From Bacteroidales bacterium (GTDB taxonomy: Bacteria; Bacteroidota; Bacteroidia; Bacteroidales; VadinHA17): a DNA stretch of 64,000 nucleotides. The DNA lies in the NCBI GenBank assembly GCA_030596125.1, contig JAUVKT010000001.1, positions 28,860-92,859 of the forward strand, in the 5' to 3' direction. Positions 1-64,000 of this stretch are shown piece by piece. The translations under genes and the position numbers were made by a program. How positions within the stretch are numbered: position 1 is the stretch's first letter; every line of letters begins with the position of its first letter. The notes beneath the pieces were generated by a model. The model saw only the letters and a list, made by a program, of their open reading frames with translations. It made no database searches and was not told the DNA's origin.

Positions 1-1
1 G

Positions 2-907
2 GGCACTGGGGATATAACTGTAATGGAAGCCGACGAATTCGACAGGTCTTTTCATAATCTCACTCCCCGCCTGGCACTTATTACTTCTATTGACGCCGAC
101 CATCTTGATGTTTATGGAAACTACGGGGAGGTAGTGAATTCCTATAACAGGTTTGCAGAGAAAATATTGAAAGGAGGCAGCCTGGTACTCAATGATAAGA
201 TCAGAGATAAGATCAGAACAATCGAGGGTGTAACATATTATACTTATGGATTTGAGAAATCTTCTGATTTCAGGATCAATAACCTGAAAAAGAAGGAGGA
301 GGCTTATGTTTTTGACCTGGTAACCCCGGAAGGAATTATCAAAGACGTTATTTCACTATCTCCGGGGAGGGCAAATCTCGAGAATATTATTGCCGGAATG
401 GCACTTGCATTATTGTCGGGTGCAACAGAAGATGAGTTGAAAAAGGCATTAGTCCACTATAAAGGGGTTGTAAGGCGTTTCGATATAAGGATAAACACGT
501 CTGAAATTGTATATATCGATGATTATGCACACCACCCGCGGGAACTGGACTTTATTACTGAATCTGTTCGCGATCATTATGGCAATCGTAAAATTACAGC
601 AGTATTTCAGCCACACCTGTTTACCCGCACTCGCGATCATGCTGCCGGTTTTGCTGAATCTCTCGACAGGTTCGACAGGGTGATCCTGTTACCTGTTTAT
701 CCGGCAAGAGAAGAGCCGGTTGAGGGAGTCAATTCAGGGATGATCCTTGATAAAATGAAACTTGATGATAAAGTTGTAGTTGAAAAGGAGAAACTGCTTC
801 ATCATCTTGAGAAACTGAATATTGAAATATTACTGACAATGGGCGCCGGCGATATTGATTCCCTGGTTAAGCCAATAGAGATAATGCTAAAACAGAGAGT
901 AAGTTGA
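2..907 (+). CDS. murC: UDP-N-acetylmuramate--L-alanine ligase MurC, C-terminal part (5' end outside window)
   Basis: The frame is open from the window edge (GTGDITVMEADEFDRSF...). It carries C-terminal Mur-ligase motifs (DDYAHHPRE, QPHLFTRTRD). It lies directly upstream of ftsQ-ftsA-ftsZ, as in dcw clusters. Confidence 0.9.
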   Translation, partial: GTGDITVMEADEFDRSFHNLTPRLALITSIDADHLDVYGNYGEVVNSYNRFAEKILKGGSLVLNDKIRDKIRTIEGVTYYTYGFEKSSDFRINNLKKKEEAYVFDLVTPEGIIKDVISLSPGRANLENIIAGMALALLSGATEDELKKALVHYKGVVRRFDIRINTSEIVYIDDYAHHPRELDFITESVRDHYGNRKITAVFQPHLFTRTRDHAAGFAESLDRFDRVILLPVYPAREEPVEGVNSGMILDKMKLDDKVVVEKEKLLHHLEKLNIEILLTMGAGDIDSLVKPIEIMLKQRVS

Positions 908-1677
908 AAAGGTTAAGAAAAATATGGTGGACCCCCTTTGTGTTATATGTGATTCTAACACCTGCTTTTATGTCTGAAAGGGTATACAATACAAGTTGCA
1001 GGAAGATTGAAGTTGCAATTAAAGATTCACTCACAGGCATGTTTGTTACCGGTGATGCAGTTTTTTCACTTGTTCAGAATGATAATAACAGAATTCTCGG
1101 GGAAATGATTGGGAATGTGAATATAGAGGAGATTGAGAACAGGGTAATGCAGATAAGAGAACTTGAGTGTGCAGAGGTTTACAGAACTATAGATGGGATT
1201 TTGCATATTGATGCCGACCAGAGAGATCCCATAATGAGAATTATGACCAATTATGGGAATAATTATTTCATTGATAATAATGGTATAATAATCCCATATA
1301 AGGAGGGGTATTCTCCCCGCCTGATTATTATTTCAGGGAATGTCTCCATTTCCGACAGCTCAGTGATTTCAGGAAGTCTTGATTTTACCAGGTCAGGCGA
1401 AACATTGAAGAGAATCTATGATCTGGTATCTTTTATAAGGGAGGATATTTTCTGGGAGAGTCAGATCGAGCAGATATGGGTAACTGAAAAAAGGGAGTTT
1501 GAACTTATTCCAAGGGTTGGAAACCATCTTATCAGGTTTGGCAGGGGTGACAACATTGACGGAAAATTCAGAAACCTCGAAGCGTTTTACAGGAACGCCC
1601 TGCCCCTTGCAGGATGGGACAGTTACAAAGTGATAAATTTAAGGTATGACGGACAGATTGTATGTAAAAAAAGATAG
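904..1677 (+). CDS. ftsQ: Cell division protein FtsQ-like
   Basis: 257 aa with a single N-terminal TM (WWTPFVLYVILTPAF) followed by an extracytoplasmic domain. It sits between murC and ftsA. The TTG start overlaps the murC TGA stop (TTGA). The call rests mainly on synteny and topology. Confidence 0.7.
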   Translation: MKRLRKIWWTPFVLYVILTPAFMSERVYNTSCRKIEVAIKDSLTGMFVTGDAVFSLVQNDNNRILGEMIGNVNIEEIENRVMQIRELECAEVYRTIDGILHIDADQRDPIMRIMTNYGNNYFIDNNGIIIPYKEGYSPRLIIISGNVSISDSSVISGSLDFTRSGETLKRIYDLVSFIREDIFWESQIEQIWVTEKREFELIPRVGNHLIRFGRGDNIDGKFRNLEAFYRNALPLAGWDSYKVINLRYDGQIVCKKR

Positions 1678-1708
1678 TAGTAAAAGTTAACCATATTATA
1701 ATAATATT

Positions 1709-3049
1709 ATGAAGCAGAGAGAACAGTATGTTGCAGCAGTTGACATTGGAACAACAAAGATAGTTTCCATTGTCGGTAAGAAAAATGAAAATGGCAAGAT
1801 TGAAATCCTCGGATTAAGCAAGGCTCCTTCTAATGGTGTAAAAAGGGGTGTGGTTTTAAATATTGAGGAGACGGTTAACGCCATTAATAAAACTGTTGAG
1901 GATGTCCAGGGCAGATCCGAAATTGCTTTTTCTGATGTATTTGTTGGTATAGCCGGCCAGCATATCAAAAGTATGAAAAGCCGTGGATATATCAACAGGG
2001 ACTCCAGTGATGACGAGATCCGGAAAGAGGACGTCTTCAATCTTACCCAGGATATGCATAAGATCCCAATTGAGATTGGGGAGGAGATTATCCATGTGAT
2101 TCCCCAGAACTTCATTGTTGATAACGAGACGGGGGTGAAAAATCCGATTGGAATGTGTGGCCGGCGGCTTGAAGCCAATTTCCATATCGTTATCGGACAG
2201 GTCGCTTCGGCAAAAAATATTGAAAAGTGCATCAAAAAAGCAGGTTTGAATGTTAAAGATCTGATACTTGAACCGTTAGCTTCATCTGATGCTGTGTTGA
2301 CCGATGACGAGAAAGAGGCTGGTGTGGTTCTTGTAGATATTGGTGGTGGCACTACTGACGTGGCAGTCTATTATGATAAAATAATCAGACATACAGCTGT
2401 GATACCGTTTGGAGGCAACGTGGTAACCAGAGACATTAAGGAGGGATGTTCAATACTACACCGCTTTGCCGAACAGCTCAAATTGCAGTATGGTTCTGCT
2501 CTTGGTGATATAGCACCCGAAGACAAGGTGGTGTCTGTACCGGGTATAAGTGGCAGGGAGCCCAAGGAGATATCATTTAAAAGCCTTGCATATATAATTC
2601 AGTCGAGAATGGAGGAGATAATAGATGATGTTAATTTTGAAATACAATCATCAGGCTATGCTGATAAATTATCAGCAGGTGTTGTTTTGACAGGGGGTGG
2701 AGCGATGCTTAAACACCTCGCTCAACTTGTTAAGTTTAAGATGGCTATGGATGTGAGGATCGGCCTGCCTAATGAGAATCTTTCAGGTAGTTCAAAGGAG
2801 GAGATAAACCAGCCAATGTTCGCAACAAGTGTCGGACTCATAATGAGAGGATTTGATTATCTGGAGACATTCAAAACCAATTTCAATGCCGGACATAAAA
2901 GCGAAATGAGTGAAAAAGGAGGGAGTGAGTCAGAGAATGGTTCTGGTGATGATTATACCGGTGACACCGACGGTAAATTATCATGGAAAGAGAAATTTAA
3001 GAGAAGCCTTGGTAAAATGTTCGAGACTGAAGACCTGAGTATAAGTTAA
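1709..3049 (+). CDS. ftsA: Cell division protein FtsA
   Basis: Actin-fold ATPase motifs are present (VAAVDIGTTKIV, VLVDIGGGTTDVAVY, VLTGGGAML). There is a C-terminal amphipathic membrane-targeting helix (WKEKFKRSLGKMF). It is adjacent to ftsZ. Confidence 0.95.
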   Translation: MKQREQYVAAVDIGTTKIVSIVGKKNENGKIEILGLSKAPSNGVKRGVVLNIEETVNAINKTVEDVQGRSEIAFSDVFVGIAGQHIKSMKSRGYINRDSSDDEIRKEDVFNLTQDMHKIPIEIGEEIIHVIPQNFIVDNETGVKNPIGMCGRRLEANFHIVIGQVASAKNIEKCIKKAGLNVKDLILEPLASSDAVLTDDEKEAGVVLVDIGGGTTDVAVYYDKIIRHTAVIPFGGNVVTRDIKEGCSILHRFAEQLKLQYGSALGDIAPEDKVVSVPGISGREPKEISFKSLAYIIQSRMEEIIDDVNFEIQSSGYADKLSAGVVLTGGGAMLKHLAQLVKFKMAMDVRIGLPNENLSGSSKEEINQPMFATSVGLIMRGFDYLETFKTNFNAGHKSEMSEKGGSESENGSGDDYTGDTDGKLSWKEKFKRSLGKMFETEDLSIS

Positions 3050-3089
3050 TATGGTATAATAGTGCAAATAACTGTTAAATATAATTGCT

Positions 3090-4541
3090 ATGACAGAGGA
3101 TCTGATGAATTTTGATCTCCCGGTTGAGAGATCGTCAATAATTAAGGTACTGGGAATTGGAGGAGGTGGCAATAATGCCGTTAATCATATGTATAACCGG
3201 GGCATTACTGATGTAAATTTTGTTGTTTGTAATACCGATGCACAGGCCCTGGCCGAAAGTCCGGTCCCGGTTAAGGTGCAGATTGGAGAAGATCTTACCG
3301 AAGGAAGAGGTGCAGGCAGTCATCCCGAGACAGGCAGGGAATCAGCTGAGGAGAACCTTGATAAGGTGATGTCGGCACTGTCAGGTAATACACGTATGAT
3401 ATTTTTGACAACCGGTATGGGAGGTGGAACGGGTACCGGTGCAATACCAGTTATTGCCAGGGCTTGTAAAACTTCAGGAATACTTACAATTGCTGTTGTA
3501 ACAATACCGTTTAAATCGGAAGGAAAGATCAGAATAAAGAATGCTATTGAAGGAATTAATCAGCTTAAGGATCATGTAGATTCCCTGCTTGTTATTAATA
3601 ACGAAAAGCTCAGGGAAATGTATGGCAACCAGAGTGTGTCGACTGCTTTTGCAAAAGCTGATGATGTGCTGACAACTGCCGTTAAGGGGATTGCAGAAAT
3701 AATTACCGTTGCAGGCTATATAAATGTCGATTTTGCGGATGTTGAAACGGTAATGAAGGATTCAGGGGTTGCTGTAATGGGAACAGGATCAGCCTCCGGT
3801 GATGACAGGGCAACAGAATCTATCCGTCAGGCTATTGAATCACCACTGCTTAATTCAAGTGACATTACAGGGGCCAGGAGCATTCTTTTGAATATTTCTA
3901 CCGGTACCGGAGAGAATGAACTTACCATGGATGAACTGGGCGAGATAACCGATTATTTATATGATGTTGCATCGGATGATGCTTTGATTATCCGGGGAAT
4001 TTCGAAAGATGAATCTAAGGGAGGAGAGATCAGTGTTGCTGTAATCGCTACAGGTTTTGAGCCAAACAGCATACTTGAGCCATACCGGACTATTCCACAA
4101 ACAGAAAAGGTTACACTTAGAGCTAACGGCGAGGTTGCCGAAACACCTGTTAACCAGCCGGGAGATCCTGAAGTTATCAAGGTAAGGAAAAAGAGGATTA
4201 TCATAGATGAAGAAGAGAAGTCTCAGGGAATACTCGAATTTGATGTCATTTCCTCCGAAAAGGTATATACAGAAGATGCTGGCAAAGATAATGGTACACT
4301 CCGAAAGATAAAGCATATGCAGGATATCCTTCAAAAAGAGGGCCTGTCTGATAAAAACAAGAAAGAAAATATCGATGAGTATGAGGATGTGCCGGCTTAT
4401 GTAAGGAAGAATATTAAGATTGACAAATCGGGGGATAAAAACAAATCTGAGATATCCAGGTTTACACTTTCAGATGATGATGATAATGATGAGACAAGTT
4501 TAAGGGAGGATAACGCCTATCTGAATGATAATGTTGATTAA
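3090..4541 (+). CDS. ftsZ: Cell division GTPase FtsZ
   Basis: It has GIGGGGNNAVNHM, the tubulin signature TGMGGGTGTGAIPVIA, and the conserved C-terminal peptide EYEDVPAYVRKN. A 42-aa acidic tail follows that peptide. Confidence 0.97.
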   Translation: MTEDLMNFDLPVERSSIIKVLGIGGGGNNAVNHMYNRGITDVNFVVCNTDAQALAESPVPVKVQIGEDLTEGRGAGSHPETGRESAEENLDKVMSALSGNTRMIFLTTGMGGGTGTGAIPVIARACKTSGILTIAVVTIPFKSEGKIRIKNAIEGINQLKDHVDSLLVINNEKLREMYGNQSVSTAFAKADDVLTTAVKGIAEIITVAGYINVDFADVETVMKDSGVAVMGTGSASGDDRATESIRQAIESPLLNSSDITGARSILLNISTGTGENELTMDELGEITDYLYDVASDDALIIRGISKDESKGGEISVAVIATGFEPNSILEPYRTIPQTEKVTLRANGEVAETPVNQPGDPEVIKVRKKRIIIDEEEKSQGILEFDVISSEKVYTEDAGKDNGTLRKIKHMQDILQKEGLSDKNKKENIDEYEDVPAYVRKNIKIDKSGDKNKSEISRFTLSDDDDNDETSLREDNAYLNDNVD

Positions 4542-4565
4542 TAATATTATTGAACTTTGAATATT

Positions 4566-4573
4566 TATCTTTG
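4566..4573 (+). promoter_or_regulatory. TAnnTTTG -7 motif (TATCTTTG) before the porin-like gene
   Basis: It matches the Bacteroidota sigma-A -7 consensus. It lies only 5 nt before ATG 4579, which would imply a near-leaderless mRNA, so support is weak. Confidence 0.3.
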
Positions 4574-4578
4574 GTTCG

Positions 4579-6516
4579 ATGAGGAGAATACTACTGTTTT
4601 TGGTGTTTGCAGGTTTGTCATGTTTAACGAGTGCACAGGACGACTCGGTTAAAGTTGGCCATATAACAAGGCAGTTTACATTGTCAGACGACTATACCGG
4701 GATAGTGAATGTTAGCCTTGATACAATACTTACCGGTTTTCATGAATATAAAGTTACTGACAAAATCAATCCATTTTATCTCTCTCTTGGTAATCATGGT
4801 CTCCCTATCGAGGAGTATGACTTTTTTTCCCGCACAAAGAATCCTGATGAGTTTCTTTATCGTCATTATAAACCTTATATGCACCACCTGGGGAATAGAA
4901 TGTTTATAGATACTCATGTACCGTTTTCAGAAATTGTCTGGTCTTATGGAGGTAAAAGAGCAACGTCTGAACAGACATTTCGTGTCAGGTATTCACAAAA
5001 TGTAAACAGCTACTTAAATGTTGGATTAGATCTTGGTATAATCTACAGCCTTGGTCAGTATAGTTACCAGAAAACAAACGACAGATCTTTTACATTGCAT
5101 ACATCATATATAAAGAAGAAATATAATTTGTTTGCTGCATTGAGCATGAATAATTTTTTTGTGCAGGAAAACGGTGGACTGGATGATAGTACACAGTTGG
5201 GAACTATTCCTACCCGTGACCTTCCCGTACGCCTGGGGGGATTGAGTGAAGCTCTTTCGACCATGAAAAACAAGAACCTGCTGCTTGTCCAGAAGTATAA
5301 TATCGGCAAATCCGGTGATGGTGCTGAATCCTCTGAGATAAGCGAAAATGAAAAAAACGGAGGTGTAAAAGGTACTATTACCCATATTTTCACAATAGAG
5401 AGTGTCAGGAAATTTTACGATGATAAAAACCCCTCCGGTGAGTTCTATGATACTACCTATATTACGAATGATATTGATAACAAGGTTGCTACTCATGACT
5501 CAGTCTATTCAAGGCTTATCCGGAACACCCTGAGATTTGATTTTAAAACAAGTGAGACCGCAAAATTCAGACTCGGAATTGGTGTTGGAGCGATGAATGA
5601 GCTTAATTTATACAGCCAGGTTATCCCCACTCATGATTCACTGTTTGCCGATACAGCACAATGGGAAAACAGCTCAAATGCCCTGGTGGGAAAAGTGTTT
5701 GGTAATATCGGAGATAATTTTGGATGGAGTGCTAACGGGGAGCTGTACCTGTCGGGTTACAGGAGCGGAGATATGGAGGTAAGCGGAGCCATCAGTAAAA
5801 GTTTTGGCGAAGGGGAGGGTAAGTCTGATCTGGTTGCAAGGGGATCAATTAATAATACCACACCCTCGTGGTGGATTAAACAGTGGGGCAGTAACCATTT
5901 TGAATGGAACAATGATTACGACAGGGAGCTTAGAGTTAACCTTGGAGGCAGTTTCAATATTCCCAAACGGATGCTTTACCTGGATGCAGACTATGCACTG
6001 TTAACCAATTATATCTATTTTAACAATTTTGCTGTTCCTGAGCAGTTTGCCGGATCTTTGTCGGTAATTTCAATCAGGCTGAATAAAGATTTTAAATTCT
6101 GGAGATTCAGGCTTAATAACAGAATACTCCTGCAGCAGTCATCCAAAACAGAAATACTCGACCTGCCTGCATTGGCAATTAAGAGTTCGTTTTTCTTCAA
6201 TCAGCAGATCAATTTCAAATCTACAGGCGGACGACTGGATATCCAGTTGGGTGTTGAGGCTCTCTATTATACCGAATACCATTCATCATATTACATGCCT
6301 TCAACAGGAGTTTATTACAGGCAGAACGAAACAACAACCGGCAATTACCCATTTATTAATGCCTTTCTGAATGTAAGGCTTAAGCGTACCAGGTTCTTCT
6401 TTGCATTTGACCATGTGAACCACGATATGATGGGGACCAACTACTATATGGTAACAGGTTATCCAATGAATGTACGAACATTCAAATATGGCATAGCATG
6501 GACGTTTTATAATTAA
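4579..6516 (+). CDS. Putative outer-membrane beta-barrel / porin-like protein
   Basis: 645 aa with a signal peptide (…GLSCLTSAQD) and no internal TM helices. It has an amphipathic strand-like pattern and a C-terminal aromatic end (…GIAWTFYN), as OM beta-barrels do. The family assignment (Bacteroidota 'putative porin') is from recollection only. Confidence 0.5.
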   Translation: MRRILLFLVFAGLSCLTSAQDDSVKVGHITRQFTLSDDYTGIVNVSLDTILTGFHEYKVTDKINPFYLSLGNHGLPIEEYDFFSRTKNPDEFLYRHYKPYMHHLGNRMFIDTHVPFSEIVWSYGGKRATSEQTFRVRYSQNVNSYLNVGLDLGIIYSLGQYSYQKTNDRSFTLHTSYIKKKYNLFAALSMNNFFVQENGGLDDSTQLGTIPTRDLPVRLGGLSEALSTMKNKNLLLVQKYNIGKSGDGAESSEISENEKNGGVKGTITHIFTIESVRKFYDDKNPSGEFYDTTYITNDIDNKVATHDSVYSRLIRNTLRFDFKTSETAKFRLGIGVGAMNELNLYSQVIPTHDSLFADTAQWENSSNALVGKVFGNIGDNFGWSANGELYLSGYRSGDMEVSGAISKSFGEGEGKSDLVARGSINNTTPSWWIKQWGSNHFEWNNDYDRELRVNLGGSFNIPKRMLYLDADYALLTNYIYFNNFAVPEQFAGSLSVISIRLNKDFKFWRFRLNNRILLQQSSKTEILDLPALAIKSSFFFNQQINFKSTGGRLDIQLGVEALYYTEYHSSYYMPSTGVYYRQNETTTGNYPFINAFLNVRLKRTRFFFAFDHVNHDMMGTNYYMVTGYPMNVRTFKYGIAWTFYN

Positions 6517-6521
6517 AATTG

Positions 6522-6529
6522 TATATTTG
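6522..6529 (+). promoter_or_regulatory. TAnnTTTG -7 motif (TATATTTG) before the mltF-like gene
   Basis: Exact consensus match, 51 nt upstream of the TTG start at 6581. Confidence 0.45.
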
Positions 6530-6580
6530 CCCCGCTTTTTTGCAAAACGAAAAAGCATACGTTGAACTAAATCAGCTATT

Positions 6581-8005
6581 TTGATAACCAGAATATTATC
6601 TGTTTTTATATTTCTTATACTTACCGCCCTCTCCTGTAATCAGGATCCCAGCACTTCAGCCGGTTCAATGATAATTCACCGTGACCTTATACAGTTAAGG
6701 GAACGGGGAAAGATCGTGGCAATAACCGATTTCAATTCTACAAGCTATTTTATTTACAAGGGCGAGCCTATGGGTTTTCAGTATGAGTTGCTCCAGACTT
6801 TTGCCGATTATATTCAGCTTGAACTTGAGATTATAACAGAGAATGATCTTAATGTATCTTTCGAAATGCTCAACAGGGGGGATGCCGATCTGCTGGCATT
6901 TAACCTGTCAATAAACAATGAGCGAAAAGACAAGATTCTCTTTTCAGACCCTATTGGTTATACCAGACAGGTGCTTGTACAGCGCAGGCCCGAAAACTGG
7001 CTTGAAATGACCCGTGATGAACTGGATAAGATTCTGATAAGGAATCAACTTGATCTGGCCGGGAAAACAGTTTATGTTCAGAGTGGTTCATCATTTGCCC
7101 AACGTTTACGAAACCTGCAGGATGAGATAGGCGATTCAATTCACATTGTTGAGGTGCCAATGGAAGTAGAGAAGCTGATAACACTTGTTGCCGAAAAGGA
7201 GATCGATTATACCGTGTGTGATGAGAATGTTGGTCTGGTTAACAGGACCTATTACTTTAATCTCGATGTCGGCACACCAATAAGTTTTCCACAGAATTAT
7301 GCCTGGGCAGTACGAAAAACCGGTTCAGTTGAGATGGTTTCTGCTCTTAATAGCTGGATAAAAACGTTTAAGGGTTCATCACAGTATGCACTGCTGTATG
7401 CTAAATATTTTAAGAATAACCGCTCCAGACGAATAGTTGCAAGTGATTCTTATTCTCTGTTAAGTGGCAGAGTCTCAGAATGGGATACCTATTTTAAACA
7501 ATATAGTGATACTATAGGGTGGGACTGGAGACTGCTTGCGTCACTTGTGGCACAGGAATCCAGGTTTGATCCGGGTGTGACGTCCTGGGCGGGAGCGTAT
7601 GGGTTAATGCAGCTGATGCCTTCCACCGGCTATCTTTTTGGTATTGATGTTACTTCTACGCCTGAAAATAATATCAGGGCCGGAATAAAGTATATCAATT
7701 GGCTGCAGGATATGTTTGAAGATAAAGTGCCGGATGAACAGGAGAGAATGAAATTTATACTCGCTGCCTATAATGTTGGTCCCGGTCATGTACTTGATGC
7801 CAGACAACTGGCAAGAAAAAATGGAAAGGATCCCGAATTGTGGGATGGGAATGTTGCTTATTATCTGTTAAGAAAATCTGATCCTGAGTATTATCGCGAC
7901 CCTGTTGTGGAACATGGATTTTGCAGGGGTGATGAACCGTATAATTATGTTATTGAGATACTTGACAGGTATGAACACTATTCAAATTTTATTCCGGAAG
8001 AATAA
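6581..8005 (+). CDS. mltF: Membrane-bound lytic murein transglycosylase F-like (solute-binding domain + SLT domain)
   Basis: It has a TTG start and a lipoprotein-type signal (…LTALSCNQD). The N-terminal part looks like a type-3 periplasmic binding domain. The C-terminal SLT motif with the catalytic Glu is present (LVAQESRFDP…AGAYGLMQLMPST…AYNVGPGHV). Confidence 0.8.
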   Translation: MITRILSVFIFLILTALSCNQDPSTSAGSMIIHRDLIQLRERGKIVAITDFNSTSYFIYKGEPMGFQYELLQTFADYIQLELEIITENDLNVSFEMLNRGDADLLAFNLSINNERKDKILFSDPIGYTRQVLVQRRPENWLEMTRDELDKILIRNQLDLAGKTVYVQSGSSFAQRLRNLQDEIGDSIHIVEVPMEVEKLITLVAEKEIDYTVCDENVGLVNRTYYFNLDVGTPISFPQNYAWAVRKTGSVEMVSALNSWIKTFKGSSQYALLYAKYFKNNRSRRIVASDSYSLLSGRVSEWDTYFKQYSDTIGWDWRLLASLVAQESRFDPGVTSWAGAYGLMQLMPSTGYLFGIDVTSTPENNIRAGIKYINWLQDMFEDKVPDEQERMKFILAAYNVGPGHVLDARQLARKNGKDPELWDGNVAYYLLRKSDPEYYRDPVVEHGFCRGDEPYNYVIEILDRYEHYSNFIPEE

Positions 8006-8015
8006 TCCCTTTTCC

Positions 8016-8636
8016 TTAATGTCCGCCTGCCTGGTAGATCCAGAAGATTCCAACCAGTACGGCTGCTGAGCTTCCTGCAACCCTGACAGCCAGGAGCAAT
8101 TTCTTCTGATTCCCGGAAGCAACACTTTGAGAGACAAAACCCATTATTACTGAGTATGCTACCATAGTAATAATAGTACCCACACCGAAGCCGATTATGT
8201 AGCTTGCTGCATCTGCCATTGTTGGGAGAGCCAGACTGGGAAGTATGCCTATCAGATGAGAGACCCCGGCCAGGCCATGAATCAAACCAACCCCCAGCGC
8301 TGTCCACGAATCGTTTTTCCCGGTAAAAACATGTTTATGCGGAGTGTGAGAAAAAATCCTGTAAAAAACCCATATACCAATAAGAATCAACAGTATACCT
8401 ACTATTTTTTCACTATAGGATGAGATGATCTCAACAGGAATAAGATCTCTGAAAAAGATAAACAGGGCACCTATCATAAAAACACCTAGTGTATGTCCCA
8501 GTCCCCAGGAAAATCCAATAAGCCAGGATTTTTTCTTTCCTTCAATTGCAAGAGGAGTTACCGCAGCCAGATGATCCGGCCCTGATATAACATGCAGTGA
8601 ACTTGCAGCAAGGCCTGTAAGGAAGTAGATAATCAT
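8016..8636 (-). CDS. Six-TM membrane protein, NicO/UreH-like metal transporter family (tentative)
   Basis: It has hydrophobic 6-TM repeats with His-rich motifs (SLHVISGPDHLAAV, GLGHTLGV, GLIHGLAGVSHL). I moved the start to the internal ATG at 8636 (MIIYFLTGL…). The ORF-track start at 8792 would overlap gatD and adds non-membrane junk sequence. Confidence 0.45.
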   Translation of the reverse strand: MIIYFLTGLAASSLHVISGPDHLAAVTPLAIEGKKKSWLIGFSWGLGHTLGVFMIGALFIFFRDLIPVEIISSYSEKIVGILLILIGIWVFYRIFSHTPHKHVFTGKNDSWTALGVGLIHGLAGVSHLIGILPSLALPTMADAASYIIGFGVGTIITMVAYSVIMGFVSQSVASGNQKKLLLAVRVAGSSAAVLVGIFWIYQAGGH

Positions 8637-8662
8637 TATTCTCAATTTTGCCGAAAGATAGA

Positions 8663-8670
8663 CAAAAATA
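8663..8670 (-). promoter_or_regulatory. TAnnTTTG -7 motif (TATTTTTG on minus strand) before the NicO-like gene
   Basis: The plus strand reads CAAAAATA, 26 nt upstream of the revised ATG at 8636. Confidence 0.4.
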
Positions 8671-8712
8671 TTATCCTGTTGAGTATAGTTGGTTGTTATC
8701 CTGGTGAAAGCT

Positions 8713-10098
8713 CTATTTATGGAATTTACGCACAAAACCTTCGATCTCAGGAACCCCTCCCTGGTATACGAGATACCCGTTATAGGGTTCACGTTCGGTT
8801 ATTTCACTATTTACAGGAGTAAGCATGATTCTTTTAATCTCTTCCGGGTCATCTGTTTGTCCCATAGCCCAGCCAAGCTTAACCCAGGCAACTTCGGGAA
8901 GCATATTAGCAAGGGGTGTAACCCCAAGAGCTATCATATCCCGTCCGGTTTCATACACAAACATATGAACATATCCCCAAATAGTCTGAAGTGTCATAAA
9001 CAGCTGGACCCCTTTATCCGTTGCTCTTTGAAGGGCAGGATATAGCTCTTTGTTGACATGACCCAGGCCGGTGCCAATAATAATAATACCCTTATACCCC
9101 AGATCAACCAGGCTGTCGATAATTTCGGGTTTCATATTGGGATAATAATAGATCATTGTAACCTTTTCGGAGAAGTAAGGAAAGATTTTTACATTTTTAT
9201 CCTTACGCCGGTGATTATACTCTTTCTTAATATGTATGATCCCGTTTTTTGTGACAGTTGCCACAGGAGTGTCTCCGATCGACCTGAATGTTGAGCGATA
9301 TGAACTGTGCATCTTCCTGACCCTGGTACCACGATGTAAAAATCCATATTCATCAGATGTCGGGCCAAACATACAGACAAGAGTCTCAGCAATATCGCCA
9401 TGAGCAGCAGCGTATGAAGCGTGAATCAGATTGAGGGCCGCATCGGATGATGGACGGTCTGAAGATCTTTGTGATCCTACAAGAATTATCGGAACAGGGG
9501 AATCCTGTACCATAAATGAGAGGGCCGCAGCTGTATGGTGCAGAGTATCGGTCCCATGACCGATCATAATTCCATCTATCCCATTTTCAATTTCGTGTCC
9601 GATTGCTTTGGCAAGAGTGATATACTGTTTGGGCCCCATATTTTCACTAAACACGGCAAACAGCTTTTCGGTATCAATATTGCATACATCGGCAAGTTCC
9701 GGTACAGCACCGTAAAGTTCGCCCGGCGAAAATGCGGGGATAACAGCACCTGTACGATAATCGAGTCGTGAGGCTATGGTGCCACCCGTACCAAAAAGTT
9801 TAACAGTAGGTTTATCATCAGAATAAGGGAACTCCTTTTCAGGGATCTTATAGTTTGCTTTCTGATAGCCTGTCTCTTTCATGGAGGTTATGGTGGCTAC
9901 ATCAATTCCTATATTATAGCCTGTCTCTATCTTGAGTACAATATGCAGATCATCATCATTCTCGGCGCGTGGCAAAACGGTTCCGGTAAAAATTCCCCTG
10001 GTAGTATCTATTATAGTCTGCCCCCATACTCTGACATTATATTTTTTCAATATTTCAAGAGCGGCTCCTTTATATCCCTGGAATATATCTTCTGACAT
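8713..10098 (-). CDS. gatD: Glu-tRNA(Gln) amidotransferase subunit D (archaeal-type GatD)
   Basis: 461 aa. An N-terminal GatD-type domain is followed by a type-I asparaginase fold with catalytic motifs (FGTGGTIASRLDYRTGAV and IGHGTDTLHHTAAAL). It starts 5 bp downstream of gatE on the same strand. Confidence 0.85.
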   Translation of the reverse strand: MSEDIFQGYKGAALEILKKYNVRVWGQTIIDTTRGIFTGTVLPRAENDDDLHIVLKIETGYNIGIDVATITSMKETGYQKANYKIPEKEFPYSDDKPTVKLFGTGGTIASRLDYRTGAVIPAFSPGELYGAVPELADVCNIDTEKLFAVFSENMGPKQYITLAKAIGHEIENGIDGIMIGHGTDTLHHTAAALSFMVQDSPVPIILVGSQRSSDRPSSDAALNLIHASYAAAHGDIAETLVCMFGPTSDEYGFLHRGTRVRKMHSSYRSTFRSIGDTPVATVTKNGIIHIKKEYNHRRKDKNVKIFPYFSEKVTMIYYYPNMKPEIIDSLVDLGYKGIIIIGTGLGHVNKELYPALQRATDKGVQLFMTLQTIWGYVHMFVYETGRDMIALGVTPLANMLPEVAWVKLGWAMGQTDDPEEIKRIMLTPVNSEITEREPYNGYLVYQGGVPEIEGFVRKFHK

Positions 10099-10103
10099 AT
10101 CAG

Positions 10104-12086
10104 CTATTTTTTTGTAATTATTTTCTGTTCTATTTGCTTACTTAGCAATGCAAGATCGACATTACCAATTGCCTGCCTTCTTACCTGTCCCATTAACCAG
10201 TTAACTTCAACATCTTTTCCATTTGACAACTTTATATCGAGAAATTTCTTATAAAGAAAATCGAGTGGGGCAAGAAGGTCGTCCATACTTTTCCTTTTGA
10301 AGTTCAGGGTTGTAAGTATCGACTCATACCTCATCTTTGGATGCTCATACAGAATTTTGATCATCGGTCCTGCAATATTGGGATCAAGATCCTCTTCACG
10401 GATGTAGGTAAATAGTTTTCTAATAATATTATAGCTAAAATCTTTATGGGCCTTTTTCTTTCCCTCAATGTTTTTAAATGTCTGAGCCAGGAAGGTGCCG
10501 ATAAATTTGAGATCAAACCTGTTTTTGGCCGATAATTCTTCAATAAGAGGTATCATATTCTTGCTAAGCAGGTACTTAAATGAATCACCGGGGATTCCCC
10601 ATTTTTTCAACTGTGCAAACCTTGCAGATATTAATACCGGCAAATTCTCGCCCAGTTTGTTAATATATTTATTATCCAGGGGAATCGGAAGAGAGTCGGT
10701 GTCGGGATACATTCTGTCGCTGCCTGGAAGTACCCGTTCAAATATTGTTGTCCCATCTTCAAATGATTTTCTGGTCTCCGGAGGGACACCGGCAAAAGCC
10801 ATTATTATTCGTTCCTCTATTGTCTCAATTGCTGTAGGGATATCGTCGGCCGGTCCCCACAGGATCATCTGGGCATCATTGACCGAGGCGGTGAAAAGCT
10901 CAGCAATCATATTCCACTCTTTAGCACTGAGTGATGGATCCAACTCTTCGGAATGGGTCATGTTGGGTTTTTCTATGCAGGCAATCACCTTTAACCTGTT
11001 GGTAAGTTCGTCAGCGAACAGATGGCCCGGTTGGGTAAAATGAGACATTATTCCATTCAGTAGCGGAAGATTCATTGCAATGACCTTGTAACCATTGTCA
11101 AGAGATTCCTTAACAGGCTTGAAAAGCAGCGGGATGTCTGTAAATGTTATCTCCCTGGTTTTTGATTTCCACCTGCTCCCGTTTTTTAGTCTCTCTTTCA
11201 GGATGGTTCGGATCTTAAGGAGTGCATATTGTCTGAAGGCTTCATTATGTGAAAGCTTAGGTATCCAGGAGTTATGAGCAACACCTTTTATTTCAACACG
11301 GCTGCCACCTTCACAACTGACATTTACATCTTCACGACCTGCTCCGATCCCTGTTCTTACTTTCCCGGTACTTCTATTCAGGAACCTTATATATTCGGCA
11401 GCCTCGGCAAGCTCCCAGGGTGTCTCCATATCGGGATATGTGACAGTTTCGATAAGTGGCATACCAAGCCTGTCAGTCTTGAACACACGGGTATGTCCGA
11501 TATCTGAAATTTCCCTGCACGAATCTTCTTCAATACTTAACTGTATAAGTCTTACTTTCTTGTTTTTTAATTCAATCTCTCCTTCAACACCCAGGATGGC
11601 TGTTCTTTGGAAGCCTGTTGGGATACTTCCATCGAGATATTGTTTTCTGGTTATATGTACCTCCCCGACAATGTTAAGTTTCGAAAGAAGTGATATCTCG
11701 AGCGCTATTCCGAGTGCCTCTTTATCGATCGGGAATGGCGGTGTATCATCCACTTCGTAGGTACATGCATTTTCATTATTTATGCGATAAACAATCTCCT
11801 TTTTTGTTTTAAATTCCATCAGAGCTGTTCCGTCATACTCGCCAAGTTCGCTGAGTGTAGGGCGCATATGTCTGATTACTTCTGCATTATAATCATCATG
11901 ATCATGATAAATTCCGGCCGGGCATCTGCAAAAAAGTTTGCCTTTTGTTTTTAACTGCTGGTGGACTTCAAGTCCGGATTTAAAACCAATTCTCTTATAA
12001 TCGTCTGAAGTGGCTTTTTTAATATCGACATACCCGATACTTTTCATTGTAACAGAGTAGTTCTTTTTTGCTTCAATTTTATTCAT
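10104..12086 (-). CDS. gatE: Glu-tRNA(Gln) amidotransferase subunit E (archaeal-type GatE)
   Basis: 660 aa. The N-terminus is GatB/E-family (IGFKSGLEVHQQL…KLFCRCPA). It has a large inserted domain and a helical C-terminal tail domain. It is paired with gatD. Confidence 0.85.
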   Translation of the reverse strand: MNKIEAKKNYSVTMKSIGYVDIKKATSDDYKRIGFKSGLEVHQQLKTKGKLFCRCPAGIYHDHDDYNAEVIRHMRPTLSELGEYDGTALMEFKTKKEIVYRINNENACTYEVDDTPPFPIDKEALGIALEISLLSKLNIVGEVHITRKQYLDGSIPTGFQRTAILGVEGEIELKNKKVRLIQLSIEEDSCREISDIGHTRVFKTDRLGMPLIETVTYPDMETPWELAEAAEYIRFLNRSTGKVRTGIGAGREDVNVSCEGGSRVEIKGVAHNSWIPKLSHNEAFRQYALLKIRTILKERLKNGSRWKSKTREITFTDIPLLFKPVKESLDNGYKVIAMNLPLLNGIMSHFTQPGHLFADELTNRLKVIACIEKPNMTHSEELDPSLSAKEWNMIAELFTASVNDAQMILWGPADDIPTAIETIEERIIMAFAGVPPETRKSFEDGTTIFERVLPGSDRMYPDTDSLPIPLDNKYINKLGENLPVLISARFAQLKKWGIPGDSFKYLLSKNMIPLIEELSAKNRFDLKFIGTFLAQTFKNIEGKKKAHKDFSYNIIRKLFTYIREEDLDPNIAGPMIKILYEHPKMRYESILTTLNFKRKSMDDLLAPLDFLYKKFLDIKLSNGKDVEVNWLMGQVRRQAIGNVDLALLSKQIEQKIITKK

Positions 12087-12315
12087 CCTGTCGTCTTTGT
12101 AACTGCCAAATTATTCAAGAATAACTAAATATCAAATATTAGTGACCGGGGATGAAATAGAATAAATTAATGATTACAATTCTTATAGTACAATTTGTAT
12201 ATATTATTCAGACAGGAATGCCTGATATGATTAAAATGAAGCCAAAGTGTTGAAAAAAATATTTTGAAATATTTTTAAGAATAATGTTATAAAGCAGAAA
12301 GAGCCTCAAAGAAGA

Positions 12316-13560
12316 TTAATCGAATTTTATTGCTTTTACCGGGGTTATCCGCGATATCAGTTTCGAAGGAATAACCAGCATTACAACAATAACAGCCATT
12401 GAGCCTGCATTAAGCAACAGAATATGAAGGATATCCAGGTTGATCGGAACAGTTGTCAGATAGTAGGATGAAGGGTTCAGACTTATAAATTCAAAATGTT
12501 TCTGAAGGAGGGCGATGGTTATCCCCGTAAGGTTACCCCAGAGCAGTCCTTTTCCAATAAGGTACATCGATTGGTACATAAAGACTGTCCTGATAAGATT
12601 GTCTTCGGACCCCAGCGCTTTTAATATTCCGATCATATTTGTTTTTTCCAGGATCAGGATCAGAAGACCTGAGATCATATTAAAGCCGGCTACAAGGAGC
12701 ATTAATACAAGGATAATAATAACATTGGTATCCTGGAAATTGAGCCAGTCAAAGATCTGTGGATATTTAATCCTTATGTTGGTCACCTTTAACTGTTGCT
12801 GGTCTTCCGACACTTCGTAGCCTATAGCATCTCTTACAACAAAGGTCATGAAATCGATCTCGTTAAACCTGTCGATCAAAATCTCAAAACCGCTTACCTG
12901 GTCGTTTTCCCATCCGTTTAGCCTGCGAATCTGATTGATATCACATATTACGAAGATCTTATCCATCTCCTCGATACTTGTTACATATATTCCCTTAACA
13001 GTGAATCTCCTCATACGTGGGGGGTCCTGAACAAAATACATGGCAAACTCATCATTCAGTTTCAATCCAAGCATTTCTGACACTTTTCCTGATATCAGGA
13101 CAGATGAGGAGCGAATTGAATCACTGAGTGATAATACATCTCCTTCAACAAGGTTTTTACTGAAAAAGCTCCAGTCGTAATCTGTGCCAACACCTTTAAG
13201 TACAACACCCTGTATGTTATTTTCAATCTTTATTATGCCCGCCTTGGTAGCAAATACCTGGATATTAGTGAATCCTTTTATTTTATCAAGTTTTTCCGTA
13301 AAATCATGGTTAGATGAAATAGGTTCTGTTTCATAGGAGTAGTTTGAATCAAAATTCAGCACCTGGATATGACCACCAAAACCAACAATTTTATTCCTGA
13401 TCTCATTTTTGAAACCGGTAAGGATCGAGAGAGCCAGGATCATAACTGCCAGTCCGAGGGCGATACCTATGATGGCAATTGTATTAATAGGTTTTGAGAA
13501 TGAAGTTCCTTTGCTTCTCTCCCTGATCAGTCGTTTTGATATAAATAAGCCTGTCTTCAC
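12316..13560 (-). CDS. LolC/LolE-type ABC transporter permease (FtsX family)
   Basis: 414 aa. An N-terminal TM is followed by a large periplasmic domain and a C-terminal FtsX-type 3-TM bundle (…ILKALGSEDNLIRTVF…). Confidence 0.8.
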   Translation of the reverse strand: MKTGLFISKRLIRERSKGTSFSKPINTIAIIGIALGLAVMILALSILTGFKNEIRNKIVGFGGHIQVLNFDSNYSYETEPISSNHDFTEKLDKIKGFTNIQVFATKAGIIKIENNIQGVVLKGVGTDYDWSFFSKNLVEGDVLSLSDSIRSSSVLISGKVSEMLGLKLNDEFAMYFVQDPPRMRRFTVKGIYVTSIEEMDKIFVICDINQIRRLNGWENDQVSGFEILIDRFNEIDFMTFVVRDAIGYEVSEDQQQLKVTNIRIKYPQIFDWLNFQDTNVIIILVLMLLVAGFNMISGLLILILEKTNMIGILKALGSEDNLIRTVFMYQSMYLIGKGLLWGNLTGITIALLQKHFEFISLNPSSYYLTTVPINLDILHILLLNAGSMAVIVVMLVIPSKLISRITPVKAIKFD

Positions 13561-13660
13561 AAATTTGGTATAGAGTGGATAAAAATAGTAATTAATAATT
13601 AGTTTCTTTCACTAACTTTAACCTGTAAATATTGGAAGATTGCCAACTGCTTTGCCCTTC

Positions 13661-13696
13661 CGAAGCTTGAAACGAAGTGGAGAGCGAAGGAGGGCC
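13661..13696. repeat. 3 x 12-bp degenerate tandem repeat (CGAAG + 7 nt)
   Basis: The units are CGAAGCTTGAAA, CGAAGTGGAGAG and CGAAGGAGGGCC. The array is flanked by GCCAACTGC at 13642-13650 and 13694-13702, and followed by ACTGCCGACTGA x2 (13698-13709 and 13712-13723). Confidence 0.85.
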
Positions 13697-13742
13697 AACT
13701 GCCGACTGAGGACTGCCGACTGACTTAATAGATTACATAAGT

Positions 13743-14930
13743 ATGATAAAGAAACTTTTTTTACTGCCTGTGCTGGTTCTTTTGCTCACTGCCTGTGAAG
13801 GGAAGAACCCTCCAATAATTATTCCGGGGGCTGTTCAGATGGACCTGTACCTTCCTGTGCTGGAAGGGAGATCTGTAGCTGTGGTAGCTAACCATACAAG
13901 CATAATTAATGAAAGGCACCTGGTTGATACACTTATTTCAAGAGGAGTTAATGTTACCATGATATTCAGCCCCGAACATGGATTCAGAGGTAATGCAGAT
14001 GCCGGAAGTGAGATTATTGATGGCAGGGACCGTATTACGGGCATTAAAATAGTCAGTCTGTATGGCAGCAAGAAAAAGCCGGCTGACAGTGATCTCGAAG
14101 GCGTTGATATTGTAATTTTCGATATTCAGGATGTAGGTGTCAGATTTTATACATATATATCTACAATGCAGTATGTAATGGAGTCGTGTGCAGGGAATAA
14201 CATTCCCCTTGTTGTTCTTGACAGGCCAAACCCCAACGGGTTTTATGTCGACGGACCGGTACTGGACAGTGCTTTCAGATCATTTGTCGGGATGCAGCAG
14301 ATCCCGGTCGTACATGGCATGACAGTGGGGGAATATGCTTTGATGCTTAATGGTGAGGGCTTGCTTGAAGGAGGGATTACCTGTAATACTGAGGTTGTCA
14401 GATGCAAAGGATATAATCATAATTACTTCTATACGGTCCCGGTGGGGCCATCTCCTAACCTTCCCAATCAGAATTCAATATATCTGTACCCTTCACTTTG
14501 TTTCTTTGAGGGCACTCCTGTTTCCTGCGGAAGGGGAACCGAATCACCTTTTCAGCTCTTTGGTCATCCCGATCTGCCCGACACCGGTTTTTCATTTACT
14601 CCTGAACCATCCAGGGGGGCAGCAAACCCAAAACTGAGTGGCCAGAAATGCTATGGTACGAACCTTACTAATGCCGGCAAAAATGGCATTGTGCCACAAC
14701 CTTCACTTAACCTTAATTGGATAATTGGAGCGTATAATGATTTTCCCGATAAGGAGATATTTTTTACGGATTACTTTAATACTCTGGCCGGACAGTCGCT
14801 GTTAAGAAAGCAGATAGAATCGGGCTTGGCGCCTGATGAGATAAAAGAATCATGGAAGCCTGCTATTGCAGAATTTATGAAAATCAGAAAGAAGTATCTT
14901 CTTTATGATGATTTTGATGAAATATTATGA
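13743..14930 (+). CDS. DUF1343 family protein (exo-beta-N-acetylmuramidase NamZ-like)
   Basis: It has a lipoprotein signal (LLLTACEG). The pattern is DUF1343-like (VAVVANHTS…SPEHGFRG…DIQDVGVRFYTYISTM…VLDRPNP). The family is recalled from motif pattern only. Confidence 0.7.
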   Translation: MIKKLFLLPVLVLLLTACEGKNPPIIIPGAVQMDLYLPVLEGRSVAVVANHTSIINERHLVDTLISRGVNVTMIFSPEHGFRGNADAGSEIIDGRDRITGIKIVSLYGSKKKPADSDLEGVDIVIFDIQDVGVRFYTYISTMQYVMESCAGNNIPLVVLDRPNPNGFYVDGPVLDSAFRSFVGMQQIPVVHGMTVGEYALMLNGEGLLEGGITCNTEVVRCKGYNHNYFYTVPVGPSPNLPNQNSIYLYPSLCFFEGTPVSCGRGTESPFQLFGHPDLPDTGFSFTPEPSRGAANPKLSGQKCYGTNLTNAGKNGIVPQPSLNLNWIIGAYNDFPDKEIFFTDYFNTLAGQSLLRKQIESGLAPDEIKESWKPAIAEFMKIRKKYLLYDDFDEIL

Positions 14931-16127
14931 GTCAACTCTTCCCGGATACACTTTAAGCGCTTCGGCAAGAGTCTCCATAGCATTCATAAGATCATTAATA
15001 TTCAGTACGTAAGCAATCCTTACCTCATTGTTTCCCTTACCGGGTGTTGAATAAAACCCTGAGGCCGGGGCAACCATGACAGTCTGCTTTTTATACTCAA
15101 ACTCTTCCAGTATCCATTGTGCAAATCTGTCGGCATCATCCACCGGAAGCCTGGCCACTGTATAGAAAGCACCTTTTGGCTTAGGGCTATAGACCCCCGG
15201 GATCCTGTTTAGCGCTTCAACCATAAAGTCGCGGCGTGCAATATACTCATCATAAACCTTAGTAAAATATTCGGGAGGTGTATCGATAGAAGCTTCTCCT
15301 GCTATTTGTCCAAGACCGGGAGGACTTAGCCTGGCCTGTGCAAACTTGAGGGCTGTACTGATAACCTCTTTGTTTTTTGAAATAAGAGCCCCGATCCTTA
15401 TACCGCATTCGCTGTACCTTTTGGAAACAGAATCCAGCAAGACAACATTCTGTTCAATTCCTTTAAGAAACATTGCAGAAAAATGTTTTTCACCATCATA
15501 GCAGAATTCACGGTAAACCTCATCAGAAAAAAGATAAAGATCATATTTCTTTACAATCTCACTCAGTTGCCTTAACTCCTCTTCCGAATAGAGATACCCG
15601 GTAGGATTATTCGGGTTACAGATAATTATTCCTTTTGTTTTATCACTGATCTTCTTTTCGATCTCTTCAACCGGAGGAAGGGCAAAATCATTTTCTATGT
15701 ATGAAGTTACCGGAACAATATTTACTCCCGCAGTAGTAGCAAAACCATTATAATTCGCGTAGAAGGGCTCAGGAGCTATAACTTCTTCGCCCGGGTTCAG
15801 GCATGTCATAAATGCAAAAAGCACTGCTTCCGACCCACCCGTGGTTATTAAAAGCTCAGTATGGTCAATATCTATTCCGTTTTCTACGTAATATCCGGCA
15901 AGCTTTTTCCTGTATGACTCATTTCCTGCAGAATGAGAGTAGGCCAGAACTTTTTCATCCAGGTTTCTTATTGCATTAAGAGCTACATCAGGAGTTGGTA
16001 TATCGGGTTGTCCGATATTAAGGTGATAAACTTTATGTCCTTTTCTCTTTGCCTCTTCAGCATAAGGGACAAGTTTTCTGATTGGGGATGCAGGCATTGC
16101 CCTGCCTTTATCTGATATCTGTGGCAT
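14925..16127 (-). CDS. Class I/II PLP-dependent aminotransferase (aspartate aminotransferase-like)
   Basis: 400 aa with NIGQPD, NPNNPTG and the PLP-lysine motif SVSKRYSECGIRIG. Confidence 0.85.
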   Translation of the reverse strand: MPQISDKGRAMPASPIRKLVPYAEEAKRKGHKVYHLNIGQPDIPTPDVALNAIRNLDEKVLAYSHSAGNESYRKKLAGYYVENGIDIDHTELLITTGGSEAVLFAFMTCLNPGEEVIAPEPFYANYNGFATTAGVNIVPVTSYIENDFALPPVEEIEKKISDKTKGIIICNPNNPTGYLYSEEELRQLSEIVKKYDLYLFSDEVYREFCYDGEKHFSAMFLKGIEQNVVLLDSVSKRYSECGIRIGALISKNKEVISTALKFAQARLSPPGLGQIAGEASIDTPPEYFTKVYDEYIARRDFMVEALNRIPGVYSPKPKGAFYTVARLPVDDADRFAQWILEEFEYKKQTVMVAPASGFYSTPGKGNNEVRIAYVLNINDLMNAMETLAEALKVYPGRVDS

Positions 16128-16163
16128 CGGTTTGAGTTTTGATTATGAAATATAAATGCAATA

Positions 16164-16171
16164 CAAATTTA
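16164..16171 (-). promoter_or_regulatory. TAnnTTTG -7 motif (TAAATTTG on minus strand) before the aminotransferase gene
   Basis: The plus strand reads CAAATTTA, 36 nt upstream of the ATG at 16127. Confidence 0.45.
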
Positions 16172-16185
16172 GTTATTCTGAACAA

Positions 16186-16318
16186 AAATAGAACACAGAT
16201 GACACGGATAACACAGATTTACACTGATATTTTATCTTTATCCGTGTTATCCCTGCCTTTACCGGTCTCCGGCGGCCAAAGCCTTTGGCGACGGCACGCA
16301 GACAGGCGTGTTCTATTT
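16186..16318. repeat. 133-bp segment bounded by a perfect 11-bp inverted repeat, with nested palindromes
   Basis: The outer IR is AAATAGAACAC (16186-16196) and GTGTTCTATTT (16308-16318). The inner IR is 16206-16218 and 16240-16252 (13 bp, 1 mismatch). There is also a palindrome GCCAAAG-C-CTTTGGC at 16275-16289. Confidence 0.6.
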
Positions 16319-16349
16319 AGTAATAAATAGCAACTTGAGTTAATTTTCA

Positions 16350-16357
16350 TATTTTTG
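16350..16357 (+). promoter_or_regulatory. TAnnTTTG -7 motif (TATTTTTG) before valS
   Basis: Exact match, 21 nt upstream of ATG 16379. Confidence 0.5.
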
Positions 16358-16378
16358 CATTCTTAAATATCGGCAATT

Positions 16379-19039
16379 ATGAATATCTCTTCGAAGTATG
16401 ATCCTGCCAGTGCAGAGGATAAATGGTATAAATGGTGGATGGACCTGGGCCTTTTCAAGAGTGTGCCGGATGACAGGGAACCTTATGTAATCACCATTCC
16501 TCCCCCTAATGTAACAGGGGTATTGCATATGGGACACATGCTTAACAATACAATTCAGGATGTACTCGTGAGACGTGAAAGGATGAACGGAAAAAATGTT
16601 TGCTGGGTACCCGGAACCGATCATGCCTCCATAGCTACCGAAGCAAAGGTAGTTGCCAAACTGAAAAGTGAGGGTATCGAAAAGAACAGTCTTACAAGAG
16701 ACGAATTCCTCAAACATGCCTGGGAATGGACCGATAAACACGGAGGCATTATTCTGGAACAACTGAAGAGCCTGGGGGCATCATGTGATTGGGACCGTAC
16801 CCTGTTTACTATGGATGAGACCAGGTATGAATCTGTTATAAAAGTATTCGTCGATCTTTATCGTAAGGATCTTATATACAGAGGTGTAAGAATGATTAAC
16901 TGGGATCCTCAGGCTGGCACAGCGGTATCTGATGAGGAGGTTAATCACAGTGAAGAGGATTCACAACTATATTATGTGAATTACAGGATTGCCGGTGAAG
17001 AGGCCTCTTCTGCTGACGCGGGACAGTTTATAACTATAGCAACTACACGTCCCGAAACAATACTGGGGGATACTGCCGTATGTGTTAATCCTGCTGATGA
17101 ACGGTACACTTATCTAAGGGAAAAAAGTGTTATTGTTCCCATGGTCAACAGGGAGGTTCCCATAATCTTTGATAATTATGTCGATCCGGAATTCGGAACG
17201 GGGTGTCTGAAGGTTACTCCTGCCCATGATATCAATGACTATGAAATAGGTTTGCGTCATAAATTACCGGTGATAGATATTTTCAATGATGATGGTACAT
17301 TAAGTAAGGAAGCAGTCCTGTTTGTGGGGACCGACCGGTTTGAGGCGAGAAAACTTGCCCTGGACGAACTTGAAAAGCTGGGTGCTTTAGCACGAACAGA
17401 GGAATATAAGAACAAAGTAGGACGCTCTGAGCGGACCAATGCAATAATAGAACCAAAGCTTTCCATGCAGTGGTTCCTTAAGATGGATAAGCTTTCAAAA
17501 CCGGCCCTTGATGCTGTATTAAATGGTGATGTAAACATCCACCCGCCTAAATATAAAAATGTATATCGCCACTGGATGGAAAATGTACGTGACTGGTGTG
17601 TAAGCAGACAATTGTGGTGGGGACAAAGGATTCCTGCCTACTATTATAATAATGATGAATTTGTTGTTGCAGAGAGTGCAGAGAAGGCTCTTGAGATAGC
17701 AAAAAGTGAGAGTGGAGATCAGAATCTGAGGATAGAAGATCTGCGACAGGATGAGGATGTTCTTGATACATGGTTCTCATCATGGCTCTGGCCTATTACA
17801 AGTTTTAACGGGATACTTGATCCCGGTAACAGGGACATAAAATACTATTATCCGACCAATGCTCTGATAACTGCTCCCGAGATACTTTTCTTCTGGGTAG
17901 CCAGAATGATTATTTCCGGTTATGAATATATGGGCAAGAAACCTTTTAGTGATGTTTATCTGCATGGGCTGGTACGGGATAAGCAGAGAAGAAAAATGTC
18001 TAAATCTCTTGGCAATTCACCTGATCCGCTTGACCTGATAAAAAAATATGGAGCTGATGGTGTACGTGTTGGTATGCTGCTATGTTCTCCTGCAGGAAAT
18101 GATCTGTTATATGACGATAGTTTGCCGGAACAGGGACGAAATTTTGCCAATAAGATCTGGAATGCTTACCGGTTGATAAAATCGTGGGAGATAGATGATA
18201 ATATTAGCCAGCCTGTTTGGTCGGAGATAGCAGGCAAAGCTTTTGATGCAAAATTGTCGGAGGCCGTCATTGCCTATAATAAAGATTTCACAAAGTTCAG
18301 GATTTCCAGTGCTCTGATGATTGTCTACCGGCTTTTCTGGGACGAGTTTTCAAGCTGGTACCTTGAGATTATAAAACCCGATTATAAGAAGCCTGTAGAT
18401 CGGGCTACATACGATCAGGCAATATCCTTCGTTGACAGTCTTATGAGGCTTATTCATCCGTTTATGCCGTTTTTAACTGAGGAGATATGGCAGCATATTT
18501 CAGAGAGGGGAAAAACAGAAAGCATTATGACCACCCCTCAACCGCTCCCTGAAAAGGTTGATGTTAAGATCATGAAGGAGTATGAAGAGGCAAAACAGGT
18601 GATCAGTCTTGTACGGAATGTTCGGAAGAAAAAGAATATAAAAATCCTTGAGAGTCTTGACCTGTTTTTCATGAAAGGCACTGATGCCGGGTCAGGTATT
18701 TTTTCCCCTGTGATAATCAGACTGGGCAATATTGGCAATTTCTCAACAGTTAATGAGAAACCTGACGGGGCTGTTTCATTTATTGTGGGAACGATTGAAT
18801 ATTATATCCCTGTTGGCGAAAAGATGGATGTTGAGGCCGAGGTGAAAAAGCTGAATGAAGATCTTGACTATTACCAGGGGTTCCTGCAGTCGGTTATGAA
18901 GAAGCTTGGAAACGAGAGATTTGTTAATAATGCACCCGCTGATGTTGTAGCGAACGAAAAAAAGAAGAGGATTGATACCGAAACTAAAATCAGGGTTCTG
19001 GAGAGTCGATTGGAAGAGTTGCGGGGATCAGGGAATTAG
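16379..19039 (+). CDS. valS: Valine--tRNA ligase
   Basis: 886 aa. Class I motifs PPNVTGVLHMGH and KMSKSLGN are present, along with an editing domain and a C-terminal coiled coil. Confidence 0.97.
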   Translation: MNISSKYDPASAEDKWYKWWMDLGLFKSVPDDREPYVITIPPPNVTGVLHMGHMLNNTIQDVLVRRERMNGKNVCWVPGTDHASIATEAKVVAKLKSEGIEKNSLTRDEFLKHAWEWTDKHGGIILEQLKSLGASCDWDRTLFTMDETRYESVIKVFVDLYRKDLIYRGVRMINWDPQAGTAVSDEEVNHSEEDSQLYYVNYRIAGEEASSADAGQFITIATTRPETILGDTAVCVNPADERYTYLREKSVIVPMVNREVPIIFDNYVDPEFGTGCLKVTPAHDINDYEIGLRHKLPVIDIFNDDGTLSKEAVLFVGTDRFEARKLALDELEKLGALARTEEYKNKVGRSERTNAIIEPKLSMQWFLKMDKLSKPALDAVLNGDVNIHPPKYKNVYRHWMENVRDWCVSRQLWWGQRIPAYYYNNDEFVVAESAEKALEIAKSESGDQNLRIEDLRQDEDVLDTWFSSWLWPITSFNGILDPGNRDIKYYYPTNALITAPEILFFWVARMIISGYEYMGKKPFSDVYLHGLVRDKQRRKMSKSLGNSPDPLDLIKKYGADGVRVGMLLCSPAGNDLLYDDSLPEQGRNFANKIWNAYRLIKSWEIDDNISQPVWSEIAGKAFDAKLSEAVIAYNKDFTKFRISSALMIVYRLFWDEFSSWYLEIIKPDYKKPVDRATYDQAISFVDSLMRLIHPFMPFLTEEIWQHISERGKTESIMTTPQPLPEKVDVKIMKEYEEAKQVISLVRNVRKKKNIKILESLDLFFMKGTDAGSGIFSPVIIRLGNIGNFSTVNEKPDGAVSFIVGTIEYYIPVGEKMDVEAEVKKLNEDLDYYQGFLQSVMKKLGNERFVNNAPADVVANEKKKRIDTETKIRVLESRLEELRGSGN

Positions 19040-20335
19040 TTTTGTAATAATATAGTTTTCTTCAACTTCAACCATTTCCCAGTTGTTATTGAGAATAATA
19101 TGCCAGCCATCACCTGAAATATGGTTTTTATCTCTTTTAAGGTTTTTGGCAGGTACCCTAACAATCTCCAGGTCAGATGAAACCAGGCAGCCACCTTTAT
19201 TTATGGAAAGTTTCCCCCAGTTATCGGAAACCCGTAGTGTTTCATAGATAGTACCGACGGTATCGACCGGATCGATATCTTCAGGTTCAAAACTAAAACT
19301 AGGACTTTCGAGTTCCAGGAATATAACAGGTCGTTCGGTATACTTGGCAACACGTTTGCGGAGCCCCTCTTTGAGAAGAGCTTCTCTCTCTTGTTCTTCC
19401 TGATTGACGATATCCAGGTCGTAGTTAAAGGCAAGGCTTCCGGCAATATCCCTGCAAATTTCAGGAAGTTTGATTTTATATTGTTCAGCGGTGATATCCC
19501 CAAGGTTAAAGTCAGAACTGGTAAGGCTTCTGAAATCAAAACACGATTCATTTAAAAGGTATGCGTAAAGAGCTCCTGCAATAAATCCGTACGAGTGTGA
19601 ATAGGACCTGAAATTATAGAATCGCTCCTCCTGCTCAAGCAGCTTTTTTGTTTCAGTCTCCCGGTCGGGATTACACATGTATGTATATGTAAAGGTGGTA
19701 ACTCCTTCATAATTCTCAAATTTTCTCTCTTCTTCTATAAAACGGGGATACATCTCATGCCGGGCAGACCTGAATACCAGGGCATCTCTGATAGCCTGCT
19801 TCCGTGTTTTTCCGGATGTCCGGATCGCCCTTACAAGCGCCTTCCATTCCATTTTAGTCCAAAACCTGGCAGTTCGCTCGTTAAGGTGACTGGTATTGTA
19901 AACGGGAGTGTCGGTGTTTGTTTTTACCTGGAAACAATGAAAGAGGCCATGTATCGACCGGGATATAATACGATATTCGTCTTCATTACGGGGCAGGGGT
20001 GTCATGGCAAACAGGGTATTGCCAAAGGTTACTGCATAATTATTAATAATCTCTTCCCTGGGATAATGGCCGTAAAAGATCTCCCCACGTGGTTTAAGTA
20101 TCCCCTCAGCATCCTGGAAGTTGGAATATATCTCCCTGTTATCAGAATTCACAAGGAGAACAGGGCCATAAAGATTCGCTCCCCATAATTGTCCCTTTTC
20201 GCTGGCGCAAATCTTCTCAACCTCAGAAAAATAATAAACTGCCTTATCAAGTGTAAGGTAATTTATAGTTTCATCATTTTTGCAACTGTATGTCAGTACA
20301 AACAGCAGTATACTGACAATTATTCCTTTTCTCAT
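19028..20335 (-). CDS. Hypothetical lipoprotein
   Basis: This is a long uninterrupted ORF of 435 aa. It has a lipoprotein signal (LLFVLTYSCKND). I recognise no family. Its 3' end overlaps valS by 12 bp (convergent). Confidence 0.6.
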   Translation of the reverse strand: MRKGIIVSILLFVLTYSCKNDETINYLTLDKAVYYFSEVEKICASEKGQLWGANLYGPVLLVNSDNREIYSNFQDAEGILKPRGEIFYGHYPREEIINNYAVTFGNTLFAMTPLPRNEDEYRIISRSIHGLFHCFQVKTNTDTPVYNTSHLNERTARFWTKMEWKALVRAIRTSGKTRKQAIRDALVFRSARHEMYPRFIEEERKFENYEGVTTFTYTYMCNPDRETETKKLLEQEERFYNFRSYSHSYGFIAGALYAYLLNESCFDFRSLTSSDFNLGDITAEQYKIKLPEICRDIAGSLAFNYDLDIVNQEEQEREALLKEGLRKRVAKYTERPVIFLELESPSFSFEPEDIDPVDTVGTIYETLRVSDNWGKLSINKGGCLVSSDLEIVRVPAKNLKRDKNHISGDGWHIILNNNWEMVEVEENYIITKLIP

Positions 20336-20472
20336 GGACTAACGGGCTTAGATTTTATAAAAGTATAAAAATATTTATGCAAATCAGTATCGTTTTATGT
20401 CAAATGTCAAATGTTTTCGATGATAATCTCCCTGCCGTTTTTCCCCCTCTTATTTTCCATTTTTTTTACCTT

Positions 20473-20500
20473 TCGTCGTTAGTCGTTAGTCGTTTGTCAC
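20473..20500. repeat. 4 x 7-bp degenerate tandem repeat
   Basis: The units are TCGTCGT, TAGTCGT, TAGTCGT and TTGTCAC. Confidence 0.85.
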
Positions 20501-20602
20501 TTAATGTCAACCTCTTTACTCCCTGCTCCCTACTCTCTACTTTTTCTCCCTCTCCGTTTTATGTCAGATGTTCTTCAACATTCCACTCTTTAAACTTTAT
20601 AT

Positions 20603-20610
20603 TATATTTG
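20603..20610 (+). promoter_or_regulatory. TAnnTTTG -7 motif (TATATTTG) before the glnA-like gene
   Basis: Exact match, 23 nt upstream of ATG 20634. The 10-mer ATTATATTTG is shared with the HK promoter at 24626-24635. Confidence 0.5.
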
Positions 20611-20633
20611 CATTCTCTAAAAAAGATAAGACC

Positions 20634-22145
20634 ATGCAAATGAATAACGGTGAAATTCTAATGAACCCTAATGAATTGGTACAGTTCCTTAAAAAGCCTG
20701 CAACAAGCTTCACAAAGGGTGATTTGATAAGGTTTATTGAAGCCAGGGGGATAGGGATGTTGAATTTCAGGTATGTAGCTGAAGATGGTAAGTTAAAAGC
20801 ATTAAATTTTGTTCTTTCGAGCCGGGAGCATCTTGAACAGATCCTGTCAACAGGGGAGAGAGTAGACGGATCAAGCCTCTTCTCTTTTGTGAAAGCCGGA
20901 TCAAGTGATCTGTATGTAATTCCAAGGTTCAGAACAGCTTTTTTAAATCCTTTCACTGATAAACCAACCCTTGAAATATTATGCTCTTTTTACGATTTCA
21001 ATGGAAATCCGCTGGAGAGCGCCCCTGAAAATATTCTTCGGAAAGCTTATACTATTTTTAAAAATGAGACAGGTTTGAAGATGAAAGCCCTGGGTGAACT
21101 GGAGTATTATGTAAGATCTTTCAGGGATGATCTCTATCCGCTGGCAGATCAGAAAGGTTATCATCAGACAAAACCTTTTGCCAAATTTGAGGATCTTCGT
21201 ATTGAAGCACTATCACTCTGTGCAAATGCAGGATGTAAGATAAAGTATGGCCATTCTGAGGTGGGAAGTTTTACCAGCGAAGGAGAAGATTTTGAGCAGC
21301 ATGAGATTGAATTTCTACCGGTTGAGGTAGAAGAGGCTGTTGAGCAACTGATAATTGCCAAGTGGATTGTGAGGATGCTCAGTTATGAGTATGGTGTTGA
21401 AGTTAGTTTTGCACCTAAAATAACTGTTGGGAAAGCAGGAAGTGGTGTACATATTCATATGTTGCTTGAAGAAGATGGTAAGAATATTATGACGGACGGG
21501 AAGGATATAAGTGATATGGCGAAAAAAATGATTGCCGGAATACTGGACCTTTCGAAATCTCTTACAGCTTTTGGCAATACAATACCCACCTCGTATCTCC
21601 GGCTTGTACCTCACCAGGAAGCTCCGACAAATATCTGTTGGGGAGACAGGAACAGGTCTGTACTGGTGCGGGTACCTCTTGGATGGATGGGTGTCACTGA
21701 TATGTTGTCTGACGCTAATCCTGAGGATGATTCCGAAAAAATTCCTCAAAACAGTAAGCAAACTGTTGAGTTCAGGGCTCCCGACGGATCTGCCGATCTT
21801 TATCTGCTGATGGCCGGACTGGTTGTGGCTACCAGACATGGTCTGAAAATGGATAACTCACTAACCAGGGCTGAAAACCTGTATGTGTCAGTTAATATTT
21901 TCAGAGATGAAAACAAGGGTCAGCTTGAACGCCTTGATTCCTTGCCGGCCTCCTGTTTTGAGTCTGCGGTCGAACTTGAGAAACAAAGAGAATACTTTGA
22001 AAAAGATAACATCTTTCCTGAAGGAACCATTGATAACATAATTCAGAATCTCAAAGCTTATAATGATAAAGGCCTTAGCGAAAAGTTATATGGTAAAGAA
22101 GATGAAATTGCCAAACTGGTAAACCAATTCCTGCATTGCGGTTAA
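20634..22145 (+). CDS. glnA: Glutamine synthetase family protein (about 500-aa form)
   Basis: It has GS beta-grasp and catalytic-domain motifs (…KYGHSEVG…QHEIEF…, GSGVHIHM, NRSVLVRVP, VEFRAPDGSADLYL). I set the start at ATG 20634, 23 nt after a -7 promoter motif. The ORF-track start at 20568 lies inside promoter and low-complexity DNA. Confidence 0.8.
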   Translation: MQMNNGEILMNPNELVQFLKKPATSFTKGDLIRFIEARGIGMLNFRYVAEDGKLKALNFVLSSREHLEQILSTGERVDGSSLFSFVKAGSSDLYVIPRFRTAFLNPFTDKPTLEILCSFYDFNGNPLESAPENILRKAYTIFKNETGLKMKALGELEYYVRSFRDDLYPLADQKGYHQTKPFAKFEDLRIEALSLCANAGCKIKYGHSEVGSFTSEGEDFEQHEIEFLPVEVEEAVEQLIIAKWIVRMLSYEYGVEVSFAPKITVGKAGSGVHIHMLLEEDGKNIMTDGKDISDMAKKMIAGILDLSKSLTAFGNTIPTSYLRLVPHQEAPTNICWGDRNRSVLVRVPLGWMGVTDMLSDANPEDDSEKIPQNSKQTVEFRAPDGSADLYLLMAGLVVATRHGLKMDNSLTRAENLYVSVNIFRDENKGQLERLDSLPASCFESAVELEKQREYFEKDNIFPEGTIDNIIQNLKAYNDKGLSEKLYGKEDEIAKLVNQFLHCG

Positions 22146-23071
22146 TTATTATTAATAATTCTTTTATGCCTGATATTTGCTGTTTTGATACTGGCATTCA
22201 GCTCAAATCCTATCAGAAGCGATATGGAGTTTAAATACAACCATAACAAAATCACGATAATCGTACCCATAGAACCATATAATTTATTGTACTGGTCAAA
22301 ATTATTGACATAGGCAGAGAATCCTAGTGATGTAGCTATAAAGAGTATGGTTGCAAGTGTCGATCCGGCTGAAAAAAACCTGAACCTGGCCTTTCGCGAA
22401 GGTGCCAGGTAATAGAGGAATGAAATAGCCAGAAAGAGCATGCCTATTGTCAGCAACCATTTGAATGTCATTATTATATAATACACCCAGTTGGTTTCAA
22501 TCAGGTCAATATCAACCAGTTTCTGCACTGTCATACGGCCAAAGATCAGGAGCGCTGCCGATACGGAAGTCATAAAAACAATGATAAGCAAAAGGCTGAA
22601 CGAGACCCTTCGCTGGGCGACCCAGCTGCGGGTTTCAAATTTATGATCTGAAACTATAAATGCGTGAATAAGGGCATGAATACCATTTGAAGACATAATT
22701 GCTGACGCAAAAAACATTACTACAAGGAATACCCCGCTTTTGACGGTAATAACATTTATTATTGTAGATTCGAGCAGGCTGTAGGCATTTTCAGGAACAA
22801 TATTTTCAAACAGGCGTATCAGCTCAGACTGAAAATTCGGTATAGGGATAAATGGTATCAGCGTAAACAGGAAAAAGGTTGATGGTAAAAGTGCAAGTAA
22901 CAGATTAAAGGCAATTGATGATGCTCTTGTTACCAATGCACCTTTTTTAAAACCTCTGAAGAAGAATAGTATAACATCATATATCGGGACCCTGTCGAAA
23001 CCGGGAAGAACCAGATGTTTAATCCAATTTTCGAACTTTACTAATTTTTCCTGAGTAATAAATTTATTCAT
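22142..23071 (-). CDS. YihY/BrkB family membrane protein
   Basis: 309 aa with six predicted TM helices and a YihY-like N-terminal motif (…ASSIAFNLLLALLPS…). It abuts the nadC stop with no gap. Confidence 0.7.
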   Translation of the reverse strand: MNKFITQEKLVKFENWIKHLVLPGFDRVPIYDVILFFFRGFKKGALVTRASSIAFNLLLALLPSTFFLFTLIPFIPIPNFQSELIRLFENIVPENAYSLLESTIINVITVKSGVFLVVMFFASAIMSSNGIHALIHAFIVSDHKFETRSWVAQRRVSFSLLLIIVFMTSVSAALLIFGRMTVQKLVDIDLIETNWVYYIIMTFKWLLTIGMLFLAISFLYYLAPSRKARFRFFSAGSTLATILFIATSLGFSAYVNNFDQYNKLYGSMGTIIVILLWLYLNSISLLIGFELNASIKTANIRHKRIINNN

Positions 23072-23923
23072 TCATATTGCTTTAAGGCTCATATCAAGAC
23101 TTTTAACATGATGGGTCAGGGCTCCTACCGAGATAAAATCAACGCCGCACTCCGCATAGCTTCTTATTGTTTCCATAGTTATACCACCTGACGATTCTGT
23201 TTCATATTTGCCGCCGATTAACTTTACAGCTTCTAATGTCTCTTCCGTAGTAAAATTATCAAGCATTATTCTGTCAACTCCTCCTGTTTTGATGATAAGT
23301 TTAACCTCTTTGATATTCCGGGCTTCAATCTCAATCTTTAAATTTCTGCCTGTTTTTTTGAGATATAAGTTTGCCTTTTTAATGGCATTTTCAATTCCTC
23401 CTGCGAAATTGACATGATTATCCTTTAGCATTATCATATCATACAACCCCATTCTGTGATTTATCCCACCACCGATGCGTACCGCTTCTTTTTCCAGTAG
23501 TCTGAAATTTGGTGTTGTTTTCCGTGTGTCAAGTATCTTTGTATTGTAACCTTTCAGTGCATCAACATAGCGACGTGTTTCAGTTGCAATTCCGCTCATT
23601 CTTTGCAGAATATTTAAAGCCAGGCGTTCTGCCTTAAGCAGACCCTGCCGGCTCCCTTCGGCAATAAATCCGTAGTCGCCTGGAAAAACGGCTGATCCGT
23701 CATCTATTAAAGTTTCGATTGATATCCCGGGATCGACACGCCTGAAAACTGTACAGGCAATCTTCACTCCGGCCAATATCCCTTTCTCCTTGATCAGCAG
23801 TCTTGCTTTTCCAGATTCGGATTGGGAAATACATGACAGGGAGCTGTGATCCCCATCTCCCACATCTTCAGTTATTGCCCTGTCTATAAGTTCATTAATT
23901 ACTGCCTGATTCATCTTTTTCAA
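23072..23923 (-). CDS. nadC: Nicotinate-nucleotide diphosphorylase (quinolinate phosphoribosyltransferase)
   Basis: 283 aa with a typical NadC pattern (…LDTRKTTPNFRLLEKEAVRIGGGINHRMGLYD…MLDNF…SGGI…). Confidence 0.9.
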   Translation of the reverse strand: MKKMNQAVINELIDRAITEDVGDGDHSSLSCISQSESGKARLLIKEKGILAGVKIACTVFRRVDPGISIETLIDDGSAVFPGDYGFIAEGSRQGLLKAERLALNILQRMSGIATETRRYVDALKGYNTKILDTRKTTPNFRLLEKEAVRIGGGINHRMGLYDMIMLKDNHVNFAGGIENAIKKANLYLKKTGRNLKIEIEARNIKEVKLIIKTGGVDRIMLDNFTTEETLEAVKLIGGKYETESSGGITMETIRSYAECGVDFISVGALTHHVKSLDMSLKAI

Positions 23924-24302
23924 TTCTCAGCTGGTGTATAAGGGGCTTTGAATCTACTCGCTTAATCAGAAAATAGACCCTGAAATTTCCATTACGGGTT
24001 TTGAGATTACCTATAGCATAATGGGCATCATTCTTTCCTCCCTGATGCTTAATTATAAATTCCAGTGTTTGATGATTCCTGAAAAAGTCCTTTAAAATAG
24101 TTTCAGCAACACTTTTTTTGTAAAAGTCTTCTTTATCGAGTATTACTAGCTCAACTGTGCTATTAAGGTATTCAGATAATTTATCAGCATTACCTGCCCT
24201 GAATGCGAGTGAAATTTCGGATGGAATTGCAGACGACTGGGCTCTTATGAATGAAGTGCCCGCAGCGATTAATATAATCAGTAAGCAGATCTGTTTTTTC
24301 AT
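23895..24302 (-). CDS. DUF4783-like small secreted protein
   Basis: 135 aa with a signal peptide (…SFIRAQS). The pattern resembles DUF4783, which I recall being commonly next to nadC in Bacteroidota. It overlaps the nadC start by 29 bp. Confidence 0.55.
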   Translation of the reverse strand: MKKQICLLIILIAAGTSFIRAQSSAIPSEISLAFRAGNADKLSEYLNSTVELVILDKEDFYKKSVAETILKDFFRNHQTLEFIIKHQGGKNDAHYAIGNLKTRNGNFRVYFLIKRVDSKPLIHQLRIEKDESGSN

Positions 24303-24337
24303 ATGTAGGTATTTTATCAGAATAATCCAGCTATGTA

Positions 24338-24345
24338 CAAAAATA
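24338..24345 (-). promoter_or_regulatory. TAnnTTTG -7 motif (TATTTTTG on minus strand) before the DUF4783-nadC-yihY unit
   Basis: The plus strand reads CAAAAATA, 35 nt upstream of the ATG at 24302. Confidence 0.45.
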
Positions 24346-24403
24346 GGTGAAATAAATTAATTCATGAAACGGGATGAAGAAGTGACTAAAGTGAGAAGAA
24401 GGC

Positions 24404-24431
24404 AAAAGGCGTAAGGCGTAGGGCATAAGGG
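24404..24431. repeat. 4 x 7-bp degenerate tandem repeat
   Basis: The units are AAAAGGC, GTAAGGC, GTAGGGC and ATAAGGG. Confidence 0.85.
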
Positions 24432-24484
24432 AAGACAAAGTGACTTTAAAGTTAAAAGTGACTAAAGTTGGGAAAGATGTTGAA

Positions 24485-24516
24485 TTGTTTAATCGTGTAA
24501 TCGTTTAATTGTTAAG
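24485..24516. repeat. 4 x 8-bp degenerate tandem repeat
   Basis: The units are TTGTTTAA, TCGTGTAA, TCGTTTAA and TTGTTAAG. Confidence 0.85.
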
Positions 24517-24627
24517 AAGTCGATGTCTGTCCTTCTTACTCCATACTTCTTACTCCCTACTTCTTCATCTTCTCCCCGTTTCTCCCCCTCCCTCTTTTAC
24601 ATTTTTCCAACATTCCTTTATACTTAT

Positions 24628-24635
24628 TATATTTG
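24628..24635 (+). promoter_or_regulatory. TAnnTTTG -7 motif (TATATTTG) before the histidine kinase gene
   Basis: Exact match, 91 nt upstream of ATG 24727. Confidence 0.45.
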
Positions 24636-24726
24636 TATGTTTTCTACCGGCATCGGTTGGTACGGTTATTGTTTCCCGAACAGCTGTACAGGGCATTTAC
24701 AATTATTAAAGGGTTACCTTATCATA

Positions 24727-27700
24727 ATGAATAGCATGCGAAAATTGGTGGTGTTAAATCGAAATCTAAGAAACCTTATAGTTGCAGCTTTGCTGGTGAT
24801 GGCAGGGTTAATAGTGTCAGATATAGTTTACAGAAGTGATTTTAAGTATTCATGGGAAGCGCGCGTATTTAGTAAACAGCTAAATAAGAGAGAGAAACAG
24901 GGTGCCGACTGTATAAAAAGAATGTCGGCAGAAATGCAATCCGATGCTGAGTCTTTTAACCAGGCAATAGATAATTCACGTGAACTGGGTTATGCTCTGG
25001 CATACTATGAGGATGGAAACCTGAGTTTATGGTCTGATAACACTTTTTACCTGCCTGAAAAATACAGGTCATCTGATTTTGATAAACCTTTTGTGCACCT
25101 CGGAAATCATTGGTTTGTGGTTAACCGGCTGGAGAACCAGGATGATATCTATATATGTCTGATAAAAGTATTTAACCAGTATGGGATTATAAATGACTAC
25201 ATTAAACCGGGTTTCGAGAAGGGTATGGGGCTGCCTGAAGCTACAACTCTCTCAATTAATGAAACCGAAGGTTACCCTGTATATAATAGTGAAGATGTTT
25301 TTCTTTTTTCCCTGGTTTTTGATAAAGAAAAGAGCTTTTACACATTTGTAATAACTATTCCCCTGTTAATGTGGCTTCTGTTCGTGGTTATACTTATGAT
25401 TATTGTTGACAGGTGGGCGAAAAAGTTATATATAAACGAAAAAGGAGGTTATGCTTTTCTCCTGATAGTTGCTTTTACCCTGGGTCTCTATATTATTTTT
25501 CTACTGACCGGCATGCCCGACCTGGTCAGCCAGATGGATATTTTTCAGCCTTACAGATTTTATTCCGGCGTGTTAATGCCCTCTCCTGGTCATATGTTAT
25601 TAATAAGTCTGGGTTTTACGTTTATTATTTACGGGTTTTACAGGTATTACCCTCTCTCCTTAAGGGTCTATGACAGTTCGGTAAAATTGTTGGCCATTAT
25701 CACAGTTCGCTTCCTGATAGCAGCAGTTTTGTTTTACCTGTTCAACACCCTTCTTTCAAATTCAGTCACACATTCAAATATAAATTTTGATTTTTATAAG
25801 ATACTGGATATAGATCATTTCAGTATAGTCACAATTGTTGCAACATCGCTGTTGATCGTCGGTTTGGGAATTTACCTGTTGAGAATATCTGACTCTCTAA
25901 GGGAGGTAAGGGGAAATATAGTGACAGCCGCAGCCGCAATTTCCGTAGTTGTGCTGTTAATCCTGGATCTCCTGTCGGGGGTTAACCCGATTATCCAGAT
26001 AACCTTTTTCTCATTACTGATTTTTACTGCATGGCTATTCAGGAACAGAAAGGCGAGAGTAATTAATACAGCAGTGGTTTTTTCACTGATATCCGCCTCA
26101 TATTTTTCATATTATATCTCCGGTAAAACCTGGGACAAGGAGACAGAAAATATTAAGGTTCAGGCTGTTAATTTTAGCACTGATAATGACCTGTATGGCG
26201 AATCACTACTGATAGATATATGGGAAGTAATGTGTAACGATTCTCTCCTTTCATCAATGATGAGTGTGCAATTTTTGGATCATGATGATGTGGAGGCCGT
26301 TTATGATTATCTCGATTCTGTCTATTTCAAAGATTATTGGGATAATTATGATAGTTTTTATACAGTTTGCAGACATGACTCTCCCCTGAGAATATCAGGG
26401 AAAGAAGAGGAAATTGTCAACTGTTTTGATTTTTTCAGGGACAGACGAATCAGGATGGGGATTCCTCTTACAGATACGAACCTGGTTTTTATTAATAATA
26501 TGTCGGGGAGGGCCTATTATACCGGTTGTCTCTACTTTGACCTCCCTGACGGAAATCGAAACGGTCTGTTTATAGAACTGATAAACCAGATTAAATATAT
26601 GCAACCGGGATATCCGGAATTGGTTCAGAATGATATCTATTTAACTCAGCGAATCAGAAAAGATTACTCACTTGCAAAATATATAGGAGACTCTCTCGTG
26701 ATGCAGACAGGGGCCTACCTGTTTAAACCTCTTCTTTCACCCGGCAATAGTGAAGGAGAGGAGTTTATTGTTTACCGTGATGGTTCTAATGACTACCTGA
26801 TATATAATCACTCTTCGCTGGTTACTGTCGTGATAGTGAGACCATCAGTACGGCTCATAGATATTATTGTAACCTTTACCTACTTCTTCATTTTGTTCTT
26901 TAGTATCTTCTTAATTAATATTCTATTCGTTAAACCTCCCGAAAGGCTTAATCTGTTGTTGTTTGACTTCAGGCAGAAACTGCAGTATGCATTTATGCTT
27001 ATCCTCCTGGTTACTGTGATCGCCATAGGATCTGTTGTGATAATGCTCAGTATAGCCCAGTTCAGGGGGAATTACATGGATGGTATTGAAGAGAAACTCG
27101 GGTCAGTCTATATAGAACTTGATCATAAGTTATCCAATGAGACTGAATTAACATCTGAATGGAGCCAGGCCAATTATGCTGATCTTGATGCGTTGTTGAT
27201 TAAATTCAGTAATGTATTCAAGACTGATATTAACCTTTATGATACTGACGGTAGTCTGCTTGCAACATCCAGGAAAGAGATATTTGAAAAACAGCTGACC
27301 GGCTGGAAAATGAACTACAGGGCTTTTTATGAGCTTAGTGAAAAAGGCGAATCACAGTTTATCCACGAGGAGAGTATTGGCGAACTTATGTTTCTTTCGG
27401 CATATATACCGTTCACCAATAACAGGAATGAGGTACTGGCCTACCTTAATTTGCCCTATTTTAGTATGGAAGACCGGTTGTCTGAGGAGATCTCCAATCT
27501 TATTGTGGCAATTATCAATTTTTCTTTGATATTGATCGTAATCTCTATGGGTATTGCTCTCTTTATAGCGGTAAGGATTACCAGTCCCCTCAGGATGCTT
27601 CAGGAGGGACTTGCTTCGGTGACACTTGAGAAAGAGAGCAATAAACTGGAATACAGGGGTAGGGATGAGATAGGGGAACTCGTTAACCAATACAATAATA

Positions 27701-28416
27701 TGCTTGAAGAGTTGCACGAAAGTGCGATAAAACTTGCAAGGTCAGAAAGGGAAGATGCATGGAGGGAGATGGCTAAACAGATTGCTCACGAGATAAAAAA
27801 TCCTCTTACCCCGATGAAACTTAATGTACAGCAACTTCTGAAGTCATGGCAGGACGGATCAGATGATTTCGATAAAAGATTGAAAAAATTCACTGAAAAC
27901 CAGATCGAAAATATTGATAATCTCTCTTCAATAGCTACCGAATTTTCTCATTTTGCCAGGATGCCAAAGGCAAACCCGGTAGAGACAGATCTTGTTTTAC
28001 AGATAAAAAGTGTTGCAGAGCTATTTAAAAATATCAGGAATATTAACCTGACTGTAAACTGTCACGAACTTTCAGAGGTGATTATTTATGCCGACAAAGA
28101 GCAGCTAAACAGTGTGCTTACCAACCTGATCCGCAACTCGGTGCAGGCCATACCATCTAACAAAAAAGGCATAGTGTCAATTGATATGGATATAACCGGC
28201 AACAGTGTTATTGTTTCTGTCAGCGATAATGGCGTAGGTATTCGTGATGATCTGAAGGAAAAACTTTTCTCCCCCAACTTTACTACCAAGTCATCGGGAA
28301 TGGGTATCGGACTGGCAATCGTGAAAAGGATTGTTGAGACCTCCAACGGAAAGATCTGGTTTACATCTGAAGTGGGAGAGGGAACAACATTTTATATCGA
28401 ATATCCTTTACTATAA
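24727..28416 (+). CDS. Large multi-TM sensor histidine kinase (orphan)
   Basis: It has a C-terminal HAMP-like segment, an H-box (EMAKQIAHEIKNPLTPM) and HATPase N/G boxes (TNLIRNSVQA, DNGVGI, GMGIGLAIV). The N-terminal ~900 aa contains roughly a dozen hydrophobic segments by eye and three extracytoplasmic segments. I set the start at ATG 24727 (MNSMRKL…). The ORF-track start at 24523 reads through pyrimidine-rich repeat DNA. Confidence 0.85.
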   Translation: MNSMRKLVVLNRNLRNLIVAALLVMAGLIVSDIVYRSDFKYSWEARVFSKQLNKREKQGADCIKRMSAEMQSDAESFNQAIDNSRELGYALAYYEDGNLSLWSDNTFYLPEKYRSSDFDKPFVHLGNHWFVVNRLENQDDIYICLIKVFNQYGIINDYIKPGFEKGMGLPEATTLSINETEGYPVYNSEDVFLFSLVFDKEKSFYTFVITIPLLMWLLFVVILMIIVDRWAKKLYINEKGGYAFLLIVAFTLGLYIIFLLTGMPDLVSQMDIFQPYRFYSGVLMPSPGHMLLISLGFTFIIYGFYRYYPLSLRVYDSSVKLLAIITVRFLIAAVLFYLFNTLLSNSVTHSNINFDFYKILDIDHFSIVTIVATSLLIVGLGIYLLRISDSLREVRGNIVTAAAAISVVVLLILDLLSGVNPIIQITFFSLLIFTAWLFRNRKARVINTAVVFSLISASYFSYYISGKTWDKETENIKVQAVNFSTDNDLYGESLLIDIWEVMCNDSLLSSMMSVQFLDHDDVEAVYDYLDSVYFKDYWDNYDSFYTVCRHDSPLRISGKEEEIVNCFDFFRDRRIRMGIPLTDTNLVFINNMSGRAYYTGCLYFDLPDGNRNGLFIELINQIKYMQPGYPELVQNDIYLTQRIRKDYSLAKYIGDSLVMQTGAYLFKPLLSPGNSEGEEFIVYRDGSNDYLIYNHSSLVTVVIVRPSVRLIDIIVTFTYFFILFFSIFLINILFVKPPERLNLLLFDFRQKLQYAFMLILLVTVIAIGSVVIMLSIAQFRGNYMDGIEEKLGSVYIELDHKLSNETELTSEWSQANYADLDALLIKFSNVFKTDINLYDTDGSLLATSRKEIFEKQLTGWKMNYRAFYELSEKGESQFIHEESIGELMFLSAYIPFTNNRNEVLAYLNLPYFSMEDRLSEEISNLIVAIINFSLILIVISMGIALFIAVRITSPLRMLQEGLASVTLEKESNKLEYRGRDEIGELVNQYNNMLEELHESAIKLARSEREDAWREMAKQIAHEIKNPLTPMKLNVQQLLKSWQDGSDDFDKRLKKFTENQIENIDNLSSIATEFSHFARMPKANPVETDLVLQIKSVAELFKNIRNINLTVNCHELSEVIIYADKEQLNSVLTNLIRNSVQAIPSNKKGIVSIDMDITGNSVIVSVSDNGVGIRDDLKEKLFSPNFTTKSSGMGIGLAIVKRIVETSNGKIWFTSEVGEGTTFYIEYPLL

Positions 28417-28552
28417 TCAGACAGAAACTAATTGTTAACAACGCCGTATAAGCAGGTGTAAATAACAGAGGCTCTCTATTGAGTGAATACCCCTGTTTTG
28501 GATTGTTTACATAAGTAAATTAGCTATATTAGCATTGTTGAAAATGGAGTAA

Positions 28553-31500
28553 ATGAAACTGACCGGGCAGCGAAATATATTAATCCTTTTTATCTGCTTT
28601 ATACAGTTGTTGTTGATCCCTGCTAAAAGCTCCGGATCACCACAGAGTATAAATGATGTTATTAATATTTATGGCAAGGTAACTACCGTAAATATCGATA
28701 ATGTTATACTTGATAATGTAACCGGTTTTGCACCTGGAGATACTACTCTTCTTATCCAGATGAAGGGAGGAGTGATCGACACAAATGTGGTTGCTACTAC
28801 TCAGTTTGGTTATCCTGTCGCATATGCCGGCAATACAGGTCATTATGAGTTTATTATAATAGACAATATTAACGTTGGTGCAAAAACTGTAACATTCAGA
28901 AATAATATTATTGGCACCTACGACCCGGAGGGTTTTGTTCAGCTTGTAAAAGTACCTTCGTATCATGATGTTTCTGTTGATGGAACACTTACCTGTGAAC
29001 CATGGGACAGTATTACGGGTACAGGTGGTGTTCTTGCCCTTATCTCAAAGCGACGGGTAGTGCTTAATGCCAATATTGATGTTTCAGGAAAAGGTTTTAT
29101 GGGTGGCGACAGTTCTGTTATTGCCGGATTGTGTCCAACTGATGATCCCGATCGTCTCGACAAGCTCTATTATCACAAAGACTCAACCCTGGCTGGATTT
29201 AAAGGTGAGGGGCTGGCAAGCCATATACAGGGTGGTGATAAACTTTTCATCGAGTTGTATGCTCGTGGGAAAAAATATATTTATACCGGAGGGGGTGGAG
29301 GTAACGGACAATTCTCGGGTGGCGGAGGTGGTGCCAGTTATAGCAGTGGTGGGAAAGGAGCAAAAGGTGATTGTGATTATCTTACTGCTGAAGGGTTTGG
29401 TGGCGAAGGTCTGGAACCAGGCCCTGCAACCTATAAGTTTGTGATCATGGGTGGAGGCGGCGGTGCTTCGGGATATATTACCGGTACCGGATCAAGTGGT
29501 GGTAACGGGGGCGGAATAGTGTTTATTCTTACCGATACTATTATTGGTAACGGATACTCAATAATAGCTGATGGTGAATCAGTGGTAACGGTTGCTGCAG
29601 GAGAAGGCGGTGCAGGCGGAGGTGGTGCGGCAGGCGCTATTGTTATTTCAGCCAATCAATATGCCTCATCTGATCTTACCCTTTCAGCAAACGGAGGGAA
29701 TGGTGGTAATACAGAGAATATTTTCGGATCCGGTGGCGGAGGCAGCGGGGGCCTTGTATATGCAAGTACCGATCTTTCATTAGAGCCAACTCTGACAATT
29801 TCATTTTCAGGAGGGCCTAAAGGCAGGATAAACTACCCGCCTGGAACTCCTCTGGGTTCTGATGGGAATGACGGGGAGGACCTCTTTGACCTTAAAATGC
29901 TTCTTAATGGTTTTCTATTTAACTCTATTGTCTCTGAAGTAACAAGTACTCTTACCGACTCGATATGTTTCGGGGAGATACCTCCTGTTATTAAGGGAAC
30001 CGACCCTGTGGGGGGGACAACTCCTTATACCTACAGGTGGGAGAGAAGCGATGATAATAGTACATGGATTCTTTATCCGGGTTCAGGCAGCACTAAAGAT
30101 CTGACACCCGATATACCTGAAACAGATACTGTATGGTTCAGAAGAGTGGTCACAGATGTTAGTATGCCTACTCCAATTTCAGATACAAGCAAGGCTGTAA
30201 TAATAATGGTTCAGCCATTGATTACCGGTAACCTTATAGGCTATGATACGATAATTTGTGCCGGACAGGATCCTGTGCCGCTTGTTGCAGCTAACAGTGG
30301 TCCGGGCGGAGGAAACTTGCTGTTTACCTATCAATGGATTGATTCAACCTCAGTGACTGACTGGCTCCCCTCAATGGGGGATAACACCGGTGATGCTTAT
30401 GATCCGGCAGCGCTTACATCATCAGTATATTATAAAAGAGTAACAACATCGGGAAGATGTGTTGATACCACCAGTTATGTTACAATTTCTGTTTTGCCCC
30501 TTCTTGCAGATAATACGATATCTGCCGATCAGCTGATCTGTGAAGATCATCTGTTCACAAACCTGGCAGGATCCGATCCGACAGGAGCAGATGGTGCGGG
30601 AACATATCTGTATGAATGGATCAGCAGTGTCGATGGGAGCAGCTGGGCTATTGCTGAAGGTACAATTGACGAGAAAAATTATGATCCTGATGAAGGTTCA
30701 ACGGATTTTCCGGGAGACCAGTATTTCATGAGGATTGTGCGCTCCGGGCATCTTGATTGTTGCGTTGATACATCTGCCCATGTTCTGTTAACAATGTTAT
30801 CACTTATATCAAATAATGTAATATCAGCCGATCAGGATATTTGCGAAGGTGATGTGCCCGCCCCTTTTACCGGGGGTGACCCGGGTGGTGGCGACGGCGG
30901 AACTTATACCTATATATGGGAAGACAGTACACGGATATCTGCATGGAGCCTGATTGCAGGAGCAGACCTGCGTGACTATGCACCCGGGGCACTTGCTGAT
31001 ACCACATGGTACAGAAGAGTAATTCTGTCATCTGCCTGTGACGATACAAGTAATGTTATTGTAGTAAATGTACATCCCTCTATAATAAATAATAGTATAA
31101 CAACTCTTGCGGGTGCTGTTGATACTATAATCTGTTCAACGGCTGTGCCAAATCAGCTTATTGGATCCCTGCCTGGCGGTGGTACCGGTATTTACTCTTA
31201 TGAATGGATTGTTAGTACAGATATGACCACATGGGTTACAGCGGGAGGTGTAAGTAACGTTGTCGATTATAGCCCGGGTTCGTTAACAGAGACCTCCTAC
31301 TTTAAGAGAGTGGTCTCCTCAGGAGAGTGTTCAACAGAGAGTAATATAATCACGGTAACGGTACTTCCTCTTATAGGAAACAATACTATCTCTCCTGCCC
31401 AGACAGTCTGTTATAATACAATTCCATCCCAGCTTACAGGTTCTCTCCCAACCGGTGGAGATAATACATATACCTATTTATGGGAGGAGAGTAATGATAA

Positions 31501-32701
31501 TGTAAGCTGGATCCCGGCAACAGAAATTAATAACCTTCAGAACTACCAACCGGGCATTCTTATAGTTCCTGTTTACTATAAACGAACAGTAACATCCGGA
31601 CTTTCTGATTGTTGCCAGGATACTTCCACGGAATTGCTGTTAGGGATCTATTCGTTGCCTACAGGAGTAATTGTTGTTGCAAAGGATACATCATGTGCAG
31701 GAGAAGAGGTTTCTGTCGCTATGACCCTAACCGGAGCAAATCCCTGGGATATAGTTTTAAATGATGGTGTAAATGATCATACCTTCCAGGCTACCTCATC
31801 AAATTATGATTTCAAGGATAATCCTGTTACCCCTTTTGATTATATCTACCAGTTTGTTTCAATTACTGATGCAAATGGATGTGTTGCAACAAGCATGACA
31901 GGGTCACATGAACATAAGGTATTTGAGATACCTGTCTCTGATGCCGGACCGGATGATGAGACATGCGGACTTGATTATACCCTTACAGCTATTCCAAGTG
32001 TAGGTTCCGGCTTTTGGATAAGTAACGAGGCGACTCTTACTGCTGCTGCCGATATGAGCAATAGCTCGAATGATGTAACTGTTGATACTTACGGCAGTTA
32101 CACTTTCTGGTGGAAAGAGACAAACTGGCAATGCACTGATTCTGCTTCGGTAGATATTACATTCTGGGAGGCTCCGTCACCGGCTGATGCGGGTTCTGAT
32201 ACTCTGTTGATGCCATACACTTATGAGTATCTCCTTGAAGGAATCGATCCGGCAATAGGAGTTGGTACATGGCTCGTGATCCAGAGTGATGGATCGCCGG
32301 TCTTCAGCGACAGTAACAGTGCCACAGCGCTTGTTACAATCCTGGGTGACGGAGAAAATATACTTAAATGGGTAGTTGAAAACGGAGTATGTCCGGTTGA
32401 AGAGGATATGTTAACAATAAATGTCGGGACTATTGTTATCCATTCCGGATTTTCACCAAATGGTGACGGATTAAATGACTATTTTGTAATCAATGGAATA
32501 GATAATACTGAGAATGAGTTGGTGATTACGGATATGTCCGGTTTAATTGTATATAAAATTACCAATTACAAAAACGAGTGGGACGGTTTAGATATGTATG
32601 GGAATTATCTGCCTGATGGCACATACTTCTATTTCCTGAAAGTATTATCTGAGCCAAAGAATAATTTTAAAGGGTTCATAATTATAAAAAGGAATTTTTG
32701 A
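28553..32701 (+). CDS. Giant secreted surface protein with T9SS type-B C-terminal sorting domain
   Basis: 1382 aa with a signal peptide. It has a poly-glycine region (GGGGGNGQFSGGGGGAS… GGAGGGGAAG… GSGGGGSGG) and six tandem ~90-aa Cys-containing repeats. The C-terminal domain (FSPNGDGLNDYFVINGI…GTYFYFLKV…) matches the gliding-motility/CHU_C type-B CTD (TIGR04131-like, from recollection). Confidence 0.85.
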   Translation: MKLTGQRNILILFICFIQLLLIPAKSSGSPQSINDVINIYGKVTTVNIDNVILDNVTGFAPGDTTLLIQMKGGVIDTNVVATTQFGYPVAYAGNTGHYEFIIIDNINVGAKTVTFRNNIIGTYDPEGFVQLVKVPSYHDVSVDGTLTCEPWDSITGTGGVLALISKRRVVLNANIDVSGKGFMGGDSSVIAGLCPTDDPDRLDKLYYHKDSTLAGFKGEGLASHIQGGDKLFIELYARGKKYIYTGGGGGNGQFSGGGGGASYSSGGKGAKGDCDYLTAEGFGGEGLEPGPATYKFVIMGGGGGASGYITGTGSSGGNGGGIVFILTDTIIGNGYSIIADGESVVTVAAGEGGAGGGGAAGAIVISANQYASSDLTLSANGGNGGNTENIFGSGGGGSGGLVYASTDLSLEPTLTISFSGGPKGRINYPPGTPLGSDGNDGEDLFDLKMLLNGFLFNSIVSEVTSTLTDSICFGEIPPVIKGTDPVGGTTPYTYRWERSDDNSTWILYPGSGSTKDLTPDIPETDTVWFRRVVTDVSMPTPISDTSKAVIIMVQPLITGNLIGYDTIICAGQDPVPLVAANSGPGGGNLLFTYQWIDSTSVTDWLPSMGDNTGDAYDPAALTSSVYYKRVTTSGRCVDTTSYVTISVLPLLADNTISADQLICEDHLFTNLAGSDPTGADGAGTYLYEWISSVDGSSWAIAEGTIDEKNYDPDEGSTDFPGDQYFMRIVRSGHLDCCVDTSAHVLLTMLSLISNNVISADQDICEGDVPAPFTGGDPGGGDGGTYTYIWEDSTRISAWSLIAGADLRDYAPGALADTTWYRRVILSSACDDTSNVIVVNVHPSIINNSITTLAGAVDTIICSTAVPNQLIGSLPGGGTGIYSYEWIVSTDMTTWVTAGGVSNVVDYSPGSLTETSYFKRVVSSGECSTESNIITVTVLPLIGNNTISPAQTVCYNTIPSQLTGSLPTGGDNTYTYLWEESNDNVSWIPATEINNLQNYQPGILIVPVYYKRTVTSGLSDCCQDTSTELLLGIYSLPTGVIVVAKDTSCAGEEVSVAMTLTGANPWDIVLNDGVNDHTFQATSSNYDFKDNPVTPFDYIYQFVSITDANGCVATSMTGSHEHKVFEIPVSDAGPDDETCGLDYTLTAIPSVGSGFWISNEATLTAAADMSNSSNDVTVDTYGSYTFWWKETNWQCTDSASVDITFWEAPSPADAGSDTLLMPYTYEYLLEGIDPAIGVGTWLVIQSDGSPVFSDSNSATALVTILGDGENILKWVVENGVCPVEEDMLTINVGTIVIHSGFSPNGDGLNDYFVINGIDNTENELVITDMSGLIVYKITNYKNEWDGLDMYGNYLPDGTYFYFLKVLSEPKNNFKGFIIIKRNF

Positions 32702-33651
32702 AAAGATATCGTTATATATTATTGTCATTGACACTACTTTTCCCTTCGATCCTTATTGCCCAGGATAGTGGGGAATTTACTATTGCTAACCAGTATCCCA
32801 TTTACAGTCAGTATCTTCTTGATGGACTGGTAATAAATCCTGCTTACGCCGGAACAAGAGATGCCCTTAGCATATCACTTACCGGTCGTAAAAGAATGCT
32901 GGGATTCACCGGTGAGAGTTCAATGCAGTCTTTATCGCTTCATACTCCTCTTAAAACAGAGAGGATAGCCCTGGGATTATCGGTAAGCCATATTACCTAT
33001 GGTGTTACTAAGCAGACAAGCTTCTATGGATATTATGCCTTTCATATTAAGGACGACAGAGGGTTATGGTCGCTGGGAATAAAGGCAGGAGCAGATATGA
33101 CAACTTCTGATTATTCAGGAATTACAACTGCTGATCCGGGAGATCCTGTTTTCGAAGGTGGAAATGAATCACATGTAATGCCAAATGTGGGAACCGGCAT
33201 ATACTATAAAAACAGGAAGTTCTTTGCAGGACTTGCAGTTCCAGCTCTTCTGACATATAAATCAGATACTATATCTTCGGGATACAGGCTTAAACCCGAC
33301 TTAAACTATTATGATATCCTTTTTTCAGCTGGCGCTCTGATCACCTTCTCTGAAGTATTCAAATTTAAACCTTCGGTGCTGGTAAAGTATTCTATAACAA
33401 ATTCGCTCCGGGTAGACATAAATGGTAATTTTATTGTTTACGACATTTTATGGTTAGGTGCCTCATGGCGAATTGGGGAAGATGCACTGGTGGGAATTGT
33501 TGCAATACAGATTTCGCAACAATTGAGACTGGGATATTCTTATGATTGGAGCATGGGTGTGTTGACCGGTTTTTCCGGGGGAACCCACGAAATAGGGTTA
33601 ATGTTCGATTTTGGAAAAAAGGTAACAGCAGCAAATCCGCGATATTTCTGA
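32698..33651 (+). CDS. PorP/SprF family type IX secretion system membrane protein
   Basis: 317 aa. The TTG start overlaps the upstream TGA, and the encoded signal peptide supports it (…FPSILIAQD). It has an N-terminal YSQYLLDGLVINPAYAG motif and beta-barrel-like strands ending …NPRYF. PorP/SprF genes typically follow type-B CTD cargo genes. Confidence 0.85.
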   Translation: MKRYRYILLSLTLLFPSILIAQDSGEFTIANQYPIYSQYLLDGLVINPAYAGTRDALSISLTGRKRMLGFTGESSMQSLSLHTPLKTERIALGLSVSHITYGVTKQTSFYGYYAFHIKDDRGLWSLGIKAGADMTTSDYSGITTADPGDPVFEGGNESHVMPNVGTGIYYKNRKFFAGLAVPALLTYKSDTISSGYRLKPDLNYYDILFSAGALITFSEVFKFKPSVLVKYSITNSLRVDINGNFIVYDILWLGASWRIGEDALVGIVAIQISQQLRLGYSYDWSMGVLTGFSGGTHEIGLMFDFGKKVTAANPRYF

Positions 33652-33663
33652 TGATATAAACAG

Positions 33664-35091
33664 ATGAAAGTGAGATATTTTATAGTAATTGCCTTTATTA
33701 CACTGTTTGCTTTAACCAGCTACGGACAGGATGAGGATATCTATAAAATTGAAAAGCTTTCCGTTAGTTCAAAGATCTTCAACGACATGTCGCCTGTTCT
33801 TACAAAGGATGGAATACTGTTCTGTTCAGACCGGAAACTGTCGGTTGTTAAAGATGTTCGTACATTCGACAGTAAGTTGCTATACAATATATACTTTGCA
33901 GAACGCAGCGATTCTGTTAACTGGAAAAGGAGCAAAATCTTTACAAAGGATCTTAGTCCGCTTGCAAATGAAGGTCCGTTCTGTTTTACTCCCGATGGTA
34001 ATCAGATATACTATACCAGCAATGTTGTGCAGGGGAAGCGTGCAGGTAAGCGTGGGGTATCGAATAACAGGGGTATCTTTATTGCCGACAGGACAGGTGA
34101 CGGTTGGTCGGATATCAGGCCATTTGAATATAATGATCCGCTTTGGAATGTCGCACATCCGTATATCAGTTCTGATGGGAAGTTCCTGTTTTTTGCTTCT
34201 GATATGCCCGGGGGGGAAGGCGGTTCTGATATATTTTATTGCGAATGGGTAGATGGGAAGTGGGCTAAACCTGTTAATCCCGGAAGTGGGGTTAATTCTT
34301 CTGATGCCGATCTCTACCCATACTTCAGTGAAAGGCAGGAACTGTTTTTTGCATCAGACAGAAGTGGTGGATTAGGTGGCCTTGATCTCTATAGTGCCAG
34401 GTTGGATTACGGCAAATGGATAGCTCCGGTTATACTGCCTGAACCATTTAATTCATCCTCGGATGATTTCTCATACTTTCTTGAACCTGGTACATCTAAT
34501 AGCTTTTTTGCATCGAACAGGGGGAGGAATGATGATATTTACAAGCTTACTTCATTAATAATAAGAAAGAATAGTTGCGATCCGCTTGTAATAGATAGCT
34601 ACTGCTATGAATTTACAGAAGAGAATGCAGTAAGATTCGATTCATTGCCTTTTGAGTATGAGTGGGATTTTAATGACGGAGTCAGGGCGATAGGAGTCAC
34701 AGCCGAACACTGTTTTGAAAACCCTGGCACATATGTTGTCAAATTAAATGTGATAGACAATATTACTGGAAAGGTACAATATAATGAGGTAAGTTATATT
34801 CTTAAGATTGAAAAGACCGAGCAGGCTTTTATTGCTTCTCCTGATAGCTGTCTGACAGGTGAGGCGATAACATTTGATGCTTCCGGCACCTATTTGCCGG
34901 GATGGAATGTAACTGAATATTACTGGAATTTTGGTGATGGAACAATAGACAGGGGAATAACCAGTAATAAGAGTTTTTCTGAACCGGGCAGATATGAAAT
35001 TCAACTTATAATATCCTCTGATCCGGATGCTTCAGGGAATATCAGGGAAACATGTGTTTCTAAAAATATTATTGTCAGACAGCGCGAATGA
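33664..35091 (+). CDS. Secreted PD40 (TolB-like beta-propeller repeat) protein with two C-terminal PKD domains
   Basis: It has a signal peptide. Five PD40-like repeats are visible (…SPVLTKDGILFCSDR, …FTPDGNQIYYTSN, …ISSDGKFLFFASDMPGGEGGSDIFY, …FFASDRSGGLGGLDLY, …FFASNRGRNDDIY). Two PKD-like units follow (YEWDFNDG…GTYVVKLNV and YYWNFGDG…GRYEIQLII). Confidence 0.7.
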   Translation: MKVRYFIVIAFITLFALTSYGQDEDIYKIEKLSVSSKIFNDMSPVLTKDGILFCSDRKLSVVKDVRTFDSKLLYNIYFAERSDSVNWKRSKIFTKDLSPLANEGPFCFTPDGNQIYYTSNVVQGKRAGKRGVSNNRGIFIADRTGDGWSDIRPFEYNDPLWNVAHPYISSDGKFLFFASDMPGGEGGSDIFYCEWVDGKWAKPVNPGSGVNSSDADLYPYFSERQELFFASDRSGGLGGLDLYSARLDYGKWIAPVILPEPFNSSSDDFSYFLEPGTSNSFFASNRGRNDDIYKLTSLIIRKNSCDPLVIDSYCYEFTEENAVRFDSLPFEYEWDFNDGVRAIGVTAEHCFENPGTYVVKLNVIDNITGKVQYNEVSYILKIEKTEQAFIASPDSCLTGEAITFDASGTYLPGWNVTEYYWNFGDGTIDRGITSNKSFSEPGRYEIQLIISSDPDASGNIRETCVSKNIIVRQRE

Positions 35092-35101
35092 GTAAAAAGA
35101 T

Positions 35102-35109
35102 TACTTTTG
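35102..35109 (+). promoter_or_regulatory. TAnnTTTG -7 motif (TACTTTTG) before the unknown-protein/phosphatase pair
   Basis: Exact match, but only 9 nt before ATG 35119. If real, it splits the 28.5-39.3 kb block into two transcription units. Confidence 0.3.
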
Positions 35110-35118
35110 TAAAAATTT

Positions 35119-36105
35119 ATGTTAAAAATTAAATATATATCATTATTTATTACTCTGTTAACTGCGTTAACCGGTAGTACAGGACTTTATGCTCAGGCGG
35201 TACCGGCTGAGGATGAGAACATTCCATACCTTATGACTTTTGGCAGGGATGGTGATATATCCTGGGGTGATGATGATTTTTCGCAAACTTTCTTTTTTAA
35301 GATACCATTAAATTACACCGAACCATTCTATATCAGGGTTTATGATCCCGATATTGGAGGTGATGTTGATGAGATAAACGGTTTTTGGGATACCAGGATG
35401 TCATATACTATTTATGGAGGAGAGGAGGCATACTCAACCGAGGATGCAAAAGGTATTCAGCCTACAGGCGATTATCGCAGTGGCACACTTCTGGCATCAA
35501 AGATTTTTGGTATGGACAACAGGTATGACGATAACTGGTATACATTTGGCCCTTTTAACCCCACGGAGGGAGAGTTTGTGGAAGATTTCGATGGTTATAT
35601 ATTCAAGATAATTTGTGAGGGTGAATCGGGGGATGACGGAAACCTTTATCGTTACTATCTGAGTAAGGATGCCAATTCAAACATAGCTATTGAAGATGGT
35701 AATGCTTTTACCTATGAGTACACCTTCAGGATGTGGAATAATACCGATAATATATCACATATTTATCCCTATGTAGATAGCGCGGTTATTTTCATAAAAA
35801 TACGCAATTTTGACTGGGATAATGATGGATATATACGTGTTGCCTCAGTTGTAAGGAGAGGCAAGCTGCAACGTATATCCAATGAGGCCGACTGGGCTGA
35901 AGACAGGATCACGATAGAAGATGAGGAAAAGAATTCATCACTCGATTTTCAATTTATTAAAAAGCAGGAAGCACTCGTGAGGAATAATAATGTTGTTATA
36001 TCTGTTGAGAACCAGTATGGAGAGTTGCTCCCGTTCTTCGTGGTTCCCATTGGAGGTGTGCCGGTATATCAACCAAGTATTGGCGTTAAAAGAATAAATA
36101 AATAG
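35119..36105 (+). CDS. Hypothetical secreted protein
   Basis: 328 aa with a signal peptide (…GSTGLYAQA). It is Asp/Gly/aromatic-rich and I recognise no family. It ends 7 bp before the sensor phosphatase gene. Confidence 0.6.
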   Translation: MLKIKYISLFITLLTALTGSTGLYAQAVPAEDENIPYLMTFGRDGDISWGDDDFSQTFFFKIPLNYTEPFYIRVYDPDIGGDVDEINGFWDTRMSYTIYGGEEAYSTEDAKGIQPTGDYRSGTLLASKIFGMDNRYDDNWYTFGPFNPTEGEFVEDFDGYIFKIICEGESGDDGNLYRYYLSKDANSNIAIEDGNAFTYEYTFRMWNNTDNISHIYPYVDSAVIFIKIRNFDWDNDGYIRVASVVRRGKLQRISNEADWAEDRITIEDEEKNSSLDFQFIKKQEALVRNNNVVISVENQYGELLPFFVVPIGGVPVYQPSIGVKRINK

Positions 36106-36112
36106 TTTTTAG

Positions 36113-39100
36113 ATGGTTAAGAAAGTGCGTTTCTCAATACTGATTTGCCTGGTATTGTCTTTAGGTCTTTTAAATTCTTATTCTCAAACATTTAATTTTA
36201 GAAATTATAATGTTAAGGAAGGTCTTCCCGGCAAATTTGTATATACCATTAACCAGGATCAGAATGGATTTATATGGTTGGGTACAAATAAGGGACTGAC
36301 AAGGTTTGATGGTTTCGGATTTTATGATGTAAATTGTCCTGATTCAACATCTGCCGGATTTGCCGTATCGAGTCTTGATGCAGAGGATGGTACTCTGTAT
36401 TTTGGTATGAGTGATGGCAATGTTTACCATGCTGTTAACAATAACCTGGAGACAATTAGCGGGATCGATGTTTTCAGGATTAATGCCATACTTGAAGATT
36501 CCGGCAACGGGTTAATTATTATTAGTCAGAGTAAAGGGGTTTTCAGTTATAACCCAGGATCAGATCAACCTCCCAAAAAGCTCTCATTACCCGACGAAGA
36601 TGTTTTATATTGCGGCGCATTAACCGAATCAGGTAACCTGTTATTAGGAACATTAAGGGGCCTTATGCTAATTGATATGGAGGAGGACAGGCTCGGACTT
36701 ATTTATGAAGCCCCTGAACTGATCTATTTGAAGGTACAGGTTATTACCAGATTTCCGGGTGAAGATAAATTTATTATCGGTACGGAAGATGATGGTATCT
36801 ATGTGGCAAATATTATTGCTGATTCAGTTGTAGTTTCCCGTTTAACCGATGATGAGGTAGTTAACAGATTACGTGTACAGTCGGCTATATTTGATAAGAA
36901 CGGGAATTTATGGGTATCCACCTTTGGTGATGGCGCCTGGAAGTTAACTTTAAATGATGAGAGGGAAGGTGTTTCCTCAATTGATCATTTTTTTTCAGAG
37001 ACAGGATTGTCGGGGAATGATGTCAGGAGTATCTATCAGGACAATGAAGGGAATATATGGATGGGTCTTTTCGGGAATGGTATATCAATTCTAGGGTCAG
37101 ATGCCTATAAATTTTATTCACCTGGCGGAAGGACACAAACCAATGATATTATCTATCTGGATGAATCGGGTGATTGTATTATCGCCGGGACATCCTCAGG
37201 TTTTTACAAATTTGATCTGGCGAATGAAACCGGTTTAAGCTTTACCGATATAAGTAAGAGTTTGGGATCGGCGAGGATAACAGCATATTTACCTTACAAT
37301 AACGATTCTTACCTGTTAGGTACCGATGGTGAGGGTGTCTTGTTATGGGGAAAGAACGGCCGTACACAACCTTTTTTCAGGTCAAATAACAACCTCGAGA
37401 ATTTTATTACCGATATAAAGATGGATGGTGAAAATATCTGGCTTGCTACACGGAGTGGTGTTATTTTTATTAACAAAAACACTTTTGAAAGCAGGAGATA
37501 TACAACTTTTGAGAAGCTCCCGCATAATAGCATTAAACAGATTATTCCCGATAATTCAGGCAAGGTATATATTGCTACAACAGGTAACAGGCTCTATTGT
37601 GTTGACCCTGAAGAGGGGGTTCAATCAGGAAAAGCTGTTATCTACGGGGGTGGGAGGAATGAGTTTCAGGCATTTTCACCCGACTCCAAAGGACAGATGT
37701 GGGGAGCCACACTCGGGAAGGGGATCTACTGTTTTGCAGGTGATTCTGTGATAAATATATCTGCTGCAGATGGATTGCTTTCAAATTATTGTTACAGTAT
37801 CTTTTGCGACAGCAGGGATAATGTATGGATAGGTCATGAACAGGGTTTTTCAGTCTATGACAATGCCATGGGACAGGTCACAACATTCGTTGATATTTTC
37901 CGGTCGGGAGCCGATTGTAATAAAAATGCACTTTTTGAGACTTCCGGAGGATTGGTTATGATAGGGACAACCGAAGGTTTTATGACCTATGACAGATCTA
38001 AGGATCAGCGCAGATTTATCCCTCCCAAAACTAATATTCTGTCAGTGATTATCGATAATATTGAGTACCCGTATCAGCAATCATATAACCTGCCCTATAA
38101 GGTAAGATATAATGTTAAAATTAACTATGTCGGGTTATATTATTCTGATTCCGAGAAGGTGTATTACAAGTATTTCCTTGATAATTATGATATTGAATGG
38201 TCAGAGCCGACATTTTCCAGAAGTTCTGTCTATAAACTTTCTGATGGCACATACAGATTTAACCTTACGTCTTTTAATTACGACGGAATAACAAATAACG
38301 AGGTTGCAGGCTTTGATCTGAATATACGAAAGCCTGTATGGAGAATGTGGTGGTTTATTTTGCTGATGATAATTCTGGCATCAGGAGTGATTGTTATTAT
38401 TATCAGATATCGTGAGAAAGCTCAGAAAAGAGTAAAGGAATATCTTGAAAATGAACTTGAAGAACGCACAGGGGAGGTTATTAAGCAGAAGGAAGAGATA
38501 GAATTGCAAAACAGGGAGATAACCGACAGTATAAATTATGCACAACGTATCCAGGCAAGTCTTCTGCCAGTTGTCAGTAAACTTGATAATGCATTCGGTG
38601 GGTCATTTACCTTCTTCAGACCCCGCGATATTGTCAGTGGTGACTTCTACTGGTTCGATCAGGTCTCTGATGATAAATATATAATAGTATGCGCCGACTC
38701 TACCGGCCATGGAGTGCCTGGAGCCTTTATGTCTATGATTGGATCAGCGCTGATACAGGAGATCGTTACAAGAAAAGAGATTACTCGTCCATCGGAGATA
38801 CTGAGTACACTTGATAAAGAGATATCTTCAACTCTTAACCAGGGGGATGATGAAAATACAACGAGTGATGGTATGGATATGACCGTTTGTGAATTTAACC
38901 AAAAGACCAGGATGCTGCGGTTCGCTTCTGCAATGAGGCCGGTTATTCTTATTATGGATGGAGAACAGTATTATATCAGAGGTAATAAAAGTTCAGTAGG
39001 TGGTGAGAGTGCCACAGAAAAATATTTTGATGATCAGGAGTATTTCCTCAAGGAGGGAGATATCATATATATGTTTTCCGATGGTTTCCCTGATCAGTTT

Positions 39101-39271
39101 GGTGGTCCGGCCGGCAAGAAACTAAAGATCATAAGACTTAAAGCACTGATCGATGAGATTAAGGACCTGCCGATTAATGAGCAGCATGCATCTGTAAGTA
39201 AGTATTTTGATAACTGGAAGGGAGACCTTGACCAGGTTGATGATGTGCTCTTTATGGGAATAAAGATATAA
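36113..39271 (+). CDS. Two-component-regulator-propeller / Y_Y_Y sensor fused to PP2C-type (SpoIIE/RsbU-like) serine phosphatase
   Basis: 1052 aa with an N-terminal signal or TM. It has repeated propeller-type motifs (…DQNGFIWLGTNKGL…, …DKNGNLWVSTFGDG…, …DNEGNIWMGLFGNG…, …DSRDNVWIGHEQGF…). A Y_Y_Y-like segment is followed by a TM (WWFILLMIILASGVIVIII) and a coiled coil. The C-terminal PP2C motifs are present (SGDFYWF, DSTGHGVPGAFMSM, SDGFPDQFG, DDVLFMGIKI). Confidence 0.8.
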   Translation: MVKKVRFSILICLVLSLGLLNSYSQTFNFRNYNVKEGLPGKFVYTINQDQNGFIWLGTNKGLTRFDGFGFYDVNCPDSTSAGFAVSSLDAEDGTLYFGMSDGNVYHAVNNNLETISGIDVFRINAILEDSGNGLIIISQSKGVFSYNPGSDQPPKKLSLPDEDVLYCGALTESGNLLLGTLRGLMLIDMEEDRLGLIYEAPELIYLKVQVITRFPGEDKFIIGTEDDGIYVANIIADSVVVSRLTDDEVVNRLRVQSAIFDKNGNLWVSTFGDGAWKLTLNDEREGVSSIDHFFSETGLSGNDVRSIYQDNEGNIWMGLFGNGISILGSDAYKFYSPGGRTQTNDIIYLDESGDCIIAGTSSGFYKFDLANETGLSFTDISKSLGSARITAYLPYNNDSYLLGTDGEGVLLWGKNGRTQPFFRSNNNLENFITDIKMDGENIWLATRSGVIFINKNTFESRRYTTFEKLPHNSIKQIIPDNSGKVYIATTGNRLYCVDPEEGVQSGKAVIYGGGRNEFQAFSPDSKGQMWGATLGKGIYCFAGDSVINISAADGLLSNYCYSIFCDSRDNVWIGHEQGFSVYDNAMGQVTTFVDIFRSGADCNKNALFETSGGLVMIGTTEGFMTYDRSKDQRRFIPPKTNILSVIIDNIEYPYQQSYNLPYKVRYNVKINYVGLYYSDSEKVYYKYFLDNYDIEWSEPTFSRSSVYKLSDGTYRFNLTSFNYDGITNNEVAGFDLNIRKPVWRMWWFILLMIILASGVIVIIIRYREKAQKRVKEYLENELEERTGEVIKQKEEIELQNREITDSINYAQRIQASLLPVVSKLDNAFGGSFTFFRPRDIVSGDFYWFDQVSDDKYIIVCADSTGHGVPGAFMSMIGSALIQEIVTRKEITRPSEILSTLDKEISSTLNQGDDENTTSDGMDMTVCEFNQKTRMLRFASAMRPVILIMDGEQYYIRGNKSSVGGESATEKYFDDQEYFLKEGDIIYMFSDGFPDQFGGPAGKKLKIIRLKALIDEIKDLPINEQHASVSKYFDNWKGDLDQVDDVLFMGIKI

Positions 39272-39273
39272 GA

Positions 39274-39798
39274 CTACTTATTCTCTTCGACAATAATACA
39301 GGGTCCGTCAAGCGTAAAGGGTATTTCACAACTTGTTGCAGTATTGCTTATATTGCCTGCCCTGTCTGTTACATAGAAATCATACATTATTGTGTCTTCG
39401 GGAGAATAAAAAAGATATAGAAATGTTATCTCTATCGTGCCCTGAAGAACCTGGTTCTGACCAGTTCTGTCCATGAGTGGTATACGATAATCAGAGGGCT
39501 TAAGTACATCATCATCTTCAACTTCGGTAAAGGCGCCATCGTTTTTACGGAAGAGTGTGAAAAAAAGATTTGTAGTGTCTGTTCCTGATAAATCCTGCGA
39601 AAGGCCCAGGTCTCCGTCACCATCCTCAAAATAGAATTCCAGCTTGCCTGCCTTGACCTGATTGCCCAGAATATCAGTAGTGTCGAACATCATGTACTGC
39701 CTGAACTCAATGAATGGTTCGGGAGGCAGCTGCCTGATCTTTTCACACGAGACGGATATCAAAACAAAAATTAATATCTGCAAAAATATTTTCTTCAC
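39274..39798 (-). CDS. Hypothetical lipoprotein
   Basis: 174 aa with a lipoprotein signal (FVLISVSCEK). It lies downstream of der on the same strand. I recognise no family. Confidence 0.55.
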   Translation of the reverse strand: MKKIFLQILIFVLISVSCEKIRQLPPEPFIEFRQYMMFDTTDILGNQVKAGKLEFYFEDGDGDLGLSQDLSGTDTTNLFFTLFRKNDGAFTEVEDDDVLKPSDYRIPLMDRTGQNQVLQGTIEITFLYLFYSPEDTIMYDFYVTDRAGNISNTATSCEIPFTLDGPCIIVEENK

Positions 39799-39843
39799 AA
39801 ATCCCGGTTTTAATAGATGACCTCAAAAATCACACCAAGGTAA

Positions 39844-41148
39844 TTATTTCTTTCTGAAAAATATTCTTATCGGTACTCCTGTGAAATTAAACCTCTCTCT
39901 TAATCTGTTCTCCAGATACCTGCTGTATGACTCTTTGATATATTGCGGAAGATTACAGAAGAATGCGAAAGATGGCGAATGAGTGGGAAGCTGAGTTACA
40001 TATTTGATTCTGATATATTTCCCTTTAGTGGCCGGTGGCTGATTGTTTTCAATTACCTGTAGCATATAATCGTTCAGTGAAGAAGTGGGTATCTTCATAG
40101 TTCGGTTACTGTAAACATCATTGGCAGTTTCCAGGACTTTGTGAATACGTTGTTTGTTTATGGCTGAAATAAACAGAATAGGATAATCTGTAAATGGGGC
40201 TGTGCGTTTTTTTATCTCTGCCTCCAGTTTTTTTGGAGTATTTGATTCCTTTTCCGCAAGGTCCCATTTATTGACCAACATAACCAGGCCTTTATTATTC
40301 TTTATTATCAGAGACATTATATTAAGATCCTGAGATTCAATACCCCGTGTGGCATCAAGCAGCAGCAGGCAAACATCAGAATTTTCAATTGCCCGTATCG
40401 ACCTTAGAACAGAATAGAATTCAACGTCTTCATGCACTTTCCCCCTTTTTCTCAGACCTGCTGTATCAACAAGGAAGAAATTGTGCTGGTACTTATTATA
40501 CCTTGTATAGATTGAATCCCTTGTTGTTCCGGCAATGGGAGTAACTATATTTCTATCCTCTCCCAGAAGAGAGTTTATGAGGGTTGATTTACCAACATTA
40601 GGTCTGCCTACAATAGCATATCGTGGAATCTGCTCCAGTTCATCTTCCTTTTTCTCAGGTAACCTTTTTACAACTTCATCGAGCATTTCTCCGGTGCCGC
40701 TGCCATTGGTGGATGAAATTGCGAAGTAGTCGCCCAATCCCAGATTATAGAATTCGGTTGCATCCAAACGACGATCATTATTGTCGACCTTATTTACAAC
40801 AAGAACAACCTCTTTATTGGTCCTTCTGAGCAGGTTAGTTACCGATTCATCAAGATCGGTGATTCCGCTGATTACATCCACAAGAAATATAATAAGATCA
40901 GATTCTTCAATTGCTATCAGAACCTGCCGGTTTATCTCCTCCTTATAAACATCGTCAGAGTTAGTGATATATCCCCCTGTATCAATTACGGAAAACTCAA
41001 CACCGTTCCATATAGCCTTGCCATAGTGCCTGTCTCTTGTTACACCGCTTTCTTCATCTACGATAGCAGCTCTGGACTCTGTCAGCCTGTTAAAGAGAGT
41101 CGATTTACCAACATTTGGTCTTCCTACTATAGCAACTATGCTGCTCAT
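39844..41148 (-). CDS. der: Ribosome-associated GTPase Der (EngA)
   Basis: It has two tandem GTPase domains, each with [18 protein letters not shown] and NKxD motifs, plus a C-terminal KH-like domain. Confidence 0.95.
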
Positions 41149-41190
41149 TACTAATCCTTTATTTTATTAAGAAATCCAGTATTCCAGTTT

Positions 41191-42066
41191 TCAATAACCA
41201 AACCCTTTAAGCTTTCTCTGGTTATTGCGCCACTCTTTGTTTACCTTAACATACAATTCCAGATAAACCTTTTTCCCGAGCAGCTCCTGAATATCAACTC
41301 TTGCCTCTGATCCTGTTTTTTTCAGCATTTTACCTTTATGGCCGATAATTATCCCCTTCTGGGTCTCACGCACAACATGGATAATAGCCCTTATCTCCGA
41401 AATATTTTTCCTCTCCGTAAAACTTTCAATTTCAATCTCAACTGAATATGGTATCTCCTTTTTGTAATTCAGTAATATCTTTTCACGAATTATTTCAGTT
41501 ACAAAAAATCGTTCATGCCTGTCTGTAAGCTGATTTTTGGGGAAATATGCCGGACCCTCCGGCAATACTTCCAGGATCATATTCAACAGATTATTAATAT
41601 TGAAATTATTAGTTGCCGATAGTGGTATGATCTTCGCATCCGGTATAAGAGACTCCCATCTTGAATAGAGTTCATTCAGTTTCTCTTCGGTTGTAAGATC
41701 AATTTTATTAATAATAACTATTTTCGGGATGTTAGTCTCTGTAATTCGTTTCAGATAGCCGATATGTTTGTCAATTGTCTCAACAACATCGGTAACATAC
41801 AAAATCAGGTCGGCATCATCCAACGCTCCGTTTACTTCGCGCATCATCGACTCCTGAAGCTGATATTTGGGATTAAGTATTCCCGGAGTATCGGAATATA
41901 CAATCTGAAAATCCTCTCCATTCACAATTCCCTTAATACGATGACGGGTAGTTTGTGATTTCGAAGTTATTATAGACAACTTTTCTCCCACAAGTGCATT
42001 CATTATGGTTGATTTTCCCACATTCGGATTACCCAGAATATTTACAAAACCTGATCTGTGTTTCAT
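41191..42066 (-). CDS. era: GTPase Era
   Basis: It has GNPNVGKST, DTPG and NKID motifs, plus a C-terminal KH domain (…GIIIGHKGKMLKKTG…). Confidence 0.95.
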   Translation of the reverse strand: MKHRSGFVNILGNPNVGKSTIMNALVGEKLSIITSKSQTTRHRIKGIVNGEDFQIVYSDTPGILNPKYQLQESMMREVNGALDDADLILYVTDVVETIDKHIGYLKRITETNIPKIVIINKIDLTTEEKLNELYSRWESLIPDAKIIPLSATNNFNINNLLNMILEVLPEGPAYFPKNQLTDRHERFFVTEIIREKILLNYKKEIPYSVEIEIESFTERKNISEIRAIIHVVRETQKGIIIGHKGKMLKKTGSEARVDIQELLGKKVYLELYVKVNKEWRNNQRKLKGFGY

Positions 42067-42069
42067 AGC

Positions 42070-42837
42070 TTACTTATAGCTGCCTCTTTTTAATATCCCC
42101 ACCTCTTTTTCTGTCAGGAATCTCCATTTACCCCGTGGCAGATTCATTTTTGTCAGTCCTGCATAATATACCCTGTCGAGCTTCTTTACCTTATAGCCTA
42201 AGGTTTCAAACATTCTTCTTACAACCCTGTTTTGCCCTGAATGTATTTCAATACCTATCTGGCTTTTATCATCAGTGTCGGGATAAGTTGCCGAGTCAGC
42301 CGGAATGATCTCATCGTTACCGATATTTACTCCTTCAGTAAGCTTGACCAGGTCATTCTTTGTAACAGGCTTGTCCAGAAATACATGGTAAATCTTTTTC
42401 TTATTGAATTTAGGATGCGTCAGAACAGTGGCGAGAGCGCCGTCGTTAGTAAACAAAAGAAGGCCTGTTGTCATTTTATCTAACCTTCCAACCGGATAAA
42501 TTCTTTCAGTGCATGCTCTTTTAATCAGATCCATTACCCTCTTGTCAGCATGCGGATCATCAGTAGTTGTAACATATCCCTTCGGTTTGTTCAGAATTAA
42601 GTAAACCTTCTTTTCTGCTGACAAAAGCTTACCCCTGTAACGAATCTTATCCTTCCGGCTCACCTTAACACCCATATCAGTGATAATCTTCCCGTTTACC
42701 GAAATATCCCCTTTACTGATAAGGGTGTCGGCATCCCTGCGGGAACAAACTCCACTGTTGGCAATATATCTGTTCAGCCTGATGATGTTGTCGGATGATC
42801 CGGCAGAATCAATCTCTTTTTTCTTACTCTTATTCAT
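42070..42837 (-). CDS. rluB: rRNA pseudouridine synthase, RsuA/RluB family
   Basis: An N-terminal S4 domain (IRLNRYIANSGVCSRRDAD) is followed by the catalytic motif YPVGRLDKMTTGLLLFTNDG. Confidence 0.85.
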   Translation of the reverse strand: MNKSKKKEIDSAGSSDNIIRLNRYIANSGVCSRRDADTLISKGDISVNGKIITDMGVKVSRKDKIRYRGKLLSAEKKVYLILNKPKGYVTTTDDPHADKRVMDLIKRACTERIYPVGRLDKMTTGLLLFTNDGALATVLTHPKFNKKKIYHVFLDKPVTKNDLVKLTEGVNIGNDEIIPADSATYPDTDDKSQIGIEIHSGQNRVVRRMFETLGYKVKKLDRVYYAGLTKMNLPRGKWRFLTEKEVGILKRGSYK

Positions 42838-42859
42838 ACATTTATATAATTCAGATTTG

Positions 42860-42867
42860 CAAAGGTA
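42860..42867 (-). promoter_or_regulatory. TAnnTTTG -7 motif (TACCTTTG on minus strand) before rluB-era-der
   Basis: The plus strand reads CAAAGGTA, 22 nt upstream of the ATG at 42837. Confidence 0.45.
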
Positions 42868-42919
42868 TAATTATTTGACGGTTTATAGGGATAGCTTTTT
42901 ACCGCCAAGATTAATTTGT

Positions 42920-42927
42920 TAATTTTG
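42920..42927 (+). promoter_or_regulatory. TAnnTTTG -7 motif (TAATTTTG) before glmM
   Basis: Exact match, 132 nt upstream of ATG 43060. The hairpin element at 42965-43002 lies in the implied leader. Confidence 0.4.
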
Positions 42928-42964
42928 CTGCTTCATTAAGTGTGTCTCAAAAGTTAAATCAGAT

Positions 42965-43002
42965 GTCATTTCGAGTCCCGGTATTCCCGGGGGAGAAATC
43001 TC
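42965..43002 (+). other. GTCATTTC…GAAATCTC framed GC-hairpin element in the glmM upstream region
   Basis: In GTCATTTCGAGTCCCGGTATTCCCGGGGGAGAAATCTC, ATTTC pairs with GAAAT and CCCGG pairs with CCGGG. It shares the frame GTCATTYC…GRAATCTC with 60132-60157. Confidence 0.4.
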
Positions 43003-43059
43003 ACTCTTGATAATACCATATATGATTTTTTAACAGTTTATCCATTTTCTTACAGCATT

Positions 43060-44445
43060 ATGACACTTATTAAATCAATTTCCGGAATAAGAGGGACAAT
43101 AGGAGGTGCTCCTGGTGAGGGACTTAGTCCGATTGACGTAGTTAAGTTCACCTCAGGTTATGGTGAGTGGATTAAAAGAAAAGGTAATAAAGACAGCAGG
43201 ATGATAATTGTTGGTCGTGATGCCAGGGTATCGGGTGATATTGTAAACAGACTGGTTACTGCAACGCTTAACGGAATGGGTCTTGATGTGACAGATATTG
43301 GAATGGCAACAACCCCAACTGTTGAAATGGTAGTTATCCATGAGAATGCCAGAGGAGGTATAATCCTTACAGCAAGCCATAACCCGGAAAACTGGAATGC
43401 CCTGAAGCTACTTAATGAAAGTGGTGAATTCATCTCTGATGCCGATGGCAGGGATATACTCACAATTGTTGAAAATAATGATTTTTTATTCTCAGAAGTT
43501 GATAATCTTGGCAAGATAATTACGAAGCCCGGTTATGAAGAGCTTCATTTTAACAGGATAATCGACCTTCCTGAAGTTGATATTGATGCTATCAGGTCGG
43601 CAGGGTTTACGGTAGCAGTTGACGGAGTAAATTCTGTTGGTGGTACTGTTGTACCGGATCTGCTGGAAAGACTGGGTGTGAAATCGGTTATCAGGGTGAA
43701 TTGTGAACCAACGGGTCATTTTTCCCATAATCCCGAACCTCTTCCGGAGAATCTCGGTCAGATTGTTTCTGCTGTTAAGGAGAGCGGGGCAGATGTGGGA
43801 TTTGTTGTAGATCCTGATGTCGACAGGCTGGCAATAGTTAACGAAGATGGCAGCCTCTTTAATGAAGAATATACTCTTGTTGCCTGTTCAGACTACATAC
43901 TTTCAAAGAGAGCAGGTAATACTGTATCAAACATGTCGTCAACAAGGGCATTACGGGATGTTACCAGTGTGTATGGCGGAGAATGGTATGCTTCAGCGGT
44001 GGGGGAGGTAAACGTAGTAAAAAAAATGAAGGAGGTTAATGCTGTCATTGGAGGGGAAGGAAACGGAGGCGTGATATTTCCGGCTCTTCATTATGGCAGG
44101 GATGCCCTTGTAGGTATAGCCCTTTTCCTGTCTCACCTTGCGCAATCGCGTCTAAAATGTTCTGAACTGCGATTTAAGTATCCTCAATATGTTATATCAA
44201 AGAATAAGATTAGTTTACCCGAAGGAACAAACCCTGATGCTATTATAGAACTCCTGGCAGTTGAGTATGAAAAGTCGGTAGCCAATAGTGATGATGGATT
44301 ATTGCTTGAAATTGAAGGCGGCTGGGTACAGGTTCGCAAATCAAATACAGAACCGATTATTAGAGTCTATTCGGAGGGTAACAACCAGGCTGATGCAGAT
44401 AGCCTGGCTGCCGGAATCATAAAAAGTGTTAAAAATCATCTTTGA
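43060..44445 (+). CDS. glmM: Phosphoglucosamine mutase / phosphohexomutase
   Basis: It has the active-site loop TASHNPENWNALK, the metal-binding motif VVDPDVDRL, and the four-domain length of 461 aa. Confidence 0.85.
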   Translation: MTLIKSISGIRGTIGGAPGEGLSPIDVVKFTSGYGEWIKRKGNKDSRMIIVGRDARVSGDIVNRLVTATLNGMGLDVTDIGMATTPTVEMVVIHENARGGIILTASHNPENWNALKLLNESGEFISDADGRDILTIVENNDFLFSEVDNLGKIITKPGYEELHFNRIIDLPEVDIDAIRSAGFTVAVDGVNSVGGTVVPDLLERLGVKSVIRVNCEPTGHFSHNPEPLPENLGQIVSAVKESGADVGFVVDPDVDRLAIVNEDGSLFNEEYTLVACSDYILSKRAGNTVSNMSSTRALRDVTSVYGGEWYASAVGEVNVVKKMKEVNAVIGGEGNGGVIFPALHYGRDALVGIALFLSHLAQSRLKCSELRFKYPQYVISKNKISLPEGTNPDAIIELLAVEYEKSVANSDDGLLLEIEGGWVQVRKSNTEPIIRVYSEGNNQADADSLAAGIIKSVKNHL

Positions 44446-44580
44446 GGCATAAATAATAGAAGATCCCGGGAATAAATGAACAACCTTCGTTGTCAAATCA
44501 ACAGATCAAACATTTTGTTCAGATATCTGTTAATTATTGTTAAATAACGCTTTATAAGAAATCTGTGGCTCGAAAATTGA

Positions 44581-44588
44581 TAATTTTG
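44581..44588 (+). promoter_or_regulatory. TAnnTTTG -7 motif (TAATTTTG) upstream of MITE-like copy 1 and the macA-like gene
   Basis: Exact match. It is 15 nt upstream of the repeat element and 211 nt upstream of ATG 44800. Confidence 0.4.
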
Positions 44589-44603
44589 ACCACGGGATTA
44601 ATA

Positions 44604-44779
44604 GCCTGATTAATTCATAAGTTTTTCGTCATGAAAAGTCAAAGTACACAGAATAAAGGTAAGCGCAGATTTGAGACTCACAGATATAGCCATAGCTATA
44701 TTGAGAATCGAAAATCGAGCATTGCCTTTAGTCACAGTAATTTGACTTCGTAATAGATCAATTTGTGAATTATTCAGGC
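44604..44779 (+). mobile_element. MITE-like palindromic dispersed repeat, copy 1
   Basis: The 174-bp core (44605-44778) matches 57228-57401. By my manual alignment there are 15 substitutions and no indels. It has terminal inverted repeats (CCTGATTAATTCATAAGTT… / …CAATTTGTGAATTATTCAGG) and TA dinucleotides on both flanks. No transposase gene lies in the window. Confidence 0.65.
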
Positions 44780-44799
44780 TAAATTAATAAACAAGAAAA

Positions 44800-46206
44800 A
44801 TGAGAAAGACATTACTTATTTCAGGAGGCATAGTTATTGTCGCCATAATAGCTCTGGTTATTTTCAACAGGCTTACCAGAACCGATGACAAGACCTTCCT
44901 TTATACGGAAGCAAAGATGGGATTATTTGAAATATTGGTTACAACTACCGGCGAATTGCAGGCAGAGAATTCTACTGAGATAAAGGGGCCGGACGGTCTG
45001 GGCAGTCGTAATATGAGATTCAGAAATATTCTTATCCAGGATCTTATTCCTGAAGGTACTGTTGTACAGAAAGGCGATTATGTTGCAACACTCGACAGGT
45101 CCGACGCAGATAACACCTATAAGGATGAACTTGACAAGCTTGAGTCTGCAGAGAATGACTATACGATGAAGATGCTTGATACAACAATTACCCTGGGTGA
45201 CCTTAGGGACGATCTCATTAACCTGAAATATAATATGGAAGAGGCTGAAATTACACTGGAACAGTCAAAGTATGAGCCTCCGACCACTATACGCCAGAAC
45301 AGGATAAATCTGGATAAAACAAAAAGAGGTTACGAGCAGGCACAGAAAAATTATGTGCTAAAGGTTCAACAGGCTAAAGCTGATGTCAGGGAATCCCGGC
45401 TTGAACTACAGAAACAGAGAAATAAGGTTGCTGAGATGGAACGGGTACTGAGTCAGTTTACAATTACTGCACCGGCGCCGGGAATGGTAATTTATAAAAG
45501 AGAGTGGGGAGGAGAAAAGCGTAAAGTAGGATCAAATATCAGTCCGTGGGACCCGGTAGTGGCTACCCTCCCTGATCTTTCGGTCATGATATCCAAGACG
45601 TATGTTAATGAGATCGATATCAGTAAAGTAACTACGGGACAGAGTGTGCGTATTACTGTTGATGCATTCCCTGATAAAAGATATAGCGGGACAGTTTTAA
45701 GTGTTGCCAATATCGGAGAGCAGTTGCCAAATACCGATGCAAAGGTCTTTGAGGTGATTATCAAGATAGAAGGTTATGATCCCATTTTAAGGCCTTCGAT
45801 GACTACAGGTAACCAGGTAGTAACCAATGTGTTTGAAGATGCAATTTATATTCCTCTTGAGTGTGTTCATGCTACTGAGGATAGTATTCCTTATGTGTTC
45901 AAAAAGAATAATTCACGACAGGTTGTTGTCCTGGGTGCATCAAACGAGAATGAGGTTATTGTAGAGCAGGGTCTTAAACATAAAGAATCAGTCTATTTAA
46001 GTTTGCCTGAAAATGCTGAGAATTTTAAGCTGGCAGGCAACGACTTAATAGAGGTGATTAAGAGCAGAGAGAGGGAAAAGCGTGAGAAGGAGCTTGAACT
46101 TGCCCGTCAGAATAACCGGCGGGAAGGAATGAAATCGCAGCAGAATAATTCTGAAATGAGAGAGCGTGGTGCACGCCCCGGCGGTGGAACAACCGGTTCT
46201 AAATAA
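44800..46206 (+). CDS. HlyD/MacA-type periplasmic adaptor (membrane fusion protein)
   Basis: It has an N-terminal TM, a long coiled-coil hairpin region and a beta-barrel domain. It is followed by a MacB-type permease and a TolC-like gene. Confidence 0.8.
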   Translation: MRKTLLISGGIVIVAIIALVIFNRLTRTDDKTFLYTEAKMGLFEILVTTTGELQAENSTEIKGPDGLGSRNMRFRNILIQDLIPEGTVVQKGDYVATLDRSDADNTYKDELDKLESAENDYTMKMLDTTITLGDLRDDLINLKYNMEEAEITLEQSKYEPPTTIRQNRINLDKTKRGYEQAQKNYVLKVQQAKADVRESRLELQKQRNKVAEMERVLSQFTITAPAPGMVIYKREWGGEKRKVGSNISPWDPVVATLPDLSVMISKTYVNEIDISKVTTGQSVRITVDAFPDKRYSGTVLSVANIGEQLPNTDAKVFEVIIKIEGYDPILRPSMTTGNQVVTNVFEDAIYIPLECVHATEDSIPYVFKKNNSRQVVVLGASNENEVIVEQGLKHKESVYLSLPENAENFKLAGNDLIEVIKSREREKREKELELARQNNRREGMKSQQNNSEMRERGARPGGGTTGSK

Positions 46207-46223
46207 TATAGTATATAACAATT

Positions 46224-47585
46224 ATGTATAAGAGATATTTTCATGATGTGGTAATCGCCTTTGAGGCAATTCTCGCCAATAAACTGAAGTCGATCCTTAC
46301 AGCTCTCGGTATAATATTTGGCGTGGCTGCAGTTATCAGTATGCTTGCTATTGGTAAGGGGGCGCAACAGGAGATACTCGATCAAATGGAGATGGTTGGA
46401 GTTAATAATATTCTTATCAGCCCAATAATCAAAACCGATGATTCTTCTGAGGAGGAGGGAGAGACGCAGCAGAAAAAATTTTCCAGAGGATTGACAATGC
46501 AGGATGTGGAAGCAATAGAAACAATTATGCCTTCAGTTAAAAGGATAAGTCCGGAGATATCATATAACTCCAATGTTGTTCTTAACGGGATGAGATATTC
46601 TGCAAAGCTTGTGGGTGTTACAAATGACTACTTCTTACTCTACAATCTGCCGCTTGATTACGGCAACTTTTTTAATAACTACCAGGAGGAACATGGTATC
46701 CAGGTATGCCTTATTGGTGCCAATATAAGAGCCAAATTCTTTTCGAAGATCAACCCCATAGGACAGTATATCAAGTTTGATGGTGTATGGCTGAAGGTTA
46801 TTGGTGTGCTCGAGAAGAGTAATGTCAATTTAACCGGATTTGAGGAGACAGGTGTAAATGTATATAACGATAACATTTATATTCCAATCAAGACTATGCT
46901 CCTGAGATATCAGAACAGAGCCCTGGTAAATACTAAACTTGTAACCCAGGCATCATCTATACTAAGATCACGTGGTCATGGTGTGAGGGTAATGGTAGGC
47001 GGCTCTGACCCTAATCAGTCTGCCTCAACAAATTATCACCAGCTCGACAGGATAGTAGTTCAGGTTGAGGAGACAGAACAGTTGAATACATCCACAGAAG
47101 TATTAAGCAGAATGATGCTGAGAAGACATTCCGATGTGAAGGATTTTGAGATTACGGTGCCTGAATTGCTTTTGAAGCAACAGCAACGAACCAAGGATAT
47201 ATTTAATGTTGTGCTTGGAGCAATTGCTAGTATTTCGCTTATAGTTGGAGGGATTGGCATAATGAATATAATGTTCGCTTCGGTAATGGAGCGGATAAAG
47301 GAGATCGGAACCAGAATGGCAATTGGTGCGAAAAAAATGGATATTGTCGTTCAGTTTCTCTCTGAGGCCATTCTGATAAGTGTTACAGGAGGTATTATAG
47401 GAATTTTCCTTGGGGTGATATTTTCAAGATTAATTGAAGAGATCGCAGATATATTAACAATTGTATCTCCATTCTCTGTTGTTGTTGCTTTCGGTGTATC
47501 AGCCGCCGTTGGTGTAATTTTCGGATATTCACCTGCCAAAAGGGCCGCCGAAAGAGATCCTATTGAATCTCTCAGATATGAATAA
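46224..47585 (+). CDS. MacB-type ABC transporter permease (no ATPase domain)
   Basis: 453 aa. An N-terminal TM is followed by a large periplasmic domain and a C-terminal FtsX 3-TM bundle (…GIGIMNIMFASVMERIKEIGTRMAIGAKK…). No Walker motifs are present. Confidence 0.85.
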   Translation: MYKRYFHDVVIAFEAILANKLKSILTALGIIFGVAAVISMLAIGKGAQQEILDQMEMVGVNNILISPIIKTDDSSEEEGETQQKKFSRGLTMQDVEAIETIMPSVKRISPEISYNSNVVLNGMRYSAKLVGVTNDYFLLYNLPLDYGNFFNNYQEEHGIQVCLIGANIRAKFFSKINPIGQYIKFDGVWLKVIGVLEKSNVNLTGFEETGVNVYNDNIYIPIKTMLLRYQNRALVNTKLVTQASSILRSRGHGVRVMVGGSDPNQSASTNYHQLDRIVVQVEETEQLNTSTEVLSRMMLRRHSDVKDFEITVPELLLKQQQRTKDIFNVVLGAIASISLIVGGIGIMNIMFASVMERIKEIGTRMAIGAKKMDIVVQFLSEAILISVTGGIIGIFLGVIFSRLIEEIADILTIVSPFSVVVAFGVSAAVGVIFGYSPAKRAAERDPIESLRYE

Positions 47586-47601
47586 TAATCAGTTAAGCAT
47601 A

Positions 47602-49086
47602 ATGACACGAATTTCAATAATACTATTTTTTCTATTAGTTGTTTCTCTTCTTAATGTCTCAGTTGCACAAGAAGTTAAACGGTTATCTCTCGAAGATGTT
47701 ATTAAACTTGCAGATGATCAGTCACCTGATGCGATACTGGCAAAACACAGGTTCAGGGCCAGCTACTGGCAGTACAGGACATTTAAAGCAGAATATCTTC
47801 CTTCACTCACCCTTAGCGGGAATTTACCTGATTATAGCAGGATATATGAGAAGGAGTATGACTATAGCTCGGGTCAGGAATACTATGTTGAGAAAAATAC
47901 CAATAACCTTTCGACAACTATGTCGCTATCGCAAAACATCGGACTTACAGGAGGGAGCCTCTTTATACAGTCTGATTTTAGAAGGTTTGATGTTTTAGGG
48001 GAGGATGGATCAACTCAGTATATCTCAACTCCGGTAAGTATTGGTTTCTCACAACCTCTTTTCAGATTTAACGAGTTGAAGTGGCAGAAGCAAATTGAGC
48101 CGATGAAATATGAAGAGGCTAAAAAGGGTTATCTTGATGAGGTCGAGACTGTTCACCTCAGGGCTGTAATGAGATTTTTCCAGCTCGCTCTTGCCCAGAT
48201 CAATGAGGAGATATCAGAAATGAATTACTCCAATGCTGATACACTTTACCGGATTGCAAAAGGAAGATATAATCTCGGAACAATTGCCGAGAATGAGTTA
48301 CTACAGATGGAGTTAACTTTTCTCAATGCCGGAACAGCCCGGAATAGCGCAGAGATTAACCTCAGGAATATGGAGTTGAGGTTGCGCTCTTTCCTGGGTT
48401 TTAATGAAAATATACGGATCGAACTGGTCATACCTGATAAGATACCCGATTTTGAGATTGAAATGGATGAAGCACTCAGGCTTGCCACCGAAAATAACCC
48501 TGAGATACTAAGCCTCGATCGTCAGCTTCTCGAAGCAAGGCGTGATGTTGCTCAGGCAAAGGCAGACAAAGGCCTCAATGCAAATATGAATGTGTCATAT
48601 GGACTAAAAGGACAGGATGTTACTATTCCCGGAGCCTACAATGGGCTTGATGACCAACAGAGAATAAGTATTGGTTTCTCGGTTCCGATCGCAGACTGGG
48701 GCTTAGGCCGGGGACGTTATCGAATGGCTCAATCGAGTGAGGAGGTTGTGAAATCACAGGTACATCAGTCAATAGTCGATTTTGAACAGAGCGTATTTCT
48801 TGATGTAGCCCAGTTTAACCTCCAGGATGACCAGGTTCGGACAGCTGCTAAATCTGATACAGTTGCAATGAAAATGTATGAGGTTACAAAACAGCGATTC
48901 CTGATCGGTAATGTGGACGTGCTTGATCTTAACAATGCCGATACAAAGAAAGATGAGAACAGAAGAGGATATATCCAGGCCCTGCAAAATTACTGGACCT
49001 ACTATTATAACTTGCGACGGCTTACACTGTTTGATTTTGAAAACAGAATTTCTCTTGAGACTGATTTCGACAAGTTAGTCGACTAA
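47602..49086 (+). CDS. TolC family outer membrane efflux protein
   Basis: Signal peptide from ATG 47602 (MTRISIILFFLLVVSLLNVSVAQE). It has a two-repeat OEP architecture. The ORF-track TTG at 47563 and the ATG at 47578 are possible but add residues before the signal peptide. Confidence 0.8.
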   Translation: MTRISIILFFLLVVSLLNVSVAQEVKRLSLEDVIKLADDQSPDAILAKHRFRASYWQYRTFKAEYLPSLTLSGNLPDYSRIYEKEYDYSSGQEYYVEKNTNNLSTTMSLSQNIGLTGGSLFIQSDFRRFDVLGEDGSTQYISTPVSIGFSQPLFRFNELKWQKQIEPMKYEEAKKGYLDEVETVHLRAVMRFFQLALAQINEEISEMNYSNADTLYRIAKGRYNLGTIAENELLQMELTFLNAGTARNSAEINLRNMELRLRSFLGFNENIRIELVIPDKIPDFEIEMDEALRLATENNPEILSLDRQLLEARRDVAQAKADKGLNANMNVSYGLKGQDVTIPGAYNGLDDQQRISIGFSVPIADWGLGRGRYRMAQSSEEVVKSQVHQSIVDFEQSVFLDVAQFNLQDDQVRTAAKSDTVAMKMYEVTKQRFLIGNVDVLDLNNADTKKDENRRGYIQALQNYWTYYYNLRRLTLFDFENRISLETDFDKLVD

Positions 49087-49111
49087 AACCAAAGGTGTAA
49101 TTTTCTTAGTA

Positions 49112-49150
49112 AAGGATCTGAATTTTTTGTTTGTCAGGTCCTTTTTTATT
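49112..49150 (+). terminator. Rho-independent terminator after the TolC-like gene
   Basis: A 10-bp stem pairs AAGGATCTGA with TCAGGTCCTT, including one G-U pair. The loop is 12 nt and a TTTTTTATTT run follows. It starts 26 nt after the stop codon. Confidence 0.75.
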
Positions 49151-49153
49151 TAA

Positions 49154-49161
49154 TATCTTTG
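49154..49161 (+). promoter_or_regulatory. TAnnTTTG -7 motif (TATCTTTG) before secDF
   Basis: Exact match, just after the upstream terminator and 58 nt before ATG 49220. Confidence 0.5.
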
Positions 49162-49219
49162 CACGTCCTTTTAAAGGCAGTTAACAAACAACAAATAAGC
49201 AATATAAAACTAATTCAAA

Positions 49220-52200
49220 ATGCAAAACAAGGGAGCTATTCTATTTTTGGCCATTGCACTTGCCCTGGTCTCAGTTTATCAACTTTCATTTACCGGCGCA
49301 AGCTATAAGGTAAAGAAGGAAGCACAGGCAGCATCAAAGGGTGATCTGAAGGCAGAGTTTTTATATCTCGATTCCATAGCATCTCTAACTCAGAATGAGT
49401 GGAGTTTTCTTGGAAATACTTTCAGGGAGGTGCAGTCAAAAGAGTTGAACCTGGGTCTTGACCTTAAAGGTGGGATGAACGTGATTCTGGAAGTGTCTGT
49501 TGAAGATATTGTAAGGGCTTTGTCAAATTATAGTACCGATAAAACATTTAATGATGCCATATCTTTAACAAAGGATAAAAGAAAAGATAGCCAGAGAAAT
49601 TTTATCGAACTGTTCGGAGAATCTTTTGCTGAAATTGATCCCAATGCGAGCCTTGCTGCTGTTTTTGGGACAATTGAACTGAAAGACAAGATAAATTTCA
49701 ATTCAACAAATGAAGATGTTTTGAATGTGCTGACCGATGAGACAGAGAACGCAATCGATAACGCCTTTAATATACTGCGCAGCAGGATTGACAGGTTTGG
49801 TGTCACACAGCCAAATATATCAAGACTGGAAGCAAGAGGAAGGATACTGATTGAATTGCCAGGTGTCAAAGATCCCGCGAGAGTCAGGGAATTACTACAG
49901 GGAACAGCTAAACTTGAGTTCTGGGAGACGTATGAAAATCCTGAGTTAATCGGATATCTTTCGGAAGCTAATTCTCTGCTCAGGACTTTTGAGGAGGAAG
50001 CCAGGGCTGCCGTCGTTGCCGAAGAGGATGTAGATCAGGGAGATACTTCTGCTGATGATCTGTCGGGAGAAGAACAGCAAGACACAACAGGAGGGGAATC
50101 TTTACTCGATATGATAACCGATTCCACAGATGAAAGTGAACCGGCCACCCTTGCTGAGTTTAAACTCCGGAATCCGCTCTTTGGTGTATTAAATCCTGCT
50201 GTATCAAGAGATGGCCAGCCATTGTATTCAAGTGTGGTTGGCTGGTCACATTACAGGGATACTGCAAAAGCAATGGAATACCTGAAAATGAACCATATAA
50301 AAGCTCTTTTCCCAAGGGATGTAAGGTTCTATTGGGCAAGTGATGCTGTTAAATGGGACGAAACTGAAAGCACTTATGAACTTCATGCAATAAGAGTTAC
50401 AACCAGGGATGGCAGGGCTCCTCTTGATGGTGATGTGGTTACTTCCGCAAGAGTATCATACGGTCAGACCGGATCCAGCGCCAAAGTTGATATGTCAATG
50501 AACGCTGAAGGGGCCAAGATATGGGCAAGACTCACCCGTGAAAATACAGGGCGTTTTCTTGCCGTATTGCTTGATAATTATGTAAGATCATCAGCAAGGG
50601 TCTCAGGAGAGATTAAAGGTGGTAGCACTGAGATTACCGGTGACTTTACTATTGAAGAGGCTGAAGACCTTGCAAATATTCTGAAATCAGGTAAGTTGCC
50701 GGCTCCGGCCAAGATACTTCAGGATACCGTCGTGGGACCTACTCTTGGTAAAGAGGCAATCCAGGCAGGTCTCAGATCATTCCTGATCGCCTTCTTTTTT
50801 GTATTGCTTTATATGGTATTTTACTATAGCCGCAGGGCAGGTCTTGTTGCCGATATGGCCCTGTTATTGAATATGTTCTTTATAATGGGGGTGCTGGCAT
50901 CCCTTGGAGCTGTTCTTACTCTGCCTGGAATTGCCGGTATTGTGCTTACAATTGGTATGTCGGTTGATGCCAACGTTCTTATCTATGAGAGGATAAAGGA
51001 AGAATTGAAACAGGGGAAGGGAATGAAACTTGCAATAGCTGATGGTTACAAAAATGCCTATTCTGCAATTATAGACGCTAACGTTACAACCCTGCTAACC
51101 GGTATTGTACTCTATGTTTTTGGTACAGGTCCTATCAAAGGATTTGCAACAACCCTCGTTATAGGTATTATTACTTCTCTTTTCTCGGCAATTTTTATTA
51201 CAAGATTGATCTACGAACATTTTCTAAAGAAAAATTATACCCTTGCATTTTCCACAAGAATTACAGAGAATGCATTTAAAAATATGAAAATCAATTTTAT
51301 TGGAAAGCGTAAGATTTTTTATGTTATTTCAGGTATAATCATATTGATCGGACTGACTTCCCTCTTTGTAAAAGGATTAAACCCGGGAATCGATTTTTCG
51401 GGAGGCCGTACTTATGTCGTTCGCTTTGAGGAACCAGTTTCTACAACTGATGTAGCCTTAAGGCTTGAAGAAGTTTATGGTGAAGCACCCCAGGTTGTTG
51501 TATTTGGCAGTGAAAACCAGGTTAAGATTACAACCAAATACAGAATTGATGAACCGGAAGCAGAGTCAGAAGTTGAAGATCTTTTATACCAGGGATTACA
51601 ACCGATGGTGGGTGATGTGGATAAAACAACATTCCTGTCTGATTACAGGGTCAGTTCTGAAACAGTCGGACCAACAATTGCTGATGATATTAAGGTTAAG
51701 GCGATATGGGCTATAGTCTTTTCGCTGATCGTAATATTCCTCTATATACTTCTGAGGTTCAGAAACTGGCAGTTTGGCCTGGGTGCATTAGCAGCTCTTG
51801 TTCATGATGCTTTGATTGTACTCGGCCTGTTCTCTATCGGATATGGCATATTCCCCTTCTCACTTGAAATAGACCAGGCCTTTATTGCTGCCATATTAAT
51901 GGTTGTAGGTTATTCAATCAATGATACAGTTGTTGTTTTTGACCGTATAAGGGAGTACATGGGCCTCTACCGTAAAAGAGAACGCACAGAGATCCTCAAC
52001 CTGGCGCTTAACAGTACAATAAGTCGTACCTTCAGTACATCCCTGAGTACTTTTATTGTGGTATTTGCCATCTTTATATTCGGTGGTGAAGTAATACGTG
52101 GATTTACTTTTGCACTTCTTGTTGGTATTGTTGTGGGTACATACTCATCACTTTTTGTTGCGACATCAGTTGTTTATGACACAGTCAAAAGTGGCGAAAC

Positions 52201-52234
52201 AGAAAGGGTACTCAAGAGCAGAAAGAAAAGCTAA
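49220..52234 (+). CDS. secDF: Protein translocase subunit SecDF (fused)
   Basis: 1004 aa. The SecD half has a large periplasmic domain and the SecF half follows. Both 6-TM bundles are present (…VDANVLIYERIKEE… and …INDTVVVFDRIRE…). Confidence 0.95.
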   Translation: MQNKGAILFLAIALALVSVYQLSFTGASYKVKKEAQAASKGDLKAEFLYLDSIASLTQNEWSFLGNTFREVQSKELNLGLDLKGGMNVILEVSVEDIVRALSNYSTDKTFNDAISLTKDKRKDSQRNFIELFGESFAEIDPNASLAAVFGTIELKDKINFNSTNEDVLNVLTDETENAIDNAFNILRSRIDRFGVTQPNISRLEARGRILIELPGVKDPARVRELLQGTAKLEFWETYENPELIGYLSEANSLLRTFEEEARAAVVAEEDVDQGDTSADDLSGEEQQDTTGGESLLDMITDSTDESEPATLAEFKLRNPLFGVLNPAVSRDGQPLYSSVVGWSHYRDTAKAMEYLKMNHIKALFPRDVRFYWASDAVKWDETESTYELHAIRVTTRDGRAPLDGDVVTSARVSYGQTGSSAKVDMSMNAEGAKIWARLTRENTGRFLAVLLDNYVRSSARVSGEIKGGSTEITGDFTIEEAEDLANILKSGKLPAPAKILQDTVVGPTLGKEAIQAGLRSFLIAFFFVLLYMVFYYSRRAGLVADMALLLNMFFIMGVLASLGAVLTLPGIAGIVLTIGMSVDANVLIYERIKEELKQGKGMKLAIADGYKNAYSAIIDANVTTLLTGIVLYVFGTGPIKGFATTLVIGIITSLFSAIFITRLIYEHFLKKNYTLAFSTRITENAFKNMKINFIGKRKIFYVISGIIILIGLTSLFVKGLNPGIDFSGGRTYVVRFEEPVSTTDVALRLEEVYGEAPQVVVFGSENQVKITTKYRIDEPEAESEVEDLLYQGLQPMVGDVDKTTFLSDYRVSSETVGPTIADDIKVKAIWAIVFSLIVIFLYILLRFRNWQFGLGALAALVHDALIVLGLFSIGYGIFPFSLEIDQAFIAAILMVVGYSINDTVVVFDRIREYMGLYRKRERTEILNLALNSTISRTFSTSLSTFIVVFAIFIFGGEVIRGFTFALLVGIVVGTYSSLFVATSVVYDTVKSGETERVLKSRKKS

Positions 52235-52255
52235 ACGATTTATTAGAATATAAGA

Positions 52256-52288
52256 AAACCGCTTCAATTAAAACGAAGCGGTTTTTTT
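52256..52288 (+). terminator. Rho-independent terminator after secDF
   Basis: A perfect 10-bp stem pairs AAACCGCTTC with GAAGCGGTTT. The loop is 9 nt and a run of 7 T follows. It starts about 20 nt after the stop codon. Confidence 0.88.
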
Positions 52289-52329
52289 ATGTCATGCCGC
52301 CGATCGTTTGCCGGATCAATATTCTTTAT

Positions 52330-52337
52330 TAAATTTG
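52330..52337 (+). promoter_or_regulatory. TAnnTTTG -7 motif (TAAATTTG) before tatA
   Basis: Exact match, 20 nt before ATG 52358 and downstream of the secDF terminator. Confidence 0.5.
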
Positions 52338-52357
52338 TCGGGTAATTACTTATAATA

Positions 52358-52591
52358 ATGGGTGTATATCAGTTTATAAGCGGACAGGAGATATTTATAA
52401 TCATGGCGGTTGCCCTTATCTTTTTTGGTGCGAACAAAATTCCTGAAATAGCAAAGGGCCTTGGCAAAGGAATGAGAGAGTTTAAAAAAGCTACCGATGA
52501 TATAAAAAAGGAGTTTGATGAAAGCACCCGTGAAATGAAGGATGACATTAAGGATATTACAGATACTGTTAAAAAGGAGATGGATGATTAG
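52358..52591 (+). CDS. tatA: Twin-arginine translocase subunit TatA/E
   Basis: 77 aa. An N-terminal TM is followed by an amphipathic helix ([32 protein letters not shown]) and a charged tail. Confidence 0.85.
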
Positions 52592-52624
52592 TCTGTCTGA
52601 CTCCCGATTATAAAGAAACCCCGG

Positions 52625-53572
52625 ATGAATTTATACCTATCTCTTATTGCAGGTCTGGCTATTTTGCTGGTGGGTGGTGAATTTCTTGTAAGAGGGGGAG
52701 TCTCCATAGCCGGACATCTGAAAATTTCCAGGATGGTGGTTGGTGTAACGGTAGTCTCCTTTGGTACCTCAGCCCCTGAACTTGTTGTAAGCCTTGATGC
52801 TGCTATCTCAGGGCACCCCGATATAGCTTTAGGGAATGTTGTTGGAAGTAATATCTCCAATATAGGTCTGGTACTTGCTCTTACTGTATTAATTACTCCC
52901 TATTTTGTAAAAACACGTGAGGTTTTTCGTGACTGGGCAATTATGATTGCTGTTACACTTATGTTGATTCTGCTTCTTTACTGTGGTTTGAATCTTAACA
53001 GGATTGAGGGATTAGTAATGGTATCCTTGCTTATTTTATATGTAGGTTGGTCGATACGCCACTCCAGGAGAGAGATGCAAAACGGGAATGGAGATCTTAT
53101 TACCCCACATTTTTCATTGCCTGTCTCTATTGTAATAATTATAATATCTAGTGTCGCACTTGTTTTCGGGGCAGATCTTCTTGTTAAAGGGGCATCAGGG
53201 TTAGCTGAAGGTTTTGGTATTAGCGAGCGTGTTATTTCGGTATCGGTAATTGCTCTCGGAACCAGTCTTCCAGAGCTTTCCACTTCAGTATTGGCTGCTG
53301 CCAGGAGACAGAATGAAATTTCAATCGGAAATATTATAGGTTCGAATATCTTTAATATATTGGGTATTCTCGGAGTAACAGCCACTGTTAAGACAATTGA
53401 AGTTCAAAGCAGGGAGGTACTTTCCTTCGATCTCTGGTACGTATTGGGAATGTCCCTGCTATTGTTTGTATTAATACTTCCACTCAGGGGCTCAACGTTA
53501 CACAGGTGGAAGGGTCTGGTTATGGTAATGGTTTATTTACTCTATATTTACCTGGTGTTTTCCTGCAGATGA
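52625..53572 (+). CDS. Ca2+/Na+ antiporter (CaCA / YrbG family)
   Basis: It has two alpha-repeat signatures (GTSAPELVVS…GNVVGSNISNIGL and GTSLPELSTS…GNIIGSNIFNILG) and about 10 TM helices. Confidence 0.85.
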   Translation: MNLYLSLIAGLAILLVGGEFLVRGGVSIAGHLKISRMVVGVTVVSFGTSAPELVVSLDAAISGHPDIALGNVVGSNISNIGLVLALTVLITPYFVKTREVFRDWAIMIAVTLMLILLLYCGLNLNRIEGLVMVSLLILYVGWSIRHSRREMQNGNGDLITPHFSLPVSIVIIIISSVALVFGADLLVKGASGLAEGFGISERVISVSVIALGTSLPELSTSVLAAARRQNEISIGNIIGSNIFNILGILGVTATVKTIEVQSREVLSFDLWYVLGMSLLLFVLILPLRGSTLHRWKGLVMVMVYLLYIYLVFSCR

Positions 53573-53594
53573 AACATAATTATTGGTTAAGAAA

Positions 53595-54251
53595 ATGGTA
53601 AGAGCAGTAGCTATTTCAAAGTCATATGGCGATCTCAGGGTACTGAAGGGAATCAACCTGGAGGTAAAGGAAAAGGAGATTATTACTATTGTCGGGCCCA
53701 GCGGAGCAGGAAAAACAACCCTGTTGCAAATACTTGGCACACTGGATAATCCCGACACCGGATCAGTTATTTACAATGGCCGGGATGTAACATCTCTTTC
53801 CCCAAAGCAAATATCAAGATTTAGAAATTCCAGTATCGGGTTTGTATTCCAGTTTCATCAGCTTCTGCCTGAATTTTCAGCCCTGGAAAATGTTTGTATT
53901 CCTGCATTTATTGCTGGCAAAGGGAAGCAGGAAGCTGAAGAGAGGGCGAAAGAACTGCTTGGTTATCTTAAACTTACAGACAGGCTCGAACATAAGCCTT
54001 CGGAGTTGAGTGGTGGTGAGCAGCAAAGAGTTGCTGTTGCAAGAGCGTTGGTAAATAATCCCTCTGTAATACTTGCCGATGAACCATCCGGAAATCTCGA
54101 TAGTGACAATAAAAGGGAGTTGCACAGGCTCTTTTTTGATCTTAGGGATAAATTCGGACAGACAATTATTATTGTTACCCACGACAGGGAACTTGCCGGC
54201 ATGTCTGACCGGATCATTGAAATCAAGGACGGGGTGATAGTAAATGACTAA
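53595..54251 (+). CDS. ABC transporter ATP-binding protein (LolD/MacB-ATPase-like)
   Basis: It has Walker [10 protein letters not shown], the Q-loop, the signature [15 protein letters not shown], Walker [12 protein letters not shown], and the H-loop TH. I prefer the ATG at 53595 ([12 protein letters not shown]) over the TTG at 53583. Confidence 0.85.
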
Positions 54252-55041
54252 AGAGCTATCCTATAACGGGATCATTCACAGTGAAATGAGGGAATTCCTC
54301 GAAGAAAAACATTCAAGTTTTAATAACAGCAGTTTTATAAGTAATGATCCGGTATCAATTCCACACAGATATACCGATCGCAGAGATATTGAGATCTCTG
54401 GTTTTCTGACAGCAACAATTGCATGGGGGCGAAGAGACCTGATAATCAGTTCTGCTGCCAGGCTCATGGAGATGATGGGGAATAACCCGTATGAGTTTCT
54501 GATGGAGGCTGATGAAAAACACCTGGAGAGGTTTAACAGGTTCTATTACCGGACTTTTAACGGTGCCGATTGCACCTACTTTCTGGCGTCACTAAGAAAT
54601 ATCTACACCAATTATAGCTCGCTTGAAGATATTCTTACGGAAACAATAAGCAATGGATCCTCACTTAAGGATGCCCTGATCCATTTCAGGAATCGTTTTT
54701 TTTCATTAGACCATAATAAGAGAACATTGAAACATTTTACAAATGTCGGGGCCGGGTCGGCAGGGAAGAGGCTAAACATGTTTCTGAGGTGGATGGTCAG
54801 AAATGATAACAGGGGTGTTGACTTTGGATTGTGGAACAAAATTGATCCCTCAGAACTGTTTATGCCCCTCGATATTCATTCGGGTAATAGTGCAAGGAGA
54901 CTTGGACTGTTAAAGAGAAAAGCGAACGACTGGAAAGCAGTTGAAGAGGTTACATCAATTCTGAAAACTTTTGATAGTTCTGATCCTGTGAAATATGATT
55001 TTGCACTATTCGGAATTGGGGTAAATGAGAAATTGAGGTAA
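54244..55041 (+). CDS. TIGR02757/DUF2400 family protein
   Basis: 265 aa. The pattern ([10 protein letters not shown]…[16 protein letters not shown]…[16 protein letters not shown]) matches my recollection of this uncharacterised family. It overlaps the upstream gene by 8 bp. Confidence 0.55.
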
Positions 55042-55754
55042 TGGCTAATACATGGTTTGATTTTAAGCAGTTTCGGGTGTGTCAGGAGAAGGCGGCATTT
55101 AAGGTGGGTACAGATGGAGTGCTTCTTGGCGCCTGGGTTGACCTGTCAGGTGCAGAGAGAATCCTTGATATTGGGACAGGAACAGGCCTCATTTCGCTTA
55201 TGGCAGCACAACGTTCAGAAGCATTGATAACTGCTATTGAACCCGATGAGGAATCAATGCTGGAGGCAGCCGTTAATTTTAATAAAAGTCAATGGAGTGA
55301 AAGAATAGTTATTGTAAATATGAAGCTCCAGGATTTTGCCCCGGTAGCTAAGGTCAGGTTTGATATTATCATTTCCAATCCTCCCTATTTTACTGCATCT
55401 CTGAAGAACCCGGATCGCAGGCTTAGTATGGCAAGACACAATGAAACTCTTTCTCCGGAGGAGTTGTTTGAAGGGGTCGGGAATTTGTTATCAGATGATG
55501 GCAGATTCTCTGTTATCCTTCCGTATGAGGAGGCAAATATTTCTATAGCTGTTGCTGCCGGATATAAACTATACTGTAACAGGATGTTAAATATTAAACC
55601 TCTTCCCTCAAAACCGGTTAAGAGGGTGTTGCTGGAATTCGGACGAATAAAAAAGCCACTTGATACAGGTTACCTGATAATCGAAATCAATGGACGCCAT
55701 GATTACAGCAGGGAGTTTATCAACCTTACAAAAGATTTCTACCTTAATCTTTAG
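55041..55754 (+). CDS. tRNA (adenine37-N6)-methyltransferase-like SAM-dependent methyltransferase
   Basis: It has the SAM-binding motif ILDIGTGTGLISLM and the N6-adenine MTase motif ISNPPYF. The size and layout resemble YfiC/TrmN6. Confidence 0.7.
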   Translation: MANTWFDFKQFRVCQEKAAFKVGTDGVLLGAWVDLSGAERILDIGTGTGLISLMAAQRSEALITAIEPDEESMLEAAVNFNKSQWSERIVIVNMKLQDFAPVAKVRFDIIISNPPYFTASLKNPDRRLSMARHNETLSPEELFEGVGNLLSDDGRFSVILPYEEANISIAVAAGYKLYCNRMLNIKPLPSKPVKRVLLEFGRIKKPLDTGYLIIEINGRHDYSREFINLTKDFYLNL

Positions 55755-57090
55755 CCTGATCAATAAAATCTGAAAGAGGAAGGCCAAACTCCTCTATTAT
55801 TTTAATACCAAGTTTCTCAAGCTGATCAAGTACAGGATTATATATTTCAGGTATAACAGGTATATGAACGCCGCAAATTCTTATCTCTTTACGGAGTATC
55901 ATCTCTGCTGCTATGGCTGCCGGTAGTCCTACTGTTCTTGATATGGAAGTGTTTGTTTCAGGTGATCCGTAATCAATCATATGTGAACTGATAACCTCTT
56001 TTCTCCCATCCGGATATATTACCTTAAAAAGATGCTGAAGAACAATCATATCCCTCTCATTTTTACTCAGCATCATCTTTTTGATCATCATGTCAGAGAT
56101 GATCTCAAAAGGAGAAGATTCTGCATACCCCATATCTTTATCTTCAAGGAGACCAAGCCACCGGAATGCTTCCACAGTAATTGCACCATTCCCGATATCG
56201 AGATAGTCAGTTAGCCTGTTTAACAGACTACCATCCCCTTCAGGTAAAAGGCCTGAAAGAAAATCGGAATAGGTTCTGTTTGAATAATCAGAAACATTCC
56301 TGTCAAGCATGTTGAGGCTCTTCATTGAATCGAGAATCTCACACCAGCCAATATGTCTGTATGTTCCCCTGTATATTGTTTCGGTTTCGGGTATGCCGTA
56401 GATATCAATATAGATTATCGAATCCCTGTTTGGGTAAACCTCAAGTACCCCCACCCCTGGTACTTTATGTCTGAAGCGGTCTTTGAAAAGGTTAATAGGT
56501 TCAATATCCACTCTCTTGCCTTTTATAAGATAACGAGCGTCGCTCCTGCTTGCCAGTATCACCCCTTTGGGGCTCCATGAAAATTTATATCCAAACGGGT
56601 TATTTTTACTCTCAGGAGCGGGCAGGGCTCCGCAAAGTGAGTAAAACTCTATTATTTTACCACCCTCAGAATGAACTTTGTCAATAATACGCATAGCAGA
56701 CATATGGTCAATCCCCGGATCCATGCCTGTCTCATTCAAAAGTATTATACCACTTTCCCTGGCCTGTTTGTCGAGCTGTTTCATCTTCTCCTGAACATAG
56801 GAGGTGGTTACCATTGACTTGCTGTGTTCAATGCATACACTGGCAACTTGCACATGGAATTTATAAGGCAGAAGACTCACTGCCAGGTCGCACCCTGATA
56901 TAAGATCATTGAGAGTGCTGATGTCTCCGGCTTCCCAGTAGACAGAACTTCCGTTTGGATGGCCATTCAGGATATGTTTGGCTCTGTCCATTGTATTTGA
57001 TGCAAGAACTATTTCAAACCCTGCTTCAAGAAGATATTCCACAAGCGGTTTTGCTACCATGCCGGTACCTAAAACAACTACTTTCTTCAT
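55744..57090 (-). CDS. Saccharopine dehydrogenase family protein
   Basis: 448 aa. An N-terminal Rossmann motif (KVVVLGTGMVAKPLVEYL) is followed by a saccharopine-dehydrogenase-like C-terminal domain (…NETGMDPGIDHM…). Confidence 0.7.
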   Translation of the reverse strand: MKKVVVLGTGMVAKPLVEYLLEAGFEIVLASNTMDRAKHILNGHPNGSSVYWEAGDISTLNDLISGCDLAVSLLPYKFHVQVASVCIEHSKSMVTTSYVQEKMKQLDKQARESGIILLNETGMDPGIDHMSAMRIIDKVHSEGGKIIEFYSLCGALPAPESKNNPFGYKFSWSPKGVILASRSDARYLIKGKRVDIEPINLFKDRFRHKVPGVGVLEVYPNRDSIIYIDIYGIPETETIYRGTYRHIGWCEILDSMKSLNMLDRNVSDYSNRTYSDFLSGLLPEGDGSLLNRLTDYLDIGNGAITVEAFRWLGLLEDKDMGYAESSPFEIISDMMIKKMMLSKNERDMIVLQHLFKVIYPDGRKEVISSHMIDYGSPETNTSISRTVGLPAAIAAEMILRKEIRICGVHIPVIPEIYNPVLDQLEKLGIKIIEEFGLPLSDFIDQAKD

Positions 57091-57172
57091 ATTAAGATAT
57101 GTTACTGTTTAATGGTTTCTTTATCGGCTCAATATAGAAAATGTGATTAATTAAGTCAATGATTAGAATCAA

Positions 57173-57180
57173 TATTTTTG
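57173..57180 (+). promoter_or_regulatory. TAnnTTTG -7 motif (TATTTTTG) upstream of MITE-like copy 2 and mutS
   Basis: Exact match. It is 46 nt upstream of the repeat element and 301 nt upstream of ATG 57482. Confidence 0.4.
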
Positions 57181-57226
57181 CATTACCTGATATAGATTTC
57201 AACAATAAATTAAAACCACTTTCTTA

Positions 57227-57402
57227 ACCTGATTAATTCATAAGTTTTTCGTCATGAGAAGTCAAAGTACAAAGAATAAAGGTAAGCACAGATTTTTGAC
57301 TCACAGATATAGCCATAGCTATATTGAGAATCAAAAATTGAGCATTGCATTTAATTTAAGTAATTTGGCTTCGTAATAGAACAATTTGTGAATTAATCAG
57401 GT
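57227..57402 (+). mobile_element. MITE-like palindromic dispersed repeat, copy 2
   Basis: It is in the same orientation as copy 1. The first 13 bp of its TIR are perfect (CCTGATTAATTCA / TGAATTAATCAGG). It is flanked by TA (…CTTA|A…T|TAAC…). A central 7-bp-stem hairpin ATATAGC-CATA-GCTATAT is conserved in both copies. Confidence 0.65.
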
Positions 57403-57481
57403 TAACAGTTTGCTTCATTGTATATTTGTCTGAACGATACATTATTGTTGTCAGGATAAGTATCTGTTTAGTAACTATATA

Positions 57482-60094
57482 ATGAAAGAGCCGAGAAAGT
57501 ACGCTGAAACACCCCTGATGAAGCAGTATTATAGTATCAAGGCGAAACATCCTGATGCAGTTTTGCTTTTTCGGGTAGGTGATTTCTATGAGACTTTCGG
57601 AGAGGATGCCATTCGAACATCAGAGATACTGGGAATTACACTTACACGGAGAGCCAATGGCGCTGCATCATATGTCGAACTGGCCGGATTCCCGTATCAT
57701 GCTATTGACACATATCTTCCAAGGCTTGTCAGGGCAGGCCAGAGAGTTGCAATCTGTGAACAACTGGAAGATCCGAAGCTGACAAAGAAGATTGTAAAAA
57801 GAGGAATTACAGAGTTGGTAACACCGGGTGTCTCTCTCGACGATAATGTCCTTGATCATAAAGAAAATAACTACCTGGCATCGGTTCATTTCAGAAAAAC
57901 AATTGCGGGTGTGGCCTTCCTGGATATCTCTACCGGTGAGTTTCTTGCAGCAGAAGGAACAGTGAGTTATATCGATCAGTTGTTAACCAGTTTTGCTCCC
58001 AAAGAGGTGCTGTTTGAGAAGGGGAAAGCTGACAGCTATCGTGAAATATTCGGCTCAAAATACTATACTTTTAAACTCGACGACTGGATTTATACACTCG
58101 AAGCGGCTAACGATCGTCTTGTTAAACATTTTGGAACAAAATCCCTGAAAGGTTTTGGTGTTCATGGAATGGATTACGGGATTATTGCAGCAGGTTCAAT
58201 TCTTCATTACCTCGATCTTACAGAGCACAAACAGCTTGATCATATTACAATGATTTCGAGAATTGAGGAGGATAGTTATGTCTGGCTCGACAAGTTTACA
58301 GTGAGAAACCTGGAACTGTTTCACACACCATACGAAGGTGCGGGGACACTGTTAGGTGTGCTTGACAAAACAATTGGCCCGATGGGAGGCAGGATGCTGA
58401 AAAAATGGATATCCCTGCCTCTTAAGGATATAGACCAGATAAACTCAAGGCTTGACGCCGTCAGTTATATAATAGATAATGAGGAGTTCAGGGACGAGCT
58501 GTTAAATGGTATCGGAACAATCGGTGACCTTGAGAGGCTAATCTCAAAAGTTGCTACAAACCGTATTAATCCAAGAGAGGTGGTTCAGCTTAAAAGGGCG
58601 TTAAATGCGATAATTCCGATTAAGGATTCATGTATTGCCACAGGTTGTGAACCGGTTGTGCAAATAGGAGGTAAGCTGGATGGGTGCAGCCTGATAAGCG
58701 AAAGAATAGACAAAGAACTAACAGAAGATCCACCTGTTATGATCAACAGGGGAAATGTGATAAGGAATGGTGTTTCGGAAGAGCTGGATGATCTGAGGGA
58801 GATACTGACAACAGGAAAAAACTGGCTGATTGATCTTCAGAAGAGAGAGAGTGAACGAACTGGAATTACAAGTCTTAAGGTGGGGTTTAATAATGTATTC
58901 GGTTATTATATCGAGGTAAGGAATACACATAAAGACAAGGTTCCTGAAGAGTGGATAAGAAAGCAGACACTTGTCAGTGCTGAACGATATATCACTGAAG
59001 AGTTAAAGGAGTATGAGAGTAAGATTCTTGGAGCTGAAGGGAAAATACTGAGCCTTGAGCAGGAAATTTTCGGGAGTCTTGTTGATGCATTACTTGAATA
59101 TATTACCCCCGTTCAGCTTAATGCAACACTTATTGCCAGGCTCGATTGTTTCTATTCACACGCTCTGGTATCACATGAGAACAGATATGTAAGACCAGAG
59201 ATCAACGACAGCCTGGTAATAGAAATAAAAGAAGGGCGGCATCCGGTGATAGAACATCACCTGCCACCTGATGAAGCTTACATACCTAATGATCTGTTCC
59301 TGGATAACAAGGAGCAACAGATAATTATTCTTACAGGTCCGAATATGTCGGGTAAATCGGCTGTGTTACGGCAGACAGCCTTAATAGTGCTGATGGCACA
59401 GACCGGTTGTTTTGTTCCGGCTTCGGAGGCCAGGATTGGCCTGGTTGATAAGATCTTTACCAGGGTAGGAGCATCTGACAATATTAGTCTGGGAGAATCG
59501 ACTTTTATGGTAGAGATGAATGAAACAGCCAGTATCCTTAATAACCTGTCAGACCGCAGCCTGGTTCTCCTTGATGAGATAGGAAGAGGAACGAGTACAT
59601 ACGATGGTATATCCATTGCATGGGCTATGGTTGAGTATCTTCATGAATACCGGTATAAAGCAAAAACCCTTTTTGCAACTCACTATCACGAGCTTAATGA
59701 GATGGAAAACTCATTTCCAGCGGTTAAAAATTATAATGTTTCTATTAAAGAGCTGAATGATAAGATAATCTTTCTTCGTAAACTTAAAAGAGGGGGTAGT
59801 GAACATAGCTTTGGGATACATGTTGCCAGGATGGCCGGTATGCCTGGTAGTCTTGTGAGGAGAGCAAATGAGGTACTCACAGAGATGGAGGGAGGAGACA
59901 GTGACAGCAAGCTTTCAAAGCCGGTTGCCGGTATTGCCTCAGGTCGTGAGGGTATGCAACTGAGTTTCTTTCAGCTCGACGACCCGGTACTTAAACAGGT
60001 AAGAGATGAGATTGCAGGCCTCGATCTGAATAATCTTACTCCTGTTGAAGCCCTTAATAAACTCTACAATATCCAGAAACTTATCAGAAAATAA
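57482..60094 (+). CDS. mutS: DNA mismatch repair protein MutS
   Basis: 870 aa. It has an N-terminal mismatch-binding motif ([34 protein letters not shown]), Walker A GPNMSGKS, and [12 protein letters not shown]. Confidence 0.97.
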
Positions 60095-60096
60095 TT

Positions 60097-60150
60097 TCAT
60101 TCCTGCTATTATTGTCATCCCTGCTAATTCTGTCATTCCTGCGCACGCAG
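60097..60150. repeat. 3 x 18-bp tandem repeat (TCATYCCTGC + 8 nt) directly after the mutS stop
   Basis: The units are TCATTCCTGCTATTATTG, TCATCCCTGCTAATTCTG and TCATTCCTGCGCACGCAG. Confidence 0.9.
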
Positions 60151-60154
60151 GAAT
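60135..60154 (+). other. Perfect palindrome ATTCCTGCG-CA-CGCAGGAAT (REP-like hairpin, possible mutS terminator)
   Basis: The two 9-nt arms are perfectly complementary, about 40 nt after the mutS stop. No U-tract follows, so a terminator function is uncertain. Confidence 0.4.
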
Positions 60155-60180
60155 CTCTCTCATATCACTACATCAATCTA

Positions 60181-60267
60181 CATCTGCCATTCGCCATTTA
60201 CCATTTGACATTTGACATTTGACATTTGACATTTGACATTTGACATTTGACATTTGACATTTGACAT
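60181..60267. repeat. Heptamer tandem array: 3 degenerate units plus 9 perfect CATTTGA units
   Basis: Read directly, it is CATCTGC CATTCGC CATTTAC followed by (CATTTGA)x9 and a partial CAT. It lies in the convergent gap between the mutS and permease 3' ends. Confidence 0.97.
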
Positions 60268-60273
60268 ATCTTC

Positions 60274-62493
60274 CTACTCTATCTCCAGCCTGTCATGTGA
60301 GTTTACGAAAAGAATAGTCCCCATATCATCGTATCCTGAGAAGATAGTCTCTCCATTATGTTTTAATGTGTCGCCTCGGAATCCGATCAGAGTGAGAGCA
60401 GCCTCTGATGATTTACTGCTGATAAGCTTTTTTGCCGACAGGTCCTGCTGTTCAATTATTATTTCGATGTTCTTTTTGGTTATAGGAAGCCGGCCCTCAT
60501 TAATAAGTTTTTGACTGTTTTTCACTGTTTCATCGTACTGCTCAGGTTTACAAATGTCAAATATTTTAAAATTTGCCTTTTTCCAATCCGGATGTCCTGT
60601 AATAATGAAACTAAGCATAATCATCAGGTTGGCATTATATTCATCGGTCGATTTTATCCATACATGGATACCGTTTTTGTAGGTTATCTTTCGGCTGCTT
60701 GTTCCCAGAATACATACATCAAAATTACCGGCATTGATAAGTGCATAATTCTCTATGATCTCTTTGATGTCATCTGGATTATCCTTGTCATATTCAAAAA
60801 TTACCATATTGTTTTCCATGCCGGCAATACCTGGAACCTGTATGGCCTGGGCGATTGCAGAGGTATATGAAGGGGATATTATCGTATCAACATAAACATG
60901 ATTTTCAATCTTGTCAAATGAGTTTATTAGTTTCGAAAGTTCCTCTTCTGCCTGCAGGTGGGTACTTTTTGAATAGTAACCTTTTATCCTGTGCAGGTAT
61001 GTGCCAAACCCATATTTATAAGATATCCAGTTCAGTAGTTTAAAAGCTGTGTCACGCTCGAAGGACTTCTTTGAAATACAGATTGCACTTGGCCTCCATT
61101 CATGCTTTGTCTTTTTCCCTTTGGATTTTTGAAGATACACCTGCAGGTTCCTGTTTAGCTGGAATAATGCATTGGCAAAGATAGACTCCAACCCCTGCCT
61201 GTTCCTGTGGTAATAATTTATAAAAAGGTATATCAGTACCATCATTACAATGGCCGCCGCCGCGTAGGTAGTGTTAATCTTGAACATTACCCATATCGAG
61301 ATCAAAAATCCGGCAAGTGAAAAATACCACCTCGATTTGAATGATGGCCGATACGATGGACTTGATCCAAAATGATTAAGAAAAGATATAAGGCATAGTG
61401 AGCCATAAGTTACCATAAAGAACATTGATATAATCTCTGCAACAGCATTCACGTTACCCAACGAAACAAATACAAATGCAATAATTACAGTAATCAGGGA
61501 TGCATTTGCAGGTTCTCCGTCTTCCTTTCTCCCCCTTGAAAGCCACCTGTTAACTTTAGAGGAAGGGAATGAACTGTCATTTGCCAGTGCCTGTAAGGTT
61601 CTTGGGGCTACCATAACAGAACCTATGGCTGATGATATAGTTGAGGCAGCCAGCCCAAGAGGAATAATAAACGCTCCGCCAATTGCAATTTTGCCCATTA
61701 TAAGCTGATTACCTGTAAGATCATCGACGCTTACAGAAAGGGCGAGTTTATAAATTATAAACACATAAACAACCATACCAATAAGAGTTGCCGATGTAGT
61801 GCCAAGTGGAATAGATTTGGATGGATTTTTCAGATCACCCGACAGTCCAACCCCGGCGGTCATGCCGGTAAAGGCAGGAAATACAATTGCAAATACAACA
61901 AAGAAACTCTCCCTGTTGCGAAAGGCTGCGTTTGAAAGATTAAATGATGAGTTTGCCGCATATTCTGTTGATCCAAGGAAAAAAAGTGTAATTGATACTG
62001 CCAGGATAGCCACGACAATGTAAAGGGTTTTTACTCCCATATTCGCACCTTTCTTAAGGATTAGTATTCCCAGTACGGCCATGGCCGGAATACTTATTAT
62101 CTGCCTGGGTAACAGAATACCCGTCTTGTCAAGTATAAAATCAAAAAAGAATTCGAATGCTTCGGTAAAGGCTATCACATAGAAAGCGACGCTTATTGCC
62201 TGTGAAAAGAAGAGTGCAATTCCTATGGTGGCCCCGATATTCAGTCCGAACGAACGACTGATAATGAAATACTCACCCCCGCCCTCAACCCGTTTATTTG
62301 TAGCCAGCTCAGAAATAGCAAGCGCAGTAGGAATAGTGACCATATGGCCCAGTAGAATAATACATATAACACCCCAGAAACCTAGTGTGCCTACTGCATA
62401 CCCAAACCTTAGAAACAGTATTGCTCCAAGTATTGTGGATATAGCTGTAAAAAAGACGGGTGCAGTCCCAAACCTCTTTGACGAAGTTGACAT
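60274..62493 (-). CDS. APC-superfamily permease with large cytoplasmic C-terminal domain (cation-chloride cotransporter/SLC12-like)
   Basis: 739 aa. It has a 12-TM core with a CCC-like TM1 motif (FGTAPVFFTAISTILGAILFLRFGYAVGTLG). A ~300-aa soluble C-terminal domain follows. Confidence 0.7.
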   Translation of the reverse strand: MSTSSKRFGTAPVFFTAISTILGAILFLRFGYAVGTLGFWGVICIILLGHMVTIPTALAISELATNKRVEGGGEYFIISRSFGLNIGATIGIALFFSQAISVAFYVIAFTEAFEFFFDFILDKTGILLPRQIISIPAMAVLGILILKKGANMGVKTLYIVVAILAVSITLFFLGSTEYAANSSFNLSNAAFRNRESFFVVFAIVFPAFTGMTAGVGLSGDLKNPSKSIPLGTTSATLIGMVVYVFIIYKLALSVSVDDLTGNQLIMGKIAIGGAFIIPLGLAASTISSAIGSVMVAPRTLQALANDSSFPSSKVNRWLSRGRKEDGEPANASLITVIIAFVFVSLGNVNAVAEIISMFFMVTYGSLCLISFLNHFGSSPSYRPSFKSRWYFSLAGFLISIWVMFKINTTYAAAAIVMMVLIYLFINYYHRNRQGLESIFANALFQLNRNLQVYLQKSKGKKTKHEWRPSAICISKKSFERDTAFKLLNWISYKYGFGTYLHRIKGYYSKSTHLQAEEELSKLINSFDKIENHVYVDTIISPSYTSAIAQAIQVPGIAGMENNMVIFEYDKDNPDDIKEIIENYALINAGNFDVCILGTSSRKITYKNGIHVWIKSTDEYNANLMIMLSFIITGHPDWKKANFKIFDICKPEQYDETVKNSQKLINEGRLPITKKNIEIIIEQQDLSAKKLISSKSSEAALTLIGFRGDTLKHNGETIFSGYDDMGTILFVNSHDRLEIE

Positions 62494-62574
62494 AGATATC
62501 CTGTTTTATCTGTTTTAATTCAGTATTAAAGATAATACATTAAAATAAATGTTTTGTATGGATTTAAGCAAGAA

Positions 62575-62622
62575 GTGACTAAAGTGCCTAAAGTTTGAAG
62601 ACTGAAGACTACTGACTGAACA
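62575..62622. repeat. 3 x 9-bp then 3 x 7-bp degenerate tandem repeats
   Basis: The 9-bp units are GTGACTAAA, GTGCCTAAA and GTTTGAAGA. The 7-bp units are CTGAAGA, CTACTGA and CTGAACA. Confidence 0.8.
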
Positions 62623-62673
62623 GATGCAACTAATAAATGTTATAATAATGTTAATAATAATAGAATAACTGTA

Positions 62674-62681
62674 TAAATTTG
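62674..62681 (+). promoter_or_regulatory. TAnnTTTG -7 motif (TAAATTTG) before the RND adaptor/pump genes
   Basis: Exact match, 55 nt upstream of ATG 62737. Confidence 0.45.
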
Positions 62682-62736
62682 GAATAAACAGACATCTTTG
62701 ATGGTCTGATAATTAAATATTCAATAGATTTTAGTA

Positions 62737-63915
62737 ATGAAAAAGATTGACAGAAGAATAATTATTGTGGCAACTTTTATCTTTATTGTAGGGTTGTCGT
62801 ATGGTTTGATGCGTTTTCTGATTGCTCAGAAAGAAGAGCCTCCGAGGCGGGCTCCTGGTAGCAGTAAGAGGTTTGTGCAGACCGAAAAGGTTCAATATTC
62901 AACGATCACTTCGCCGGTGGTGGCTTCCGGAAGGTTAAATTCGGTAAGTGAAATTGATATTGTTGCTGAAGCAAGCGGAAAAATAATAACGGGGGCAGTA
63001 CCATTAAAAAGGGGCTCTGCTTTTGACCGTGGAGATCTGCTGTTTACAATTTATCGTGATGAGGTATCGCTGGCCCTTCAGGCTCAAAAAAGCCGGTTTA
63101 TGAATACCCTGGCAAATGTTTTGCCCGACATAAGATTCGATTTCCCTGAGTATGAAGACTCTTTTACAAGATTCATCGGATCAATAGATATTGATAAAAA
63201 TTTACCTGACTTACCTGTAATTGAAAATGATAAGCTTAAGATCTTTCTTGCAAGCCGCAATTTGCTGAGTGAATATTACAGTATTAAGAAAGATGAGCTT
63301 CAGCTTAGCCGTCATTCTGTCTATGCCCCGTTTAACGGCACCTTTTCTGAGGTCTATCTTGAGGCCGGCGCATATACAAACATTGGCGGAAGAGTAGCTT
63401 ATGCTATCCAGACCGACATTCTTGAACTTGAAGTTCCGGTAAAAAGAGAAGATGCAAAATGGATCAATATCGGGGATAAGGTCTTGGTGTCGAGGGCAGA
63501 TCAATCCGGTGGTTTTGAAGGAAAAATTTCCAGGAAGGGTAGTTTTCTTGATGATGATTCTCAGACACAGGCTGTTTTTATAAGGATAAAAAACAGCAAG
63601 AATTATCAGCTTCTTAATGGTGAATATCTTACAGCAACATTTCCCGGGTATCCTGTAGATAATGTTATGGAGATCCCGAGAAAGAGTGTTTTTAATTCAG
63701 ATGAGGTTTTTGTTGTTGTTAACGGCCGGCTTGAAAAAAGAGAAATAGAGATAGTAAAGAAAAATGAGAAGAGTCTGATCTTTTACGGGCTTGAGGAAGG
63801 TACTGTCCTGGTTACCCAATCATTAATTAATGTTCAGGAGGGGATTATGGTAGTTACAGAGACAGAAATGAAAACAGGGCAACAGGGTGCAAGGAAGAAA
63901 AATAACAACCAGTAG
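62737..63915 (+). CDS. Efflux RND transporter periplasmic adaptor subunit
   Basis: 392 aa with an N-terminal TM and a lipoyl/beta-barrel-type adaptor layout. An RND pump start codon follows 3 bp after its stop. Confidence 0.7.
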   Translation: MKKIDRRIIIVATFIFIVGLSYGLMRFLIAQKEEPPRRAPGSSKRFVQTEKVQYSTITSPVVASGRLNSVSEIDIVAEASGKIITGAVPLKRGSAFDRGDLLFTIYRDEVSLALQAQKSRFMNTLANVLPDIRFDFPEYEDSFTRFIGSIDIDKNLPDLPVIENDKLKIFLASRNLLSEYYSIKKDELQLSRHSVYAPFNGTFSEVYLEAGAYTNIGGRVAYAIQTDILELEVPVKREDAKWINIGDKVLVSRADQSGGFEGKISRKGSFLDDDSQTQAVFIRIKNSKNYQLLNGEYLTATFPGYPVDNVMEIPRKSVFNSDEVFVVVNGRLEKREIEIVKKNEKSLIFYGLEEGTVLVTQSLINVQEGIMVVTETEMKTGQQGARKKNNNQ

Positions 63916-63917
63916 TT

Positions 63918-64000
63918 ATGAGGAAGATAATAGAGAAGTTTGTTGAGTACCCGATGTATGCTAATATTATTTTGATAATAGTAGTACTGGCGGGTCTTTT
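63918..64000 (+). CDS. RND efflux pump permease, N-terminal fragment (3' end outside window)
   Basis: MRKIIEKFVEYPMYANIILIIVVLAGL is the typical AcrB-family N-terminus and TM1. It follows the adaptor gene. Confidence 0.6.
   Translation, partial: MRKIIEKFVEYPMYANIILIIVVLAGL

Follow-up and report, generated by a model that had tools for sequence, protein, structure and literature searches.

Does a bacterium of the Bacteroidales encode GatDE, a Glu-tRNA(Gln) amidotransferase, and if so, how did it come to have it? In textbooks GatDE is found only in archaea, and the usual bacterial enzyme for this step is GatCAB. Reviews up to 2022 call GatDE exclusively archaeal (PMC2330236, PMC2811023, PMC8762117, PMC9499178). 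The window, the whole 64,000-nucleotide stretch of DNA analysed here, carries two adjacent minus-strand genes that had been read from the sequence as a GatD and GatE pair. Both open reading frames and every motif quoted for them were found in place. The upstream gene gatE (10104..12086) encodes a protein of 660 aa and gatD (8713..10098) one of 461 aa, each from an ATG start and named by homology as, respectively, subunit E, the tRNA-binding kinase/transamidase subunit, and subunit D, the asparaginase-fold glutaminase subunit. The stop codon of gatE and the start codon of gatD are 5 nt apart (10099..10103, minus strand), a spacing that implies a shared transcript and probably also translational coupling.

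The surroundings are those of a bacterial chromosome, as originally described. The neighbors in the window are ordinary Bacteroidota genes (murC, ftsA, ftsZ, a Porin_10 protein, mltF-like, lolE-like and an aminotransferase; further genes are valS, glnA, T9SS PorP/CHU_C, der, era, secDF and mutS), with no mobile-element genes among the neighbors of gatE and gatD. Upstream of gatE is an AT-rich intergenic region of 229 nt (12087..12315, minus strand), the presumed promoter region, where a sigma-70 consensus scan scored no better than shuffled sequences, Bacteroidota promoters being outside the coverage of the tool. Two flanking genes provide context only: a lolE-like lipoprotein-release permease (12316..13560, minus strand; TIGR02212 family match), which is a conserved upstream neighbor, and downstream a DsbD_2-like membrane protein (8016..8636, minus strand; ∼206 aa from the ATG at 8636). 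The latter has a borderline Pfam DsbD_2 match (24.6 bits) and, among the 80 Bacteroidota loci compared below, was found only in the three closest relatives (L001–L003).

GatD exceeded the cut-offs of both NCBIfam models for the subunit (equivalog TIGR02153, 490.3 bits against a cut-off of 324, E = 3.5e-147; NF003217, 489.5 bits against 310). We rejected a stand-alone asparaginase, as the type II asparaginase, AnsA and AnsB models all fell below their own cut-offs. Pfam places a GatD_N domain (40.9 bits, GA 25.7) at residues 36–70, followed by Asparaginase (186 bits) and Asparaginase_C (103 bits). The active site of GatD consists of a Thr nucleophile and a Thr-Lys-Asp triad (PMC2330236). The window protein has GTGGTIAS at residue 103 and HGTDT at residue 181, and its T107 (9778–9780), T183-D184 (9547–9552) and K262 (9313–9315, in RKMH; all minus strand) align with the same motifs in 2d6f_A and 1zq1_A. 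T104, T107, T183, D184 and K262 are unchanged in 72/72 Bacteroidales orthologues. GatD aligns with 2d6f_A at E = 3.6e-113, and for both subunits the alignments to the GatDE structures 2D6F and 1ZQ1 span the full length.

GatE passed the NF003107 cut-off by a narrow margin (465.2 bits against 456) and that of TIGR00134 more easily (411.6 bits against 319.55). The best GatB model reached 120.8 bits against its cut-off of 338, and a GatB paralogue was rejected. The translation contains GLEVHQQL...LFCRCP and aligns with PDB chains 2d6f_C (E = 5.6e-83) and 1zq1_C (E = 3.2e-79). An AF2 model with a pLDDT of 92.2 matched 1zq1_C (TMt 0.85) and 2d6f (TMt 0.81) best, with all GatB chains lower. GatE retains 59/59 family-wide conserved columns. 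The predicted Mg2+ ligands H42 (11961–11963), E186 (11529–11531) and E213 (11448–11450; minus strand) map to Mth H15/E157/E184, which are needed for activity in that enzyme (PMC2330236), and were invariant across 12 Bacteroidales, 34 other bacterial, 85 archaeal-type GatE and 3 GatB sequences. At the site that reads the first base pair, GatE has a short basic loop where GatB has a 3-10 turn (PMC2811023). The window loop is basic and GatE-type (S240-G247, STGKVRTG); the stretch STGKVRTGIG equals the archaeal TGKVKRGLG in length, while the GatB type GVSKADM(E)KG is longer.

The domains of GatE differ in how well they are conserved. The cradle/catalytic domain (10662..11978, minus strand; Pfam GatB_N, 147.7 bits) is split by the insertion domain: a segment of ∼120 residues breaks the GatB_N match, so that residues 37–475 cover 277 profile positions. 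The GatE-specific AspRS/GAD-like insertion domain (residues 326–408; 10863..11111, minus strand) has diverged in sequence, with a Pfam GAD score of 16.4 bits (E = 0.011, below threshold) compared to 42.2 bits for the Heimdallarchaeota GatE. Its fold is confident in the model, aligns with archaeal GatE (TMt 0.85) and gives weak AspRS fold matches; the domain thus appears to be present by structure and is marginal by sequence. The predicted YqeY-like tail, a putative D-loop-binding module (residues 531–656; 10119..10496, minus strand), is the least conserved part, with column conservation of 0.46–0.59 as compared to 0.8–0.92 in the core. It scored 19.1 bits with Pfam GatB_Yqey (GA 27), against 88 bits for the Heimdall GatE, and has GKDVEVN in place of the archaeal GxxAxG motif. 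The modeled tail is helical and of the right length (pLDDT 85–94), and the NCBIfam alignment extends to residue 656/660; the crystal chains of GatE do not resolve this region. The locus holds a true GatD and GatE pair, with equivalog cut-offs exceeded and rival models below theirs. Intact catalytic residues and fold make it functional-looking, and by extension it would have Glu-AdT activity in vivo.

A family classically regarded as archaeal suggests recent horizontal acquisition, as a genomic island in this genome or as a mis-binned archaeal contig. Relatives of the pair are encoded by at least 117 GTDB species. Of these relatives we kept 80 loci, all from Bacteroidota MAGs; all bacterial carriers seen were MAGs. 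gatE and gatD are adjacent in 74/80, lolE lies upstream of gatE in 58/80, and the full order lolE-gatE-gatD-mltF-porin-ftsZ-ftsA-ftsQ-murC is found in ∼25–35 of the 80. The Bacteroidales orthologues are 59–89% identical and occupy the same chromosomal position. Distances for GatD and GatE follow those of ValS, FtsA, FtsZ, LolE, GlnA and the aminotransferase (Mantel r = 0.86–0.97), where pairs of housekeeping proteins gave r = 0.89–0.93, and those of each other (r = 0.92). As had been noted, composition shows no break: the GC3 z-score is 0.00 for gatD and 0.57 for gatE, and in codon usage both genes differ from the remainder of the window by less than the window mean. Recent import or mis-binning is refuted by the conserved synteny, with an identical insertion point in dozens of species, and by co-divergence with the neighbors, and has next to no probability for a pair that sits on one contig between lolE and mltF/ftsZ, with window-typical codon usage and no mobile-element genes. 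Comparison of the loci shows instead that a large uncultured radiation of Bacteroidales has inherited the pair vertically, next to the dcw cluster. GatE of the bacterial type was not found on plasmids or phages.

The original prediction had offered two interpretations, an integrated acquisition in this genome or a little-noticed bacterial lineage of the enzyme. The first is unsupported because of the conserved synteny, the co-divergence and the fully ameliorated codon usage; the second held, and the lineage is far larger than supposed, with many other, mostly FCB-group, phyla. Since related Bacteroidota widely carry homologues through vertical descent, the pair in the window is an ordinary, typical member of an under-appreciated bacterial GatDE lineage.

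Full-length GatE proteins 42–53% identical to that of the window were found in records named as a Deltaproteobacteria MAG, CSSED10-310, Ca. Edwardsbacteria, Calditrichia, KSB1, Krumholzibacteria, Aminicenantes, Latescibacteria, Desulfaltia and a Clostridiales MAG. Six non-Bacteroidota contigs have clearly bacterial neighbors, and gatD follows gatE in 6/6. The two genes overlap by 4–8 nt in 4/5 bacterial loci of other phyla (L081, L084, L085, L086), and the fifth (L083) has a 7-nt gap. The Bacteroidales sequences form one clade within a bacterial GatDE family that spans many phyla, mostly of the FCB group, and besides Bacteroidales comprises Ca. Edwardsbacteria, Calditrichia, KSB1, Latescibacteria, Krumholzibacteria, Aminicenantes, Desulfobacterota and CSSED10-310. 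Carriers are patchy; within Bacteroidota all those found belong to uncultured, mostly Bacteroidales lineages, and the nearest outgroup of the Bacteroidota GatDE is Ca. Edwardsbacteria, not other Bacteroidota.

The best-scoring archaeal GatE is from Heimdallarchaeota (38% identical, 411 bits), and in an alignment of 10 GatD sequences the closest archaeal GatD is also that of Heimdall (50% identity, compared to 44–45% for the M. thermautotrophicus and P. abyssi proteins). That alignment also defines a C-terminal extension of ∼20 residues that bacterial and Asgard GatD have in common and that the euryarchaeal crystal proteins lack (residues ∼438–461, REPYNGYLVYQGGVPEIEGFVRKFHK; 8716..8787, minus strand, in the window). 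In a GatB-rooted neighbor-joining tree of GatE (396 columns, distant outgroup, 200 bootstraps) the bacterial clade was monophyletic in 155/200 replicates, and the sister of this clade in the point estimate includes Hodarchaeales, with the exact sister shifting among replicates. The weakly resolved tree and the shared GatD extension support Asgard archaea as the nearest archaeal relatives. The bacterial family most likely derives from one ancient transfer followed by spread through the FCB group and other bacteria, and the direction would have been from an Asgard-like donor to bacteria.

GatDE might instead date back to the last bacterial common ancestor, or to LUCA, and have been lost from most bacteria, the FCB group and a few other phyla being the survivors and no archaeal acquisition being involved. 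Presence in LUCA was proposed by Sheppard and Soll, as cited in PMC9499178, and the depth, diversity and monophyly of the bacterial clade and the 16/200 replicates that root the tree between bacteria and archaea fit such an origin. We consider it improbable: most replicates place the root inside archaeal GatE, the GatD extension is a derived feature specifically common to bacterial and Asgard proteins, among archaeal proteins the Heimdall GatE and GatD clearly come closest, and the bacterial distribution is patchy, with uncultured Bacteroidota carriers and Ca. Edwardsbacteria as their outgroup. Overall, we assign a probability of roughly three in four to the gatE-gatD operon encoding a GatDE-type Glu-tRNA(Gln) amidotransferase, vertically inherited in a bacterial family of Asgard-like origin.

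As the family is described, GatDE transamidates Glu-tRNA(Gln), not Asp-tRNA(Asn), and relies on a non-discriminating GluRS for its substrate. By homology the window subunits would assemble as a heterodimeric enzyme of the α2β2 type (GatD2-GatE2). As in the archaeal enzyme, GatE would bind Glu-tRNA(Gln) produced by a non-discriminating GluRS, which the host presumably supplies. GatE would then phosphorylate the γ-carboxyl of the glutamate, with ATP and Mg2+ held by H42/E186/E213, and ammonia would be channeled to GatE to yield Gln-tRNA(Gln). Archaeal GatDE reads A1-U72, and bacterial tRNA-Gln normally has U1-A72 (PMC2330236). Neither a GluRS or GlnRS gene nor a tRNA-Gln gene lies within the loci examined.

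Cultured Bacteroidetes can encode GlnRS, AsnRS and GatCAB together, and often do (PMC4206432), so that GatDE could be redundant. In GatE, the two domains that face the tRNA, tail and insertion, evolve fastest and are strongly diverged, so that substrate specificity may also differ. The host might then make Gln-tRNA(Gln) via GlnRS and/or GatCAB, with GatDE kept as a back-up, for another mischarged tRNA such as Asp-tRNA(Asn), or for conditional tRNA-dependent amino-acid synthesis. Taken jointly, these roles are unlikely. The mean p-distance over the same species is 0.146 for GatD and 0.273 for ValS, which indicates that GatD evolves more slowly than ValS and points to strong purifying selection. 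GatD is also more conserved than FtsA, and no disrupted copy of gatE or gatD was confirmed in the 80 loci, one of which (L075) has a shortened gatE match. Such conservation would be unusual for a dispensable back-up. A changed substrate fits poorly with a first-base-pair loop and catalytic residues that are all GatE-type, and, for Asp-tRNA(Asn), modeling in PMC2330236 suggests that the GatE insertion domain clashes with ND-AspRS. A GatDE that serves Glu-tRNA(Gln) is the reading we prefer.

Genes of this kind are already known to automatic annotation, and PGAP and IMG name them GatD and GatE; we found no paper on the bacterial GatDE clade. The noteworthy point is the entire clade, whose existence contradicts the statement in reviews that GatDE is an archaeal signature protein. 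Contigs of the same 117 or more Bacteroidota species and of several other bacterial phyla encode GatDE and are at odds with archaeal exclusivity, which describes a taxonomic distribution, not a property of the enzyme, and family membership is therefore left intact.

Compared to the archaeal enzymes of Methanothermobacter thermautotrophicus (2D6F) and Pyrococcus abyssi (1ZQ1), the window pair has the same two-subunit architecture and domain order: GatD_N and the N- and C-terminal asparaginase domains in GatD; cradle, AspRS-like insertion, helical region and a predicted YqeY-like tail in GatE. The Mg2+ ligands and the Thr/Thr-Asp-Lys residues are identical and the short basic loop is of the same type, although overall identity is just 31–34% for GatE and 44–45% for GatD. 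The window host is bacterial, presumably with a U1-A72 tRNA-Gln in place of the archaeal A1-U72. The window tail and insertion fall below Pfam thresholds, the tail GxxAxG is not conserved, and the window proteins add the GatD C-terminal extension and a GatE N-terminal extension of ∼28 residues, with a helix at 6–17 in the model. The Asgard proteins compared (Heimdallarchaeota TET29438.1, Hodarchaeales MHA2245723.1) share the GatD extension, and the Hodarchaeales genes overlap, with gatE and gatD in the bacterial order. Unlike the window protein, Asgard GatE has strong YqeY (88 bits) and GAD (42 bits) matches and the tail motif G..A...LMG, and the Asgard locus has an archaeal context with a TFIIB-type zinc ribbon.

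In bacterial GatCAB, GatB (Staphylococcus aureus 3IP4; Aquifex aeolicus 3H0L) is a GatE paralogue and shares its cradle fold, Mg2+ ligands and chemistry. The window GatE has neither the 3-10 turn with which GatB reads U1-A72 nor the Lys-rich KxGKxK motif of the GatB tail, and carries an insertion domain that is absent from GatB. Its glutaminase partner is the asparaginase-fold GatD, whereas GatCAB uses the amidase GatA with GatC. The bacterial proteins labeled as GatDE in databases (Bacteroidales, Calditrichia, KSB1, Latescibacteria and Aminicenantes), under titles such as 'MAG: Glu-tRNA(Gln) amidotransferase subunit GatE [Bacteroidales bacterium]', are members of the clade that includes the window pair and show no substantive difference from the pair.

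The gatE (10104..12086, minus strand, 660 aa) and gatD (8713..10098, minus strand, 461 aa) genes are separated by 5 nt, each begins with ATG, and gatD ends in a TAG stop at 8715-8713; both ORFs lie exactly where the original prediction placed them. Scores against NCBIfam equivalog models exceed the family cut-offs for GatD (TIGR02153, 490.3 bits, cut-off 324; NF003217, 489.5 bits, cut-off 310) and for GatE (NF003107, 465.2 bits, cut-off 456; TIGR00134, 411.6 bits, cut-off 319.55), and the window proteins score far under the cut-offs of the GatB and stand-alone asparaginase equivalog models. Pfam assigns GatD_N, Asparaginase and Asparaginase_C domains to GatD, and a GatB_N domain to residues 37-475 of GatE, split by an insertion. 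Both proteins align end to end with M. thermautotrophicus GatDE (GatD to 2d6f_A, E = 3.6e-113; GatE to 2d6f_C, E = 5.6e-83). GatE was modelled with AlphaFold2 from an alignment of 55 sequences (mean pLDDT 92.2, pTM 0.88); the model has P. abyssi GatE as its top PDB fold match (E = 2.9e-46, target-normalised TM 0.85) and matches M. thermautotrophicus GatE at TM 0.81, both archaeal GatE structures outranking every GatB chain. AspRS structures are weak fold matches to the model because of the GatE-specific insertion domain. The equivalog scores, PDB alignments and fold search agree with the GatD/GatE identity first proposed and rule out an asparaginase or GatB paralogue mis-named as GatD or GatE. 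Judged by homology, the gatE-gatD operon most likely encodes a GatD2-GatE2 amidotransferase that would convert Glu-tRNA(Gln) to Gln-tRNA(Gln).

The catalytic residues are intact. The Mg2+ ligands His15, Glu157 and Glu184 of M. thermautotrophicus GatE are experimentally essential, and the GatD active site consists of a Thr nucleophile and a Thr-Lys-Asp triad (both reviewed in PMC2330236). The equivalent GatE residues in the window, H42, E186 and E213, are invariant in 131 GatE and 3 GatB aligned sequences, and the protein retains the conserved residue at every one of the 59 columns whose conservation reaches 95% in 119 non-Bacteroidales GatE proteins. GatD residues T104/T107, T183-D184 and K262 are invariant across 72 Bacteroidales orthologues. 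Relative to the archaeal crystal proteins, GatE carries an N-terminal extension (residues 1-28; 12003-12086, minus strand) with a predicted helix at residues 6-17 (pLDDT 81-96) and moderate conservation (0.65) among Bacteroidales.

The genes of the window are those of an ordinary member of the Bacteroidota: the end of the dcw cluster (murC, ftsQ-like, ftsA, ftsZ), genes for Porin_10, mltF-like and lolE-like proteins, an aminotransferase gene, valS, glnA, nadC, T9SS components (PorP/SprF, CHU_C cargo), der, era, secDF and mutS. Among window ORFs of at least 150 aa, none encodes a transposase, integrase or phage protein, in line with the predicted housekeeping context. GC3 is 0.390 for GatD and 0.404 for GatE (window mean 0.390, sd 0.025), and the synonymous-codon profiles of both genes are nearer to the rest of the window than that of the average gene, so that GC, GC3 and codon usage run through the locus with no break, as the original prediction had judged by eye. 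The 64-kb window yielded no tRNA genes and no Rfam matches. An AT-rich spacer of 229 nt separates lolE from gatE, upstream of the latter; a scan for sigma-70 promoters and terminators was uninformative, with 18 sites versus 16.7 expected and a model that does not cover Bacteroidota promoters.

Downstream of gatD is a gene for a DsbD_2-like multi-pass membrane protein (8016-8636, minus strand, ~206 aa), a borderline match at 24.6 bits versus a GA of 24.9. Its most probable start codon is the ATG near 8636 (MIIYFLTGL...) and not the GTG of a 258-aa ORF variant (8016-8792, minus strand) that overlaps the gatD 3' end by 80 nt; the gene occupies this position only in the three closest relatives (L001-L003). 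The glnA gene, encoding a 525-aa glutamine synthetase (20568-22145, plus strand), lies ~8.5 kb from gatDE and is in the same syntenic block in 28 loci. Glutamine is the amide donor, which makes the proximity functionally suggestive, and the linkage at this distance is probably incidental. The GC peak of the window (0.47 at 29001-31000, versus ~0.40) falls inside a 1382-aa CHU_C/T9SS cargo gene (28553-32701) and probably arises from amino-acid composition or repeats, not foreign origin, since the whole-gene GC3 is low (0.342).

Relatives of the pair are widespread in the Bacteroidota. More than 120 protein clusters match at 67-89% identity, and many of them are already called GatE by NCBI or JGI in MAGs of Bacteroidales, Bacteroidia or Bacteroidota. 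A scan of GTDB, with one genome per species, found a relative in 117 species, from which 80 loci were kept; all are from Bacteroidota MAGs (59-73% identity), and one is a 4.27-Mb complete chromosome. Genomes with GatDE that consist of one contig include OY764960.1 (4.27 Mb, Bacteroidales), ERZ25042269:ctg13255c (5.98 Mb) and ERZ21831104:ctg97474c (2.92 Mb). The gatD gene directly follows gatE in 74 of the 80 loci, most of the remaining loci stopping at a contig edge, and lolE is upstream of gatE in 58/80. The full order glnA-x-valS-aminotransferase-x-lolE-gatE-gatD-mltF-porin-ftsZ-ftsA-ftsQ-murC is found in about 25-35 of the 80, and ~20 loci place gatDE in three other recurrent bacterial contexts: LptD/amidase/MlaD/OstA, PBP2/RodA/saccharopine dehydrogenase, and Dus with a TRAM-domain methyltransferase. 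Inter-species distances of GatE and GatD correlate with those of ValS, FtsA, FtsZ, GlnA, the aminotransferase and LolE (Mantel r = 0.86-0.97, p = 0.001) as tightly as the housekeeping proteins correlate with one another (r = 0.89-0.93). GatD is more constrained than ValS or FtsA, with a mean p-distance in the same species of 0.146 versus 0.273 for ValS.

Recent horizontal transfer or a genomic island is ruled out by the matching GC, GC3 and codon usage, the lack of mobile genes, the conserved synteny and the co-divergence with housekeeping genes, and on the same grounds the integrated acquisition suggested in the original prediction has been set aside. That prediction had also allowed that the pair might prove widespread and vertically inherited in related Bacteroidota, and this is what the species count, synteny and Mantel correlations indicate. 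Comparative sequence evidence marks the Bacteroidota gatDE as an old, vertically inherited and functionally important pair and not an island. Apart from one GatE on a haloarchaeal megaplasmid, searches of plasmids and phages yielded nothing but GatB genes; bacterial-type GatDE is not plasmid- or phage-associated.

Several individual loci depart from the common arrangement. L059 is the sole locus with an intact ORF separating gatE from gatD; this ORF (11990-13237 of that locus) encodes a 415-aa M28 peptidase that carries a C-terminal T9SS sorting domain. In L075 (10001-13623) the gatE match extends only to query residue 583, and the gatD start lies ~490 nt beyond its usual place; the cause may be a frameshift, an assembly error or disruption of the tail domain. 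In the Dus context (L034 ~7700-15700, L043 and L060) dihydrouridine synthase Dus, which modifies the D-loop, is encoded upstream and a TRAM-domain uracil-5 RNA methyltransferase downstream; in a Calditrichia locus (L086) ThiI, the tRNA s4U8 synthase, is encoded upstream of gatE-gatD. This tRNA-modification neighbourhood may be coincidence.

The family extends beyond the Bacteroidota. Three tiers emerged when 1.84 billion cluster representatives were searched exhaustively: the Bacteroidales clade, with a representative 63% identical; ~45 full-length proteins at 42-53% identity; and classical GatE at 30-38%. Named members of the middle tier belong to a Deltaproteobacteria MAG, CSSED10-310, Ca. 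Edwardsbacteria, Calditrichia, KSB1, Krumholzibacteria, Aminicenantes, Latescibacteria, Desulfaltia and a Clostridiales MAG. By these names and by its contig contexts it is bacterial: the five genes viewed on their contigs have sigma-54 activators, RND efflux, HPr kinase/PTS, SecA, DnaA, PNPase and ThiI nearby, and gatD follows gatE in all five. The little-noticed bacterial lineage first proposed is thus borne out by 117 Bacteroidota species and a multi-phylum tier.

In a GatB-rooted neighbour-joining tree of GatE (134 sequences, 396 columns, 200 bootstraps), the Bacteroidales clade was recovered in 200/200 replicates and the whole bacterial clade in 155/200. The root fell between bacteria and archaea in only 16/200, the bacterial clade being usually nested among archaeal sequences, and its labelled archaeal neighbours are Asgard (Heimdallarchaeota, Hodarchaeales, Thorarchaeota and Odinarchaeota). 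A character independent of the tree points the same way: Asgard GatD shares with bacterial GatD a C-terminal extension of ~20 residues (REPxxGYxxLQG...) that is lacking in M. thermautotrophicus and P. abyssi GatD, which rules out the extension as a bacteria-specific trait. The archaeal GatD nearest to that of the window is from Heimdall (50% versus 44-45%), and Hodarchaeales resemble the bacteria in an overlapping gatE-gatD arrangement. Because the tree is distance-based, its outgroup remote and its sampling skewed towards query-like sequences, the Asgard affinity of the bacterial GatDE clade is suggestive, not established. The nearest labelled outgroup of the Bacteroidales clade is not other Bacteroidota but Ca. 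Edwardsbacteria P0123, whose sister P0122 is unlabelled; this suggests that the Bacteroidales obtained gatDE from another FCB-group bacterium and then inherited it vertically.

P0123 (MCU0607514.1), short at 573 aa and annotated as a hypothetical protein, matches query residues 4-387 at 64% identity and is either truncated or mis-called. P0159 (943 aa, from the bacterial-type tier of the representative search) is an apparent GatE-GatD fusion (GatB_N 24-304, GatD_N 511-548, Asparaginase, Asparaginase_C) in which the YqeY tail is missing. Either GatDE is genuinely a single chain here and lacks the module that binds the D-loop, or the fusion is an artefact of a frameshift or of assembly. In P0184 (781 aa, archaeal-type tier), ~165 residues matching AAA_17/AAA_18 nucleotide-kinase-like domains precede a complete GatE, whose GAD and YqeY domains are strong.

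Divergence in GatE is concentrated in the parts that face the tRNA. Among 81 Bacteroidales GatE proteins, column conservation is 0.8-0.92 in the catalytic cradle, and the linker (301-330) and C-terminal tail (511-660) are variable (0.46-0.59). Pfam recognition of the bacterial tail (GatB_Yqey) and insertion (GAD) domains is marginal: 19.1 and 16.4 bits, respectively, for the window GatE and 24.5 and 19.6 bits for P0124, a bacterial GatE from another phylum, versus 88.4 and 42.2 bits for Heimdallarchaeota P0157. The diverged tail and insertion together with intact catalytic residues mean that the tRNA-contacting modules were remodelled while the chemistry was kept, a pattern that would fit adaptation to bacterial tRNA-Gln.

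Strong purifying selection and the lack of a confirmed disrupted copy in the 80 loci argue that the substrate is present in these cells, which implies a non-discriminating GluRS. We infer that these lineages plausibly make most or all of their Gln-tRNA(Gln) through GatDE. In cultured Bacteroidetes, GlnRS, AsnRS and GatCAB can coexist (PMC4206432). By tblastn with an approximate E. coli GlnRS sequence, and with GatE and GatD as queries for weak second copies, no GlnRS, GluRS or second GatB-like gene was detected in the ~20-kb loci, and no tRNA-Gln was present in the window or the 80 loci (~20 kb per genome). A tentative reading, to which we give about three chances in ten, is that a large set of uncultured bacteria took up an Asgard-type GatDE that is now their sole route to Gln-tRNA(Gln). 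Such a sole route would cover this Bacteroidales radiation, Ca. Edwardsbacteria, Calditrichota, KSB1, Latescibacterota, Krumholzibacteriota, Aminicenantes and some Desulfobacterota, and GatDE would have replaced GatCAB and/or GlnRS. The changes in the tail and insertion domains of GatE would then reflect either a re-tuning of the enzyme from the archaeal A1-U72 to the bacterial U1-A72 identity of tRNA-Gln, or the presence of an archaeal-type tRNA-Gln in these bacteria.

Textbooks treat GatDE as an archaeal signature protein, and papers and reviews from 2008 to 2022 have called it that or exclusively archaeal (PMC2330236, 2008; PMC2811023, 2009; PMC8007984, 2021; PMC8762117 and PMC9499178, 2022), and a full-text literature search, its coverage mostly outside subscription journals, found no paper on bacterial GatDE. 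Annotation pipelines already name bacterial genes GatD and GatE, which puts them on record. The window pair is an ordinary member of the bacterial clade of a known kind of enzyme, and what changes is the taxonomic range known for that enzyme, not its biochemistry; the object of interest is the unremarked clade with its Asgard affinity and diverged tRNA-binding modules. Co-evolution of GatDE with the unusual archaeal tRNA-Gln is supposed, and is invoked for the absence of GlnRS in archaea, none of which is known to have acquired it. The breadth and age of the bacterial clade would surprise a specialist in translation, and the co-evolution with tRNA-Gln identity becomes directly testable. The deep, diverse and vertically inherited bacterial clade indicates that GatDE can work in, or was adapted to, a bacterial translation system. 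It offers a natural experiment for following changes in tRNA identity rules once an enzyme has crossed between domains, and would add a transfer of a core translation enzyme from Asgard archaea to bacteria. In reconstructions from FCB-group MAGs, absence of gatCAB and glnS should not be scored as missing Gln-tRNA synthesis, and GatD and GatE are unsuitable as archaeal markers in binning and contamination checks.

Two elements recognize the tRNA, a first-base-pair site, at which a 3-10 turn of GatB reads U1-A72, and a tail motif, which in archaeal GatE (GxxAxG) is implicated in Asp-tRNA(Asn) rejection (PMC2811023). At the first-base-pair site the window GatE resembles archaeal GatE in having a short basic loop, STGKVRTG, and differs from GatB in lacking the 3-10 turn. 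In the tail it departs from archaeal GatE: the two crystal proteins have GMGAMG as their GxxAxG, a motif that the bacterial clade does not conserve and that reads GKDVEVN in the window.

Follow-up and report, generated by a model that had tools for sequence, protein, structure and literature searches.

A 174-bp hairpin-forming MITE with a 4-bp YTAR target duplication, present twice in a Bacteroidales contig and shared between phyla

Two intergenic copies of one repeat

We analysed a stretch of 64,000 nucleotides from a Bacteroidales contig (hereafter the window), in which two intergenic regions harbor the same 174-bp sequence, each time just upstream of a co-oriented gene. Copy 1 separates glmM (43060-44445) from the gene for a YknX/HlyD-like efflux adaptor (44800-46206; Pfam PF25990), and ends 21 nt before the ATG of this yknX-like gene. 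Copy 2 is flanked by a saccharopine-dehydrogenase-like gene on the minus strand (55744-57090) and by mutS (57482-60094), two genes that diverge from each other. The features of the two copies, in window coordinates, are as follows.

44605-44778, plus strand: MITE copy 1 (174 bp; nhmmer E-value 1e-28; 15 substitutions relative to copy 2)
44601-44604, no strand: copy 1, left target duplication ATAG, decayed (from the flanking 4-mers; the empty site in L154 has a single TTAG)
44605-44617, plus strand: copy 1, left terminal inverted repeat (TIR) CCTGATTAATTCA, its first 8 nt being those of IS1595-group ends
44625-44636, plus strand: copy 1, left subterminal motif TTcGTnnnGAnA (element positions 21-32; T21, T22, G24, T25, G29, A30 and A32 nearly invariant)
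44683-44702, plus strand: copy 1, hairpin tip GATATAGC-CATA-GCTATATT (from the fold; 8-bp stem and CATA loop, with stem pairs that covary in the family)
44747-44758, plus strand: copy 1, right subterminal motif cGnAnnAGA (element positions ~143-154; G146, A148, A151, G152 and A153 nearly invariant)
44766-44778, plus strand: copy 1, right TIR TGAATTATTCAGG, with 1 mismatch to the left TIR at the W position of the family
44779-44782, no strand: copy 1, right target duplication CTAA, decayed (from the flanking 4-mers and the L154 junction)
57228-57401, plus strand: MITE copy 2 (174 bp; without counterpart on Logan contig L151)
57224-57227, no strand: copy 2, left target duplication TTAA, intact (a single TTAA at the L151 empty site)
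57228-57240, plus strand: copy 2, left TIR CCTGATTAATTCA (from the inverted-repeat search)
57306-57325, plus strand: copy 2, hairpin tip GATATAGC-CATA-GCTATATT (from the fold; stem pairs covary in the family)
57389-57401, plus strand: copy 2, right TIR TGAATTAATCAGG, a perfect complement of the left TIR (13/13)
57402-57405, no strand: copy 2, right target duplication TTAA, intact (from the flanking 4-mers and the L151 empty site)

A repeat search returned this pair as the longest direct repeat of the window (181 nt at 91%), and no third copy was found in the window using an nhmmer profile of the family. The sequence-only reading of this DNA had described the two 174-bp cores as collinear, with 15 substitutions, no indels and inverted-repeat ends. 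Our alignment bore this out, giving an identity of 91.4%. Including flanking bases, the inverted arms of copy 2 (57224-57250 and 57379-57405) are 27 nt long and 89% complementary, and its TIRs match at all 13 positions. The element contains no open reading frame.

The same reading had reported that no transposase is present in the window. We searched the window by tblastn with IS1595-family domain fragments, three full-length IS1595 transposases and a sequence of the IS5 transposase InsH, and no match to either of these two families was obtained, in agreement with that report. As a separate observation, a Logan contig of the window strain breaks off 17 nt upstream of the yknX-like gene, which is usual behaviour for assemblies that run into a repeat.

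Family spread, target duplication and empty sites

The family was scanned for with the pattern CTGATTAATTCA-N(130-160)-TGAATTAWTCAG in one genome per species. At least 118 loci, in at least about 35 assemblies, matched this terminal-repeat pattern. Carriers among the matches listed belong to Bacteroidales, Marinilabiliaceae, Prolixibacteraceae, Lentimicrobiaceae and Cyclobacteriaceae, and include several Lentisphaeria MAGs as well as two Verrucomicrobia MAGs with at least 38 and at least 13 loci. Matches listed from Marinimicrobia, Calditrichota and one deltaproteobacterial MAG showed identical ends around a different interior. Element length among the matches listed peaked at 173-177 bp including the outer C and G (171-175 bp without them).

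Profile searches of the fetched loci with nhmmer gave at least 164 copies, at least 130 of them full length, with up to 7 matches per 8-kb locus among the matches listed, some of these being counted on both strands. Deletion derivatives of 62 bp and ~120 bp, and nested insertions, exist in the fetched loci. Clustering of the matches listed at 75% identity resulted in 22 clusters, 10 of which are homologous to the window copies over the whole length; subfamily consensus sequences share 54-74% identity with each other, and the nearest foreign copies among the matches listed (L018 and L075) are 87% identical to those of the window. The strongest match outside the element among those listed, at ~68% identity, was between L073 and window positions 16496-17625. 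We also considered whether a copy downstream of glmM in L101 shares its ancestry with copy 1 and rejected this, because the flanks and the downstream gene differ; the two are independent insertions.

No relevant Rfam family was matched by the window or by the elements of 12 loci at gathering or E-value thresholds, and literature searches with the TIR string returned unrelated papers only. This cross-phylum family, found in at least three phyla (Bacteroidota, Verrucomicrobiota and Lentisphaerota), appears to be new to the literature. It is abundant, with dozens of copies in single MAGs, and common to distant phyla of sediment and anaerobic habitats. With this abundance and cross-phylum sharing, the family can mark horizontal transfer and is liable to cause mis-assemblies. 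The repeat also breaks short-read assemblies.

Alignment of 102 elements among the matches listed showed that TIR positions 2-5 and 7-13 are invariant, and that positions 1 and 6 are conserved at 90% or more. Over the whole element, positions 1-14 and 162-174 are invariant or conserved to at least 90% in these copies, save the W at position 169 of the right repeat. The left motif TTcGTnnnGAnA and, at positions 145-153, the right motif cGnAnnAGA are each at least 90% conserved in the same 102 copies, and the interior is variable between copies. The right subterminal motif differs from the inverted left motif, and the two face each other as a conserved internal loop. Judged from the alignment, conserved termini and subterminal motifs around a variable interior form a profile typical of transposons.

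We then compared the sequences flanking the elements. The 4-mer to the left of CCTG was identical to the 4-mer to the right of CAGG in 77 of the 121 elements compared among the matches listed. Agreement between left and right across the four positions was 80, 93, 93 and 82% in these elements, as compared with 21-28% at neighbouring control positions, and positions 1 and 4 reached their 80% and 82% although each is ~50/50 in composition. CTAA (26), TTAG (25), CTAG (22) and TTAA (20) were the commonest flanking 4-mers among the matches listed, giving the consensus YTAR. Flanks that depart from the consensus match as well, with ATAA/ATAA in L012 and TCAG/TCAG in L013. A duplication of 8 bp was rejected, since matching 8-mers were seen in 0 of the 121 listed elements, and no length other than 4 bp fitted this set. 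The element inserts at YTAR (CTAA, TTAG, CTAG, TTAA) with duplication of those 4 bp.

This result bears on the class to which the repeat had been assigned. The sequence-only reading had extended each copy by one base on either side (G...C in copy 1, A...T in copy 2) to obtain a 176-bp MITE of the IS630/Tc1-mariner type that duplicates TA. IS630 elements target CTAG or NTAN and duplicate TA. Both window copies do have a TA on either side, and TA is more than 90% conserved on both sides of the elements among the matches listed. That part of the claim stands, but TA is the core of the 4-bp YTAR and not the whole duplication. The bases beside TA match between left and right as a direct repeat, at 80% and 82%, and the added outer bases are complementary in 48% of the elements among the matches listed, which is the level of chance. 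The outer base belongs to the duplication, and the element proper is 174 bp, CCTG...CAGG. Additionally, non-TA duplications such as TCAG/TCAG occur, the ends are like those of IS1595 and not those of IS630, and empty sites reveal a duplication of 4 bp, with 178 bp missing at that of copy 2. An IS630-type element is hence barely conceivable here, and we have abandoned both the extension and the assignment.

Empty orthologous sites were found for both window copies. Logan contig SRR31636559_33333 (L151) encodes a saccharopine-dehydrogenase-like protein that is 99% identical to that of the window, and its spacer to mutS is 213 nt, as compared with 391 nt in the window. Exactly 178 bp (174 + 4, TTAA) are missing on this contig and a single TTAA remains, so that L151 reads CTTTC-TTAA-CAATTTGC where the window reads CTTTC-TTAA[174 bp]TTAA-CAGTTTGC. 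Since the site is empty in a strain with a 99% identical flanking protein, and both the TTAA duplication and the TIRs are perfect, copy 2 is a recent insertion that is polymorphic between strains.

Copy 1 is absent in L152, L153 and L154, where the adaptor protein is 84-86% identical and the gene order rluB-like / glmM / yknX / macB is kept. The glmM-yknX spacers of these three contigs measure 183-189 nt and are free of the element, and the L154 junction at the copy 1 site is GAATTA-TTAG-ATTAATAAAT, with a single TTAG. Copy 1 is the older insertion, because its duplication has decayed to ATAG/CTAA and it is missing where the adaptor protein is 84-86% identical. Filled and empty sites can also be compared in the Verrucomicrobia MAG OFTM167, where the element has inserted into copies of a second repeat; paralogues of that repeat without an insertion have a single tetranucleotide. 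These include GGCAAT-CTAA-GCTTTC in L115 (empty) against L064 (filled), AAGTGC-TTAA-TGCAC in L031 (empty) against L006 (filled), and a further comparison within L076.

Mobility is directly demonstrated at both window loci. The two repeats had earlier been described as MITE-like and as a decaying mobile element, a view to which a family of two copies only, lacking empty sites, was held to be contrary. Neither holds, as there are at least 118 loci elsewhere and an empty orthologous site for each window copy. The repeat has the attributes of a MITE, namely TIRs at its exact ends, a target duplication, empty sites with one copy of the target, and a small, non-coding sequence in many copies. Decay is evident in the interior, and in the degraded duplication (ATAG/CTAA) and TIR mismatch of copy 1. 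The two intergenic repeats of the window are thus explained as transposon insertions, copy 2 being strain-polymorphic directly upstream of mutS and copy 1 lying 21 nt upstream of an efflux operon. Insertions so close to genes can change a promoter or the leader of an mRNA.

Hairpin fold and strand asymmetry

The fold of the whole element is one long imperfect hairpin with a central CATA stem-loop, as the sequence-only reading had predicted, with minimum free energies of -68.3 and -67.0 kcal/mol in copies 1 and 2, respectively. The corresponding z values were -11.3 and -10.6, and 0 of 200 shuffles were as stable. Among the matches listed, the termini paired in 116 of 119 elements with a median energy of -62 kcal/mol, and the complementarity of the arms was ~80% Watson-Crick in each subfamily consensus.

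The substitutions between the copies had been judged not to be obviously compensatory. This is correct for the window, where most changes between the two copies are unpaired, but across the family the hairpin is kept, with covariation and a strand bias. Pairs of the tip stem covary in the family alignment (AU 52, UA 40 and CG 6; AU 53 and GC 47; UA 59 and AU 35), and 62% of the pairs that are doubly changed between subfamilies remain paired, as compared with 46-50% when partners are shifted. RNAalifold on a MAFFT alignment recovered the termini and the tip stem only, because the interior is misaligned between subfamilies, and we therefore used folds of individual sequences and comparison of arm against arm.

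The two strands of the element do not fold equally well. The RNA fold of the forward strand (the plus strand of the window) was more stable than that of the reverse strand in 107 of 119 elements among the matches listed, by a mean of 11.8 kcal/mol (Wilcoxon p = 3e-19, a value that is overstated since copies within a subfamily are not independent). Forward-strand folds of the elements among the matches listed contained 776 G·U pairs, as compared with 309 in the reverse-strand folds. Transition-type arm mismatches in ten subfamily consensus sequences, read on the forward strand, comprised 50 G·T and 13 A·C (40 and 10 in the interior alone), with the G·T positions varying from subfamily to subfamily. 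Orientation with respect to neighbouring genes was weakly biased among the matches listed, with 27 co-oriented and 15 anti-oriented elements between tandem genes, 12 in divergent and 7 in convergent regions.

The strand asymmetry hints at a constraint on the single strand, in the form of RNA or ssDNA. Because the full-length hairpin is kept on one strand, with its excess of forward G·U pairs, it is probable that a single-stranded form of the element is also active or under constraint, be it an RNA hairpin formed by read-through or self-promoted transcription or ssDNA. As the main alternative, the G·U asymmetry could have arisen from a strand-biased C-to-T mutation process and not from selection. 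With its strand-specific conservation, the hairpin allows the idea of a MITE under single-strand constraint to be put to the test.

If the constraint acts on RNA, the forward strand would be transcribed into a long hairpin. In the window, both mutS and the efflux operon would then have this hairpin in their 5' leader or promoter region. Because copy 1 ends 21 nt before the start codon, the promoter of the efflux operon would be expected inside or upstream of copy 1, and this would place the hairpin in the leader of the operon. By eye, the right end of the element offered no convincing case for a conserved promoter of the Bacteroidetes type.

The very stable fold, the forward G·U excess together with tip-stem covariation, and the position of both window copies just upstream of co-oriented genes could also be taken to indicate an immobile hairpin under selection, as a structured RNA gene or a cis-regulatory element, with copies that arose by duplication. 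This is at odds with the target duplications and the precise presence or absence at orthologous sites, the occurrence of dozens of copies in a single genome, in either orientation and in contexts that are unrelated, the nested insertions and deletion derivatives, and the lack of an Rfam match in the searches described above. We consider an immobile RNA very unlikely, and the empty sites refute it as a sole explanation; a mobile element that also has a role as RNA is possible.

A strand-asymmetric hairpin with a conserved, non-palindromic internal loop near its base is also reminiscent of REP/PATE-type palindromes, moved via ssDNA by an HUH enzyme (RAYT or IS200/IS605-like). However, REP/PATE elements are not known to have element-ending TIRs or a target duplication, both of which are present here, and the 174-bp size and TIR structure suit MITEs of DDE transposases. 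No RAYT or TnpA(Y1) gene linked to the family was seen in the loci among the matches listed. We give movement by an HUH enzyme very little credence.

The mobilising transposase and comparison with known elements

Taken together, it is highly probable that the repeat is a non-autonomous 174-bp MITE with 13-bp TIRs (CCTGATTAATTCA...TGAATTAWTCAGG) and a YTAR duplication, which would be mobilised in trans by a DDE transposase and is probably also constrained at the single-strand level. A cut-and-paste transposase of the DDE type, supplied in trans, would bind the 13-bp TIRs and the subterminal motifs, and would make 4-bp staggered cuts in the target.

We looked for an autonomous partner with the same TIRs in the fetched loci among the matches listed, in the window, in plasmids, in viral contigs and by a targeted scan of metagenomes, and found none. 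TIR pairs that lie 300-7000 bp apart with matching flanks, in the loci among the matches listed, were MITE pairs, fragments and composites only. ORFs bracketed by TIRs or inverted repeats were ordinary genes according to Pfam (asparagine synthase, LtrA, MFS, TPR, SpoU and GlmM). All-vs-all clustering of ORFs showed no repeated transposase in the loci among the matches listed, and tblastn with the IS1595-family fragments, the three full-length IS1595 transposases and the IS5 InsH gave no match in the same loci. No plasmid sequence matched the element in a BLASTN search. Scanning viral contigs for the TIR resulted in 7 matches, all due to chance, and a metagenome scan for the TIR together with the reverse-complemented C-terminal motif [FY]R[FY]N[RH] resulted in 13 matches, again chance only.

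The ends of the element provide a lead to the enzyme. The end consensus of the IS1595 subgroup in ISfinder is 'CcTGATT'. We assembled a set of IS1595-family elements for comparison by tblastn retrieval from plasmids (Paraburkholderia, Klebsiella ISKpn3 and Xanthomonas) and IMG/VR contigs (L128, L129 and L143-L149). Their ends read CCTGATTAGCC.., CCTGATTACCC.. or CCTAATTATCA.., and the stop codon TAA of the IS1595-group transposase lies inside the right repeat, 5 nt from the tip (..TAATCAGG). Perfect 8-bp duplications were present in 7 of the 9 retrieved loci, these being the loci for which both ends and flanks were recovered, and '8-bp TSDs' have been reported for IS1595 (PMC8101967).

As in IS1595, ISXo2 and ISKpn3 of this subgroup, the ends of the MITE begin with CCTGATTA, being identical at 8 of the first 8 nt, and its right end shows the TAA-TCAGG arrangement. 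The subgroup elements are ~1.03-1.09 kb in length, with a transposase containing a Zn-finger and DDE_Tnp_IS1595, and have perfect 8-bp AT-rich duplications, whereas the MITE is 174 bp long, free of ORFs and flanked by a 4-bp YTAR duplication, with no IS1595 transposase beside its copies among the matches listed. The MITE shares the CCTGATT(A) ends (CCTGATTAATTCA compared with L128, L129 and L143-L149) and lacks the 8-bp duplication, and we do not place it in the IS1595 family, because IS1595-group elements duplicate 8 bp and the MITE duplicates 4 bp. The link to IS1595 is a lead taken from the end sequence, and not membership. Since the IS1595 group has the same first 8 nt and, at the right end, the same TAA-TCAGG arrangement, the mobilising enzyme is most likely related to IS1595 and would have a different stagger. 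By analogy with IS1595, the forward strand (right end ...ATGAATTAATCAGG) would be the strand with the sense sequence of a presumed transposase of the parental element.

Alternatively, the likeness of the CCTGATTA ends may be convergent, and the mobilising enzyme may be a DDE transposase of the IS5 group, or one like those of IS701 or IS1380. IS1380 elements have CC ends and repeats of 4-5 bp, as would suit such an enzyme. IS5 ends start with GGAAGG (GGAAGGTGCG...) and are unrelated to those of the MITE, which start with CC. The MITE shares a 4-bp YTAR duplication with the IS5 subgroup, since IS5 has the target 5'-YTAR-3' and duplicates 4 bp (PMC5009759), and IS701 duplicates exactly 4 bp, with the end consensus ---YACT-Y--YR (PMC2266710). 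The IS701 family was rejected as a candidate, as its duplication length fits but its end consensus is not compatible with CCTGATTAATTCA. No IS5-like ORF was detected by tblastn with the InsH query in the loci among the matches listed, and convergence is unlikely to account by chance for 8/8 identity with the IS1595-group ends together with the TAA-TCAGG arrangement. A transposase of the IS5, IS701 or IS1380 type is a realistic possibility, but a doubtful one.

IS1595-type ends together with an IS5-type YTAR duplication do not fit current definitions of IS families. As this combination fits none of them, finding the transposase would refine these definitions. A more far-reaching proposal would be an undescribed transposase lineage, with IS1595-like ends and a 4-bp YTAR stagger, that has crossed between Bacteroidota, Verrucomicrobiota and Lentisphaerota, in combination with a functional single-stranded forward hairpin. 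We hold this combination to be rather unlikely. If it were true, the forward hairpin and its conserved, asymmetric internal loop would be no by-product of palindromy, but would function as RNA or as an ssDNA intermediate in transposition or regulation.

The MITE resembles those of IS630/Tc1-mariner in having TA at the centre of its target, which is often CTAG-like, and is unlike them in duplicating 4 bp, since they duplicate TA only. Bacterial hairpin MITEs are a well-known kind of element, and the family described here appears to be an undescribed one of this kind. ERIC/YPAL of Enterobacteria, Correia/NEMIS of Neisseria and RUP of Streptococcus pneumoniae are intergenic, high-copy elements of 100-170 bp with TIRs. 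They form a hairpin over the whole element, are reportedly co-transcribed with neighbouring genes, have reported TA duplications, and are each known from one genus or family. Like these, the MITE is a small, intergenic, high-copy element with TIRs and an end-to-end hairpin. Unlike them, it has a different sequence and different ends, duplicates 4 bp of YTAR, and ranges over Bacteroidota, Verrucomicrobiota and Lentisphaerota. Less ordinary for an element of this kind are its spread across phyla at a fixed size and with fixed ends, the combination of IS1595-type ends with a YTAR duplication, and a hairpin that is strand-specific.

Copies beside glmM and on a complete chromosome

A copy of the MITE lies 116 nt downstream of glmM in the Bacteroidales chromosome OZ245940 (L101:6397-6567), and the window likewise has a copy downstream of glmM. 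Comparison of this copy with window copy 1 (44605-44778) showed that neither the flanks nor the downstream gene are the same, and the L101 copy therefore appears to have inserted independently, in a spacer of similar type. Among the matches listed for the complete chromosome OZ245940.1 (n = 6), five of the six detected MITE copies share an orientation in record coordinates, six being a small number for weighing a replication-strand bias.

MITE copies in OZ245940.1
L042, L091, L098, L101, L116: plus
L117: minus

Few relatives of the window organism have been sequenced. The saccharopine-dehydrogenase-like protein (55744-57090) has a 99% strain variant and then a next match that is 64% identical, and the YknX/HlyD-like adaptor (44800-46206) has an identical sequence followed by matches at 84-86% identity. 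The identical adaptor protein was present on just one public contig, L119 (Logan SRR18936874), which breaks off at the MITE edge and retains just 17 nt of upstream sequence (window 44783-44799) before the gene. Short-read assemblies of the window organism are fragmented by the MITE.

Family D2 of the repeat scan is an array of ∼14-16 tandem 7-mers, ACATTTG or CCATTTG, and could be a slippage-prone tract.

Tandem array in the window
60166-60277: 7-nt array, with the 3' end of mutS (stop at 60094) on one side and that of a minus-strand ORF (60274-62493) on the other

A second repeat family in OFTM167

The Verrucomicrobia MAG OFTM167 contains many copies of a second repeat family of ∼160-190 bp, unrelated to the MITE. 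This repeat is a repeated target of MITE insertion, with the same CTAA site hit twice (L064 and L022). Partial, weak matches to the nhmmer MITE profile (scores 19-40) indicate that it may be a distant relative of the MITE that lacks the TIR.

Example copies of the second OFTM167 repeat
L115:5035-5194
L046:1798-1958
L076:4835-5021
L022:1483-1628
L011:5121-5306

Deletion derivatives and elements sharing the MITE ends

Derivatives of the MITE that arose by internal deletion retain both ends, and their 4-bp flanks (TTAG, CTAA, CTAG) match on both sides.

Internal-deletion derivatives
L031:∼1056-1117: 62 bp
L094:1430-1551, L110:5075-5199, L112:1436-1560: ∼120 bp

In a further set of elements, ∼160-185 bp long, the 13-bp ends and the YTAR flanks are those of the MITE but the interiors are unrelated.

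Same-end elements with unrelated interiors
L009:1958-2134, L057:6696-6880, L096:7139-7321, L107:2352-2528
L017:6363-6539, L103:1419-1584
L089:2463-2636
L093:7644-7803

Their hosts are Marinimicrobia, Draconibacterium, Bacteroidales, Prolixibacteraceae and one deltaproteobacterial MAG, and part of these elements contain a second, internal TIR-like mini-hairpin, GGTGATTAATTCATGAGCTCATGAATTAATCAGG. The common ends and flanks around unrelated interiors suggest that several MITE families are served by one transposase type.
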